Source: Schizochytrium sp. TIO01
Taxonomy: Eukaryota > Protista > Bigyra: Labyrinthulomycetes
NCBI GenBank assembly: GCA_004764695.1
Contig: SMSO01000006.1
Span: 1,007,859-1,071,858, forward strand
Direction of reading: 5' to 3'
DNA: 64,000 bases
Shown here: positions 1 through 64,000 of the stretch, one piece after another
Layout: every line of letters begins with the position of its first letter
Position numbering within the stretch: the stretch's first letter is position 1
Notes under the pieces: generated by a model
What the model was told of the DNA's origin: nothing
The model's input: only the letters and a program-made list of their open reading frames with translations
Database searches by the model: none
Translations under genes and position numbers: made by a program

Positions 1-57
1 TCTGCTTTATTAAAGCAAGGAAACCCATTTGGAAGGGCGCATACTATGGGTTATTAA

Positions 58-82
58 CTTCTTCTTCTTCTTCTTCTTCTTC
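58..82. repeat. (CTT)8 microsatellite
   Basis: Perfect CTT tandem read directly from the sequence. Confidence 0.95.
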
Positions 83-1107
83 GTTATATGACACAGGAAG
101 AAAACACCTGTGAATAATCAGATTAGTTCATTCACCACAATTCTGTGAGGAGAAGATGCTTCGTGAGGATCCGAAGATGAAGACAGCGCCCCTAAGGGTG
201 CTTTGGAGATGAAAGAACTGCGTTGGGAGAGCCAGATGCACTTGCTGCATCATATTGTGAAAGGCAATTGGAGTCAATGTAACTTTTAGCTGGTGTACAA
301 GATCCTGATTGACGATTGTTCTGACATTACCAACAAAATGCTCTGTGAGGCTACTTATGACAAAGAAGCTATCTATCTAACAGTGATAATACACCCATTT
401 GCTCCCCGAGCGGCATATTGCTTAGACAAAATTATCAAACCTCTGATAAGCCTTAACCTTATATCAATTAAATCTCACATCTCAGTTTCTAAATTTTACA
501 AGATTCGTCTACAATTCGCCTTGTTTATCCCAGATCTGGTATATTCATAGACATCTGTGCGCTCACGATTTGTTGAGGTCGAAAGCAAAGCGATTTTATG
601 CATATTGGAATGACATGTGTGGAAGAGGTCTATTTTTAAATAGGCCTCTATAGCAGGTTTAGCCCCTTTTTAAACTCCTTTAGGCCTCTTTGGGATTTTG
701 AGAACTCTGGGCGAGACACGATTCCCTGCGTCTCGACTTTCGCTTTCTCGTGCTGCAAACTACGAACTCACTGAGCAAGGTCAGATCCATAGAAGCGCTG
801 GCCTACCTTGTTGAGACCAAGAGGAGGTCCCGTCAAAGACTACGCCTAGTTTGTTTTGTGATAGCCACGGACGCTGCAGCGTCTCGATTCGCTTGAGTGT
901 GCTTGCTTTCCCAGCGCGTAGCTCGCGGCAAAGACCATTTCCCTGTCCTTTTTGAACCTCGGTTAGAGATTAGAACGTCAATAAAGTATAAAAAGGAGAG
1001 AGGATCGCATTTCCCGCGGCGTGAATTCACTGCATCTTCTATTGATCTTGGCGGAAACCTATTTCGCCTAGTTGCTTCAAAGTTAACTTGGATTTGAGTT
1101 ATCAGAA

Positions 1108-4100
1108 ATGCTGCAAGCCTCAAGGGTTTGCGTATCCGGACTCGGTGCCCAGCACCGAGGTGCCGCTCCTGAGGCTGCCTGGGAAAATTTCCAAGTTAAA
1201 GTTGCAAATGCGCCTCTAGCCAAGGTTGAGAGGGTAGACCCTCTGGCCTGCGTCTATGTGTCAGTGCAGTCTTTGCGAAGGTTATCAATGATTAGCAATC
1301 GTTGGGCAGAGGTTTCAACAGTAGGCAACCGCAATGCTTTCGTCAGGGTGATTGCATCGCGAGCTCTCGACGAAGACGACGAAGAAGATCACAGTGAATC
1401 TAACAATGCCTCGAACCAGACCCAAGGAAACCTTGTGGTGATGAATCCTATGATGGCCTTCAACTTAGGTCTTCGCCAAGGCACCACGCACACCATTCGT
1501 ATGCGCCGGCGATTCTTTGGTGCAAATGACTCTCCTCCTATTGCTGCGCGTGTTACAATTGCACGTGTGCGCAGCCCTGCCTCAAGTGGGCATGCTGAGT
1601 ACGGTCCTGCCCTCCGGGAGTACTTCAGCATTCCTAGACTTGTGCGCAAGTACGATGTGCTTGCAATCCCAATCCGCGATGTCCTTACTCTAGAGGGCTG
1701 CGAAAACCACGGTGACAATGACCTTGATGATGACGAGATTGAGTTAACAGCAGGCAGCATGGGCGAGAGCGAAGAGGTTACCGGAGCTGCTTCAGGAGAA
1801 AGCACTCTCGAAGCCTTTGAAGATTACCCGTCAGACTTTACAGTGCTTGCAGACGATGCACTTGATGCGCGGGGACGTGAACTTCCCGTGCCACATTCAG
1901 TTGTCTACTTTCAAGTGATTGAGTTGTCACGTACATTGGAAGGCGCTCGTACTGATGCGAGCTCAGTCAGTGCAGCGTCCACAAACGGTGAATCAGATAC
2001 GGCATCTGAAAACGTGCACCCAGACCAAGACGAGGGAATGGTTGTGGATGGTGTTGGTGGGAACACCATGCTCACACAAGCCGGCGCTGTCAACACTCGA
2101 GTGCCTGATGCTAAGCAAATCCTTGAGTTTTCATTCGCCGAGTTCGCTGTTACAGACAAGCATGCGTTACACGAATTGGAACAAAAGGATGAAGAAGAGC
2201 AAGGTCGTCGGGCCGCCACCTCTACTGCACAACAGGAACTCTTGAAGGTTTTGCGTGTGGGAACTAATCCCAGACTCATGAAGCGTCTCAAGCGTCTCTC
2301 TGTTATGCTACATGGTGCTAAGGGCACTGGCAAGCGCCACATGATTAGCACAGCAGCATCAGAACTAGGCTTTCATGTTTACGAGACCTCACTCACCCCT
2401 TTACGTGGACTGCCCGAGGACCGTGCGGCAAAGAAACTTCGCCACATTCTCCATGAAGCCACCCAGGTATCACCCTGTATTATTCATTTGCGTCATCTAC
2501 AAGCCCTAGCTCCCTTGGCACAGGGTTCGGAGAAACCTGACGATCCTGAGCAAGTTGCCAATGTACTGAAAAATTTCTCACACCGCAATTGTCTTTTGGT
2601 AGCAAGTACACAAAGCGCAGACGAAGTCCCGGCTGTAATTCGTGGATGCTTTACTCACGAAGTTTCTATTCAGGCTCCCGACAAGGATGGTCGCCTTGCG
2701 ATTTTGGAATACCTCACAGATAGTAAGATCCGCCTTGCATCTGACGTTTCGCTGGAATCCCTTGCGGTTCGCACGGCTGGACGCACTGCCAATGAACTTC
2801 GTGCGCTTTTTGCAAATGCCGCATGCCGTGTGGCTAATGAAGCTGCACAAGTTGAGGCTGCAGAAGCTCGCACCGTGCCTCAGCTCGAAGAGGCCTGGTC
2901 GAGCATCCTTACGTCGAATGGTCACGGCCCGGCCTCTGTGGAAACTACTAACCTCGCATCGCCTGCATCTGGCATTTATGGAGGATCTACAACGGAAGAA
3001 TCTGCTGAAGGTGGTGCTGTGGTTGAGCTTACGCAGAAGATCATCGACGAGGCCCTCGAAGCACTTCCGAGCGCTGCAGCTATGGATATTGGTGCCCCTA
3101 AAATCCCCCAGGTCTACTGGAAGGATGTGGGCGGCCTGGGCCATGCCAAAGACGAAATCATGGACATGGTCCAGCTTCCGCTGCAGCATCCAGAACTCTT
3201 TGCCTCTGGAATGCGTCAGCGCAGTGGCATTCTGCTTTATGGGCCGCCTGGTACGGGTAAGACTTTACTGGCCAAGGCTGTAGCTACAGAATGCAATCTC
3301 AACTTTATCAGTGTAAAGGGTCCCGAGCTTCTTGATATGTACATTGGTGAAAGTGAGCGTAAGGTGCGACAAGTCTTTGAGACAGCTCGTAGTGCCAAAC
3401 CCTGTGTTCTCTTCTTTGATGAGCTTGATTCTCTGGCGCCCCAAAGAGGTCGTGGCGCAGATTCGGGCGGTGTTATGGATCGTGTGGTGTCGCAGCTCCT
3501 GACTGAAATTGATGGTATGCAAGGCAATGCTGATGTTTTCGTCATTGGTGCTACTAACCGTCCCGACCTTTTGGATCAAAGTTTGCTGCGTCCTGGTCGT
3601 TTTGATCGTCTTATTTACCTTGGTATATCTCGAGACCGCGATGCTCAGCTTAAGATTGTTAAGGCTCTTTCGCGAAAGTTTGTTATGGACGAGAGCGTCG
3701 ATCTTGATGCGCTTGTAGACAGGTGTCCATTCAATTTTACAGGTGCGGACTTTTATGCCCTTTGCTCAGGCGCCATGGCAAATGCATTGCAACGTCGCGT
3801 GCGCGAGATTCAGGAACTCATCCGGCAACACCCTGATAGCACACTTACTGCACGCAAGTACCTATCTACACTTGCTGAGAACGAGCTTCAGGTTACTGTA
3901 AAGATGGTGGATTATCTGGACTCTCTCCAAAACACAGTGGCATCTGTGTCAGAAGACGAGATTCGTCACTATGAGGCCTTGCGAGATAAATTCTCTAGCG
4001 GTCAGCAGCAGCAGCAACAACAGCAGGAGAATGAGGAACAGGAAGAGGATGGTCAGCAGCGGCAGCAATTGGAAGAGAAATATGCGTATATGAAGGGGCA

Positions 4101-4368
4101 TGATAAGCATCAGAAGTCTTTGGAAGGAAGTATCCCCCAAGCAAACGGATCCTCTGGGCATCATCTGAACGGCAACGGCCTTGCACATGATATGATCCGC
4201 CACTGCCCAAATTGCAAAGCTCCTACCCTTAAGGAAGGTGGCTGCGACAAGATGCAATGTCCCGCCTGTTCACAAGAGTGGAGTTGGGATACTCAAGAAC
4301 CTGTTGCTGAAGAAGATCTTGAAGGAATCAAGATATCAACCGAATCATTCGTGTATAAAAAATTATGA
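1108..4368 (+). CDS. PEX6: Peroxisomal AAA+ ATPase PEX6 with C-terminal Q/E-rich linker and Rcat/IBR-like zinc module
   Basis: Intronless 1086-aa ORF. D1 has Walker A GAKGTGKR and a degenerate Walker B (IIHLRHLQAL). D2 has GPPGTGKT and VLFFDELDSLAP. PEX6-typical motifs IGAPKIPQVYWKDVGGL, GGVMDRVVSQLL and CPFNFTGADFYALCS are present, as is the N-terminal ARVTIARVRSP...ALREYFSIPRLV. Confidence 0.95.
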   Translation: MLQASRVCVSGLGAQHRGAAPEAAWENFQVKVANAPLAKVERVDPLACVYVSVQSLRRLSMISNRWAEVSTVGNRNAFVRVIASRALDEDDEEDHSESNNASNQTQGNLVVMNPMMAFNLGLRQGTTHTIRMRRRFFGANDSPPIAARVTIARVRSPASSGHAEYGPALREYFSIPRLVRKYDVLAIPIRDVLTLEGCENHGDNDLDDDEIELTAGSMGESEEVTGAASGESTLEAFEDYPSDFTVLADDALDARGRELPVPHSVVYFQVIELSRTLEGARTDASSVSAASTNGESDTASENVHPDQDEGMVVDGVGGNTMLTQAGAVNTRVPDAKQILEFSFAEFAVTDKHALHELEQKDEEEQGRRAATSTAQQELLKVLRVGTNPRLMKRLKRLSVMLHGAKGTGKRHMISTAASELGFHVYETSLTPLRGLPEDRAAKKLRHILHEATQVSPCIIHLRHLQALAPLAQGSEKPDDPEQVANVLKNFSHRNCLLVASTQSADEVPAVIRGCFTHEVSIQAPDKDGRLAILEYLTDSKIRLASDVSLESLAVRTAGRTANELRALFANAACRVANEAAQVEAAEARTVPQLEEAWSSILTSNGHGPASVETTNLASPASGIYGGSTTEESAEGGAVVELTQKIIDEALEALPSAAAMDIGAPKIPQVYWKDVGGLGHAKDEIMDMVQLPLQHPELFASGMRQRSGILLYGPPGTGKTLLAKAVATECNLNFISVKGPELLDMYIGESERKVRQVFETARSAKPCVLFFDELDSLAPQRGRGADSGGVMDRVVSQLLTEIDGMQGNADVFVIGATNRPDLLDQSLLRPGRFDRLIYLGISRDRDAQLKIVKALSRKFVMDESVDLDALVDRCPFNFTGADFYALCSGAMANALQRRVREIQELIRQHPDSTLTARKYLSTLAENELQVTVKMVDYLDSLQNTVASVSEDEIRHYEALRDKFSSGQQQQQQQQENEEQEEDGQQRQQLEEKYAYMKGHDKHQKSLEGSIPQANGSSGHHLNGNGLAHDMIRHCPNCKAPTLKEGGCDKMQCPACSQEWSWDTQEPVAEEDLEGIKISTESFVYKKL

Positions 4369-4893
4369 GGGGAAGAGACAAGACCCCAATATTTGAACGA
4401 ACAAAAGCTTGTCAACATCTTCCTTCATTCCCGTTTAGACCCAACCAGGTTTACTAAACCACCACTTTTGATTTATCGTAATTATTAATCCTACCTTCGA
4501 TTCATTTATAGAAGTTCGTTATCTTGTTTCAACTTTCAGTCAAAATACTTAGTTCTTCTTGAAATTTGAGTATCTTAATTTTAATATGTATTGACTGCTG
4601 CCTTCAAGGCATTGCATATATCTGTCACTCAGCCTTTCGACTGAGAAGAATAACAAAAGAAAGGCATTTGTAAAAACATTCAACAGATTGGGCGCAAGGG
4701 CTGCAGATAGAAGTGACACATGAATTCAAAGAGGCCAAAGCAGAAAAAAAATTGTATATCAAATATTGGCAAATATGACCATAATTACCAGATAGTAGCT
4801 GTCGCGGTGGCCTACACCGGGCAGCCTTGAGTGAAAATTAAGGTTGATCGCATCAGTCGGCTTGTACTGTTTTCACAAGCAAACTCTGTGTCG

Positions 4894-5271
4894 TTAAGGG
4901 TTCTCCTCCTCCGGGAATTTGCGACGCAAGCGAGTGAGATCTTCGGCCTCGTGCCTGTAATGTTTGCACTGTGCCAGAGCATTTGTGTAGTCCAAGAGGG
5001 TCCCCGAAACGCCTCCAATAGCCCAGTAGAGCTGCGATTTGTACTTGATCGAGAGCGGAAGACCTACAAGGATACCTCCAAGGCAGAACTGCCAGTGCTC
5101 CAGCAAGCAGGTGCCATACTTCAGGTTAGTGTCTGTGATGGCCTTCTCAAGGTCCTCGCGAGTTGCGAAGTCGCGCGCCACCATCGGCACATGAGGGATC
5201 GAAGCTGCGGGAGCAACGCCGTCCTCAGGTTTTACCTCCTCAGGCATTATCTTTGGAGCTGCGTCAGCCAT
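4894..5271 (-). CDS. Small protein with two short hydrophobic Gly-rich helices (putative organellar membrane protein)
   Basis: ATG in aacATG context, host-like codon usage, 125 aa. Hydrophobic segments FCLGGILVGLPLSI and LYWAIGGVSGTLLD are flanked by Cys residues. Convergent with PEX6. Confidence 0.75.
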   Translation of the reverse strand: MADAAPKIMPEEVKPEDGVAPAASIPHVPMVARDFATREDLEKAITDTNLKYGTCLLEHWQFCLGGILVGLPLSIKYKSQLYWAIGGVSGTLLDYTNALAQCKHYRHEAEDLTRLRRKFPEEENP

Positions 5272-6331
5272 GTTGTAGAGCAGCTAGTTTCGCTTTGCTA
5301 GCTTAGCTCAGTTTTCCTTTGCTTAGTTTGCTTTGCTTTGTTTGCTCTGCCTAATGTCTGTGTCTACCTGATTAGGTAAGGTATTGCTTAGTACGAAAAG
5401 TTACTAGGTAGGCACTAGCTACTGTTGATTGAAGATGTGCATTTTGAAGTGGCCACATTTGGTTTCAAGTCTACTGCTGGTTGGTAAGGGGCTGGGAACG
5501 CACTATAGCAACCATGAAAACTTCAGGGAAAGTATTAAGGCATTCGCATACTAGATATGTTTGTTCAGGGTGTCGACGCGTTTAGAATGTGTGCATGGAG
5601 TCACTAGGATTAATTAAATTTATCACAAATGAAATTAAAGGGAAGTCTAGGAAGTGAAGAAAATGCACAATCTTGGGTTAATATTTGCCTTCTATATACC
5701 TACTCACTGAGATGATTACTTTTGCTTCATTGCTTCAAGCTGGATCAAGGTTTGAGTGCATTGAAATACAAGCTAGAAAGCTTTCAAATGAATCTGACTC
5801 AAAATGCTAACTTACTTTTAAAATTTGATACAAGGTTCAACATCATGCAAATTGGTGTAGATGAGAGCTAAAGATGTTTTCCACCTTCACTGCATCTATT
5901 CTCAGGAGACTGTCAGGTCTTTTTAATAAATAAAAACTAACATTCTTTAGAAGTTTGTTAAGGAAAAGTTTAGACATCGCCTTCTGTATAACTTCACTAT
6001 TTGTAAGTCACACTTCATTTACCTGTTATCTTTAATTCAGCCTCAACACAATTCTACATCTGCTTCAAGATGACCTTGTTATTTAACCAACACTTATAGC
6101 GCTGGTCAACACGTAGTTCGTAGTTTAGAGTGGTAAAACACTGAACAGAACTTTTACAAGTATATTTCTGACTTGGTCCATCAAAACATTTGCACGTTCA
6201 GCTTTGAAGATAGAACAATAAAGATCCTCCCTCAGTGGGTGTACATAACCATTTCTTGAACCTATCGTGCTATGAAGAACCAAGGTTGATGCATTTTTGT
6301 TTCTAATCTGAACAAAGTGCTTTTCCTGCTT

Positions 6332-8138
6332 GAGAGGGGGTGGTTATCTTGCGAGTTTTTATTGGCGAGGGCTGTTAATATTGATCCAAGTTACCAGAAT
6401 AAGAATATTTCCTAATATATAATCATGTAATATATAATATTTGTGATTTTGGAGATCCTGCCAAAAAAACTCGCGCTTATAGTATACCCCTCCAATTTTC
6501 TCGCCATATTAATACTACGGCTGAAAAAAATGGCCAGTGGCGTATGACGAGAATATAAAGTTTGGAAGTTTAATTCTTTTTGACCTCCAAATACTCTTTC
6601 CTCACAAAGAAAATTAACCATTATATTAGTATGCGTGTACTGTGGGGAAGAGAAGACTTTGAGCTATAATTTACAAAGTCTATATGAATTTTGTTAATGG
6701 TGAGAATAGTATTTATGCAGTGGTAGTAGAGAGGAGACACCACTGGGCAATGAAGTAGAGGGATCCACTGGGTTTCATTTTTTAAAATTAAAAAGAGATT
6801 TCTGGGTTATTTCGAAGAGAATGGACAATTATGTCAACTTTACTTATTTTCATGTGATTAAAAGTATAATACTAGTATCTGTCAATGGAAAACTGAAGGT
6901 TTCCCAAGCTCTCAAAGTTACCTATTCTGCATAGGGAATGAGCTGTTTCCTTTTGCTTTTATTTGTTAAAATGAAGCACTTTGATTTGACGTATTTGCAA
7001 GGAAAGCTGTTTCATTTATTATCTGCATGTGGCTTTGGCTTCAAAGGAGTTATCTATCTGATAAGTAAGAAAGGTCTTAAACTTTGATCAAAATCCGCAA
7101 CGCAGGTCAACACATACCCGGCTATAATTGCTGAAGAGCTGATCTGTCACCTCGGGTATATCTTATACCATGTCTTCTGGACTTTTCTTCAGATTTGATA
7201 ACTTCGAAGATGCATTTCTAAGATGGCCTATAATGGATTTGCACGTTCAATTTATAAGAAAACGAGATAACATATCATATCAGTCTGAGCCTTTCGGCTA
7301 TTCCAGCCTCTCCTACTTTGCAACCCGAGTCAATCTGAAGTGTACCATCCATGAATCTATCGCCTGGCGCATTATTGTTTCCAAATTTTGAGCCGAGTTG
7401 TTCCAGCAAGACATTAAGGGGGGCATGTAATCACGTTTTACGTGTTTTAGGTCAGCTAATATGGATTTCACTTACCAGAAACCGAATATTTTACTTATAT
7501 AATATCTGCAGTAATGAATGTCCAAAAACTTAATTTTCTAGGACACGTAACTCTTGCCTAGGGTACACCCCTCCATCTTTACGTCTTACCTCCTTACTGT
7601 GTAAAGGTTTACCTTGGGGAGTCTTACCACGATATAAAAGTCTGAAGTGTCAACAATTTTCATACACTTCTGCCATGACTTTGAGGATGATTGTATGTTC
7701 GATTCTCAAGAGAGGATCCGCCATTTCAGGCAAACTTCTGTACATGTTTATGACTCTTTTGTTAAACATTTCGAGCCTATCACTGTTGCAACACATAAAT
7801 TTATTAAAGTTTGCTGTTTAGCGTTATAACTGAACGATATAAGTGGGGGTATGGTATGAGTGCAAACGTGACGTGTCTGATAATGTTAAAACATATTACA
7901 GGAATTCGAATATCAACATCGTAGAACTATATGGTTTCTCCAAAGAATCTACAAATTTACAGAGACTTGCCCAAAAACCGAGCGCTTAAAATGCCCCCCC
8001 ATGTTTTCTGCCGCGAGAATACTAGGGAGAAAAAGTGTCCCAGTGGTGTAAAATGGGGGCGAACAAAACTTGAAGGGTAATTCTATGTTTACTGCCGAAT
8101 ACTACTGCTTTTTCACAAAGAATGTCGATTATATAATG
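6332..8138. repeat. Diverged dispersed repeat family: direct copies about 6452-6630, 7549-7650 and 7962-8138, plus an inverted partial copy at 6332-6371
   Basis: Copies align by eye through colinear anchors gagaNNNgccaaaaa, gcgctta, cccc, aatacta, gaaaaa, ccagtggYgta, taattct, aatact, tcacaaagaa and attatat. The reverse complement of 6332-6371 (cctcgccaataaaaactcgc...cccctctc) matches the start of copy A. Confidence 0.7.
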
Positions 8139-11100
8139 GACGGGGCAAGATACATCACCGCTGGGTAGATTAGACTTTCGAACTTACATTAAACTCTCTT
8201 TCTGAATTTTGTTTACGCGAATTAAAAAATTATACCGGTGGGACTTGACAGGAGATAACACTGAACAGCAGATAACACTAAAAGGTGATACGAAGGGTCT
8301 GTCTACTGGCACCGCATTCTGCAGAAAGAATAGTATCTACCAGTAGGCTCACTGTTTGAGAAACCGAAGTACAATAAGCACTCCTGATGAAAGTGAAGGG
8401 ACACTAAGTCTGCAGGGTTTTCAGCCAATTTCTTTTGTTTGAGTGTGTGACAAAGCAGCTGCTTTTCATCAAATAGAGTCCAAGAGGTGCTTTCGTATCG
8501 ACATCGTCATTAGCCAGTGGACCGCAGCTCTCAATTCTTCATAATTTCGTAAAACATAGGCTTGTTCTAAATGCAAAACACTGTCACACAAGTTTGAAAC
8601 CGCTAATCCTACTGCTAGATACCTGCAATCTGCATAATTTAAAAAAAAAATGTATTACGTGTAGCCTTGATTAGCAACGTTCTGTAGAAATATGTCTCCC
8701 TCTGTTTACATCTAGATAAGCTCCTGTGGGCAGCCCTCTCTTGGCGATCGTTGCAACCTGAGAATTGGATTGCCCACTACAAAATGCAATAAAAAGCAGC
8801 ATGAAAGTTAGGGTGTGCGAACTGAAGATTGCTTTCGTATTAGCTACTGATCTACCTAGAAAAGCGAAGCAAGCCAAACACCCAATCCAAGGAAATTGAG
8901 ACACGAAGTGACTACTGGTCTAGCTCTTGAGTGTGCCCAAGAATTGTATGAGCAGGCTAAATTGCTCGCACTACCAGCTTGGGAACGCTCGTCAGAATGC
9001 CAAGTCAGATTATTGAAGAGAAAATTGATGATGTGCAATGTGTTATACCTCTACTCTGAATATTTTTTTGGACTCTTGTATCTAATTGTTCCAGTTATTC
9101 TTATCTGAGTTGCCTTTAATTCTAAAATTTCATGGGAGACAAACTACTTGAGATAAGGTTGATCTGTTAATTTAAGAAACACTTTACGGATTTTGTGAAA
9201 TGTGGGGACAGCTCTTTCTGCTCGTAGATTGCAGTATTGGCTATACTTCACATAATAGGCCAAGCAACCTACACATTTCCTTTGTGCGGTGCTTGTACCA
9301 GTTGGACCAGGTCAGATTTTGCATTAGAGTAAAGCTGAAGATATTTCAACAGGAACAATAACGCTGAAAATGATTGTAAAGGCAAGTTCAAATTATAGAA
9401 ACAAAAAAATCTTGAATTCAGTTATATTGAGGTACTTGTGAATGCTCATTTCAGCAGTTGCTTTATAGTCAAATATTAGCATCTCAATGGTAGCGACTCT
9501 TTACCACATTATAAAATTGAAAAAGCAAGAATGCCTAATTAGCTCTCGGCTTCCAAGCTATTTGCAAAAGACTTGTCGGCACATCGTGCCATGCATGGGT
9601 TTGCGCTGCTAAGAATTACAAAAGGTAGTACTCCTATCTAGCTAGAGCCACAATCGAGAACGGCTCTAAACAGAACACCACTCCAGAACGTTCTATCGGT
9701 CAGGCACTGTTCCAGCACTGAGTCCATTGAGTCTTCGAGTAGCAATGAGAAGTAGTTTATTTGGCTTGAGCTCTCCGACCAGTGGGAGTTGGCCATGCTC
9801 GATGCAAAGTTGTGGGTAATACATACATAGCAAAAGGTGAGTACTTCTTCTCAAAAGTTAATTTAATTTACGATTAAAGCAGTGTCAAATTGAAGGAACA
9901 GTCTGTGCCAATTCTGATGAGGCGACTTTAGAGTGATTCAACAATGGAAATACGTTCGACTTTTACATCAGCAGCAATCCAGGAACAATCTGCAAAGGTG
10001 GCAGCAACGAACGAGGCAATATTCGAGTATTGCCCACTCCCAAAGTCTTCCACTGTACAACAAAATGATGATGAGCATTCGCTTAGGTACCTAGTACCTA
10101 TTACCTTCGGCCATTTCTCTTCGATTTGTGATCTCCCTTCATCAACTACTACATATGTACCTACTGACCTATTAGTAGGTACCTAGGTAGGCACAAGGTA
10201 TGCGCATGCACTTTGCTACACTATGCGGGGGTACTATAAACCTTTCAGTGCACATATCTCTGTATTTCTCTTGCTATAAAACCCCAAAGGTTTTGAGCTT
10301 TGCTTGCCAAGTGGACTATTTCTAGACACTCTAACGGGGGTATTTTAATCATCACAGTCGCAAATTTTTATTCTTATTTAATTAAAAAGCCTTCAACTTG
10401 AAGTTATTTGTATTTTGTTTAATGTACTTTTATTAAAAAAAAATGAAAAAGAGCTTTTTTTTTTTTGCTTTTTTTTATTTTTTAAAATAGGCGAATAAAG
10501 TAGATATTGTCAAAGTTATTAATCAGCTTGTTACAAATTTATTTTTATTAATCGCGCCAGTGGAATTGTTTCTTTGTTCGTACAAGAAAGCTGACCGTCT
10601 GACCTCGAAGAGGCAAGCGTCGCAGTATCCTGAGATTTCAAAGAGCGCCTTAGCCACAAACAGTCTTTGCACGTTAATCACTCGCTGGCCGATGCTTCTG
10701 ATGCGCGAGGACTCAAAGTTTGGCTCCTCCTCTTCTTCTTCTTCTTCTTCTTCTTTTTCATGGCAGTTTTGGCGTCCCATGTAATTCCTACTATGGCGTC
10801 CTCTTACTAGTACGTTTTAACACACTTATTTGCGTGATTCCGTCTAAAAAGGTTCTCCGATACTGCGGCTGTTTCTGCGGCAGAATAGGCCACTGTGCGA
10901 GGGTATAGCTCACTGTATTGGGCGGGGGCTGCAAGTGAGGTATACTTCCCGCAAGTGGGGTATACTTGCGCCCTGTCGAGGGTCGTTTGTTTCACTTTCA
11001 CAAAGTAGGCTCCATTCGTGCAAGTGAACTAAACTCCTATACCCTTGTTTAGCACATTTGTTTTACTTGCAGAGGGCTGAGCCGGGTGGTCTGTCTCCTT

Positions 11101-13062
11101 TTTTCCCTCCCCCTCTCTCTCCACTGGCGCCCGCTTTGGAGGAGGTGATTTTCTCTGACTTTTTCGTTTTCTCGTACTTTAAAAGTTGAAAATCTCTTTT
11201 ATAGGACTCTTAGCCATGATAATTAAATTTGATACAACATCACTATTATTGTTTATTATTATGACCATAATTATTATTATTTTCGAAAGACGCATGTTTT
11301 TAATACTCATTTACTTATTTATTCATTTCTATTCTCTAACTTGGACTGAAAGGTACTAAAACATGAAAAGCTTTTCCAGGTTAAAAAGTGCCAACTGGCG
11401 ACCTGTGAAAGAGACACTCAAACAGACAGAGTTAGCTCATTGCTTTCATCTCGAGGCCAAGCACTCGCGGCCTTATCTTCTTATCGCCAGCCGGAATAAA
11501 TACACGCTGAAGCAAGTTGAAGCACGCTCTGAGTGAATGGCGACGCCCGTTTCCACCTATTCGTTCCAGTCTAATGAATCCAACTTGTCTTGGCAGCTGA
11601 AGGTCGTTGACTTATGCCATTCTGCCCTCGTGGTCTCTCCTTTCAGATTTTCCCATCTGCTCTATGGGTAGGAACTGCCCTAGGGCACCTTTAGCAGAAG
11701 CCTAGCTGGACCTAACTACCATCCATAGCGCGTTTTATGTCGATCCTTCTCATTGCGGCGTATTCGTTTTCAAGACGGTGAAAGCAAATGCAAACACAGC
11801 AAATATCTGGGCACCCTGACGGTCCTTCACTCAAGAGTATCCTTCACAAGAGCGCTTGCTTATCGGAAATCACGCGAGACTTTGCATCATCGCGATCGAA
11901 GTTTCATTTAATCTAAATCTAAATCTATTTATATGATATTCAGAGGCCTATCTCTCTCTATATATATATTTCTTTTGTCAATTAAATAATAAAGGTTGCA
12001 TATCTGCAATGCCACTAAAAGCACTCCGCTTGGAGATGTAGTAGGCATACATAAAGTGCAGAAATACAGACTGATTACTGAGCTTTCAGGCTTTAGCCAA
12101 GTTAAAGCGCCTTTAAATTAAATAAACTCAGCACGTACGCACGAAGTTCTGAAAGTGGAGGGAAAATGGGTTTTTCGGTGGCCCCTTTTAGTTAGTATTT
12201 TAGTATTTTGTGCGATAGGAGGTAAAACATCGAAACGGAGGAAGCAAAAAGATGCCGTGGCTTTCATTCTGCGCAGGCAATGCAAGCAAGTGCCAAAAGC
12301 CGAGGAAGCCGCTTTCTTTCAGCTCTGCCATTTGGGCCACACTCCAGCAACGCACCGACTTTCTTGCGCAGCTCCGCGCTATCCTTGCGATCGTTGCTTC
12401 ATCCGCAATGCCAACATTTCAAGCTTCGCTTCTGGGCACTCTCAATGGTCAGTCTGTCAGTCAGTGATTGGAGCAGTGAGTTAAACGAAACCTTTTAAAC
12501 TCAACAATTATTCACTCATTCATCATTCCTTTCGCTGCTTAGCGAAACGGTAGCTAGTTTTAGCTACTTTGGTGCCTAGCCCCCATTACTGTACACTAGA
12601 AAGGAGGAGAATCAATATAAAACTTTTATTTCAGAATAACAACTATCGAAGGCTTCGAGTAGTAGGTAGTTAGAGCTTTCTTTCTATCATGAGAATGGAG
12701 AACTTCTTTCGTGTCTTTCTATTTCCTTTTATTATTATTTTTTAATAGTTATTATTGTTATATATGTATTTAAAACTTTTAACTTATTGAAAAATATTCT
12801 TAAGTTAAGAAAGAAAGAAAGAAAGAAAGAAGATAGCCTCTTGGCAGCTAGGCACTAGGTACTGTATACTCCTAGCGTTGTTTTTCCCTCCTTTGATATT
12901 TCTTTTTGCCATTTCCCGAATGCACCGGTTCCTGTGGTCTGCCTCCGCCTCCATTTTAGTTTGGTTGGCAAAAGCGGAGAGCGAACCCTCAATTTCAAGC
13001 AAGCTGGCAAGCTGGCAAGCTAGGGATCTCTCTCCATCGCAGCCAGGCCGATCAGCTGGTAA

Positions 13063-13722
13063 TTAGTCAGCCAACGCTGCAGCTTTGAGCCTGAGCTTAT
13101 GCCCTGAGTTTACAAATAATGGGAGGTTTTTTTTGGTAGTGCCTTTGGCCTTGGTTGCGGATTTGCACGGAGGGTGGGACCAGGTTCCTTGGAGGTTCTG
13201 CGCATGTTCTGTGTTCAGCCTTCTTGCTTCTTGTTGTAAGGCTTGCGGCACTTGCCCATCTTCAAGCTGCTCGCGCTCGTGCTCTTGGCTGTTGGGAGGT
13301 GCTGATACGGTGCCGTTGATGGCCTGAGTGGTGTTCTTCCCCACGGACCGCTGGAGAGGATAGCGCGTGTTCGCTGATAACCCGTTTGCCTTGAGCAATG
13401 TTCTGCTCTGGCCAGTTGTGCTCGCAGGTGCGCCCAAAAGGCGAGGGAGTGCTACCGTTTGGCCTATCAATTCCCGCTCCAGTCCTAGGAAATCCTTGGT
13501 TGCAAGGCATTGATTATGACATAGAGGAGCAAAGTTCGAGGTCTCTCGCCTCGAAGCTGCATTTGGGTGGTGGGATATCTCGACACCTTCTCCAAACTCG
13601 ACTGAGACTCGGCTGCCTCTGTCCTCGAAGAAGAATAATAATAATAATAAGAAGGCAATGCTGCTGATGATAAACATCGCTTGCAAACTCGAGGTCAAGT
13701 CGTCTTCAACTTCGACCTGCAT
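13063..13722 (-). CDS. Hypothetical protein (about 219 aa from first ATG; doubtful)
   Basis: Long GC-rich ORF in an otherwise non-coding region with no recognisable domain. The hydrophobic run is partly encoded by an (AAT)n microsatellite. Confidence 0.3.
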   Translation of the reverse strand: MQVEVEDDLTSSLQAMFIISSIAFLLLLLFFFEDRGSRVSVEFGEGVEISHHPNAASRRETSNFAPLCHNQCLATKDFLGLERELIGQTVALPRLLGAPASTTGQSRTLLKANGLSANTRYPLQRSVGKNTTQAINGTVSAPPNSQEHEREQLEDGQVPQALQQEARRLNTEHAQNLQGTWSHPPCKSATKAKGTTKKNLPLFVNSGHKLRLKAAALAD

Positions 13723-14464
13723 CACCTCCGCGGTGTCCCTTTGTCCCGTATCTGCGCACACCCTTCTGAGACTCAGGAAAAGAAGTAATATCACAAAACT
13801 CTTTGACGAAGAGTGAGTGAGTGACTTCGGTCCCCTTTAATGTGGTTGGCCTTCGACGGCGTATGCTTACTCATAGACAGTGCGGACATGACGCAGAAGC
13901 CATTGCGGTCCCAGAGGTTATCTGTCTTTCATCATGATCTGCAGCGAAAAGCATTATTCGATAATGCCACTGACACCTCTCTCTTCACGCGTATTGGTTT
14001 TTTTGTTTTCCGCTTTTTTTCCCATCTCGAAACAAAGCCAAACAAGGAACACACAAAACTCTTTATAAAAACTATTACACTACTTCAATTCCTCATGCAT
14101 AGGAGCCTTTGGCTACTTCTTAGCTAGGCAGCACTCATTTTAATTATTTCTTTTACTTTTCATAGATAAATTAATTGACCATTTGATCTCTTTAATTTTA
14201 TTAAATTAGGAAAATAAAAAGTTAAAAAGCTAAAAAGCTAAAAATCTAATTTAGCCCTTTAGTAGTAGCCTAACAATAGTAGCCAAACAACAAAGAAAGA
14301 ATGTTGTAAAGACAATGGCTGCTTCTGCGAAAAGCTCGCGTGGGGCAGCGTGGAATGCCGCCAAAGACGCAGTTCTCTCGGCGTGAGAGGAGGAAAACGC
14401 CTGAAAGCACCCCTTCGCACGCAGGAGCAGCGGCCCCTCTCCTCTCCAGCGCAAGCTAAGGACC

Positions 14465-14492
14465 CATGACATGACATGACATGACATGACAT
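14465..14492. repeat. (CATGA)n pentanucleotide microsatellite
   Basis: catgacatgacatgacatgacatgacat read directly. Confidence 0.9.
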
Positions 14493-15182
14493 AGTTGCGC
14501 CTAATCTGCGTGCTTCTTCGCCCCCCTGAAAGAGTGACTAGCACCTCCTAGGCAGGTGCCTAATGGGTCGATCACAGCAAGAGAAAGAGCATTTGTTTAT
14601 TTATTATTTATTATTTATTTATTTATTTATTATTGCTTATTTGCTTATTTGCTTATTTTTTGTTTTATGTTTTTTCCATTGTATACATAAAGTGCAGATA
14701 GCAATAGCACTTATAAGATTGAGTGGAACTAGGTTGAAAACGAACAGAGGCGGCTAATTGGTTGTACAGAACGTGTCTGAGCTTACTTCGATGTTATCTC
14801 CTACTTTCTGCGGCGTCTTCTTTATTGCGCGTTGTCACCGTTTTGGGGAGAGAGAGAGAGGTATGTTGTGTCATGGTCTTTCGGGTCTCCTTGCTGTCTT
14901 TTGATATCGCTAGTAAAGGTGCTATCATTATCTTTGGAGTTGTATTATTAGCATTACTGCCACGTACTAGAGCAATTCGTTTTTAATTAATTGAATTAAA
15001 GTTTAAATTAAAAGACAGATTTAACACACGTACATACAGTATTTTCAATTGTATTTTTTTTCAATTAAATAGAAAAAAAGGAAGTATTGGACTTTTGTTT
15101 TCATTTTTCATTTTCAAATATTTTATGTATTTTTTTATTCTTTTTCAAAGTGAGTGAAGAAGCAAAATCAATGAATTAGAAA

Positions 15183-15185
<3 letters not shown>

Positions 15186-15224
<39 letters not shown>

Positions 15225-15295
15225 GGCCTATTATATACATATGAGAGAGACAGAGACGGAGACAGAGACAGAGACAGACAGACAGACAGACAGAC
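15186..15295. repeat. (AT)18 followed by GA/GAGACA/GACA compound microsatellite, upstream of the 15558 gene
   Basis: Read directly from the sequence. Confidence 0.95.
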
Positions 15296-15557
15296 TTTAA
15301 TCTGCGACCGTGCCGTGCATAGGCAGGGTCTCTTTCTTCGCGGTGCGTGTGGCGGAGGCAGCGAAAGCCCCCAGCCCCGGCCGGTTCTCCCTCCCCGGCC
15401 CTCGGTTGGCCTTTGGCTGCTGTTCGAGGTCTTTGTTACGGCTTGTCCATATTTTCCTTCTTTTCTTTGCTCTCTCTCTCTCTCTTTGGTGACTAGTTTG
15501 CTCTTCTAAGGCCCCATCCATTCCCTCATCGATCGTGGTGGTGTCGTCGGCAGCGCC

Positions 15558-17687
15558 ATGAGCAAGCGGGATGGCGCCTCTGTGGCGAGCGGCGTGTCTG
15601 CAGGCGGCGGCGAAAAGGACCCGAAGTCCGCCAAGCGCCTGAAGAAGGAGGTCAAGCCGGGCCAGGGCTTTGACACGCGGTGGAAATTTAAGATCGAGCC
15701 TCAGCCGCCCAAGTTCCCCTTCATGGGCGAGTACTTCGACCTCAACATCTACCTAGTGGACACTGATGGCAAGCTCATGGTGGACTATGAGGTACCCATC
15801 ACCCTTGAGCTCTTTGTTGAAGGAGAGTCCATCCCTGTGCAGAACACGGTGTCCTCTTCACCATGTATTGAGATTGACCCTACTACACCCCCGCTCATCG
15901 AACGCGGCAAAGGCTGCGCAGCTCTCCGCGTTAAAGTCCTTGAACTTTCTCGAACCCGTGGAAATAGAAAGTTCTGCTTCATGGTAAAGCGCAGGGCCGG
16001 TCCTCGCGGCAATCTCCCTCGCGAAGTCAGCCCCGTCATGACCCGCGCAATGCTCGTCGTCAACGCCCACATCGTCGTCACGAACGAGATGCCCAAGGTT
16101 TGGTACAAAGATCAAGGAGGCCGCGACAAATGCATTGACATAGACCTCGAATTAAGAGGTCCAGGAGGCGTCGTCACAGGTCAGGAGGTACCGCTCAAGT
16201 GTGTGCTGCTCTACGAGGACTTCAAGCAGGTTCTGCACCAAGATATTCTGCAACCAAGCCCGACTACAGTGCTCAAGATTGGCGGTAGCGGCAAACAGCG
16301 CATCAGGCTTCGTATTGAGGATGTGTCTAAGAACCACCAAAGCAAGAATTTCCGTATCCGTATTGAACCAGACACAACCAATAGCCCAGTCCACTTCGAT
16401 AAGTCACCCGATGTCACTGGACCAGTGCTCGTCAGGTCCAAGCTTAACAGGCGCCAGAAACAAAAGATCATGGAGCAGCAGAAGGAAATGGCAGACATGA
16501 GCGCAGCGGATGTAGCCGCAGCAAAGCTTGTGCTGCCCAATGGGAAGGAAGGCGTGCAGGACCTCTCTACTTTCAGTCCGCACCTCGCATCAGCAATATG
16601 GTGTGAACACGCCAGAGATGCTCTCGCCGGACTTCAGGCCGTTGCAGCGAGACTCGTACACCAGTATGATGCAACCATTAGACCGCAGGTCAGGGATGTG
16701 CTCGCGAATCGCAAGACTGATGGTATCTTCAGCTCGCTTGACGAGCTGGGACCATCACTGTCTCCAGCGGCGAGAGAAGACTCGAGCGGAGCTGCGAGTG
16801 ACGCTCTCACCTCAGCATCGCATGGAAACAGCAACAATAACCATGGTCAATCAAGTAGCTCGCAACTGCAACCAACAACATCATCGGGATCGATGCTGCC
16901 TTCCACGCAAAGCTTGAACGATATGCCATTGCAGCCGTTCGGAGGCGCCGCGGCAACTGCAGGAAATCTCGGAGGAGTTGGGGTGGGAGGACCCGGAATG
17001 CAGCAACAGAGTACAAACCTCGGAGGACTTGACAGAGGCATCTCAACTTTCTCCATGGCTGGCGTGGAAGACTTCATGAGGGGCACCAGCGCACTCGTGA
17101 GAGGACTCTCCTTGACCATTGGAGGTGGAGCGCACGGACAGTACGGCGGTCCGCCGGATCTGCCCAGAGAAATATCGACGCTATCGTTTCCCGGTGAAAG
17201 CTTTGGAGGCCCTTCGCACTTGGGGGGACCCAGATACCCACCGATGGGCAACTCACATGGGGTAGGACATCAGCAGCAGCAAATGGGTTATGGAAACGAA
17301 CACTCGATTCATTCAAATTCAGGCAACAACCAGGGAATTGCAGAACAACCTGTAAGCATGCGTACGCGCAGGCAAAGGAGTCGAGGGTCCATTGGTGTTG
17401 CATGGATCTGGAGAGAGATTTGTGCAGGTAAAGATGGCGTTGTCAAGGGCCTACCTGCACTAGACAAGAACAAGAGGCTGGTAGGATTCTACTTTAAAAT
17501 CACAGATACAGATACAGGCTTTCGACAGCTCGGGACTGCAGGACTCTCGCCGCGTGATATTTCTGCCATTGAAGAACACTTTGATCGAATTCATCAGACT
17601 GGCACGCCAACCATTGCATCTGTTGAAAGCACAGAAGAAGGCTACGCAATTGCTCAGAACTTCTTTAAAACTGTTGGCATTCACTAA
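15558..17687 (+). CDS. Putative transcription factor with two tandem beta-rich Ig-fold (CudA/plant STAT-like-type) domains and a low-complexity C-terminal region
   Basis: 709-aa intronless ORF with an N-terminal NLS-like KSAKRLKK. It shows an internal duplication (LRVKVLELSRTRGNRKFCFMV...SPVMTRAMLVV versus IRLRIEDVSKNHQSKNFRIRI...SPDVTGPVLVRSK) and a WYKDQGGRDKC motif. The tail is G/Q/S/N-rich. The ORF is certain; the function is inferred. Confidence 0.65.
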   Translation: MSKRDGASVASGVSAGGGEKDPKSAKRLKKEVKPGQGFDTRWKFKIEPQPPKFPFMGEYFDLNIYLVDTDGKLMVDYEVPITLELFVEGESIPVQNTVSSSPCIEIDPTTPPLIERGKGCAALRVKVLELSRTRGNRKFCFMVKRRAGPRGNLPREVSPVMTRAMLVVNAHIVVTNEMPKVWYKDQGGRDKCIDIDLELRGPGGVVTGQEVPLKCVLLYEDFKQVLHQDILQPSPTTVLKIGGSGKQRIRLRIEDVSKNHQSKNFRIRIEPDTTNSPVHFDKSPDVTGPVLVRSKLNRRQKQKIMEQQKEMADMSAADVAAAKLVLPNGKEGVQDLSTFSPHLASAIWCEHARDALAGLQAVAARLVHQYDATIRPQVRDVLANRKTDGIFSSLDELGPSLSPAAREDSSGAASDALTSASHGNSNNNHGQSSSSQLQPTTSSGSMLPSTQSLNDMPLQPFGGAAATAGNLGGVGVGGPGMQQQSTNLGGLDRGISTFSMAGVEDFMRGTSALVRGLSLTIGGGAHGQYGGPPDLPREISTLSFPGESFGGPSHLGGPRYPPMGNSHGVGHQQQQMGYGNEHSIHSNSGNNQGIAEQPVSMRTRRQRSRGSIGVAWIWREICAGKDGVVKGLPALDKNKRLVGFYFKITDTDTGFRQLGTAGLSPRDISAIEEHFDRIHQTGTPTIASVESTEEGYAIAQNFFKTVGIH

Positions 17688-18659
17688 CTATAATAATACC
17701 TGCCTTCCTGCGTGTATGTATGCACAAACCCATCCACCCAAACGAATTTTCTGGCACGCGTCCCGTGCAGCCGCTCACAACCGCACACAAATGCACAATT
17801 AATTCATTGTTTGATTGTTTGCTGCAAAATGCAAATGCAACACTACCAGAACCAGCGACGCCTGTGGCCATTATTGTTCTCGTGCTTCGGTCGTCTTGGT
17901 ACAAACGCTTCCTTTGTTTCCCCACTTCCTCCCTTTTTTGGAGTTGCCGGCGCCTATCTTTGCATGGACACTACTGTCATTCATTCTCAGTTAATTAATG
18001 ATGACGAATGAGCTCGCTCTTGCGGATAGATAGTTAGATATAGATAGCTACCCAGGTAATTTGGAAATTTAATCCATAGTACCCTTTCTTAACCACCGCG
18101 ACCATCCACCGCGCAAAGCCAATAATATAATGCTTACGCCATGATCTACTCATCTATCCTTTGCTTTCTCCGGTTTCATCTGATCTAGATCGTTTATGAA
18201 CTGATTAATCTCCTCTTTTTTTTTTACCTACACCAACTTTTATCTCTTCCTTACTTCCGTAATTATTTGCTATACACAGTCCTGTTATTGTACCAAGCAT
18301 GGAGATCCTGTGACTTTCTTCTTCTGCCAACCTGAATTGCATTTCTTCTTGGCGAGCGTTCTTTTGCTTTTGAAGTATTTCTTCCCCGAACCTAATTATA
18401 TGAATTAATACCTGCCTTAATACAATTCGCTACATATTGCGGCATTCTGAAGCAACCCTGGCATACTCTTATACTAATTGCAAGCCTCCTGTGATTACGT
18501 AAAGTGAATTGTGTGTCATAACTTTGCCCTTGACATCGTTTCCATATACTCGCTGTCTTTTTGGAGCCCATTATCGAAAATCCGAACGTTGCACAATAAT
18601 AAAAGTAATAGCGATGAGGTAGTCTGGGTCAGTTCTGTTGGGATCAAGGCAGAAACAGA

Positions 18660-19457
18660 ATGTCTCGAAGCGGCGTGGAAAGCTGCGGCGCGAGATGGAG
18701 TGACAAAGAAAATCTCGACACGAGAAGCACTGAGAAGGCGTACCCTCGTGATGGCCTCGAGGTCCTACAGGAGCTGGAGAGCCTTGCAGACGCTCTGACA
18801 CTGAAAGCTTCAGAACATGGGCGAATGGCAAGCCTCGAGCGGGACGCGTCCGAGGCTCGCAGTGAAGGAGCACTATCCACACGGCTCAAAGCTTTAGAGG
18901 CGCAAGTCAGAGCTCTCGAAGAAGAACGCAAAGTTCTCCTGGATTCAGCAAGATCTCGCATGCAAGAAGCGCTAATCATCGAAAAGAATGCCATCGAGAC
19001 CGCCATAGCAGCATCTCAAAGAGCACAACGCCTTAAACAAGAACTTGAGCGTGAACGCACGGAAAATACAAGGCTGCAAGAAGACCTTGCAAGCGCCGGT
19101 GAATATTTAGAACGCACACACAACTCCATCGAGCTGGAGACATCCAGAGGCCTCGACGTGCAAATGGAGCTTGCTCAACGGCTTGAACGAGAGTCTGGTC
19201 ACCGTAGAGACCTCGAGGCACAAGTCAGCAAACTACGTGAATCCCTCAATCGTGAAGAAACCCTCCATAAAAAAACAAGGCACAAACTCAAGGCGCAAGA
19301 AGATCGCCTCACGCAGCTGGAACAAGTGCAGATGGAAAATGAGGACTTAAAAGTGAAAACAGAAGAAATGAAACGTCTCTTACGTGCTGTGTCTAGTCAA
19401 AAACCCTTATTTGATCGTATTCATCGCTTGCAGCGTAAGCAAGAGACAGGTCGATGA
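18660..19457 (+). CDS. Coiled-coil protein of unknown function
   Basis: 265-aa ORF with continuous E/R/L/Q heptads. Confidence 0.85.
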   Translation: MSRSGVESCGARWSDKENLDTRSTEKAYPRDGLEVLQELESLADALTLKASEHGRMASLERDASEARSEGALSTRLKALEAQVRALEEERKVLLDSARSRMQEALIIEKNAIETAIAASQRAQRLKQELERERTENTRLQEDLASAGEYLERTHNSIELETSRGLDVQMELAQRLERESGHRRDLEAQVSKLRESLNREETLHKKTRHKLKAQEDRLTQLEQVQMENEDLKVKTEEMKRLLRAVSSQKPLFDRIHRLQRKQETGR

Positions 19458-19831
19458 TATATTTAAGAACACACTAAGGTGTGTGGTGGCGTATGCTTTA
19501 CTCCCTTCTGATTCATTCACATGACCAAAGGGTTCAGCCTAAGCATAATACTTATGCTACTACAGAATCCTTGAGAAACTGTATCGAGATAGGGCCTACA
19601 ACCCAACAAAGGATTAACCTTTCCAGAAATTATATTGCATGGTTAATCAATACACTGATCCTGGCGGAGGTTTTTGATGGATCAATCTTACTAAAGATTT
19701 AATCCTGTTCGGCTTAATCGATCATATATGATGTAGAGTTCTAGTATCCAAATTAAGGACAAACAGGATAGTGCTATTTTGCTTCGAATATGTTTTGTAG
19801 ATGTGATTCTGGAGATTGCAGCAGCTCCCTG

Positions 19832-20782
19832 TCATCGCCTCCTGCGGGACTTCGCACTGGGTTCTTGAATAACAAGATGATCGCCGCCACCTTCAGGCAA
19901 TGTAATAGTTCCGACGTTTAACCACTTTAGTAGCTTTTGCGCTTCCGGATAACGTATTAGTACAACGGGGACATGAATCTTCTTCCATTCTGTGGCCAGA
20001 TCCTGATGCGCAAATCCCTGTGAGAGTCGATCTGAGGGGCGCTGACCCATCAGGGGGCCGCAGTCAAAATTCTCGTCGCATCCGCCCTCTACTTCATCAA
20101 CAATAATAACTGCAGAAGCGCCGGCCTCTTGCACTCGAAGCGCCTTGTCCAGCAAGGTCACTCCTCCACCACGAAATACTAGTGTAAGATGATCCTTGAC
20201 TTGATGGCCATTAATTATTCGATCTCGACCATCATTGGGAACGGCAACAGCAATGCGACCGTCTACGTGATACTTTACAGGTGCATAATGCGCATCCCAT
20301 ATGTCAATCAAAGACCCAGTTTCGTGTGCGTCCATACAATTGACGCAAAACGTCAAGCCTTCTGCAAACATCAGAGAGACCTGCAAGCCAGGAATATAGC
20401 AATGTGGCTCTCCATTGCCTTTGATCTGCTCTGTGCAGAGCTTCTCATTTTCTAAACTCTTCCGTCGCTCAATATTGCGCTCTTCTTCACTCATTGTCTC
20501 GATCCGCTGCCGAGCTTGAAATACCTCGAACTCTTCACGTGTTTGGAATGCAGGTTGATACTGCGGAATACCGCGATCGATTGCCTCATGGTGAAACGAA
20601 CTACCTGGCATCCTTCGCTTTGTTTTGCTATGATGGTGATGGTGATGATGGCCAGCTGCTCCATCAACGTTTAAGACTGCCCAGTCTGACAAACATATTA
20701 ATGACCACAGCACCAGAAAAACGCGTAGAGAGAGCACGTGCGGGCTGCGGCCTCGTGGCGTCACAAACCTCCGCCGCCTCAT
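19832..20782 (-). CDS. Stand-alone protease-associated (PA) domain protein with N-terminal signal/anchor (PRADC1-like architecture)
   Basis: Hydrophobic segment VFLVLWSLICL and a His7 tract. PA motifs: AVPNDG..IINGHQVKDHLTLVFRGG-VTLLDKALRVQEAGASAVIIVD...IHVPVVLI. Confidence 0.85.
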   Translation of the reverse strand: MRRRRFVTPRGRSPHVLSLRVFLVLWSLICLSDWAVLNVDGAAGHHHHHHHSKTKRRMPGSSFHHEAIDRGIPQYQPAFQTREEFEVFQARQRIETMSEEERNIERRKSLENEKLCTEQIKGNGEPHCYIPGLQVSLMFAEGLTFCVNCMDAHETGSLIDIWDAHYAPVKYHVDGRIAVAVPNDGRDRIINGHQVKDHLTLVFRGGGVTLLDKALRVQEAGASAVIIVDEVEGGCDENFDCGPLMGQRPSDRLSQGFAHQDLATEWKKIHVPVVLIRYPEAQKLLKWLNVGTITLPEGGGDHLVIQEPSAKSRRRR

Positions 20783-22083
20783 CAGTTATGTGAGTTTTTT
20801 CCCTAGCTTCTTACCGCATAGCGTGCTCGCACGCAAACTCGCTTTAGATGCAGATGAACGTCACTTTGGCTTGCTGAGTCAGATCACAACACACCTCCGA
20901 CCCTTTTAATTTGCTGTACACACCTTTAACAAAATTGAAAAAAGAGAAGTTTGCCTTTGATGATACTTTCCTGCCTTTCAAAATGTGTTTGCTACACTAC
21001 GATTTCATCTAAACACTGGGTTTTAAAAGTTTTTATCTCTTTTATTGATACGTGCGTTGAACCTAACACCTTGAAACAAGCACGTGCCGGACCTTTTGCA
21101 GCTGTTCAACCGCCAACACGGAAAAAGCTATGAGCTTGACGCGCTATGATGATCAATCAGTGTGCTCTATGGCTTACAACTCCAGCGCAGGGGTCAGCTT
21201 TCAAAATACTCTCTGGACTCTTTTCATCACAGGAGAGGCCGAATCCACACCATCCAGCGATCTTTTTCAAGGACTTTGAAGTTCCTGCCTTCCCCAATGA
21301 TCCTTGTTTTCGAACCCTATTCTTTGTACTTACACGTTCCTCGCACTATTTACAAAAATTGAGAAACGGGGAGACATAACGCACTTAACGAGTCTTTCTT
21401 GCTTCAGCATCCTAACGCCAACTACTAAATACGCTACCGAAGACTCTACCTTGAGAGACGCGCAAAACACACCTTGAAAGACATATGTTTCGATTCCACT
21501 ACTTAGTTGAAACAAACTCCTAGTATTAGCAATAGAAAAGATGGTAGCAGAACTGTATGAACTAGCGAAAGACGGAGAACCCAACGGCTCGAAAGGACAA
21601 TGGATAAGAAAAGAAACCAACGAAGACGCAAGCAGGGTACTTGTAGCGGCCGGAAATCATGCTGAAGGTTATTGAAAAAAATCCTAGCATGGACAGAAAA
21701 GGCACATGGAACCAGGTGCACAGCACTGCAACTGGCCCGAGCTGCGCTTTGATAGCAAAAGGTACACAATTTAATTTTGTTGTTAAAGTGATGACATGAC
21801 GCTAATTTAGCGTAAAGTAGCGCTTTAAACGGCGTTACTAAAACCGAACATCATGACACTAAACGCGATAGTGCTATACACATATAGAGCTTATGATAGT
21901 CTACCAATTCTTGTCCTCTTTTCATAGAGCTTAGCAGAGTAGGGCTCACAATATTACAACTCTTATTCAAGTGCTTTATGTAGAGTGGGCTAGGCAGGCC
22001 AAAACGAGCAGAACTATCTCCATAGCAGTGCCTTGAGGGGCGTGATATCCCTCGGTATTGTGTAGGCGCGCGAGGTTGTGAGC

Positions 22084-24651
22084 ATGTCATCTGTGCCCTC
22101 TGACTGGCAACGACTACGGGGTAGGTTTGCCACACAGTCAGAAAGTCAGGCAACTCACGGCGAGCGGCATATTACCTTTGCTACTCCAAGTGCCTACAAT
22201 GAATCATTGCTCAAAATGAATGAGAATAGTCCTGCTATGGACGCTTGGTCTGCAAGAATATTGAAACAAACAGAAGAAACTGATTCTACGCCTAGCTCGA
22301 ACGAAATCCTAGACCGCTGGAGAGATAGATCATACGCTACGCAACTTGCTAGTAAACCACGATACGACCAAGTACACGACCCACTGCTCGAAACTGAAGT
22401 TCAGGGTGTTTTGAACCAACTACGCAACACAAAGCTTCGCGTGGAAAGTGACCGCATCGATCTCACTGATGATGAAGACGATGACGGGGAGGAAAAGTTT
22501 CGTCAAACTTTGCTGACGCGGCGTCATAAAGTTGAACAGCAGACCAAAGACCAGGACTTATCTGGCTGGGCTAGAAAAATTAGCCACAAGTATGACTCTT
22601 ATTCACAACACAATTATAGCAAGCAGCAGGTATCAGAATTTCAAAATCCATCCCACGAATCAAACAGGTTACATACCCAAATGCATTACAAAGAAAAATG
22701 TACATTAGTCCGAGATCACGTCCATGATCGAGATCATTCAGCAAAGGTACGCTTATGTTTGCAAAAGGAAAGCGAAGAAAACAGGGCAATATCATCCAAT
22801 GCTTTCTTTTCGTCAAACGGGTCCACACGACACCACAATGAAAATATGAAAATCTTGGCAAGTGAGTTTCAGCGAATCTCAATAAGAAATCTGGAATCCA
22901 AGACGCCTTCAATCCAAACCAAACCGTCGCTCTTTCAATGGGATGTAGAACGCTTTCCTCGAGTTCATGAAGAAGAAAGAAGGAAACAAGATGAAATACT
23001 TGCCAATGAGTCCAAAACACAGAACTTTTCAAACGAACGAATGGAACATCGTTTCAGTAGAAGCGCATCCGGATATTTGGCCGAAGGCGCAAACTCAGAA
23101 ACATACAACGAGCAGAAGCAATCTTCGTTTAGACTAGCACATAGAGGTTTGGTGTTAAGCCGAAAGCAGCAATCCGAGCTTCTACGTATGGAAGCTAGAC
23201 GAGAACTTCGAACACTTCGGAATGTGTTTGAGCGCTTGTTCTTATACTCTGAAAAGCGAAGAACCAGACGCGAAGAAGCGCATGCATTTGCACTATGCAA
23301 GTTTCGTCTGCAGCATAGGACTCGCTTACTTCGCAAGTGCTTTCATGCGCTTGCGGAGCACGCATGTCGAGTTAGTTCCTTTCGAGTGCGTACAGTTCAG
23401 CATCGCGCTTTTGAACGTTGGACTCTCTATACTGCCAATCAACACGAGCAGAAAATGATTGCGAAACTAGATTTGATACGGCGTGAGCAGCGACAAATCC
23501 TTTGCCAGCAAGCAATGATTCACTTTCAAGCACGTATACTGAAGAAATACTGGTCTGAGTGGGTGAAAGATATTAAGCAAAAGAAGGTTCAACGTGAGGA
23601 AGAGGAAAAACAAGCAATAAGGCAAAGACAAATACAAAGATTCAAAGTTCATTTACGACAATGTTCAGCAGAAACGAACCAAGATGGAAATGTTGTTGAA
23701 GATATATCGTCGCGCTCACATTGGGCAAGGACTTCAGGTGAAAATACATCAGTTGTTCTAAGTAAAGAAAAACAGAATCATCAACAACCTCCGGGAGAGC
23801 AAGGATCAAGCTTCGAACCACCTCCTCCAAGTTCTAATCCACCCCCCTTACCTAATAAAGCCCCAGTTGCAGCGCGAGAGCTAACAGCAATGGAGTTACG
23901 GGCTGTTGAGCGTAAGGCAAAGCGCGAGGAATTGCGTCGACGCCAAGCAGAGCTTGAGCAAATGCGCGCAGAAGAGGCTTCCCAGCGCTCGTATGAAGAA
24001 CATCTTCGCATTGTGCAGGAGCGTGCACAAGATCTAGCGAAAAAACGCCAACTCCAGGCGAAAAGAGAGTATGAAAAACAAGTTCGAGAAAATCGTGACA
24101 AATTATCTACATTACATAATGAGCGTGCTATTTTATGGTACAAAGGACTCAAACCCTGGAAACTCCTTGTTCGCATAGCAAAACTCGACGATGAACGGGC
24201 AAGGGCACATGACCGTCGATCCAAGTTACGTCAGGCATTTGTGTACTGGAGTGGAGTTATAAGATCAATACAACTAGTGAGACGCCAAAAGCAGCGCGCT
24301 ATGGAAAATGCAGCCAGACATTTCCGACGGCGATCTCTTTTGCGCTTAGGCTGGCGTTTAATTGCTGAACGTCACTACAGGCTTCAGGCTCAATTCGCGG
24401 CAATTGAATCAAGCAATAGAATCCGTATGCTCAAACAAGCATGTAAAACCTGGCAGAGAGCGCTTTTGCGCCATATTCAAGAAATGATGCAAGCTGATTT
24501 ACTGGCAAACTACAAATTACTGACCAAGATGTGGCGATTCTGGTTGCAGCATGTAGAAAGAAGACGTGAGGAACGAAGGCGAGTAGTTGGCAAAAATCAG
24601 ATCTGGTCAAAGGTTAGAACATGGCTAGAGGAGGAGGAAGAAGACATTTGA
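22084..24651 (+). CDS. CCDC191-like coiled-coil protein with Sfi1-like Trp-spaced repeats (putative centriolar/ciliary)
   Basis: First ATG at 22084. AMELRAVERKAKREEL and HNERAILWYKGLKPWK resemble the CCDC191 C-terminus. Sfi1-like units A..H....L.K.F..W recur. Confidence 0.75.
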   Translation: MSSVPSDWQRLRGRFATQSESQATHGERHITFATPSAYNESLLKMNENSPAMDAWSARILKQTEETDSTPSSNEILDRWRDRSYATQLASKPRYDQVHDPLLETEVQGVLNQLRNTKLRVESDRIDLTDDEDDDGEEKFRQTLLTRRHKVEQQTKDQDLSGWARKISHKYDSYSQHNYSKQQVSEFQNPSHESNRLHTQMHYKEKCTLVRDHVHDRDHSAKVRLCLQKESEENRAISSNAFFSSNGSTRHHNENMKILASEFQRISIRNLESKTPSIQTKPSLFQWDVERFPRVHEEERRKQDEILANESKTQNFSNERMEHRFSRSASGYLAEGANSETYNEQKQSSFRLAHRGLVLSRKQQSELLRMEARRELRTLRNVFERLFLYSEKRRTRREEAHAFALCKFRLQHRTRLLRKCFHALAEHACRVSSFRVRTVQHRAFERWTLYTANQHEQKMIAKLDLIRREQRQILCQQAMIHFQARILKKYWSEWVKDIKQKKVQREEEEKQAIRQRQIQRFKVHLRQCSAETNQDGNVVEDISSRSHWARTSGENTSVVLSKEKQNHQQPPGEQGSSFEPPPPSSNPPPLPNKAPVAARELTAMELRAVERKAKREELRRRQAELEQMRAEEASQRSYEEHLRIVQERAQDLAKKRQLQAKREYEKQVRENRDKLSTLHNERAILWYKGLKPWKLLVRIAKLDDERARAHDRRSKLRQAFVYWSGVIRSIQLVRRQKQRAMENAARHFRRRSLLRLGWRLIAERHYRLQAQFAAIESSNRIRMLKQACKTWQRALLRHIQEMMQADLLANYKLLTKMWRFWLQHVERRREERRRVVGKNQIWSKVRTWLEEEEEDI

Positions 24652-24844
24652 AAATCTCCAGAGACTGCCTGAAATGATTGTTTGTTGGTATCTATCTATC
24701 TTTTATTTTTTATAATTTTTTTTTTTTTTTGTTATAAAAATGTAATATACCATTCAAAGGAATCACAGTAGGTGAATGAAATAACACAATCATTAAAAGA
24801 GAAGTATAGGGTCCTAATGTGACAGGAAGAACTATTAAACAATC

Positions 24845-26680
24845 TTAGCCGCCACGAACTTGATGAATAAGCTCTCGGCGCCCTACAGGAAAACGGTGCA
24901 CATTCTTGTGCATCCATTCGTCTGCATCAACTTCATTAAATTTCGATCGATCAAAAAGTACAGCCACAACTTGTTCAGTGTAATCATCTTCTCGTCGACC
25001 CATGAGTAATGACACCCCAGGCTTAGCAGACCCACGGTCACGTTTTCGGTAAAACGAATCAAGCTGAAATGCTGCATGGTCTTGCAACTGAATCTTCCCC
25101 TTATCCGCGGTAGAATTATTTGCAAAACGGTATTTGAGGTCCACAAGATCTTCTTCCCTGGAGTCTTGATTATCGCCTTCCACATCTGTCCCATCAAATC
25201 CATCCGGGGCTATGCTTCCATCAGCTTGATCAGCAAATATAAAGCTTTCCGGGTTAGATCTATTCATTAAATCAAGTTTACATGCATCAAGTAGGGCGGA
25301 TTTACAAGCAGCAAGTTCAAGCAAACGAGATACTGATTTCTGCCTTGGCACAACAGCTCCTACTTTTTTCTTTTCTCCAATTTCCTCAGTTGGTGGATCT
25401 GCCACAACTGCGACCAGCTTATCCTTCGATCCACTATCACGGCGCTTCCGATTTGTTGGTGATTCGCTCCATGTTGCCGCTGGGTCATGCTTTATAACGC
25501 TTTCAATATTAGGAAAGCTGTTTTTGCGGGTGAATGTATTTGGGCGATGTGTGCATTCTTCGGACTCCTTTTGATTCTGCTGATCACGGAGCTTTTGCTC
25601 GCGCTCTTTTTTCCGCTTGAGAAGGTACTCTTGTCGTTCAATGAGGTTCATACTGAGTAGATTGGCACCTTCATGGGAAATGCGGTTTGCACCAAGTGCT
25701 GCAGTGCCCGCTCGTCGTAATTTGCCACCCGAGGCAGTCCCAGAGGTAATATCAGATTCCGTCTTCCTCCGCTCAACACGCGACGGCCTAAAGCGCTGGG
25801 AGCGCCTTTCAGTATTTTGCCGTCGCGACGTAGAAGGGGTCTTCTCGTTTTTTTCCTTGGACTTGCCGGCTTGTTGCTTCTGTAGCTGCTGCTGCTGATG
25901 ATGATGAGAAGATTGCGATGATCGGCGTGAACTATTCGTGCGAATGCTTGAAGCGTCTTTGATATCAGACGACTCATCTTCGTCAACAAGAAGGCTGGAT
26001 ACACTACTCCTTGTGCTAGATCCTAGAGCGCTGAGGAAGGAAGGAGAATCGGTTTCATCCTGCGTATTCGATGTCTGATTCGCTGTACCCAGATCCGTCT
26101 GGGTTGTTGCATCTCGCGGTGATGGCAGTGCATTGTTTCCTGATCCTGCCATCTCCTCAGAGAAGGTAACCTCGTGTCCTAGCACAGGGATCACAAAGTT
26201 GCCCAGACTATTCTCGCAGGTCTCAGGAGAGGCTAGCTGTTCACTTTGCTCTAGAATAGGTACATTTTGAGTGCGTTCACCAGCTTCCTTCTCAGACGTT
26301 ACCTTATCCTCTGGGCCAAGAGGTGAGCCAGGTACATCACTAAGTTCGATACAAATATGAAGCCAACATTTGTGTTGTCGAGAAGTTTCATTTTGTGAGC
26401 ATGCATCACCCTCTCGAAGCATTTGTAACACGACCTTGACTGCAAGGTCATCAAGACCAAGGTGAAGAGGATTTGATCTCAACCAGTCGCGAATTTGTTG
26501 TGAACGTGTTGTCCACCAGCCTTGAGGCTCACGGTCTCCTTCGTCTGCACCATCATCTGGCCGACCTGATTCATAGCTTACCTGTCGCTTTTTCGCCAGA
26601 AATGGTCGTCGGCCGCCACGAAAACGCAATGTCTCACTTGCCACAACGGCGTCTCGAGGAATTCCTGTTTCGGAAGTCAT
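24845..26680 (-). CDS. Largely disordered protein with ECTHRP (ECTFKP-like) motif and a small globular C-terminal domain
   Basis: ORF of about 611 aa from the first ATG (aaaATG at 26680). The middle is S/Q/R-rich. The C-terminal domain reads QLQDHAAFQLDSFYRKR...GVSLLMGRR...VVAVLFDRSKFNEVDADEWM. Confidence 0.85.
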   Translation of the reverse strand: MTSETGIPRDAVVASETLRFRGGRRPFLAKKRQVSYESGRPDDGADEGDREPQGWWTTRSQQIRDWLRSNPLHLGLDDLAVKVVLQMLREGDACSQNETSRQHKCWLHICIELSDVPGSPLGPEDKVTSEKEAGERTQNVPILEQSEQLASPETCENSLGNFVIPVLGHEVTFSEEMAGSGNNALPSPRDATTQTDLGTANQTSNTQDETDSPSFLSALGSSTRSSVSSLLVDEDESSDIKDASSIRTNSSRRSSQSSHHHQQQQLQKQQAGKSKEKNEKTPSTSRRQNTERRSQRFRPSRVERRKTESDITSGTASGGKLRRAGTAALGANRISHEGANLLSMNLIERQEYLLKRKKEREQKLRDQQNQKESEECTHRPNTFTRKNSFPNIESVIKHDPAATWSESPTNRKRRDSGSKDKLVAVVADPPTEEIGEKKKVGAVVPRQKSVSRLLELAACKSALLDACKLDLMNRSNPESFIFADQADGSIAPDGFDGTDVEGDNQDSREEDLVDLKYRFANNSTADKGKIQLQDHAAFQLDSFYRKRDRGSAKPGVSLLMGRREDDYTEQVVAVLFDRSKFNEVDADEWMHKNVHRFPVGRRELIHQVRGG

Positions 26681-27656
26681 TTTAAAGTGATCTGAATTGA
26701 TTATTCGACTCCCCGTACAAGGAGCACGCACGTGAAGCACCAAAAGTACTCACACGCACGATTGCCTCTCTCGACGTACCGAGTCTATACCTGAACTTGC
26801 ACTGTTGACCAGACTTTTCAGAGAAGCGTCCAGACTCTACACTACTGACTCCGGGAATGTCTCTCAGTGCACAAACCTTTCAAGTCTCCATTACCTTCGA
26901 AATGATGTATAAATGTTAGAATCGAAGTTCTTTTGTTTTTTCTTTGTAAAATCAAGTTTACTGAAAAGAACCTCAGGTACACTAACATTCACTTTTCCGT
27001 ATTTGTCAATGTTATTCAAAGAGAGCTAAGGTAGAAGAAGTCCATGGTATCATTCCACGTGCCTTTAATTTCTAACGTGTACTAGCGTTCTCTCTGCCTT
27101 ACGTCATATCTTAACGGATACAAAAACAATTTAGCTCGTGCTTGTAACAATGCGCACATACATTCTCTAATTCAGAATATTTATAAGACCGCGAGTATGG
27201 AGCTTGAGTCAAGGTGTGTACCATTTGTGGGAGCACTACAATTCTAATATCAAAATAGTCTTTTACGTAGGAAACATAACTTGCCCCAGTTCTCGCCCTA
27301 TCGAAAAGCTCTGAGTCTAATGTTTTTTCGAAACTCTGTTTGCCTCAAGTCACCATAGGTGGTGAAAGTGATTCAGGTTTGCTTGCTGCAGCGTTCTTAA
27401 ATTGAACTCTTGTTCTCATTCTTCAATTAAAGTATTCACTTTTACCTTGATTCACAGCATGTGAGGTTGGTAGGAACAGATTAGGTGTATGTATATCAAT
27501 TAGGAATCAAATTAGTTGCGGCAAGCATTGGATCACTAGTTAGTTGAGGTGGAGTTCGAGACATATTGATGCCGATGCAATAAACTAGATTGTTTGAAGT
27601 CGACGAGCGGGTTACAGCTAGACAGCTTGCATTCGCATGTGCGCTGCCAAGTAAAG

Positions 27657-30600
27657 ATGGGAAAGAAAGCCCCGCGAACCGGCGGTCGGGGTGGCAAACT
27701 AGGGAGTATTGAGAACGGCGCCAATTCCGTTCGAAGCGGAGTGGAGAAGGCCTTACGGGCATACAGACAGCACGAGAAGCAAAAGGAGAAGGTGAAGCGG
27801 CGTCGCCAGCGTGAAGAAAGTAATGCTGCCGCAAAACTGGATCAGATCGCGAGAGCCGTGGATGACTTGCATTTGATTGAAGATACGCATGATATACAAG
27901 GCCTTCTTGAAAGCAATGATAGCTTTGAGGGTGAAATGCGCGGGGATGCATCATCGAAGCCAAAGCCTACTTTAGAGGAAGCTGGTAACTTCTTATTTAG
28001 AACTCGTGGACCTATGCTTTCGATGCAAAGTGATTCTGAGAGCAGTATGGTCATAAATCTACGAAGCCTTTGGGGAGGAGGAAGTAGCACATATACAAAC
28101 CACCTTCCTTCTATTCATTTACCCTCTGCTTCAGTAGCTGAAAACTCGTACATTTCTCATTCAAAGCACGATTCAAACAGTCCTGGGAGAAGTCGAAACC
28201 AATCTCCCTCTCCAAAGACAGAAGGGCGTGTGCGTTCAGCCGCGCATACACAGCCAACTTCGCCCAAACCGAAACGCCCCCAACAACCTACAACTAATGC
28301 AGAGAGTCCTCGTATTCCGCGGTTTCTTCGTAAACGCAACAGCCAAGACGATGAAGACAACAATAGAGATACAGACGCTTCTCCAATAAGCCGGAGTCCG
28401 AGAAAGTCCTTTATAATGGGCGGAAGCAATCGCAAATTTAGTAGTGTTACTGGCTCATATCACTCATCTTCAACTTTCTCGAGAGTTGATGTGCAGCTCA
28501 CACGAATGCACCACAGTACATTGTTGGATGAAATTACCAGGCTTGTCCAAGAGAATGCCAAATTTGCAAAGTCCCTCGCAACAATAGAAGACACTATTAA
28601 CAAACAACAAGAGCAACTGGCTGTTGTATCATTAGAGTTTAGTCAGAACACAGAAGAGTTTGAGCGTGACCAATTAGAAACCCAACGAGCAACAGAGAGA
28701 GTTGCTCATATTCGTGAACAGCTGCAGACTGTACATTCAAACTGTGATTTGAACCGGTTCCGAGAGCGACAGCTCAACCGCATGCTTTTCCGCTCACAAG
28801 ATGAACGCAATGTTGCCAAAAACCAGATGGAAAATCTCCAAAACCTTATGGATGCGCAAGGAGTACAGCAAGAAATGCGTGAGCTACAATTAAAATATAA
28901 AGAGGCGCAACAAATAGTAGAAGCTTTGCAGGCCAAACGAGTAGCTCTTGAAGAAAAGCAAAAGATTTCTCGTGAAGCATTCAAGTCTAAGTTCACGGAG
29001 CGCGCACAAATTCTTTCAGAAGTTCAACAACTTCGCATCCTTCAGATTGATACAGCATTACGCCGTAAGGAAATCGCTATGCTTGCTCAAGGCGACGTTT
29101 CGAAACGTCAGGAACGCAAATTAAAGCAGACTTCTCTCATCAACGCAAAGCGTAAAACGGCAACCGAGGGTGTGCTAGCGAATATGAAGTGTAGTGTTTC
29201 GCGTTACGAGAAAACAATTCGTAAGATTCAACAATCTACAGGTATTTGGGATGTCAATACAGTTGTTGACAGGTTTTTCTCACAAGAGTCAAAAAGAACA
29301 CACCTCGAAAAAGAGTTGGTGGAGTGCAACGAAAGACGTAAAGAGCTTGAACAGCGGCTGGTTCAAGCAACGTCACAACTGTTGCATGCAAGAGAGTATG
29401 GAGTTGACTCGTCCGGGCAAAATGTAGCTGACTTAAGTGAAATCGAAGGCCGAGTTGCAGAAAGTAGTGCACGAATGAGACACATACAAGCAGACTTTCG
29501 AGACACATACCGTCTTATTTTATCCTTAGTTGAAGGTTCTCTTACGCTAGCTCGAGGCTTATATATTACAATTCCTCCTGAGCTGCAGTCTGTACTTGAT
29601 CCAGAGGCTCTCGACGCTCCAACGTATACAGCTAACTATGGTAAAGTTGCCAAAACCTTACTTGCTGAACTATTGGGTAGGCTGGTGTATATCCTCAACT
29701 TTGCACCAAGTTGTCAAGATTTAGCTGGCGAGACTTCAGTGGAAATCGGGGGTACCCCCTCTAAGAGTCGCATACGGCGAAAGGGTTCAAATTCCTCCCA
29801 TGTGCCGGTGAGACCGCACGAGCTAATTCCCATTTCCCCGATGTCACCATCTGCTGGCTCTGGACATAAGTCCCCAATACCTCGATCTGCCTCACCTGCG
29901 GAACTTGCAACTTTGCAGCAGATGGAAAAGTCGCTCAACTCAATCCTACAGAGCCCACCCACTGCAAGTGCGTTAACACATGACAGCAATATTCGCGTCA
30001 AACCAAGACGGGACTCTGTCCCACAGCCGACAATCGTTCAGTCCTCTCCACAGAGGCTCACTATTCCGCAAGCAAGAGAGCGGGAGCATCAGCGAAAACA
30101 AACATTGAACAAAATGTTAAAAAGCATGGTAGATCCTCGAAATAAGCGGAGCACTAGCCCAGCCGATTCTCAAAGTGATGAAGGTGCTGATTCTGAAGTT
30201 GAAATGTATAGTGAGAAGCATGATATTAGTGATGATGTTACAAAGCGCAAATCTCAAGCCAGCATACCAAGTCAAGATGGTATTCTTGAGACTGAAGAAG
30301 ACACCTGCTTTGCATTTCTTCATGGTAATACATCTGTTCAATGTGATGATGTTGCAAGGGCGGTTACACGGAACTTGCGTCGACGTCAAAGCACAGGCTC
30401 AAGTGATGATAATAATGAAATATTACAACACAACCGCGTTCTCTTTAATTTACTCGGACATCGAAGATCTGATTACGGGCAGCCAGAAGCCATTTCGGCA
30501 CAAGATCTCTATAACGAAGTTCTACGAAAAGACATGAAGGTTCCGTGCTTTTCACGTGATGATATTAAGCTGCTTTCAAAACATTTGGTTAAACAAGACA

Positions 30601-30782
30601 AGCAGGCTCAGAACTTGGTAGCGAATAAGAGTTTCTCAAGGGACTTTAATCGTAAGCAAAGTACACTCACTCGTTTACGATCTAATCGGTCTTCTAAATT
30701 CACCGTTTTTTCAGATATACAAGGACCTGGGCAGGCTAAATTTAAGAGTAGCATGTCTTCAATCGTTCCTGAAAATGAGTAA
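27657..30782 (+). CDS. Outer dynein arm docking complex-related coiled-coil protein (CCDC151/CCDC63/CCDC114 family-like)
   Basis: First ATG at 27657. A long central coiled coil contains RYEKTIRKIQQSTGIWDVNTVVDRFFSQ, which resembles the family motif YEEAF.KI..ATG..D....V..F. Both flanks are disordered and S/P-rich. Confidence 0.7.
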   Translation: MGKKAPRTGGRGGKLGSIENGANSVRSGVEKALRAYRQHEKQKEKVKRRRQREESNAAAKLDQIARAVDDLHLIEDTHDIQGLLESNDSFEGEMRGDASSKPKPTLEEAGNFLFRTRGPMLSMQSDSESSMVINLRSLWGGGSSTYTNHLPSIHLPSASVAENSYISHSKHDSNSPGRSRNQSPSPKTEGRVRSAAHTQPTSPKPKRPQQPTTNAESPRIPRFLRKRNSQDDEDNNRDTDASPISRSPRKSFIMGGSNRKFSSVTGSYHSSSTFSRVDVQLTRMHHSTLLDEITRLVQENAKFAKSLATIEDTINKQQEQLAVVSLEFSQNTEEFERDQLETQRATERVAHIREQLQTVHSNCDLNRFRERQLNRMLFRSQDERNVAKNQMENLQNLMDAQGVQQEMRELQLKYKEAQQIVEALQAKRVALEEKQKISREAFKSKFTERAQILSEVQQLRILQIDTALRRKEIAMLAQGDVSKRQERKLKQTSLINAKRKTATEGVLANMKCSVSRYEKTIRKIQQSTGIWDVNTVVDRFFSQESKRTHLEKELVECNERRKELEQRLVQATSQLLHAREYGVDSSGQNVADLSEIEGRVAESSARMRHIQADFRDTYRLILSLVEGSLTLARGLYITIPPELQSVLDPEALDAPTYTANYGKVAKTLLAELLGRLVYILNFAPSCQDLAGETSVEIGGTPSKSRIRRKGSNSSHVPVRPHELIPISPMSPSAGSGHKSPIPRSASPAELATLQQMEKSLNSILQSPPTASALTHDSNIRVKPRRDSVPQPTIVQSSPQRLTIPQAREREHQRKQTLNKMLKSMVDPRNKRSTSPADSQSDEGADSEVEMYSEKHDISDDVTKRKSQASIPSQDGILETEEDTCFAFLHGNTSVQCDDVARAVTRNLRRRQSTGSSDDNNEILQHNRVLFNLLGHRRSDYGQPEAISAQDLYNEVLRKDMKVPCFSRDDIKLLSKHLVKQDKQAQNLVANKSFSRDFNRKQSTLTRLRSNRSSKFTVFSDIQGPGQAKFKSSMSSIVPENE

Positions 30783-31208
30783 TTATTCCACCGGTGCGAT
30801 CCCATTAAATACTCATAATTTGATCCTTTTCGCTCCTCCCTCACCATTTTTTTTCTCTTTTTTTTAAATGATAAATTACGAGTTTCTTTTATTTTTTTAA
30901 AAACAAAAAGTAGTTGTGCAAATAGATGCGTTGGCAACTGTGGGGTTTCTTAAAACTGAGTCCTAGAGGTGCCCTCCTGTGATTTGTGTTTAATTTCCGC
31001 GCGGACATGGGAACGAGAACATTGAAGACATGTTTTTCTTTTTCATCCTTTGGGTCTTCCTTTGATGGGAGCTTGCGACTTGCCAGGTCCTGCATAAACT
31101 TCCCAAGTTGTAGACGTCGTTCGGACGCGCTGATCACATTGTAAAACGATAGTAACCAAGTCAAAAGTTACAGTCACTGAGACAAAGTAGCTTACTTGTG
31201 CAAGCAGA

Positions 31209-31862
31209 ATGCCCAACGAGCTCTCCGCTCACCTCTACAAAGATGGGCATGTAACTCATGATTGGCAGCAATCTCGATTTCTTCAGGAGGCCTTCCAATC
31301 TGAAGACGCTCTGCGCGCTGAGGTAGAACAATATGGACAAGCTCGTCCGAAGCGGAATCGTATGCTTGACTGGTCAGACGGAGGCGCCAGTTCGACTCGG
31401 TCTGACCCGAATCAACGCAAGTTGAACACTAAATCATTTGGAAACTCTTCTCGCTCGCAAAGTTCGAGAGGATCCTACTCTACTTGCAGTTGTGGTTGTA
31501 GTGCCACAGGACGATCTTCGTTACGTTCAGGGTCGTCACGACAGGATCGATCTTGCAGAAGTAGTATGATGTCATCTGAATGCTCTAGCTTTTGTAGTTG
31601 TGACTGTCACAGTACTAGTGATTGGTCTGATTACCAATCTACGGGGCGTAGTTCTGCAATACTTACCGGGCGAACGGACTCTACACATCGTGTTGATGCG
31701 CTGCTAACACGAAAACGTAGATTAGAAGCACAACTTCAGGCACTTGAAGAAGAACTTCAAGAGACTTCTTCGTTGGCTTCTTCGTCAGCATCAGCACGGA
31801 CTACAAGTCGGAGTCTTCAGAGTACTGGAAAACACTTGAGTTCAAGATCACAACTTGCCTAA
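31209..31862 (+). CDS. Ser/Arg-rich hypothetical protein with two CxCxC clusters and a short coiled coil
   Basis: 217-aa ORF with CSCGC and CSCDC clusters, repeated TGRSS, and the coiled coil LLTRKRRLEAQLQALEEELQ. Confidence 0.7.
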   Translation: MPNELSAHLYKDGHVTHDWQQSRFLQEAFQSEDALRAEVEQYGQARPKRNRMLDWSDGGASSTRSDPNQRKLNTKSFGNSSRSQSSRGSYSTCSCGCSATGRSSLRSGSSRQDRSCRSSMMSSECSSFCSCDCHSTSDWSDYQSTGRSSAILTGRTDSTHRVDALLTRKRRLEAQLQALEEELQETSSLASSSASARTTSRSLQSTGKHLSSRSQLA

Positions 31863-32179
31863 AAGGGTTATCACCGCATAGTCCATTTCGCTGCTAATAC
31901 TATTTGATTTTTTGCGAGGGAAGAGAAGAAAAGGGAGAGAAAGAGAAAGGTACCTCTTCTCTGGGCACACTGAAATTATTTTTGCCCAATCAATAGGTAG
32001 ATGCAGATCTCGTTTGTGCAATTTCAAATTGAAAGCTGCTTTTGTCAGCTCTAGATGTCTACCTATCACACTAAAACCCTAACCAGGTTGTTTAGGTAAA
32101 TCAGGATCTGGTCAAGTAGTAAGTACGATCATCATGTTTTTTTGTTTATTATAAATTTACTATTATTTCTAAATAAATT

Positions 32180-34225
32180 CTAGTTGCTTTGCATGTTGCT
32201 AAGTTGCGCAATTTGCAATGGAAGGAGTTCTGCGAGCTCTTCGCAAAGTTTCTTTTCCTGTGAGAAAGCTTGGGCATCAGGGCTGAGTCGTTCTCCAGCT
32301 AAAACTTTAATTCGTTCAGCATATTTCAATTGTTCTTTCAGGAACAAAATCCTGGCTGGAATTGACCGAGGATCCGGAGGCACCATCATTCGATAAGCGT
32401 GCATAATCCAAAAATTTGCGTTCAGGTATGGAACAGAAAACTCCTCAGATGTCTCCTCATCGCCTTGTTGTTTATCTTTCGCCTCCGCCTGCTCAAACAT
32501 CGTGCAGAAATGGCTGTAGTATTTAATTACCTTCATTGCCCACTGATTAACCTTTTTGATAAGCCCGGGCGACATAGAGAGCCCTCGCATTTCCTTTGAG
32601 GAACGATCTACATTTTCAGTCTTATCTTGTTCATCTAATATAATTCGAGCAATATTTCCAAGCTCAAAAGAAATTTCTTGATGCTCTTTGAGATATACCT
32701 CTGGATTTAGCTCGTCAAGAAGACCAGCAAGTAACTTTTCACGTCGAGTATGCATAGCAATAAAGCGCTTGTGGTCAGGCTCAAAAACACTGAGATAGTT
32801 ATATAAATCAGATTGAGATCGCAGAATCTGCAGGTGAATAGTAACGTATCCGTCGAGGACATAGAAGCGTTTTGATTGAGCAAAGCAAGTATTCGCTATA
32901 TTGAACAAGTCGCGAGCTGATTCAAACGAGAGAACATCCTGAATGGCAGGAAGATCAATGTCTTCTTTTTCACGGTTATCCAAGGTCATGTTGAGCTCAA
33001 AGTGCTTTTGCTTAGAGGACTCCAGCCAAGCGTCTGAGAGAAGACCTTCGCGATCGACTGCATCGAATTCGTCGTGCGCCATTTCAATGCGCCGGAGAAG
33101 CGAAGCTCTTCGAAGGATTTGCGCGTAGAGGTCGCCACGAGACCGCTGAAGATCAGCGCGCAGAAGCTCATACTCCTCTCCACTTTGTTCGTTCTCACTA
33201 ATTTCATCAATAGCACGACCTGCGGCACAGATACAGTGAGCAGCCAGCCGGGTTTCTCCCTGTTGAACGTAGAAAGCAGAAATGCCAAGCGCATGCTTTG
33301 ACCAGGTGAAGGCATCATAACTATGTTCAAAGTTGCGTTGGCGATGCAAAGTTTGTACGCAAAGATTAGCTGACTCTTCAGCGTTACCAATAGCTGCTTC
33401 TACCTGAGCGAGGAAGAACAGGGTGCTTGTGTACTCTTGGAGATCATTTTCACTGCCAAAACGATTTTCTGCAAGAGCACGTGCCCGGCGAAGATACTTG
33501 ATTGCACGAGATGCACCTTCTGCACGGTGCGACCAGAGAATGCTCAAGTAATTATAGCCGCTCACGAGCTGAAGCAATGCACCATCGTCAAGGTGCAGAA
33601 GATCCAGATTACGTTCAAATGCCATAGGCTCTTTGTCTACCTCCTTTGCGGAAATTGCATCTTGGTCAGGTCTAGCATCATCAGAATCAAATGAATTTGC
33701 AAGCATAGGCCAAACATCTGCCCCTTCGAGGAATTCGGCGCCGCTGCGAATACTGCGTTCACCATCCGTGTTCTCTTCCGTCAAGTACATGTTGATGCCA
33801 ATTCGAATTTCTAGCATGGCCATATCTCTCTGAGCGTGAATGTCATGCGAAGCTGCGCGCAGGTTCTCACATGCATCTTGCAAAATTTTGCGAGCGTTGT
33901 ATTTGGATTTATATGGCTCAGATTCGTCACACTCCTCAAACTCGGCTTCTTCCGCAGCCTGCACTGCGGTGACGTAAATCGTAGTGCGTAAGTCATCCAG
34001 ATTTTTGGTCTCTCCGGCGTGCTCTGGGGTTTTCTTTTTGTTCGCTCCATTGCTACTGTCATGATTCTCGCTCGTGACGTTCGCATCTTCACTATAGGCA
34101 CCCTTCTCTTTATCTGCTGCGTTCTCGCTTGCCCGTTCTGACGGCACCTTGCCATCCGTACATTCCGCAGCAGGCCCCGGCGCAGCAGGCGGCGTTTGAG
34201 CAGCGATGAGTGGATCTTCAGACAT
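32180..34225 (-). CDS. KIFBP: KIF1-binding protein (kinesin-binding protein, KBP)
   Basis: Family motifs EPYKSKYNARKIL, YTSTLFFLAQV, CVQTLHRQ, FESARDLF, FYVLDGYVTIHLQI, LNPEVY...QEISFELG and EKKLCEELAELLP. Confidence 0.93.
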   Translation of the reverse strand: MSEDPLIAAQTPPAAPGPAAECTDGKVPSERASENAADKEKGAYSEDANVTSENHDSSNGANKKKTPEHAGETKNLDDLRTTIYVTAVQAAEEAEFEECDESEPYKSKYNARKILQDACENLRAASHDIHAQRDMAMLEIRIGINMYLTEENTDGERSIRSGAEFLEGADVWPMLANSFDSDDARPDQDAISAKEVDKEPMAFERNLDLLHLDDGALLQLVSGYNYLSILWSHRAEGASRAIKYLRRARALAENRFGSENDLQEYTSTLFFLAQVEAAIGNAEESANLCVQTLHRQRNFEHSYDAFTWSKHALGISAFYVQQGETRLAAHCICAAGRAIDEISENEQSGEEYELLRADLQRSRGDLYAQILRRASLLRRIEMAHDEFDAVDREGLLSDAWLESSKQKHFELNMTLDNREKEDIDLPAIQDVLSFESARDLFNIANTCFAQSKRFYVLDGYVTIHLQILRSQSDLYNYLSVFEPDHKRFIAMHTRREKLLAGLLDELNPEVYLKEHQEISFELGNIARIILDEQDKTENVDRSSKEMRGLSMSPGLIKKVNQWAMKVIKYYSHFCTMFEQAEAKDKQQGDEETSEEFSVPYLNANFWIMHAYRMMVPPDPRSIPARILFLKEQLKYAERIKVLAGERLSPDAQAFSQEKKLCEELAELLPLQIAQLSNMQSN

Positions 34226-34657
34226 AATATAATCTCAACCTTCTTCCCTGTGACAATGCCCAGCACGTTCTCCTGGATGACCTTTGCGAAGCTGATCCTC
34301 CGCCGAGCAGAAGGACCGGAGCAATTACCGGATTGCTGCTCTCTCTATTGTTCCTGTCATTCTTTGGGCTCCAAGGCACCGTATACTTCACTTTACCTTG
34401 CTATTCTCTACTGTATAGTCTGTATAACCTACTTTACGGCTTCTGTCATCAATCAGTTTTAGCTCGCAAACGGTTATTATCATCCTCAGCATGCCTAGCT
34501 AGTATGGTCCTACGGTGCCTATTACTCGCAAATTGAAAAAGACTAAGAAGAAACTAGGACTCATGAATGCTAAAACTGAGGACCAAATCGCTTTCTTTCT
34601 GAGGATCGATTGGACTCAGACGGAGTCGCGGTTACTGCGAGGCGACCTTGGGAGCTG

Positions 34658-35089
34658 ATGAAGGTCCGCATCAAGAAGTGGCAGGCCGTGGCCAACTGGA
34701 AGTGGAACGTTGACGACGACGTTTGTGGCATTTGCCGGTAAGTTATGTCTGCCAAGGAGCAAGCAACCAAAGCCTCTGGGTCTGCGACTTGTGTGAACCT
34801 CGGGGTTTTGGGCCTCCTTAAGGTTTATGGGCACAGTCTGCAAACTGATAATGGTGAAGCGGGTTTTCTGACACTTTACATAAATCTATTACTTTGGGGT
34901 GATATGAACAGAATGCCTTTTGACGCCTGCTGTCCGGATTGTAGTGTCCCTGGTGATGAGTGCCCTCCAGTCTGGGGTGAGTGCAACCATGCTTTTCATA
35001 TGCACTGTATCGTGAAATGGATTGAGTCACAACAGAATGCTCGACAGCAATGTCCGATGTGCCGTGCAGACTGGGTTTTCAGAAACTAG
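34658..35089 (+). CDS. ANAPC11: Anaphase-promoting complex subunit 11 (RING-H2); exons 34658-34737 and 34912-35089
   Basis: Splicing the GTAAG...AACAG intron at 34738-34911 (174 nt, with a CTGAC branch-like motif near 34868) gives 85 aa: MKVRIKKWQAVANWKWNVDDDVCGICRMPFDACCPDCSVPGDECPPVWGECNHAFHMHCIVKW...CPMCRADW. Confidence 0.95.
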
Positions 35090-35669
35090 AGAGAGCGGAG
35101 GCAATCAATTTTTGCGCTGCTGTCAAATACACTGGAGCTCGTAGAAACGGGCATATCTTTGCTGCCGATCCTTTCTGCCTTGATCCCTCTGCTTTGATCC
35201 TGTTAATAACAACAGAGGCAAAGTAATTGCTAGCAGAGGCAAAGCAATTGGGATTGTCCAAACGCCATATGAAAGGCTTGAGACTATGGTGCCAATAATT
35301 TCTGTGTATGTATAGCTTCTTGGCTATGCACCAAATGATGGCAAATACATTATTGGCGAATTTCATTCTCTCAAGACAATAGCTGTTTTGCGCGTGTTTC
35401 ATAGTTTAATGTTGTCTGTTTGGGTGTTGATTATGATTTTGGTAGTGTGTAATTTAAATTCTTTCTGTGCGTAGCGGTTCACGTGCTTGTAAAGTTGTAC
35501 AAGGTTGGAGAGACAGAGCATGGGTTTCTTGTTGCATTGCGTTGAGTGTATCCGTGTTCTGGCGTATCAATCTACCCGTTCAAATTATCCATGATCGGGT
35601 CAAACACTTTTTAAACGGTGCAGAAAGTTGCATGCTTGTTTAGATAAAAGAAGATTCCGGCGGGGCTTT

Positions 35670-36848
35670 CTACTCGATAGCGCAAAGGCGCGCAAGGAGT
35701 CCGGTAAGCTGCAGATTTGATTCCATGCCCTCAAGAACTCGCATATGCGTGATACCAATTTCGCGAATGAAGCCCAACTTGCGTGATTCCGGCATTTTCA
35801 GTGCCTTGCAGACCTTGAAGAATGTGTTGATCAAATCAGCGGCTGCATAGCCATGTTTGTAAAGAGCATCTAACTTCTCAGAAGCAGCCGTGATGTCTCC
35901 CTTTTCGCAGTCTTGGAGGATACCAGTGACCACACCGGGATGGGGCTGATCACATACTTTGAATACGTTGACATCAGTTACAGAGCCGAAACCTGCATGG
36001 GTGGACTGAAGGTTGTTCAAGGCATTACGCATATCTCCTTCCGCAGAAAAGATAATCGCCTCGAGACCTTTGTCGGTTGATGCAATTTTCTCTTGTGTGC
36101 AGACATATTTGATGCGTTCAAGAACATCAGCATCGCTCAAGCGAGAATAACGCAAGATGGCACAACGAGACTGAATGGGCTCGATAATCTTAGAAGATGT
36201 GTTACAAGCCAAGGCGAAGCGCGTAGTTGATGCATAAAGCTCCATGGTCCGACGCAATGCTTGCTGAGCAGCTGAAGTCATGCTGTCAGCCTCATCGAGA
36301 ATGATAATCTTGTGCGCGCCCCGAGGTAAGGTCACCTTCTTTTGAGCAAAAGACTTGATTTTGTTACGCACAACAGCGATACCACGGTCATCAGAGGCAT
36401 TGAGCTCAAGAACAGCCTCCTTGTAAGCAGGTCCGAGCATTTCGTGTGCCAATGCCAAAATACTGGTTGTTTTACCAGTACCGGGCGGACCAGCGATGAC
36501 AATGTTTGGACAGTTACCCTGCTTTGCAATTACAGCCAGACGCTTAACTGTATCCTGGTTACCCACAATATCCTCAAGCTGTTTTGCACGCGTGGTCATT
36601 ATAGAAAATTGTCATGATATGATACGTTAGTCTCTGTGTTTGGCATTCCAGTGGCCTACAGCAGGTTCCGCGAGCTCTTTGCTCAGGCAGGGAGTGTTCA
36701 ATAGCTGTAAAGACTCGGAAACAAGAAAACCTACCTTGCGAGGTCTGTACTTTTCAACCCAAGGCATTTCTGGTGGCCTCATTGCCATTTTTGCAAAACT
36801 GCTGCTCCCAACAGCGCTGGAGGAGGAGGACGACGACGAAGAGGCCAT
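35670..36848 (-). CDS. RFC2: Replication factor C small subunit (human RFC2 / yeast Rfc4 type); exons 36848-36735 and 36578-35670
   Basis: The GTAGG...AACAG intron at 36734-36579 (156 nt, GACTAAC branch point at 36632-36626) joins [10 protein letters not shown] to LEDIVGN, giving 340 aa. Motifs include [45 protein letters not shown] and [10 protein letters not shown]. Confidence 0.96.
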
Positions 36849-37723
36849 GTTATCTATTTGGTAGGCGAAACCGATCGACGTCAAACAACCTGGGCCCAGC
36901 TGATGTGCGAGTATAATCTGTTTTTTGCAACGCCGGAAGACACAGTCGGGCAGTGGGCAAACGTCCAATGCACTTTTCAGTCTTGCTCTGCGTGGGTTTC
37001 TGCGTTCGCAGCCAACGTTGATGAATTGGTGAACGATACTGTCAGCATGAGACCTATTATTCTCGCCGTGGTTAGGTGCTCCTTCAGATAGACCTTTTTT
37101 TTGTTTTCTTTTCCTTTTTTTTTCGTTGTTAAAAAAAAAAAGGCTTAACGTGCTTCCTCATAATCATAAATTTTAAATGTATTAAACATAGGAATCCGAT
37201 TGACAAGATAATCGGAGCCAATTGCAGGCACATTCGGGTAGAACAATGAAAAGGACCATCAATTATCACTCGAGCACTTCTTTCATTTGATTTTCCAGAA
37301 GAAGAAACATATAGCACTCTGTTCTCGTTCTCGTGTATCGCATTGCCATGAAAATTATACGGAAGGCAGGGAAGATGTAGCCGCAGGATTGTGTTTGAGG
37401 CGTCCAGTTGAGTTGAAGATGGAGGCTGGAGATATATGTAATCTTTGCTTTATTTTTTGATTGTGTTTTTTTTATTTTTTTCTAAAAGAGTATTGAATTG
37501 TGTAGCCTGGCTTGAAACTATATGCAAGTTCATGGGGCAATTCTCAAGCAAGGAGAAGGAGATGCATCTACGCGGGCAGACATCGCATCAAATGAGGCAT
37601 AAAAGAATTCATGCATATGTAAATGGGGAGACATGGTCACGAGTATGCAAGAAAAAGAGCATCATGGCAACTTTTGTGGGTTGCTTAAATGGCGAGGGCA
37701 GACAAACCATCAAGCTTGCGCGT

Positions 37724-38971
37724 TTAGACGGAAACTGAAGAACTCGAGGACCAGTCAGAGGAGTCCGAGGACGTTGATGAAAGCGAAGAATCAGAGTCCG
37801 AGTCCGAGGAAGAGGAATCCGAGGATGAGTCCGAGCTGGAGGAATCCGATGACGAATCGGACGAAGAGGAGTCAGAATCAGAAGACGAATCTGATGAGGA
37901 GTCATCCTTGCGAGAGCGGCGGCGGCGGCTGCGGCGGCGGTCTCTGCTGCTGCTCTTCTTCTTCTTTGAGGAAACGGTAGTACGCTTCTTGGATCTGCGG
38001 CTCTTGGACTTGCTCTTGCTGCGCTTGCGGTGTTTATGCTTGTTTCGATGCTTCTTGGGTGGGTCAAGAACCTCGACTTCAAAGCCGTCGACCTTGCGAA
38101 GCTGGCGCTTGAGCTCGTAAGGAAGGTGCCTGGTGCGTTTGATAATGACAGGAATCTGTGCCACCTCAGCCTCGATGAAGGCCCAGAGTCGACGGTTATC
38201 GAGAGTAAACCACTGTCCATTATAGGGCACAACAGTGATGGCTGGAATGTCAAATTCAGTAATTGCCTTTGACTGCAGTTCGTCGACCGTGTCTATGATA
38301 GGCCTGCCATCGTCAAAACTGGCAGGAATCTCGTCCACTGAATAGCAGATTTCCTCTGGTGACATGGTTTCACCGTTGCTCTCAAGCATGGTTGTGAGAT
38401 CTTGGGTGCTAGACCAGGTGTAAGAAAAGTCTTCCTCGATGGCGAAGTAACTATCATTGTCTGGAGAAAGGTAGACCTTGGCTTCAGCATGCTTTCTGCT
38501 CTTCAGGATCTTCTGAAGGTGCGGATTAAGATCAGGACTCCAGTACGATTTGACAGAGTCGAATTGTAGGTAATAAGACTGGTCCTGGCCGAGCGCGACA
38601 TGGTTTAGGATGCCCTTTTCTTTCTGAATAGTATACGCTGCACTCTTTGGAATCTGAGACCATTTAATGTCATTCTTACCGCCCATGATGTAGGATCCCT
38701 GGGGTCCGAACGCGAAGAGGTTCAAAGGTCCAACTTTGTGCAAGCCACGAATGATCTGGTCGTCCGCATCAGCGTACCAGGTGCCGTCTGCATAGCCCAA
38801 CACAAAATCGGTCTCGGTGAACGACAGTATGGTAATGTCACGTCGCTTATTGCGCTGAAGCAACTTGCGAAGTTCCTTGGGCACTGTTCCAGACCAGTAC
38901 GCCTTGCCCTCGGTGTCAATGAGGACGTACGAGTCGTTTGGGCCCAACGCGGCAGTTTCTACGTGCATCAT
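37724..38971 (-). CDS. Protein with N-terminal (A/V)LGP..SY beta-repeats, a ParB/sulfiredoxin-like domain and a K/R-rich then S/D-rich tail
   Basis: 415-aa ORF. Repeats: ALGPNDSYV, AFGPQGSYI, ALGQDQSYY, YLSPDNDSYF. ParB-like segment: PEEICYS.D.I..SFDDGR....TVDEL....I....IPAITVV..NGQWFTLDNRRLWAF. Confidence 0.8.
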   Translation of the reverse strand: MMHVETAALGPNDSYVLIDTEGKAYWSGTVPKELRKLLQRNKRRDITILSFTETDFVLGYADGTWYADADDQIIRGLHKVGPLNLFAFGPQGSYIMGGKNDIKWSQIPKSAAYTIQKEKGILNHVALGQDQSYYLQFDSVKSYWSPDLNPHLQKILKSRKHAEAKVYLSPDNDSYFAIEEDFSYTWSSTQDLTTMLESNGETMSPEEICYSVDEIPASFDDGRPIIDTVDELQSKAITEFDIPAITVVPYNGQWFTLDNRRLWAFIEAEVAQIPVIIKRTRHLPYELKRQLRKVDGFEVEVLDPPKKHRNKHKHRKRSKSKSKSRRSKKRTTVSSKKKKSSSRDRRRSRRRRSRKDDSSSDSSSDSDSSSSDSSSDSSSSDSSSDSSSSDSDSDSSLSSTSSDSSDWSSSSSVSV

Positions 38972-39435
38972 TTTGGCTTCCGCTTCAAATCGCCTTGAAG
39001 TTTGATGTCTCCTTAACTGTCCACCTTCTCTTCACCCGACGAGAGAGAAGAGTCTTTGGAATGCAAGAGAGCCCTGATTGCACTAGTTTCGCAAGCTCGT
39101 AGCCCACGTCACCAGATATCTGCTCCTCCCCGGCTTCACGAAGGGCGCTTGTCAAGCTCAGGTTTATATTTAGTTGAATCGATAATGCGCGTGCACGGGC
39201 CCCAGATCCGGCCCAATGTGTGCTCACTAACTCGCTCGCGCGCTCGCTCGCTGGTTCCCAGTGAAGGGAGGTGGCACTCGTTGAAGACCCCTCGCCTAAA
39301 CCCACTATTGCGCTCGCTCGCGTGCTCCGAAGTTGCGACCGACGGCTCCGCGTCAGTCCTGATGAGGGATTGATCGCCTCAAGGTCAATCGATTCACGCG
39401 ATTGATTCTTCATTTATACTCATTTAACATTTAAC

Positions 39436-39468
39436 TAATTAATTAATTAATTAATTAATTAATTAATT
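39436..39468. repeat. (TAAT)n self-complementary microsatellite
   Basis: Read directly from the sequence. Confidence 0.9.
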
Positions 39469-39852
39469 TTATTAATTAATAATAAAGTTAGAAAACAAAC
39501 AGTCTTCTTTCAATTCTTCTTTTGTCAAATAGAGCTATCCAGTAAGACCATCTTAATAGTACCATTAAAAAAATAAAAATAAATAATAAATAAAAATTCT
39601 CCATGTTTAATTATGAACTGATAAAACCAAATGAAAAAGGAAGCTGCCAAATGATCTTGAGTGAATTCCAAAACGCATTCGCGTAGCACCAAAGCTCAAA
39701 TGATCGTCTTACGACATCCCCAGCACGTTCGACTTGAGGTTCTCCATCCTCCAGGCACCCCTCCTCAACGCAACGCACCTTATCTCCGCCACGGTCCACC
39801 ATGCCCGCAAGATTGCCACGTCCTTTTCCATAACCTCGAAGCACAATCGCTC

Positions 39853-40022
<170 letters not shown>

Positions 40023-40629
40023 GTTAAGTATTTTTTCTCTTTCATTCAATGGCCAACTAATTTGTTGGCGCCTGCCTGCCTGCTCTTTCGCATCATGGCT
40101 GATAAGCAGAGCAAGCACACCGCCCAGTGAAAGAGGTCCTTCTGCGCGCTAAGTCTCAGTGCGCAGAGCCTTAGCACCGCTCCTCCTCACCCACCGCCTC
40201 TTTGATCTCCTGAAAGGCTGGCGGCCTTTGTGCATATCGCTCATTATCGCGCTTTCATTTCATTACGACTTTGAAAGTTCTTCTTCGCTCGCGCTAACGC
40301 ACTGCTACTGCTAATGGGTAGGTAGTCCTGCTTTGTTCACCTATATAAATAAACTTTTTAAATTGAATACTTTTCAATAATAATGATGATAATAATAATA
40401 ATAGTAAATATGGAAAGATGGACAGTCTCTCGAGGAATAAATGTAAAAGTTAGAAAAGTAGAAAAACCAATCGATCAATCAATCGATCAATCATCAAATA
40501 ACTTGCTGTCTCCTTTGTGATTTGTTTGTTTGCAAAGCAGGATGGAACGTATCGTAAACAAGTACGGAAGTACCTGCACACAGAGGAATACATAAAACAT
40601 TATGTAGGCCTTTGTGTACATCACCGAAG

Positions 40630-40682
40630 AAAGAAAAGAAAAGAAAAGAAAAGAAAAGAAAAGAAAAGAAAAGAAAAGAAAG
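40630..40682. repeat. (AAAAG)n microsatellite
   Basis: Read directly. It explains the spurious K/R/E-rich and F/S/L-rich ORFs here. Confidence 0.95.
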
Positions 40683-43600
40683 AAAAAAGCGGCGGAAGGT
40701 GATAATAGTTTCGCCTATGACGAACATAAATTCACAACTAACTTTGTCGACTGGACTAAGAGCGAGTCTCCAGAGTCATCGAGCTCCACGGCCGGTGGCA
40801 CAAGTCCCAGAGCTGCAAGATGAGTTCACCTCCTCCAAGGTGCCGCATGATTTATAGTGCCAGCAGGAGGCAGCACTTGGTGCGATTGATGGGCAGGCAG
40901 GGAGGGCATCATTCAAGTTGCGAGCCTAAGGTATCGACATCATCGCAAAAGAAAAGAGCGCCGTGCACGCGCCGCTCCCTTTCGAAGTATAGACTGGAGA
41001 AAACTGCGACCTAAGCTGTCCAGTGGTGAACAGAGAGGCACGATACCCACTACCACTGGAAATAAATGTGAGAAGAACTGAGTTTTACTCCATTGGTGCC
41101 ACTGGAACACTAAGTGGTAGTGGCATGGGAGAGGTGTGTGTACGTGTGAACTCCAATTGATGGAGAAGAGAGGAATTGGAAGCCTGAGGGTTTAGAAATA
41201 ACAGACTATAGATTTTCTGCTTATTTTATTTCATTTTCAATTAATTTATAATTGAGAAGTAATAATAGAATAAAAACAATTATTATCTTTTAAAAGGGAA
41301 GAAAACGAAGAGGAATCGATATTCAAAATACGGAAACGAAAAGTTCTCCTAATGTTCCACAAAAGTTCTGGAGCGAGTCGTAGTCCTACCACTACGTATT
41401 CGACCAAAACTTGAAGAACCCGAACCTGCACTTCGAGATGTGATTAAACTCGGCTTTGCCTCAGAGCCCGCTCGAGAGCTAGCAGTACAGCAAAGAAGTA
41501 CTCCGAAAGCCGCGCAGATGCTCGCTCGCGGAGCTACCTCACTCCAAATATATCAAAGAATCAACACCCATCATCATCATGTCCAAGATTGGGCAAGAGG
41601 CCCGTGCCATCCCTTAAATCAATACCAGTATCATACATATTATTCTCATGGGTTAAAGGAAATATCTTTCAATTTTAATGAACGCTGCGAAATCATAAAC
41701 CTAAACCATACGTAAGTACCTCTTCGACGGGGCTTCGATGAGGTATAATGACTTTTCTTGACAGCTGCGTCAAGCTTCGACTAGCAGTTGTCTTCAGCGA
41801 TTTGCAGGCCAGTTTGAGCAGACCTTGCAAGCCTAATTAACCGCTATGGCCACTGTGGGATCCGCAAGATTTTGCTGTGCCTGAAAGGGAGCTAAGAGCA
41901 AAGTAAATAAATACCAAGGTATTTTATTCGTCAGGATCCTTCTTGCCAATTTACCTGCTGATAAAAGCTCCATTCAAGCACACAGATCGTGGCGGGACGG
42001 CCTTCACTCTTTTATGATCAGCTAAATCGACAGTTCGTTCCAGCTTCAAGTTATGACATCCAGTAGAAACAGCGACCCAACGACTTCTTTAAAGTACTTA
42101 GAGAGATAGGTACCACGTGACAGCAACAGGGCACGTGCTAGCCAACACGATGGATCAAAGTACCTAAGCGACAACGAAATCGTAATGAGTAGAGATATTT
42201 GATAACTTTGAGCAGAACCGGAAAGCCCACCCCTGGCCACCGCCCTTGGCCATTGACGTGAGTATCACCACATCATTGATTATCTTTCCTCCGGCATGCA
42301 TGGCGGTGCGGATAGCTTCATCGCTGCTGATTAGACAGCCGCAACGAAATAAAAAAAGCCCTGACTCGAATAGCCTATACGAGAAGGTAATGTTACTATT
42401 ATTTTCAATTTTACAATTCGACTATATATGATAGATCAGTGATCCTACTATCAAGAACCAACTTTTTTCTTTTCTTCTCTTTTCTTTTCTTTTAAAAAGT
42501 GATTTAAAAAGTTCTTTTTAATAATTCTTTGGAGAAGAAATGTATTTGTTTCCAAGAAAACTTAATCGACCAACAATCGAGAACAAACAAGCCGGCCGAC
42601 GAAAGTACGATCTAACGGCAAAGGACACGTATGTGACCAGCGATTTCCAATGTCTGAGGTCAATTATCCAGTGATCTTTTGGGTATTCTATCAACATAGT
42701 GCGTTGTTGCCCACCTTTTAGCTATCTATTATCAACACGTGGATTTGTGGATCGCGATATTGTGAACGATGACAAAAAAAGTACCCTAGCTATATTTTGA
42801 CATTCACAGGATATGCTTGGGGAATAGGAAAACGCCTTAAATGCTATACTGAGATTGGGGGCGCCGTTGCGATGGCAAAAACAGATATAGATTTACACTA
42901 GACAAAAGACGAACTAAGACAACGAATGGTCCGTGCTTCTGGAATTGCGGTCATTTATCTCGTCCTAAATGTATAAAATATACGCAGCACGCGATGCAAT
43001 GCCCAGTACGACTACCACGGCACCATAGACAATGAGAGTCATGAGTCGAAGTAAAAATGAATATGGAGAAGGTGCCAGCACCTAATATAGACAAATGAAC
43101 CAATTGGTTAATTAAATTAATCGTAGCTTTGATGGCCGCTAAGTTTCGCCGGAGTCAAACCTAGAGCAAAGACACAATTCAACACTACTTTCTCTGCTGA
43201 TGTGGTTTCCTATTTAATGTGATAATTTTAAAAGCATTTACTTTGCGCTGCTACACGGTTGTGAAAAGAATTACTATAAACGATTTTTTCGTCGCTCGAA
43301 CATGGCTCTGGTGAGAGAAGCTAGCTTCATAGACCCCAACGGAGCAATTTCGTATGTGTTCACTCCTCCCTCCCCCCGAAAAAACAAAATGACAACAGCA
43401 GCAACAACATAATTAAATGCGTGGCGTGCTTCAAGGGCTTCCTTCCTTTGAGGCTCAAGTATTATCCAGCGACAATGATTAACTCATACACCTCTCCTGA
43501 GCATTCAATATCTTTTCGAATTGGGTTTCCTCGCTCTTGCTCTCCTCCTCATCTCTCAGTCTCAGGAACCAGCTCATCAGATTTCCCGACCAGTGATCTA

Positions 43601-44157
43601 TCTACATCTGTGTCTGTGTTACAAGAGACCCAGCTCCTCTTTCAAGGCTTAATTCTGCTCGTTTCGTCGATTTACCACATTTGAGCCCTGAGCCAAGCAT
43701 TAATCCTTACGCAATCCCAAGGCTTGCTCAGTATTCTACTCTCGCATTTCGTTGACTTATCCGACGCATGTCTAAGCACAGCTAAGTCTACAATTCTCAA
43801 GCGTCTGTTCAGTGCCCTCCATCGCCCAACCTATGGTTCCAGCTTTTAGCACTTTCTACACAATGTCAGAAGCCTAGCCATGCAATGTCCGAGACTCTCA
43901 AAATCTGCAGTGGCCTACTAACTTCACTTTTCGCAGCCCTCCTCGACATCAGATTTTGGCTCTTCGAAGGTCGCGAACGCAATCTCAAACGAAGAAGAAG
44001 AGTACTCTAGAACGTCGAAATAGCAAGACACAATACGGAATGGAACAGAACGGTATTCGTAAGAAACATCCACATACTAGAAACAGAAGCCCTACTTTGA
44101 GAGCATCGGCAGATTGGTGGCGAGTCCAACCAGAACAGAGGTCTCGAGCAAAACTCG

Positions 44158-47100
44158 ATGTCTACTCGCAGAGGGACCCTGCGCAGTGGCGCCAAGCGCC
44201 AAAGACCAACCACGCGGGCCTCGAGCTCCCAGTCATCCTCTGGTGATGGTCCCGTTGCCGCAGCCTCCGTGGAAGAGGGCTTGGCTGCTGGCACAAGCAG
44301 CCTCGATGCCTCTGTTGAGGGTACGAGAAGGCCTGTCTCGCGGGAAACGGGGTCAAACTCCAGCCCAAACTCAACCGTGAACCCAAATCGCCACGCAATC
44401 TCCAAGTCTCAGTCCAAGTCAAACTCTAAATCAGACTCAGATACCGAAGCGAAATCGACGTCAAAACCCGAGAAGAAGAGCTTGCAAAAGGAAGCAAACC
44501 TAAACGCAAAGCCGAATGCAGCTGCTCCGAGTCCGCGACGAGGCGCTCGAACCCGAAGCTCGCGCCGAGATGAAACAATAGAGTCCAGTCAGAGCACGCA
44601 ACAGATGCCAACAGCAACACCATCAAACTCCAGACTCAGCGAAGATGCTCGAACTCTTGATCATAGTCCGTCTACATCTAAACTAGTTTCTGACATTAGC
44701 ATTCGAGAGGGCACCAATGACACACAACAGAAACAAGCTCAACAAGAACCAACGAAGCAAATTCTATCGTCTTCATCACTGGATATTCAAAATAGGAGTG
44801 CCAATGTGTCTAGCAAAGATGTAGGTGCACTAGATGAACTTTTGGCGCATGCAAGCGATGACGAGACAGGCATGCATACCAAAACTGCTCATTCTGCTAA
44901 TGATAGCACATTCCAGGACTCACTGAGTCTTGCCACGGAGTCGATTGAAGACGACGACAGCAGTGATGATGAGGACAACTTCAATGTAGATGATGAGGAC
45001 GATGATTTCGATGATGACGAAATTACACAAATATACAAAAGTGGAATTAATACGGCAGAGCAAACCAGCAGGAACTATAGTCAGCCGAGGGCTTCTTCGG
45101 CATCTTCTGCGAAGGAAATACATCATGAACACGACAGCCATATTCAAGCCATCGGCGGTTCTAATACTAGCCAAACGAACATATCTTCAGAACATGTGTC
45201 CAACGGTACCACCGCCGCCACCAAAGGCGCTGGTATCAATGAAAACGAAGACTTTGCTTCTACTCATCCGGATACTAGCGCAGCTGCCATTAGTAGCAAT
45301 AGCAGCAGTATGACTGACGCTAATGACGACCACAGCACGAGAGCAACGGATGTCGTAATGGACCGCTCGAGCAAAACCGTGGTCCCTAGTACAATTCCTG
45401 GCAGGACCAATGATATTGAGATTGTCAGCGGTACTTCTGGCGTCAATTCTGTCAGTAATTCCAGCAATAAAGCTGAGACGGATGCTTCTAGTCACATTAA
45501 CGGTGTTACAGCTTCAATAACCAACTTTGGCGATGTCAATAGCAGCAGCGAAATGAGGAATGTTTTTCCTAGTCATCCAGATGAAGCAGCGGTTCCTCCC
45601 ATCAATACGACTACCAACACTGACAGTAGTAAAATTAATGGTGATAAGGGTGGGGAAGATGAATCAGGACACTTGAATGAGACTGTGAAACCTCGCACTT
45701 ATGCTAGTAGTGATATTAGTGATTTGGGCGGTCGTACTTCCCCAGGTCATTTGAATGCGCCTATAACCCTTGGCGAGAATGCTAGCAACTTCAACAGCAG
45801 TAGTAACAATCTCGACGTAAGCTCTTATGGCAATGGTGACATTAATTCCGGAGCCCCTCCACCCCCACCTGTGGCAAATGTTCCTGATAATCATGACAAT
45901 GACCTAGAGATTTTTTTCTCACCAGACGAGGATGTAGAGGAACAGTCTGGGCAAGAGAAAGCTGTGATAGAGCGAAGCAAATCCAAGAGCTCCAAAACAA
46001 ACACACGGAAGAAGAAAACCGTTACGTTCATTGCTCCAAAGGAAAAGGCTGGTCGTGGGAAGAAGAAACAAAACAAATCCAATGAGGATACTGGAAAAAC
46101 GAAGAATAGGGATCGATTAGAGGATGATGATGGTACCAACGACTACAAAGTGGTAGATAACGCGTATGATCATGCAGAACGTCTGGTAGAGGAGCTTGAA
46201 AGGAAGAAGAACGAGGTTGCAAATGGTGATTCTGATAACGACGACGATGAGGACGACGATGAGGACGGGAGTTCTGATGTGAGCGATGAAGTGTATATGC
46301 CAAAGGTTTCTTCTCTGTCGGCAGCGTTAGGCATGCAGCAAGTGAAAGAAAAACGGCCCCTACGCTGGCAACTGCGGAAAGCAATTCAATCAAGGCGGGC
46401 TAAGAAGGCAGAAAAAAAGGCACAGACAAGAATTGAACGAGCCCTCAAGTTCACCCCTGAACGTTCACTATTACATGTCACGAATAATTGGTCTTTGCCG
46501 GACAATGTCTTGAGAAACGTCTCTAGACTTAAGCATAGGCCCTATTTAGCCTCGAACGAGATTGATCATGCATCTGATTCAGCATCATCAGTATTGTCTT
46601 TAGCTGATGCAGCGGAGGGATACAAAGGTCTGGATAGTGATGAAGCATCACTTTCGTCGCGATCAAACACAGATGATGATGAAGAAAAGAGGCTAGTGAA
46701 AAAGCGAATTGCCCATTATGAATCCAACACGCTCCGTAGAGTTGTGGATAAACGACGTCTAAGTTTGCTTGCTGAGTCTTCTTATAGTGCAAACGCCCGG
46801 CGCAGACTCCGCAACATGCCTTATAGGAATGCAGAAAAGGCGAAGACTGTGATGACTGAAGTTGCAAGAGCTCGGAATCAACGTGCTTCGCAAATCCCCA
46901 AGGCTCTTGCTAAAGATCGCCCCCAAAAGCTTGTTTTACCTCGTTTAGCCCCTGCTGAAATGATTGGCGTTGATGCTCTTCGGTGTTATCCAGGTGTTTC
47001 CCAAGGTATTCCATGTCGTGTTGTTGGCCACCACCCTTCAGAAGGATATACGGTAGAATACAGCGACGGTGAGCATGAGACAATCAAAGATGTCAATGAT

Positions 47101-49707
47101 CTTCGTATTCTTGGAGAAAGAAGCTCTGGATTTAGAAGGCCTGTGGAAGCTGAGTCATCCAAAAAGAAAGCTCAAGAAAACTTTGAGATTGCCCCATTCA
47201 AGGGTGTTACCTGGAAAGCAGACCAGCGGGATGAGATTGACTCTTATATTGACGCTTTACGCATTTTGCAGGACCACAAAGCCGCTGATGTGCATGACCG
47301 AAAATCCTTTGTGAAAATTTTTGCACGAAATGAATCGGTAGGCCATACCAAATTCAAATCTATTGTTTCAGATTCTACTAAAAACGTCCCTCAGGAACTA
47401 AAGAATCGTGTGGATTATCATGCATTTGAGGACATGGGTCGGGCTCAAGAAATTGCGTGGGATTGTATACAAAGATGCATTATGAGGCAGCGCGGAAATC
47501 GCATTATTGGGTTGTCCCCGAAGATGGATATTCCAGGTCGCTCTATTGCTGGCTCCAGAGATAACATCGAAAGTGGCTTCAATGTCTTGCTTGAAGAGTT
47601 CAAAATTGAAGCTAAACTTAGGTATTGGAACAGAAACGGTCGCAATGATCTCATCCTAAAGCGAGCTCGCAAAGCTTACAAAAACATGAGTCACCGAGAA
47701 CGCGAACATTATATCCATACGGGGAAGGAGCTGAGGAAGCTTATGCGGGGTGATACGAAGCAAGTTCTGAATGCGCGCGATCGGGTTTATAAGAAGTTGG
47801 ACCAATGGATGCAAACTTCAAATCTTAACTCGGACTTTCCCACGTCACGTGGAAGTTTGCAAGAGTTCATTAAACGTCTTCGGATAGCAATTTTCCGCAC
47901 TGAGGTTTGTCGCCTATATTCTATCTTGAACATCAAAACTCTTTTCTCCAAAGCGGCAAATGCCATGACAACCGTCAGCATGGAAAATACGTTCTGGTTG
48001 CAACGCGGCCATATGCACTTGCGGAAGTCAGATTCGAGGGCAGATCTTCGAGATGAGATTATTTTTCTCAAGCGCAATTATATTGCCCTGGAAAACGAGT
48101 GTCGTTTTCGTCTTGGAAAAGGGACTCTGTCAAAAAGACAAATTCGATCTTTATGGAGCGCCTTAGATAGCATCGACGAAGATGGTTTCTTAGTCTCACA
48201 AGCACCCTCGGTGATTGATGAGATTGTACAGGATCGAAAAAAGCATTATCAAAAAAATGGAGACGAGTTGATCGAACATGCAGACTCTCATTTAATTTTG
48301 AAACGGGTGAAGCGTCATACATTTAGAAGCTACCTGGAAAATGAAGAAAAGAAGCTACGCTTTTTCATCTACACTGCACTAAAGTCAAGAGCGGCACGTT
48401 TGCAAATGGAAAACTTAAGGGCAAGTCTGCACGATTCAAAGATCCTCCATCTACGGTCTTTACAAAAAACAGAAGCTATTGCTAAAAGGATTGGCATCCG
48501 ACCTAAGACTGCTAATTCATCCCTGGTGCTTTCCAAGATAGACAATGCGCGTCGCCTCACATATGACCAGCAAGATGCGCATGATTGGTGGGATGTCGCA
48601 TGGCACCTTAACTCAGCTGGTCATCGAGTCCCTTACGGGGAGAAAAGTGAATCAGAAATGTCTGAAAACAATAGTGATGATGATCGTTTGAATGACTTTG
48701 ATCATGTTAACGCCGGTGAAGCCTCGCCTCACAGCCCTGCCGCGTCCCCGCCAGGGAGCCCCACGCTAAGTATTATGGGAAGTGAGAATAAGTCGAAGAA
48801 GAAGAGACGCCCATCTGTATTGAGCTCTAGCGATGATGATAATGCCGATGGCGATGCTAATGATGACAGCAAGGAGGATCCTAAGGAAGATTCTAAAGGA
48901 GAAATCAATGCACAGAAAAGGGTTAAGGAGAAGACATCTGATTTCTCTAAAACGAAATCCATGTCAAACCTTTCAGACCTACCTCGTAGTGGACGATTAT
49001 CAGGTATTATCAGCGACAGTTCCGAGGACGAACGTGGAATGACCTCCAAGGAGCGTGGCAAGTCCAAGTCCGGTTCAATGTCTTCAGTGTCTGTCTCTTC
49101 TTCTCTGCAAAAAGCTTCTTCCTCAAAGCGTCGACGGTCGGGAAGCTCTGATAGTCTAGCTAGGGATGACAGTCAAGATAAAAAACGCAAAATGGATGAG
49201 GAAAAGCTAAGGAAAGGCAAACGCCCTAAGCGCCAACGCTCTGCGCTAAGTTCTAGTTCCGATGACAGCGAAGAGGAGGATATCGTTACTACACAGCAGC
49301 ATGAACGAAACAAGAATGAAGATTTCACAAACAAAAGAGGCAGGAAAAGAAGCTCTTCGATCAGTAAATCCTCTGAAAATCTTGCTTGGAGTCCAGGATC
49401 TGGAAGCGCGAGCGATAACAATGGAGGTGACCAAGACAGCGATGACTCAGACTCCTCTATAGACGATGCTGGTGTGAGGCTTGGAGCAGGTGGGCAAACC
49501 CAGGCTTCTTTAAATAGCCAACCTCTTCCAGAATCCCCTGGTAGCGGTAGTGAGCAGGGCGAGCCGGGTGTTCAGACCAAGTCTGCTCTTTACGACGACT
49601 CATCATCTGACGAGTCTGCAGGTAACGACGAACAGGCCAACGCAGCAGCAAAGATGAGCCCAATGTCTGCACCGTCCCTGTTTTCCTCGTCATCTGGATC
49701 ACCTTGA
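44158..49707 (+). CDS. Large (1849 aa) mostly disordered putative nuclear/chromatin protein with Tudor-like and HMG-box-like segments
   Basis: Uninterrupted ORF with S/D/E/K-rich termini and several basic NLS-like clusters. Tudor-like PCRVVGHHPSEGYTVEYSDGEHETI lies at about 46969-47112 and HMG-like SGFNVLLEEFK...ARKAYKNMSHREREHY at about 47572-47739. The ORF is certain; the domain calls are tentative. Confidence 0.85.
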   Translation: MSTRRGTLRSGAKRQRPTTRASSSQSSSGDGPVAAASVEEGLAAGTSSLDASVEGTRRPVSRETGSNSSPNSTVNPNRHAISKSQSKSNSKSDSDTEAKSTSKPEKKSLQKEANLNAKPNAAAPSPRRGARTRSSRRDETIESSQSTQQMPTATPSNSRLSEDARTLDHSPSTSKLVSDISIREGTNDTQQKQAQQEPTKQILSSSSLDIQNRSANVSSKDVGALDELLAHASDDETGMHTKTAHSANDSTFQDSLSLATESIEDDDSSDDEDNFNVDDEDDDFDDDEITQIYKSGINTAEQTSRNYSQPRASSASSAKEIHHEHDSHIQAIGGSNTSQTNISSEHVSNGTTAATKGAGINENEDFASTHPDTSAAAISSNSSSMTDANDDHSTRATDVVMDRSSKTVVPSTIPGRTNDIEIVSGTSGVNSVSNSSNKAETDASSHINGVTASITNFGDVNSSSEMRNVFPSHPDEAAVPPINTTTNTDSSKINGDKGGEDESGHLNETVKPRTYASSDISDLGGRTSPGHLNAPITLGENASNFNSSSNNLDVSSYGNGDINSGAPPPPPVANVPDNHDNDLEIFFSPDEDVEEQSGQEKAVIERSKSKSSKTNTRKKKTVTFIAPKEKAGRGKKKQNKSNEDTGKTKNRDRLEDDDGTNDYKVVDNAYDHAERLVEELERKKNEVANGDSDNDDDEDDDEDGSSDVSDEVYMPKVSSLSAALGMQQVKEKRPLRWQLRKAIQSRRAKKAEKKAQTRIERALKFTPERSLLHVTNNWSLPDNVLRNVSRLKHRPYLASNEIDHASDSASSVLSLADAAEGYKGLDSDEASLSSRSNTDDDEEKRLVKKRIAHYESNTLRRVVDKRRLSLLAESSYSANARRRLRNMPYRNAEKAKTVMTEVARARNQRASQIPKALAKDRPQKLVLPRLAPAEMIGVDALRCYPGVSQGIPCRVVGHHPSEGYTVEYSDGEHETIKDVNDLRILGERSSGFRRPVEAESSKKKAQENFEIAPFKGVTWKADQRDEIDSYIDALRILQDHKAADVHDRKSFVKIFARNESVGHTKFKSIVSDSTKNVPQELKNRVDYHAFEDMGRAQEIAWDCIQRCIMRQRGNRIIGLSPKMDIPGRSIAGSRDNIESGFNVLLEEFKIEAKLRYWNRNGRNDLILKRARKAYKNMSHREREHYIHTGKELRKLMRGDTKQVLNARDRVYKKLDQWMQTSNLNSDFPTSRGSLQEFIKRLRIAIFRTEVCRLYSILNIKTLFSKAANAMTTVSMENTFWLQRGHMHLRKSDSRADLRDEIIFLKRNYIALENECRFRLGKGTLSKRQIRSLWSALDSIDEDGFLVSQAPSVIDEIVQDRKKHYQKNGDELIEHADSHLILKRVKRHTFRSYLENEEKKLRFFIYTALKSRAARLQMENLRASLHDSKILHLRSLQKTEAIAKRIGIRPKTANSSLVLSKIDNARRLTYDQQDAHDWWDVAWHLNSAGHRVPYGEKSESEMSENNSDDDRLNDFDHVNAGEASPHSPAASPPGSPTLSIMGSENKSKKKRRPSVLSSSDDDNADGDANDDSKEDPKEDSKGEINAQKRVKEKTSDFSKTKSMSNLSDLPRSGRLSGIISDSSEDERGMTSKERGKSKSGSMSSVSVSSSLQKASSSKRRRSGSSDSLARDDSQDKKRKMDEEKLRKGKRPKRQRSALSSSSDDSEEEDIVTTQQHERNKNEDFTNKRGRKRSSSISKSSENLAWSPGSGSASDNNGGDQDSDDSDSSIDDAGVRLGAGGQTQASLNSQPLPESPGSGSEQGEPGVQTKSALYDDSSSDESAGNDEQANAAAKMSPMSAPSLFSSSSGSP

Positions 49708-49971
49708 TTGCTGTGAAGGATATTTAGGGTGAACGAATAATAGACTGAGTAAAGGGTGATAAGAAAGAATGAACTATACCATGATACTCAGCTACTTTAT
49801 GCATATGTGTGCATGTGCGCATGTACGCACAATTAGATACGCGGGATTATCTTGAGGTTTGGCACCGCTAAGTATACCGCAGGGATAGCTGTAGACTCCC
49901 AAAGAAGCAAACAAAATCTATAAAATACTCTTATCATGACCACGCGTGGTAGAAGTACTGTTATTAAACTC

Positions 49972-52512
49972 TTACATAATTGAAAAAAGAATTTCATTTA
50001 ACGTGATGTTGCCGTCTTGCGGCCAGTTCCCCAAAGTCCTGTCTCGCATTCGCAGACCTAAAATTTCTAAATACGTGCTTCGATCTTCGGAGATACTTCC
50101 CGCTAATGCAAAAGCGAGCTTGGCCAAGTCCTTAGGAGTGCCTGCCAGTGCCAGATGCTTCAATCCGAGTGCATTAAGAATCGATCCGGACCAAGAGCTA
50201 TTTAAGCCCTGTGCAACAACAGGGACTTCGAGACGCAGGCTTTCTAGAGCTACGAGAAGAGCATCTGCACGTGCATCAATAGGTTCAATGACAACGTCCA
50301 CTATATCTCTAAGAAACGCCAAGTATGTTTGCCGAGACAGTCCACTTAGCATTTTAACACGTGCAAGATCAATTTTATGACGTGCTAGACGCCTCCAGAG
50401 CGAGGCGCGGCTTACACATTCATCAGATTCCCCATTCAACAATATGACAACGGCCGAAGGGTGTAGAACATGTAGTTCTTCAATTACGACATCAAACTCA
50501 GGAGCAAGATTCGAAGCATCACCTGCAACTAGAAAGTATTGCTCTTTCGCAAAAAAGAGTTGTCCTTGTACTGCTTGAGATGATTTTGGCAGAGTCTGCT
50601 CAGGAGGTGTAGACCAATTCCATAAATCTTGCAGGAGATTTATGTAGAAAGGAACCCTCAACTCAAATGGAATTCCCGAAAAGGTCCCTCCAAGGCGATC
50701 AAGCTCCCAATGATGAACCAAAGAAGCTATTTCAGGTACCATTGATAGAGTCAGTGCTCGCAAGTCCTTCATAGCATCAACAAAGATAATCTTTTCTAAT
50801 TTTGCTCGTTGAATAGTCAAAATTGATTTCTTGATGCTGTGTGGATTAAGGGATAAAACCGCACTGGGATCGACCAAATATCTTCTCATGGGTTGGGCCG
50901 GCCAGCTTAAAAGCACAATGTCTATATCCGACTTATACCATTGCAATTTACGAAGCAGAGGCACAAGAAGACGCCCAATTGTAGAGTTATAGTATTCGGA
51001 ACAAAACACGCCTACCAGTATCTTCTTGACATTTGTTTTGCTTATATCATCGTCAACGTGGGCTTTAGAGAGTCCTACAATCTCTCCATTATCTATTGTT
51101 AAATCACAAGTTGAAGTAATGGCTTTGTAAAGATGTTCTTTTGATAGCATCGATTGAGATAAGTCTAAACCTGCAGACAAAGTGAGGAAGTGCCATGCAT
51201 TGTCTTTACTTTTCAATGATTCGTTAGCTGCAAGAACTGTTAGGCGATGGTGCGAGGCTTCCATTTCACGATTTCGCAAAGATTCTGAGAAGTGGATGCG
51301 ATTGCTCTGAATAGCAGCGTGCAGCATTAATGCACCTCGACGATGGACATCGCCAAGTTGAGCAACAAATTGGAGGTGCCAGGCTGCTTGCTCCCAGGCT
51401 CCCAGTTTTCTTAAACGCTGAGCTACATTAAAGTGAAGTAAGCCTCGATTTAGCTCGGCATCATCAGCTTCAAACTGAGTGCCGGCAATCACAGTCCGTG
51501 TATACGCAGAATAAACTAGAACACAGTTTGCCTCTAGGGCGCCAGGCATGTAACCTTCGAGCGCAGAGTCTTTGCTGGATAACGCAGCCAAGGACAGGCG
51601 AGACGGCGCCCCATCTAAGGTCAGACTGTGCATAATGTGTGTTGCTAGCCATGAGCCCATGTCCTGACCAAGGCGGTCCTTGCGAAAAGAGGACTGATAT
51701 GAATGGTTAATATTTTGGAAAAATTGATGTTGCCTTTTCTCTGCAACTGCGCTTTGCTCTTGAATGAATTTGAGAAAAACGTCTCTAAATCCATCAAGGT
51801 CGCCTGTGATAAACAAAATCATAGCTAAATGGTTCAGAGCATCAGTATGTCTTGGGTTTTGAGCAACAATATGTTCATAGATATTCCTTGCCTCAATCCA
51901 GCGGCCAGCTCTTGCTGCACATAGACCAGTAAAGAACTTTATATTTTCTTTAACTTCAGGTATTGGATTATCCTCCAAGGCAGCGGACACTAACTGTTGT
52001 GCATGCAAGTCGCGGTTCTGTGCTGCCAACGTTCGCGCTGCTGAAAGGAGCACGGCAGGGCGATGCCGCACGGGAAATTCCGGCATAGCAATGACTTCAT
52101 CAAATGTATGATATGCCCTTGCATATTCTTTCCTAGCATACATTTCATCTGCTTCAATTACGCGGTCATACCACCTAAGCAGTCCCTTTTTGACACGAAC
52201 ATTGACATCAAATGGAACTCTTGCGTGTCCTGCTGCCATGATGGCTTCTTCTACTTGTGCTACGTCATTATAAGTTTGAGTTTCCCCACCCTCGCTAAAC
52301 CCTGTGTGCTTCAGTTCGTCAATCAGATCTTTTGTGTGTCCGCTCACCGCGAAGCCATGTAGTTTTCCTCCCCTCAACTGTAGCGTTCGAAAGACTACTA
52401 TAGGCGTTTCCACGGTTTTCGCTGCTATTAGATCGTTGCTCTGGCCTACCAAGACGCCTAAAATTGCCGCTATCGTCACACGAGTCGCCCGCCACGTCGC
52501 CCACAGCGTCAT
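49972..52512 (-). CDS. TPR-repeat protein with degenerate GT41 (O-GlcNAc transferase/SPINDLY-like) C-terminal region and N-terminal signal-like segment
   Basis: TPR-like helices (GRWIEARNIYEHIVAQNPRHTDALNHLA). GT41-like landmarks: ILVGVFCSEYYNSTIGRLL, IQRAKLEKIIFVD, LAPEFDVVIEEL, YLAFLRDIVDVVIEP and LESLRLEVPVV. Confidence 0.75.
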   Translation of the reverse strand: MTLWATWRATRVTIAAILGVLVGQSNDLIAAKTVETPIVVFRTLQLRGGKLHGFAVSGHTKDLIDELKHTGFSEGGETQTYNDVAQVEEAIMAAGHARVPFDVNVRVKKGLLRWYDRVIEADEMYARKEYARAYHTFDEVIAMPEFPVRHRPAVLLSAARTLAAQNRDLHAQQLVSAALEDNPIPEVKENIKFFTGLCAARAGRWIEARNIYEHIVAQNPRHTDALNHLAMILFITGDLDGFRDVFLKFIQEQSAVAEKRQHQFFQNINHSYQSSFRKDRLGQDMGSWLATHIMHSLTLDGAPSRLSLAALSSKDSALEGYMPGALEANCVLVYSAYTRTVIAGTQFEADDAELNRGLLHFNVAQRLRKLGAWEQAAWHLQFVAQLGDVHRRGALMLHAAIQSNRIHFSESLRNREMEASHHRLTVLAANESLKSKDNAWHFLTLSAGLDLSQSMLSKEHLYKAITSTCDLTIDNGEIVGLSKAHVDDDISKTNVKKILVGVFCSEYYNSTIGRLLVPLLRKLQWYKSDIDIVLLSWPAQPMRRYLVDPSAVLSLNPHSIKKSILTIQRAKLEKIIFVDAMKDLRALTLSMVPEIASLVHHWELDRLGGTFSGIPFELRVPFYINLLQDLWNWSTPPEQTLPKSSQAVQGQLFFAKEQYFLVAGDASNLAPEFDVVIEELHVLHPSAVVILLNGESDECVSRASLWRRLARHKIDLARVKMLSGLSRQTYLAFLRDIVDVVIEPIDARADALLVALESLRLEVPVVAQGLNSSWSGSILNALGLKHLALAGTPKDLAKLAFALAGSISEDRSTYLEILGLRMRDRTLGNWPQDGNITLNEILFSIM

Positions 52513-53404
52513 AGATCCTCAGGGGCCGGCAGGACCCCAGTTCCACTCAGATCGAGCCGTCCAATGTAAGGTCCACGTGGTCTGGCACCACGTCATTCAG
52601 GTCTTTCTTTCTGCCAGAAGAGAAAGGAAAATGCCTTTAGGCCCATATAATCTGAAAGACCCATCTATCTACCTCGGCTAGGGTCTATCTATTATTTTCA
52701 CTACCAGTACCAGCGTTGCGTCAGCAAAGACCATAGTCAGCGATGACCTTGTTCTTTCCTCCCTCTCTCTCTCTCTCTCTCTTGAGAACTGGTTTTACGT
52801 TCAGAATTGGCTTCTTCAATGCAGCGAGAGAGAGACAGGGGTCAAAGAGAAGGCAAAGCTTATGTCCTGCAATCGAGCAGTTTTCAAAGCTTTCGGATTA
52901 CTTCAGACCTGGTGGTGGCAGTTTAAGTTCGTAGAACTGTGCGAAATGGTGTGAATTGATTTTTGGACGGATTTCAGGATTGCATTCGGCACCATGAGAG
53001 AACCAAAGACGCGGTAGACTGAAAAGATAATTCAAAGCTACGCAGCTGATATACAAAAACAAAAAAACACAAAAACCAATAAAAAAAAGAAGAAAGAAAG
53101 ATAAGAAGAGTAGACCACGTGGACAATCTAAAGATGGTAGATATATAGGAACATAAAAACCTTCTTAGAAAGGAACATCAAGTTGAGGGAAAATCTTTTG
53201 GAAGGGGAACACAATGAGCAAACAGAATTTAGTATAGTTCCAGATGGTTCATGTCCCGGTTTGATACTAGCTATTTGGTGGACTTTTATGTTCGACGTGC
53301 CTCAGCAAACCTGAAACTTCACAGTAAGCCCGTCAATAATTCTGAGATAGGGTCCGCAAAAAGAGGGCTGATTAAGAAGAAAGTTTTGAGGAGGTGGAGC
53401 TAGC

Positions 53405-55156
53405 ATGGTTGCATGGTGGCGTTGGCTCAGTAAAGCTAGAGGTGCTGACAGCAAATATGCTCAGGATAAGGAAAGGCTCAAACACGTTCGAACAGGTGTA
53501 GTGAAGAGCGATCTACGCCAGGTAGTTGATGTTTTTACGGAGCGCGCTGGCCCAATAATCCGCGATCTCCAACCAGGGGCGTATGCATCACTGCGCCAGT
53601 CACAGCTCGACAGTGCCAAGACACTCATCGCCTATGAGAAGGAAACCTTTACTATGGTTTGCCATGTCTCCGTTGACTTCCCGGTGACTGTTCTTACTAC
53701 CGTAGCCGACCCGGAAACTCTGCGTAAATTGCAGCGATGGTGGAAGAGAATTCGCGAGGCTCGCCACCAAGCTGCACTCGCAAAGATTCGGCCCATTCTT
53801 ATGACTCATCTAAAAAAGCGCGTAGAAGCCTGCACAAGGGTGCAGACAACTTTTCGGGCGTGGAATATGCGTCGTTTAGTTGTTTGCGAACAGTGTTCTT
53901 TGAAAACAAAGCGTGGAGCAGCGACTCGCTGCAGCAGGGTCTGTTATCACTTTATGTGTTTTTCTTGCATCAGAAATTTTGTCAAAGACTCGCGACACAT
54001 GAAAACACCTGATCCACTGCAATATGTTTTATCTTGTACGAAACCTGGATGCAGCGAGCGGCTTCCTTTTACACACGCTGAACAAGCTCTCCCATGCGAA
54101 CTTCTCAACGACTATGCCAATAGGTTGCGAGAGGTGTTCTCTATGCTACTTGCAGTGCGTATGGACAAAGCAGAGGCAAGCATCAATCGCATGCGAGTCC
54201 TCAATCTTGTACGTAGTATACGAGCAGCATTTCCGTCAAACTTACGATTGTCTCAGCCTGGGGACTTTCTGGAGATCACACAACAAAAGAATATGGAAAC
54301 GCGTGATATCCTATTCTGGTCTTCCCAGCCGGGCCTTCAATTCAGCATTTTCAACGTTAGTGGACAGGAGCTGTTCTCAGCTAGTTTGGATTCGGACTCA
54401 AAGGGCTACGTCAAGCGTTCGATTAAATCTGCTGTCGGTCGCATTGTCTTGCGAGAAGCTTGGAGTGATGCTTTCATTGGTACAATTCGAGTATCTAGAC
54501 TTCCGAATAAATCGCTGTGTGTAGTTAGTGGTCTCAAAGATCAAGATCTTGAACTTGGGAAAAACATTGATGAGGAAGTGGAAGCTATCGCTGCGACAAT
54601 TCTGCAAAACGCAGCTCGTAGGTTCCTGTATAAGTGTTCACGCACTTGCCCTGTTTGTCTTACAGATGTTCGCTTTCCACAATTTGCCTTGAATCCAGAT
54701 ACCGATACGTGTACTCACGCGCAAATTTGTTGGCCATGTATGGTTAGGTACCTTTGGCATGAAATCAACAGAGGTGTCTTTATTATTGGCTGCCCTGGCG
54801 AATGTTGTCGAGTGCAGATCGATCGATACTATGTCGAACACATAATAGGAAAAACAGGTATGGAGAGAAAACGTGCCATGATGAAAAGTCTTCATGAATC
54901 ACGCATTCTTGATTTGCACAAGTCCAAGGACCAGGCAACTTGGTCCAATATTCTGCAACATCATCGAGTGTGCCCACATTGCTCGGCCTTAATTTTCCGT
55001 TATACAGGATGCTCATCAATGCTATGTGCATGCGGCAGAAGCTTCAATTGGGACCAGAGTGAGGTACAGGTTTCAACAGTACTTGAGAAGCTCCAGAATC
55101 AGAAATCGTGCGCTTCATTGGTTACCAAATCTCAGACGCAAAATTTCATCTTTTAG
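53405..55156 (+). CDS. Atypical RBR-like E3 ubiquitin ligase: IQ-RING ... IQ-RING1-Rcat (no IBR)
   Basis: IQ-like motifs LQRWWKR, VQTTFRAWNMRR and LQNAARRFLYK. RING-like domains at 53885-54052 and 54647-54808. Rcat-like CPHCSALIFRYTGCSSMLCACGRSFNW at 54971-55051. Confidence 0.85.
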   Translation: MVAWWRWLSKARGADSKYAQDKERLKHVRTGVVKSDLRQVVDVFTERAGPIIRDLQPGAYASLRQSQLDSAKTLIAYEKETFTMVCHVSVDFPVTVLTTVADPETLRKLQRWWKRIREARHQAALAKIRPILMTHLKKRVEACTRVQTTFRAWNMRRLVVCEQCSLKTKRGAATRCSRVCYHFMCFSCIRNFVKDSRHMKTPDPLQYVLSCTKPGCSERLPFTHAEQALPCELLNDYANRLREVFSMLLAVRMDKAEASINRMRVLNLVRSIRAAFPSNLRLSQPGDFLEITQQKNMETRDILFWSSQPGLQFSIFNVSGQELFSASLDSDSKGYVKRSIKSAVGRIVLREAWSDAFIGTIRVSRLPNKSLCVVSGLKDQDLELGKNIDEEVEAIAATILQNAARRFLYKCSRTCPVCLTDVRFPQFALNPDTDTCTHAQICWPCMVRYLWHEINRGVFIIGCPGECCRVQIDRYYVEHIIGKTGMERKRAMMKSLHESRILDLHKSKDQATWSNILQHHRVCPHCSALIFRYTGCSSMLCACGRSFNWDQSEVQVSTVLEKLQNQKSCASLVTKSQTQNFIF

Positions 55157-55753
55157 TTTAACAACTCAAGAAATGTTTTAGGGTTCATCAACTTATTTGT
55201 TTGAACTCAGTAGTGTCTCTGGAAATTATTGTTTAGGGAAAGTGAAGACCACATTGACTTGCTGCTTATGATAATAGATTCACAATAAGCAATACATGTT
55301 GTTAACAATTTAAAAAGGTGGAAATATATCAGCACATTCAACAGCGAAATTTAAGCAATTGGATCAATCGAAGAATACCATTACTATACGGATTCCGAGA
55401 TAAGGCGCAGACTACTAGGTCAATAACACTAGACCACAAAAGCAAAGAAGAACTGAGGTAGCCGGAATCGGTAAATTAATCTCCATGCCGTACATAGGTT
55501 CATGGAGTTGAGCAAATTTCGGCTCGTAAAACTTAGCGAATTAAATAGTCGGCAGGTAAATTTTTGTCTCTAGCTAGTAGACCACATTGAAAAGTCCTTC
55601 GGGTGACACATAAAGTAAGGAGTCAACTTGTCTATAGGACCAACAACTGATCTCTCTAGCTATGTTTTTTGCTGTGTCAGTGAAAGCGAGTTTGCAATTC
55701 ACAAAAGTAAAGCTGGGGATCAAGAATTCAGGGTCAGATATTATTTTTTCAAA

Positions 55754-56545
55754 TCAAAGATCCGGAATTGGCACAACCACATGTGTATTCAAAGCATCAC
55801 TGTGGGATCTTTTTGCCTCAGCAGAAACTGGGACATCTTCTTGGTCCAAGTGCTCTGCTGCATGAGAGGAATCCTGTGGCGGCGTCTTGTGATGGTTACG
55901 GTTGTGGTGGCGGTGTTTATGGGGGCTTTGTGTATGGAGTTTACTACGACGGTCTCGAATTGCCGCGATGAAGCCAGGATCGTCAATGGGGCATACTTGG
56001 GCAATTCGTTGTGATCCGTCATCATCGACCCAGCCAATCTTGATAAAGTCGTCATGGTCCTCATCAAGTTCGTCTTCCGCAATTTTTAGGTCTACGAGGA
56101 TAGCAGGAATGCGATATGTGGTCGTTTCGCGAAACAAATGAGTTTGCGCGATCAGGAGATCGTCGCCTGCCGTGACCCCAAGGTATTCATTTTGCACAGG
56201 ACAGTGAACACCGGTGGAAAACTCACGGCGTTTGTATACTCCGTATGTGATAGTGGCAATGCTTGATGTCATGAGCGCAACTCCGATCAGCAAACCTCCT
56301 GCAACAGGCTCATAGACACCTGGGAAGACCCTAAGAAACATGAATAAACCAAGCAAGAGGGGTACAGTGCTGATTCCGAGCCGCAAGTACAGAGCTCTCA
56401 GTTGCTTATGCGCCATCGTTTGGCAGTCCAGACCAGCATGGCTTGGAAATACATCAGCAATACGCGTTTCTTCTCCAAAAATGTCTTTGAGAAAATGCTC
56501 AATGGCAACTCTATCCTCCTCGGGCCTTAGCGTGCCTACGCTCAT
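55754..56545 (-). CDS. Two-TM membrane protein with a cytosolic beta-rich (PH-like?) domain and His-rich tail
   Basis: First ATG at 56545 (aacATG), 263 aa. TM segments LGISTVPLLLGLFMFL and VAGGLLIGVALMTSSIATITYGV, followed by YLGVT..DLLIAQTHLFRETTTYRIP. Confidence 0.8.
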   Translation of the reverse strand: MSVGTLRPEEDRVAIEHFLKDIFGEETRIADVFPSHAGLDCQTMAHKQLRALYLRLGISTVPLLLGLFMFLRVFPGVYEPVAGGLLIGVALMTSSIATITYGVYKRREFSTGVHCPVQNEYLGVTAGDDLLIAQTHLFRETTTYRIPAILVDLKIAEDELDEDHDDFIKIGWVDDDGSQRIAQVCPIDDPGFIAAIRDRRSKLHTQSPHKHRHHNRNHHKTPPQDSSHAAEHLDQEDVPVSAEAKRSHSDALNTHVVVPIPDL

Positions 56546-57642
56546 GTTCGGATGTGGTAGCTTCTCTAGTTCCTCTCGGGATGCTATGAAACGTGTTTTC
56601 GGGCCAGGCGCTGATTTTTGAGTGCTTCTGGGATACAATTAAAGCTTGTTCTTCGCCACCTCAGTGGCTGCAGCCCTAGGCTCTGCCCAAGAGTTTCTCT
56701 TACTGTAACGTTCGCAGCTAGCTGGGTCTTCTGAGAGCCATCACAAATGTGATATGCCTCAACGCGTCAACAGTTTGGGTTTTGCCTCTTCTCACTAATA
56801 GTGCTGCTTTGCTGTTTTGGTATTACTGCGTGAAGAGTATAGATCAGACGCCTCGTTTTTTGCTTGCCTGGTCGTGTTGATTGCTTGCTACCTTGCACTC
56901 TTCACATTCGGGTTTTGCTTGATTTCCCAAATTCTTTGTATGTCTTTCCATCTTACTTCTGCTTCTTCCAGACAGCAATTACTCTTCACTCTTATCGCAT
57001 TGAGTTGAGATCATTGATTGGAAGCTGTAAATAGGAACACATTGTTGTAGGAAGGAGACGAACACTTGCAAACTTCATCATCACCATCATCATCTTGAGA
57101 GTCAGCACTACCTAGGTGCCTCTACCCAGATATCTACGACTGTGCCTGACGATGATCATGAGGGTCCTCGTAAGACTTTACTTCTTACCAGCACTTTGCC
57201 ATGGATGGTAGGAGGTAGTGCAGATGATGAAAATGAACAACAATTACACGAAGTGAGAAGAATGAGAACTCCTTTCAAGTGTTCTTTACAGACGATAGTA
57301 TAAAAACCAAACTAAACAAAACTAAAACACGACATCCTAAAGCAAGGTAGGTACAGGTACGACAAAGTAGCAAGACCAACGACGACTCGTATGGCAAAAC
57401 TACGACAAAACCACTCAAACTCGAAGACGAAGACATCCTTCCTCAGGGGACGCCCCGAGCCCAGCTTGTGTTACCAAACCACGACGATCGAACATCAGTC
57501 GGCATGGGTGAGTGAGTGCCCAGAGAGAACTAAGTTGAACTCTCTTTCGCCACAGCAGAGAACTCAAGAGTGAAAAGAAAAGATGGAACAGTGAACAAAC
57601 AAACTCCAAACCATTCACGCGCTGGCCACTTCAGCGTAGAAG

Positions 57643-57682
57643 AACAAACAAACAAACAAACAAACAAACAAACAAACAAACA
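57643..57682. repeat. (AAAC)10 microsatellite
   Basis: Read directly from the sequence. Confidence 0.95.
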
Positions 57683-60600
57683 CCCAACAGAACAGGCGAG
57701 CTGAGCTCAGCCCAGGAACTCAGCTGCACCTCGAACAAGCACCAGAGGACAGGGAGGAAACACTGGCCGCACGTTCAGCTTCAGCAATTGTGTGCCCGAG
57801 CCAAATCACGTGGCGCAGCAGTTTGCTTGAGATCATCCTTTCATGGCCAGCAATTTGACACTCGGCGGTGCTAGGTAATGCAGCCTCATTCGTCGTGCTT
57901 TGACTTCTATTGCATTTTATATATCATATGCCATTGAATGAAAAATTTATTTAACATTTTTATTTTTTTATTTTTTAAAGTATTATTATTATTGTTCGCA
58001 AATACAAACAATATGAGTAAGCATCTTCGCTACTTTTCATGGCACTAATTGTAATTCGCCTCCAGAATGATTGCTCTGGCGTTCAGGCAGGACCAGCTAG
58101 AGCAGCGGACGCAGTCGTGGCGATCTCGGGGCTTCGGCAGACGACAGGTCATAAGCGGGGCTGCGCCTATCGGCGGCACACCACAAGGGGCGGCTGCCAT
58201 GAAGAAGTGCCGTAGACAAGGTCTGCTGCGAGAACCTCCTTTCGCCAGCTTCGCTTCGTCTCATCCGCTCATCAGGTTCGGGTTTTCGCACGAGCTCGAG
58301 CTGGTGGTACCGGTCAAGAGCGAGGGCACAGCGCCCGCTCTGGTTCAAACGCGAAGCTCCTGGGGTCGCCGGAGTGAATCGCGGTCAAGACGCACGAAAC
58401 GAGCTTCTCACAGATGCTCAGGCGAAAAGTTCGCGCACGTGCAAAGTCATTGCAGCAAGGCAATGCTGAGAGACAATGCGTAGGCCTGCAAATAGAAATA
58501 TGGAGGAATAGAAATATGGAGGAAACCCCTGCCGCGGGTGAGGAGCATGCCTGGCTTCGCAAGGCTCACGCGAGCGAGTTACAAGTCCATCAGCTGATAC
58601 CTTTTGCAGGTGCTTGAGCACCACTCTCAAGATCTCTTCTCACGCGATCCATCCAGCGAAGGAATGAACAATGAACAACGTTGAGTAATAAAAAAGAATA
58701 AGTTTTATGGCTTTTCCTGTGGGCTTTGGAGAGGGAGCGTCACTTCGAGCGAAGCTCTCGCCCTTGAAAGTCATGGCACAGCATATAACTTGGAGGGGGG
58801 AGGGAGCAAAGGTTAGTAGACATTTTGCAGAAGAAACAAAGGGTGCACGCTTCAGATTATTTAAATTCGTTCTTATATTTATTTTTATGTTATGTTATGC
58901 TATGCTATTCCTATTCTATTTTATTTATAATTAACAAAACTTTAAAGTGAGCGAACTACTACTATTGCTTTTTTATTTTTTATTTTTTTAAATTTAATAA
59001 TTTAAAATAAAATAAAATAAAAATTGAATATCCGAGTCATCGAAACTGAAAACATTTTAGTTAATTACAAAATAAAATAATATGTTCTTCGAGTTGTTCT
59101 TCGATTCCAAAACCCAATGATCAGGGAGTTTTCCACATGGGAACCGGAACCGAGCCGCCGCGAACCAAAAAAAGAAAAAGTATATAGGCCTAATTTAAAA
59201 GAAAGTAATAATAATCATAAACGTGTTATTATGATTACTACCATTAGTTTGAAGAGAAAGAAAAAAATAAAAGCGCACCATTAAACCATTCATTAAATAA
59301 CTACCACCAACAACCAATGAGGCGAATGAAAGGACATGGAAACCTTCGCAAAAGGGGCTCCTCCTCCTCCTCTGCTGCTGCATCACTTGGTAGTACCAGC
59401 AGTGAGTGGGGATTTGGTAATACTTGCTCTTAGAGCACAAGTTGATTTTATATAAAAGGCTTGCTAGACAGTACCTACCTGAATAACGTTTTGCAGTACT
59501 CATGTGCTAAGAGGCAACATATAATAATTCACAATTAAATCACGATACTTTAGTACACACAACACACGAGTCTCCTTTCTAAAAGTTATAGGGAGAGCCA
59601 AGATTAACATACGCCAACTTCCCCTCCAGTGCCCGGCAACGGAATTTCGCTGCTGCAATCGATCCTTGTTTCTTCGGTCGCTGCCGGATTGTTTGAAGCC
59701 ACTTGGACAAAGAACTTGAACTCTTTTCTTTTCTTTTCTTTCAATGCCATCATGATAACATGTATTGGTAACCTAGGATGTGCTAGGCCTACATATGTTC
59801 TCTCCTTTCGTTTATTTATAATTTATTTCAAGTTAAAATATAATTATGATCCTCCATCAAATAAAGATCACGACTCACAAGCACTGTGGTCATCTTGGTT
59901 GCCACCCTACTGAGTGGCCGTCCATCTTCGATCCTGGCCGCTCGACTGCCAACCATGCCAGGCCAATTGCTGTAGTGTAGCCCCATCCAAGATTCTCTCT
60001 CGGCCCGCGAAGACCGCGGTGTCCAGTCCTTGCAGCGCTGCCTGCACGTGCGATTACGTGTAGGCAGGCATACTTTCTGCGAGTCTGCACCCAGAAAGCA
60101 GCTGCTCCAACAATAAACAACTAGATGTTCTGCTGCTGCTCTAGTAGTCGGGACATGGGGTTCGCTGCAGTCTCTCCGAATCATAGCTCTTCCGAGCAGG
60201 CTCAGCTTGCATACACGGCACCACGGTGCGCACCGCTATCACCGTCATGCGATAGATAATGCTGCTTAGAATTCCTGAGAAAGGTCTTGACTACTCATGC
60301 TTCTGTTGAGTCTAGAAACCGAGCTGGGCGCTGGGCGCTGACGTTGATGTTCATTTGTTGTGGGACAACGTTGAGCGCAGCCACCTTCACGTGTGGCACT
60401 GTGTTCTGATTGAATTGTGTCTACGAGTTGTCTCTACGTTTTTAGAGGTGTGCATTTCGGGGTAGGCCCAGAGTGATTCGGGGTCTATTATTAAAGGCTC
60501 CTGAACTTGGTGCACACTCTCTGCATTTTGCTTGTAACGCAGCAAAACATATGCCAATGTCTCCTCTTTAACAGTAGCAGAGATACAAGGTTACTACACA

Positions 60601-61501
60601 TCACGTTGTTCACAATTGTGTTACCTTCAGTTCGACGTTTAGCGAGTGGAGATGGCTATTTTTATTGGTTCCGGATTCTCGGGTGATCTTTTCAAGGCTT
60701 CTCTGAAACCTAAAACCAAAAATCAGGTTACGCTAACTCAGGCTGCGATAGCATTTATGTTGGATCCGAGGTAGTGACTAAGCTGACACTGTGGAGAACA
60801 ATTAGTCTGACACTATACATATGTCTCATGACTTCTTAGGAGCTTGTCATAGGATTTTCAACTTGAAGAGTAGATTTTTAATCATTCGTCAGAGCCATAA
60901 AAGTACGGATATGTATAGAATATGTTATTCATAGAGCTTTGGCTTAAGTTTCTTCACCATGTAAAAAATAATTGCTTGACACCTCTGTCTCTAGAGTGAG
61001 AGTGAAATGGCGGCACATTGAGCTCAACAGCGTCTAGTTAGGAACGCCACATAAAGTTCTATTTTTTTTCAAGATACAATGCTATTGTATAAACCTCTTG
61101 CCATGAATTTCATGATTAGGTCTAGTATCTTTGATTCATGATAAATAAAGAGTTTCCTCCATGCTCATCTATTGAAATGAAGGTGAAATCTTGGAGCTCT
61201 GAATCGAGATGTCCTGGATGCATGTCGAACTCTGCGATATAATGCTCCTATGAAGATGGGCAACCTGAGCTACAAGTTTGAGGTCCCTGTAATATTATGT
61301 GAGCCCCTGGCTTGCGTTGACTACGTATAGTAGTGGACGGGACGAAACTCATTCAAATAATTTCCAATTAATTTGTTCTTGTTGGTGCTAGAGATCTTGA
61401 AAACTGTGTACAGAGACTCTTCAAAAAGTTCCCAACAATGACTACCGATGATTTTTTCTTTTCGCTCCCAGTATAGGTAGTAACTTACTCAGCCTAAAAT
61501 C

Positions 61502-62911
61502 TTATTACTTTGATGTTTGTAACGTGATGTGGGCGCAAATTTTCGCCCATGCTGTGACCAGAATAACATTTTCCTGCATTTTGTTTGCAATGTCTATCCA
61601 AAATTTAGGGGGAGAATAGTGAGAGGGGGAGAGGGGGGTGTCGTCGTAGTCGTACATCAAGTTCTGCCAAATACCCTTTGAATGGGTTCTCTCTCAGAAG
61701 ATCCAATATACGCTCCGATTCACGTTGCAACTAAGGGGGGGGGGTCACTTCTCCTTAACAAACTTGGTACAATCTAAAGCACCTTTCATCGTATGTTTTG
61801 TTTTTCTTAATTCACGCAGGAGGATCAATCTAGTAAAAATGTTAGTGTCTAATTTAGAAATAAGATAATCAATTGTTGAGTTGGCTGAACTCAAGATTTC
61901 CATGTCATTCTGAAGTATGTCGACGATATTATTTTAAGCTATCGATTTAGCACCCATGATACTCGTAAGCATCTCATGCGTAGTAAAGTATGGACGATAC
62001 ATGTTGGGGTAAGCATGCATGGGCTCCATCATTAAATATTTTGCCGAGCTTTTATTCTCTTTGAAAAACTGAGCACAATATTCAAGGTTAATAAACTTGC
62101 TTGAAAAATCGTCAGCCTCATCTGTTTTCTTAATGGGGACATCGTTAACCATACTAGGTGTTATCCCTCTAAGACTGAATAAAGTAGACTTATCAGATGG
62201 ACGAATGCCATCATTGTCAACAATTGCAAAGGTCGCATCAGTAAATTGCTCAGGTGGTACTTGTTTCATCACCCATGATAAAGGTTTTAAATCTATTTCA
62301 AATGGCTGGAACATTTCTTGACCTTCTTCTGTTGAATAGATTCACCAAATATTTTTAAAGGCCCCAAAATTCACCTTTTTCATGATGGAAGTACTACGAG
62401 GAAACATTTTCAAAGAGATGATCATTTTACTGGTTAAACACAGTTGCTCGAAGCCATTCGTAAAATCATTTTTGGATACCATGTCAATCCACTCCACGTA
62501 GCATTTTGCAACAAGCATCCAAAATTTTGGTATTCTTTTCAAAAGCGAAGCACTCAAGACCAAACCAGCGATGGTATCCAGTGGAGCGTCTGACATGAAA
62601 ACCTTTAGATCATGTAACACGATTTTAGTGACGAAGTTTTCGAGATAGTCAGTATCTTCAAAGATTAAACACCACAGATGGCTATCAAACGAGGTTTTCT
62701 CCAGGCCGCAACATTCGATAAACAAAGATATCGCAGTTGTGGTAAATCGAATATTTACAAAGAAGCAGCTTACTTCCTCGTCACCCTTGACTCAAGAGAG
62801 TCTAAGGCTCAGCTCCAACTTTATGGCTTAGATCATTTCCTCTATAGTCGATATATCGCAGTCCCTATCAAAACCCTCGTGGACTTTCTTCGCGGCCCTT
62901 GGCATTTCCTA
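61502..62911 (-). pseudogene. Decayed long AT-rich reading frame of unknown origin
   Basis: ORFs 62342-62725 and 61934-62314 are in the same frame, separated by one TGA. The frame continues on both sides with isolated stops at 62909, 62828, 62792, 62342, 61934, 61745 and about 61694. There are only two internal stops across about 349 codons (62791-61745). Confidence 0.65.
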
Positions 62912-63774
62912 CTTTCCCGACTGTCCATACCAAACTTTGAACGGTCCCTAACATCGAAGTTACGCATTCTCCAGTACTCACAGAACAAAGAAAGCCCATA
63001 AAAATGTTTCGCCTAATGTCCAACAGTATATTGACATCAAAGATTCTGCTTCTATGTTCTTGTATATAATTACATTCCCATACGACACTCTTCACACAAT
63101 CTCCTATGTATGTGTTGCCCAGAAATAAATGTATCCTCTTCAAGGACGAAGACCGTCTCTTTCATTACATAGAGTCCATTCCATAATGATAGATAATTAC
63201 CTATTCTTTGCTAAGCTCTTTCGGCCCTTCAACATAATATACATGGGAAAAAAGTATTCCGAGGAATTTACCTCCATGCCTTCGCAAGGTGATCATGGGT
63301 TCTAAGTACCTAGTCTCAACGTACCCTAGGTACTTATTTCGCAATACCTATCTTTACGTAACCAGTACTTAATTGATCAGGAAATTCTCTTAAAATTTTT
63401 AGGCTCTCATACGTGTTAATTATATGGTAAGTAAATATACGGATGAGGATTGATTCCAGCGAAAGGAAACGAGTCCCTATCTGCTATAATATTGGTCAAA
63501 TTCTGACTCCAGATGATTGCATGAAGTATTGGAAAACAGACCCTAACGAAATAATGTGGATTATCCTTGGGCACTAATACGCTAACCCTAAGCCAGACTA
63601 GAGCCAAATTAATCAGGTTACATCTTCCATCACTCCCCAGGAAAGATATTTGATAGACATAGATTTATCTGAATTGTGGCTCATATGAATTATTCTCCAA
63701 GCAACATGACTTCCTTTATGTGAAATCAAAAGATTTGAAGAACATATAACTGCTGACAGACAGATGTCTTGCGA

Positions 63775-63999
63775 CTACTTGTGTTCTGCAAGAGATTTTC
63801 TTGATACATGCTTAGGATTTGTTGCAAGCTTGTGGGGAATCTCTTTAACTTGTTGATGAATGATGCCAGCACTTTCATCTTCGCCCATTTCTTCCTCTTC
63901 CCCGTCCTCTTCTTCAATAGGTTCATCGATAATGAGATGTGTTGGTTCCGGAGGATTTTTGTCACGAGCCAGAGAATATCGAGCTTTAAAAACGCGAAG
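63775..63999 (-). CDS. 3' end of a reading frame entering from beyond the window (acidic tract EEEDGEEEEMGEDE); gene or pseudogene fragment
   Basis: The frame is open from 63999 to the TAG at 63777-63775 and reads LRVFKARYSLARDKNPPEPTHLIIDEPIEEEDGEEEEMGEDESAG... Confidence 0.45.
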   Translation of the reverse strand, partial: LRVFKARYSLARDKNPPEPTHLIIDEPIEEEDGEEEEMGEDESAGIIHQQVKEIPHKLATNPKHVSRKSLAEHK

Positions 64000-64000
64000 A

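Follow-up and report, generated by a model that had tools for sequence, protein, structure and literature searches.

A C-terminal Rcat/RING2-type zinc finger with an invariant catalytic-position cysteine on thraustochytrid PEX6, a candidate ubiquitin acceptor

Why does a peroxisomal AAA+ motor run on past its second ATPase domain into a finger that resembles the catalytic end of a ubiquitin ligase? The question is raised by a gene on the forward strand of the window (the whole 64,000-nucleotide stretch of Schizochytrium sp. TIO01 DNA that was analysed). The gene is intronless and occupies a single ORF at 1108..4368; its frame is free of stops from 1087 to 4368, and with the ATG at 1108 as the start the protein has 1086 aa (P0001). 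From its ORF, Pfam matches, fold and orthology, the gene is PEX6. An N-domain region (aa 142–331, 1531..2100) matches Pfam PEX6_4th at 33.6 bits against a cut-off of 27, and Pfam adds two AAA stretches. The first AAA domain, D1 (2299..2877, approximate limits from sequence and model), has GAKGTGKR as its Walker A and lacks an acidic Walker B, a degeneracy typical of Pex1/Pex6 (PMC5070193). D2 (aa 708–963, 3229..3996; sequence, Pfam and model) has intact Walker A and B motifs, a lid and a tail helix. The best fold match of the P0001 model is chain B of yeast Pex1/Pex6 (E 7.8e-56). Among named relatives, a protein of the thraustochytrid Hondaea fermentalgiana that UniRef names PEX6 comes closest, at 76% identity; for this orthologue, 7 of 10 Atlas rows are PEX6-named clusters. 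By orthology, P0001 would work in a PEX1/PEX6 hexamer that extracts Ub-PEX5 at peroxisomes.

No peroxin genes were recognised among the window neighbours of PEX6, which include, on the reverse strand, genes for a PA-domain protein (19832–20782), a KIF-binding protein (32180–34225) and an RFC small subunit (35670–36599). An ORF of 125 aa (4894–5271, reverse strand), which has hydrophobic stretches and matches no Pfam family, converges on the 3' end of PEX6 and is covered by contigs of the sequencing runs described below. The ∼10 kb at 5400–15300 are AT-richer and hold only one ATG-started ORF of at least 200 aa (13063–13722).

Beyond D2, the reading frame continues through a linker into a one-zinc finger of Rcat/RING2 type, 31 aa long (IRHCPNCKAPTLKEGGCDKMQCPACSQEWSW; aa 1030–1060, 4195..4287, forward strand). 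The finger has the first zinc site, CxxC...CxxC, in RBR spacing, with C1033, C1036, C1051 and C1054 as the predicted ligands. Between the two pairs lies C1046 (4243..4245), the Cys of a GGC motif, which lines up with the Cys that is catalytic in parkin, HOIL-1 and ARIH1. Cut out as a 41-aa tail, the finger passes the Pfam cut-off of 27 for both IBR_1 (31.6 bits, E 1.5e-7) and IBR_2 (27.2 bits); scored within the whole protein it falls slightly below (25.1 and 22.7), which may be the reason why annotations have overlooked it. IBR_1, IBR_2 and IBR were matched by all four PEX6 tails tested, for which generic zinc ribbons scored far worse (best E 0.0005–0.004 versus 3e-8 for IBR_1); NZF families were absent among the Pfam matches of PEX6 tails. 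A search of PDB sequences gave the RING2 segments of parkin, HOIL-1, ARIH1/2 and CUL9 as best matches and placed C1046 on their GGC/DGC Cys, which is the catalytic residue in the RING2 of parkin and HOIL-1 (PMC11317638, PMC11962058).

The predicted fold points the same way. The finger model consists of four short strands in an IBR-like beta fold (mean pLDDT 76.7), and its top structural match is residues 408–449 of louse parkin (Z 5.4, rmsd 1.4, 40 residues aligned), where a Z below 8 may signal a mere common arrangement and 5.4 is modest for a domain so small. Foldseek on the 41-aa model ranked HOIL-1 and parkin RING2 first (E 0.01–0.02, with zero matches at E ≤ 0.001), and an Atlas feature search of the tail returned IBR_1/IBR_2 clusters at 0.92–0.95. 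In the full-length model the finger folds independently, with pLDDT at 69–79 and values below 50 for the preceding aa 995–1027. Pfam, the search of PDB sequences and the predicted fold all identify the tail of PEX6 as a finger matching RBR Rcat/RING2; its 31 residues are too few to name the donor RBR subfamily, and the match list is biased by the query profile. A chance zinc ribbon was rejected. The initial annotation had proposed, from the letters alone, that one uninterrupted ORF fuses PEX6 to an Rcat-type module, and on this point the three lines of evidence agree with it.

The close rival to a catalytic reading, itself quite possible, takes the finger for a pseudo-Rcat without catalytic activity, a small zinc ribbon that binds some partner (ubiquitin, PEX1, a deubiquitinase (DUB), an anchor in the membrane or the D2 of PEX6 itself), with GGCD kept as an element of the fold or of the binding surface. 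The fold class includes non-catalytic IBR fingers, the EMI1/2 ZBR and ubiquitin-binding NZF fingers, all of which rank below parkin RING2 in the structural comparison (Z 2.9–4.2, NZF near 3, versus 5.4). The anchor variant gains some appeal from the distribution of known anchors: PEX26-type anchors are reported solely from animals and fungi and APEM9 from plants (PMC8172628), and protist PEX6 may tether otherwise.

The finger stays in the transcript and is not spliced out. A near-identical transcriptome-derived protein, P0122 (sources mmetsp/eukprot, ORF type 'complete'), contains the whole of it, and contigs from all four sequencing runs examined cross from D2 over the linker into the finger with neither a gap nor a joint. 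That these runs are RNA is a guess, and none of the matching runs listed is on record as such. Runs X5, X11 and X19 cover the ORFs and have nothing at 4568–4698 or 5511–9269, a pattern that fits RNA libraries, although missing cover proves nothing. With a complete P0122 and bridging contigs, a spliced-out tail was rejected, which settles a check proposed with the initial annotation. Read-through or a mis-join of two genes was rejected as well, since the same architecture occurs in five proteins of differing sources. A finger-less PEX6 of the same cluster, P0123, was considered as an isoform and discarded because its sequence turns CDC48-like at a motif common to both. This transcript assembly follows PEX6 as far as the D2 sensor region and resembles CDC48 from there on, and is probably an assembly chimera that could mislead annotation; a loose end at 3567 in the run contigs matches its switch point.

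The linker that leads to the finger (3997..4194, forward strand) is rich in Q/E and G/N/H, measures 66 aa (25–66 aa in orthologues), is unconserved, and is predicted to be disordered at aa 995–1027. Downstream of the finger, the acidic C-terminal tail (4288..4368) appears dispensable: orthologues end 2–9 aa past the last Trp. A G4324T allele, seen in one run and in P0002/P0122, brings the stop 14 aa early and yields a 1072-aa form with the finger intact; 4200 C>G and 4161 T>C are silent. The contigs of three runs (from three studies) end at 4493–4508, a weak hint of a probable 3' UTR at 4369..4508.

The finger is shared by some PEX6 proteins and missing from others. A homologue search scored 7990 candidates; the best 120 were mostly CDC48/VAT, and the 11 PEX6-like rows among them were taken. 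When proteins P0002–P0128 were scanned for the finger motif, it was found in 6 of 127, all of them PEX6 (P0002, P0003, P0006, P0007, P0122 and P0124). A profile search with the finger covered 1.84 billion representatives and gave 858 matches at E ≤ 0.001, of which the best 150 were examined; P0131, third best among the matches listed, is the C-terminal piece of one more PEX6 and includes the finger. Five distinct PEX6 proteins carry it (P0001, P0003, P0006, P0007 and P0131), Hondaea included, and seven of the 12 distinct PEX6 do not (P0008, P0011, P0013, P0015, P0016, P0038 and P0126, the last from Aplanochytrium). Tail-less metagenomic calls could be truncated at an intron; the transcript ORF of P0126 is complete.

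In a tree computed from tail-less sequences (P0012, which shares P0126's cluster, being left out), the five tailed PEX6 and P0008 form one branch (support 96/98), and Aplanochytrium and two relatives lie outside it (support 100/99). Two changes are needed to place the presence and absence of the finger on this tree, and one gain followed by a probable loss in P0008 is the simplest reading. A clade of the five tailed PEX6 alone was not rejected (p-AU 0.168); the outgroup branches are long, and P0131 fills 13% of the columns. Scans of metagenome DNA found no further PEX6 locus in 617 matches with a single-sequence pattern, and an alignment yielded 2 of 415 matches, both RBR-like genes and neither PEX6. 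The PEX6–finger fusion is real, conserved, transcribed and lineage-restricted, occurring in a group of marine thraustochytrids. Precomputed Pfam labels place IBR_1/IBR_2 on three tailed PEX6, making the domain visible in databases, where it has apparently gone undiscussed: no published description of a PEX6–Rcat fusion was found in a search of chiefly open literature. The PEX6 passages of PMC8172628, PMC5070193 and PMC9265785 make no mention of such a C-terminal domain; the first of these describes PEX6 architecture as more variable than that of PEX1, its sampled stramenopiles being Phytophthora and Thalassiosira.

Conservation within the finger contrasts sharply with drift in the linker. The finger is 31 aa long in all five PEX6, at pairwise identities of 52–71%, whereas linker identity lies inside the shuffled range for 8 of 10 pairs. 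Twelve columns are invariant, namely the four zinc-site Cys, P+1, T+7, K+9, G+11, G+12, C+13, D+14 and W+27; the CxxC...GGC...CxxC pattern to be looked for in orthologues is thus conserved in the five, as is the longer K-x-GGCD. Among the 27 non-ligand columns 8 are invariant, and five of those eight make up the active-site loop (K+9, G+11, G+12, C+13 and D+14). Both Gly beside the Cys are kept in 5/5; in parkin, G430D, adjacent to the Cys, impairs transfer (PMC11317638). The position two after the Cys, where the triad His stands in 75 of the 123 relatives with equal spacing (among the matches listed), reads K, A, K, E and D, four letters in five proteins. The contrast between an invariant active-site loop and a drifting residue next to it was counted for Cys chemistry, and it is also what stands against a silent finger: a chemically idle surface Cys would be expected to drift like its neighbour, which it does not do in 5/5, and the invariant residues are concentrated on the catalytic loop. 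Retention of the catalytic-position Cys, noticed at the outset in P0001, holds in all five, making a ubiquitin-handling role a fair lead. With five sequences, an unvarying Cys is nevertheless modest evidence: 8 of the 27 columns outside the zinc ligands show no variation anyway, and the Gly-Gly turn may have a structural role.

Other parts of the finger are less faithful to its catalytic relatives. The initial annotation had the triad His as Lys, which is correct for P0001 and does not stand as a conserved trait; a functional replacement of His by Lys was rejected, the position being free. Lys and Glu occur there outside PEX6 too, as GGCDKM in L002 (a full two-zinc RBR) and GGCDEM in L001 (a one-zinc form). 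The triad Glu position holds E in 3 of 5 tailed PEX6. At the guide-helix positions −8/−7 the five read L/Y/D/S/T and A/V/E/P/I and are unconserved; the models have coil or at most three helical residues at this place, and in parkin the helix forms only on ubiquitin binding (PMC11317638). Position −3, equivalent to parkin T415, which contacts Ub L8/V70 (PMC11317638), is I/V in 5/5. The invariant T+7 is specific to the PEX6 tails, with Ile in 80 of 123 relatives (among the matches listed), and may mark a new interface, a point in favour of the silent finger.

The second zinc site is absent from the PEX6 finger: beyond the last Trp, none of the five tailed proteins has a Cys or a His. The best 150 of the 858 profile matches included 148 non-PEX6 proteins, of which 129 fitted the parsing pattern and 19 were dropped. 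Among these listed matches, the FCW-xxC ligands of the second site are absent in 109/129 and present in 20/129, numbers that are not a family frequency because the query profile favours one-zinc forms, and other ligands might substitute in some. Judged from these relatives, Rcats commonly occur in nature without the second zinc site, which is no sign of decay; the absence, rightly read in P0001 by the initial annotation, is not special to the fusion. Local profiles seeded from Pfam matches detected RING and IBR upstream of 23 of the 109 one-zinc forms, RING only in 25 and IBR only in 10; 31 have fewer than 120 aa upstream (many are probably fragments), and in 20, mostly Cys-rich, neither was detected. 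The protein ends within 20 aa of the Trp in 30 of the 109. A one-zinc Rcat downstream of RING and IBR in 23/109 (among the matches listed) was counted for a ubiquitin-capturing role.

Several of these relatives deserve mention in their own right. Thirteen RBR-like proteins (P0129, P0168, P0171, P0181, P0197, P0223, P0231, P0236, P0242, P0255, P0264, P0266 and P0272) have an Rcat of the form GCD[Q/H]..FSW and, where the second zinc site would come next, a conserved (H)NPHY/NPYY motif instead. In the 25 with RING and then a one-zinc Rcat, IBR undetected (P0137, P0138, P0140, P0198, P0204, P0246, P0256, P0263, P0278 and others), the arrangement is possibly a reduced RBR architecture, and in P0173, P0185, P0192 and P0196 the one-zinc Rcat stands ahead of the RING, reversing the RBR order. 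The window itself holds a 583-aa ORF (53405–55156, forward strand) that has Cys clusters resembling a RING and, at its C-terminus, an Rcat-like one-zinc finger (GCSSM, ending in FNW); the local RING profile matches it at aa 411–471 (E 4e-5), with no IBR and no Pfam family at E 0.05. It is a divergent RBR-like gene with a one-zinc form as in PEX6.

Set against these relatives, what is unusual in the PEX6 finger is an Rcat without RING1, IBR or a conserved ubiquitin-guide helix. Neither RING nor IBR was found upstream in any of the five tailed PEX6 by Pfam or the local profiles. Identity as an RBR E3 ligase was therefore rejected, and we regard the finger as an orphan Rcat on a motor. The same absences, together with that of the His, also favour a silent finger.

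Our preferred reading, to which we give a probability of about 0.38, is that the finger is a tethered ubiquitin acceptor, in which thiol exchange would move ubiquitin from the Ub-PEX5 thioester onto the invariant C1046. The initial annotation missed that the substrate of PEX6, Ub-PEX5, would itself be a donor that needs neither E2 nor RING1: PEX5 is ubiquitinated on a conserved Cys as a thioester, a reversible linkage from which ubiquitin is removed by uncharged E2, glutathione or a DUB (PMC10959387). As the PEX6 motor extracts Ub-PEX5, the disordered linker would keep the finger close to the exit face of D2; hung from D2, even a 25-aa linker would be enough, which by the general geometry of such rings would favour the exit face over the membrane face. 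C1046 would then strip ubiquitin off PEX5 by thiol–thioester exchange, with E2 docking and the His both unneeded, and the finger~Ub would be cleared by glutathione, water or uncharged E2. In this scheme the finger would be a built-in receptor-recycling (deubiquitinating) module, the catalytic domain of an E3 run in reverse. The full version, a PEX6 with its own trans-thiolating deubiquitinase in which an orphan RBR finger, freed of RING1 and E2, deubiquitinates the PEX5 Cys at the pore exit, is putative and, taken whole, unlikely.

Published work on RBR catalysis lends the capture reading some chemical plausibility. Catalysis has two steps, and the His serves mainly the second (discharge) in HOIP and HHARI and both steps in parkin; in HOIP and HHARI thioester formation is intact without it, and RNF216 is active lacking it (PMC7458406). 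In HOIL-1, too, the His is mainly for the second step, and H510A still discharges E2~Ub (PMC11962058). A kept Cys loop with a lost His fits a ubiquitin-accepting site that does not pass ubiquitin on to lysine. On the other hand, parkin H433A impairs transthiolation also (PMC7458406). Mutation of the guide helix cuts parkin transfer (PMC11317638), and in HOIL-1 this helix binds Ub Ile44 (PMC11962058), so that the unconserved helix of the five PEX6 counts against capture, as does a triad Glu in only three of them. Once PEX5 has been extracted, Ubp15/USP9X takes off its ubiquitin; binding of the DUB Ubp15 by yeast Pex6 speaks for capture, and the place of the known binding site, on the N-domains and not the C-terminus, speaks against it (PMC9265785). 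Receptor recycling must in general be independent of the finger, because seven related PEX6 lack it, P0008 inside the clade. The main points against chemistry are thus the unconserved guide helix, the small sample and a tail-less PEX6 within the clade.

A second catalytic scheme would run the finger forwards. The initial annotation suggested a route via E2 and a RING1-bearing partner in trans, and a split E3 of this kind could be loaded from E2~Ub through a separate RING1–IBR protein or the PEX2/10/12 RINGs and pass ubiquitin onto PEX5 or another peroxin. The retained catalytic-position Cys and Gly-Gly suit this relay as well, and transfer to a Cys acceptor such as that of PEX5 would dispense with the His. 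The architecture is flexible, with 25 RING-containing one-zinc Rcats lacking a detected IBR among the matches listed, and the finger of RNF213 functions without its RING (PMC11549300). The partner protein is putative, however, and the guide helix, needed by parkin for transfer from E2~Ub, is unconserved. HOIP and parkin act as monomers whose complementation mutants fail to rescue in trans (PMC7458406). With PEX6 membrane-anchored via its N-domains (PMC9265785) and a shortest linker of 25 aa leaving from D2, the reach to membrane E2 or RING peroxins would be marginal. We consider the relay improbable.

Lower still we place the idea that the Cys has another use, either as a switch that responds to redox state or releases zinc, or as a place where PEX6 itself is ubiquitinated for regulation, or that the finger is the passenger of an old fusion. 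Redox control via the PEX5 Cys has been proposed for the pathway (PMC10959387, PMC9265785), but a direct sign of such control is absent here. The probable loss in P0008 would suit a passenger, and 31 aa kept in 5/5 with 12 invariant columns beside a drifting linker would not.

If C1046 is active, as the tethered-acceptor reading proposes, an RBR catalytic finger can work without RING1 and IBR, and the fusion would offer a direct handle on two questions, the reason for ubiquitinating PEX5 on a Cys and the coupling of extraction with the removal of ubiquitin. Should the deubiquitinase version be true, ubiquitin would be removed in a new way, by an Rcat enzyme that at 31 aa and one zinc would be the smallest in nature. 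A mere binder would be a lineage-specific PEX6 adaptor, of moderate interest. The one-zinc Rcats common in environmental RBR-like proteins may matter equally, since the second zinc site seems dispensable in them.

Compared with known systems, the tailed thraustochytrid proteins share the N-domain region, degenerate D1, intact D2 and tail helix of PEX6/Pex6, and add 58–123 aa past D2 with the finger. With the Rcat/RING2 of parkin, HOIL-1, ARIH1/2, CUL9 and RNF216 the finger has in common the first zinc site, spacing, GGC Cys and final Trp, and it differs in having no RING1, IBR, His, second zinc site or conserved guide helix. One-zinc Rcats (P0133, P0154, P0167, P0199 and the window ORF at 53405–55156) share GGCD and an x-W that replaces FCW-xxC; among the matches listed, such relatives differ from the PEX6 finger in mostly keeping the His (68/109) and in having RING and/or IBR upstream (58/109), and a Walker A motif occurs in 0/129. 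The nearest parallel for an AAA+ protein is RNF213, whose RZ finger is likewise flexibly linked and one-metal with a free Cys, the proposed nucleophile of a RING-independent catalytic site (PMC11549300). RNF213 belongs to another AAA class, though, its finger to another family with a His base and forward E3 activity (PMC11549300), and no RZ match was obtained for the PEX6 finger. The job proposed here is that of Ubp15/USP9X and E2 in deubiquitinating PEX5 at or after extraction (PMC10959387, PMC9265785); these are separate hydrolases or E2s, whereas the proposed PEX6 module would be part of the motor.
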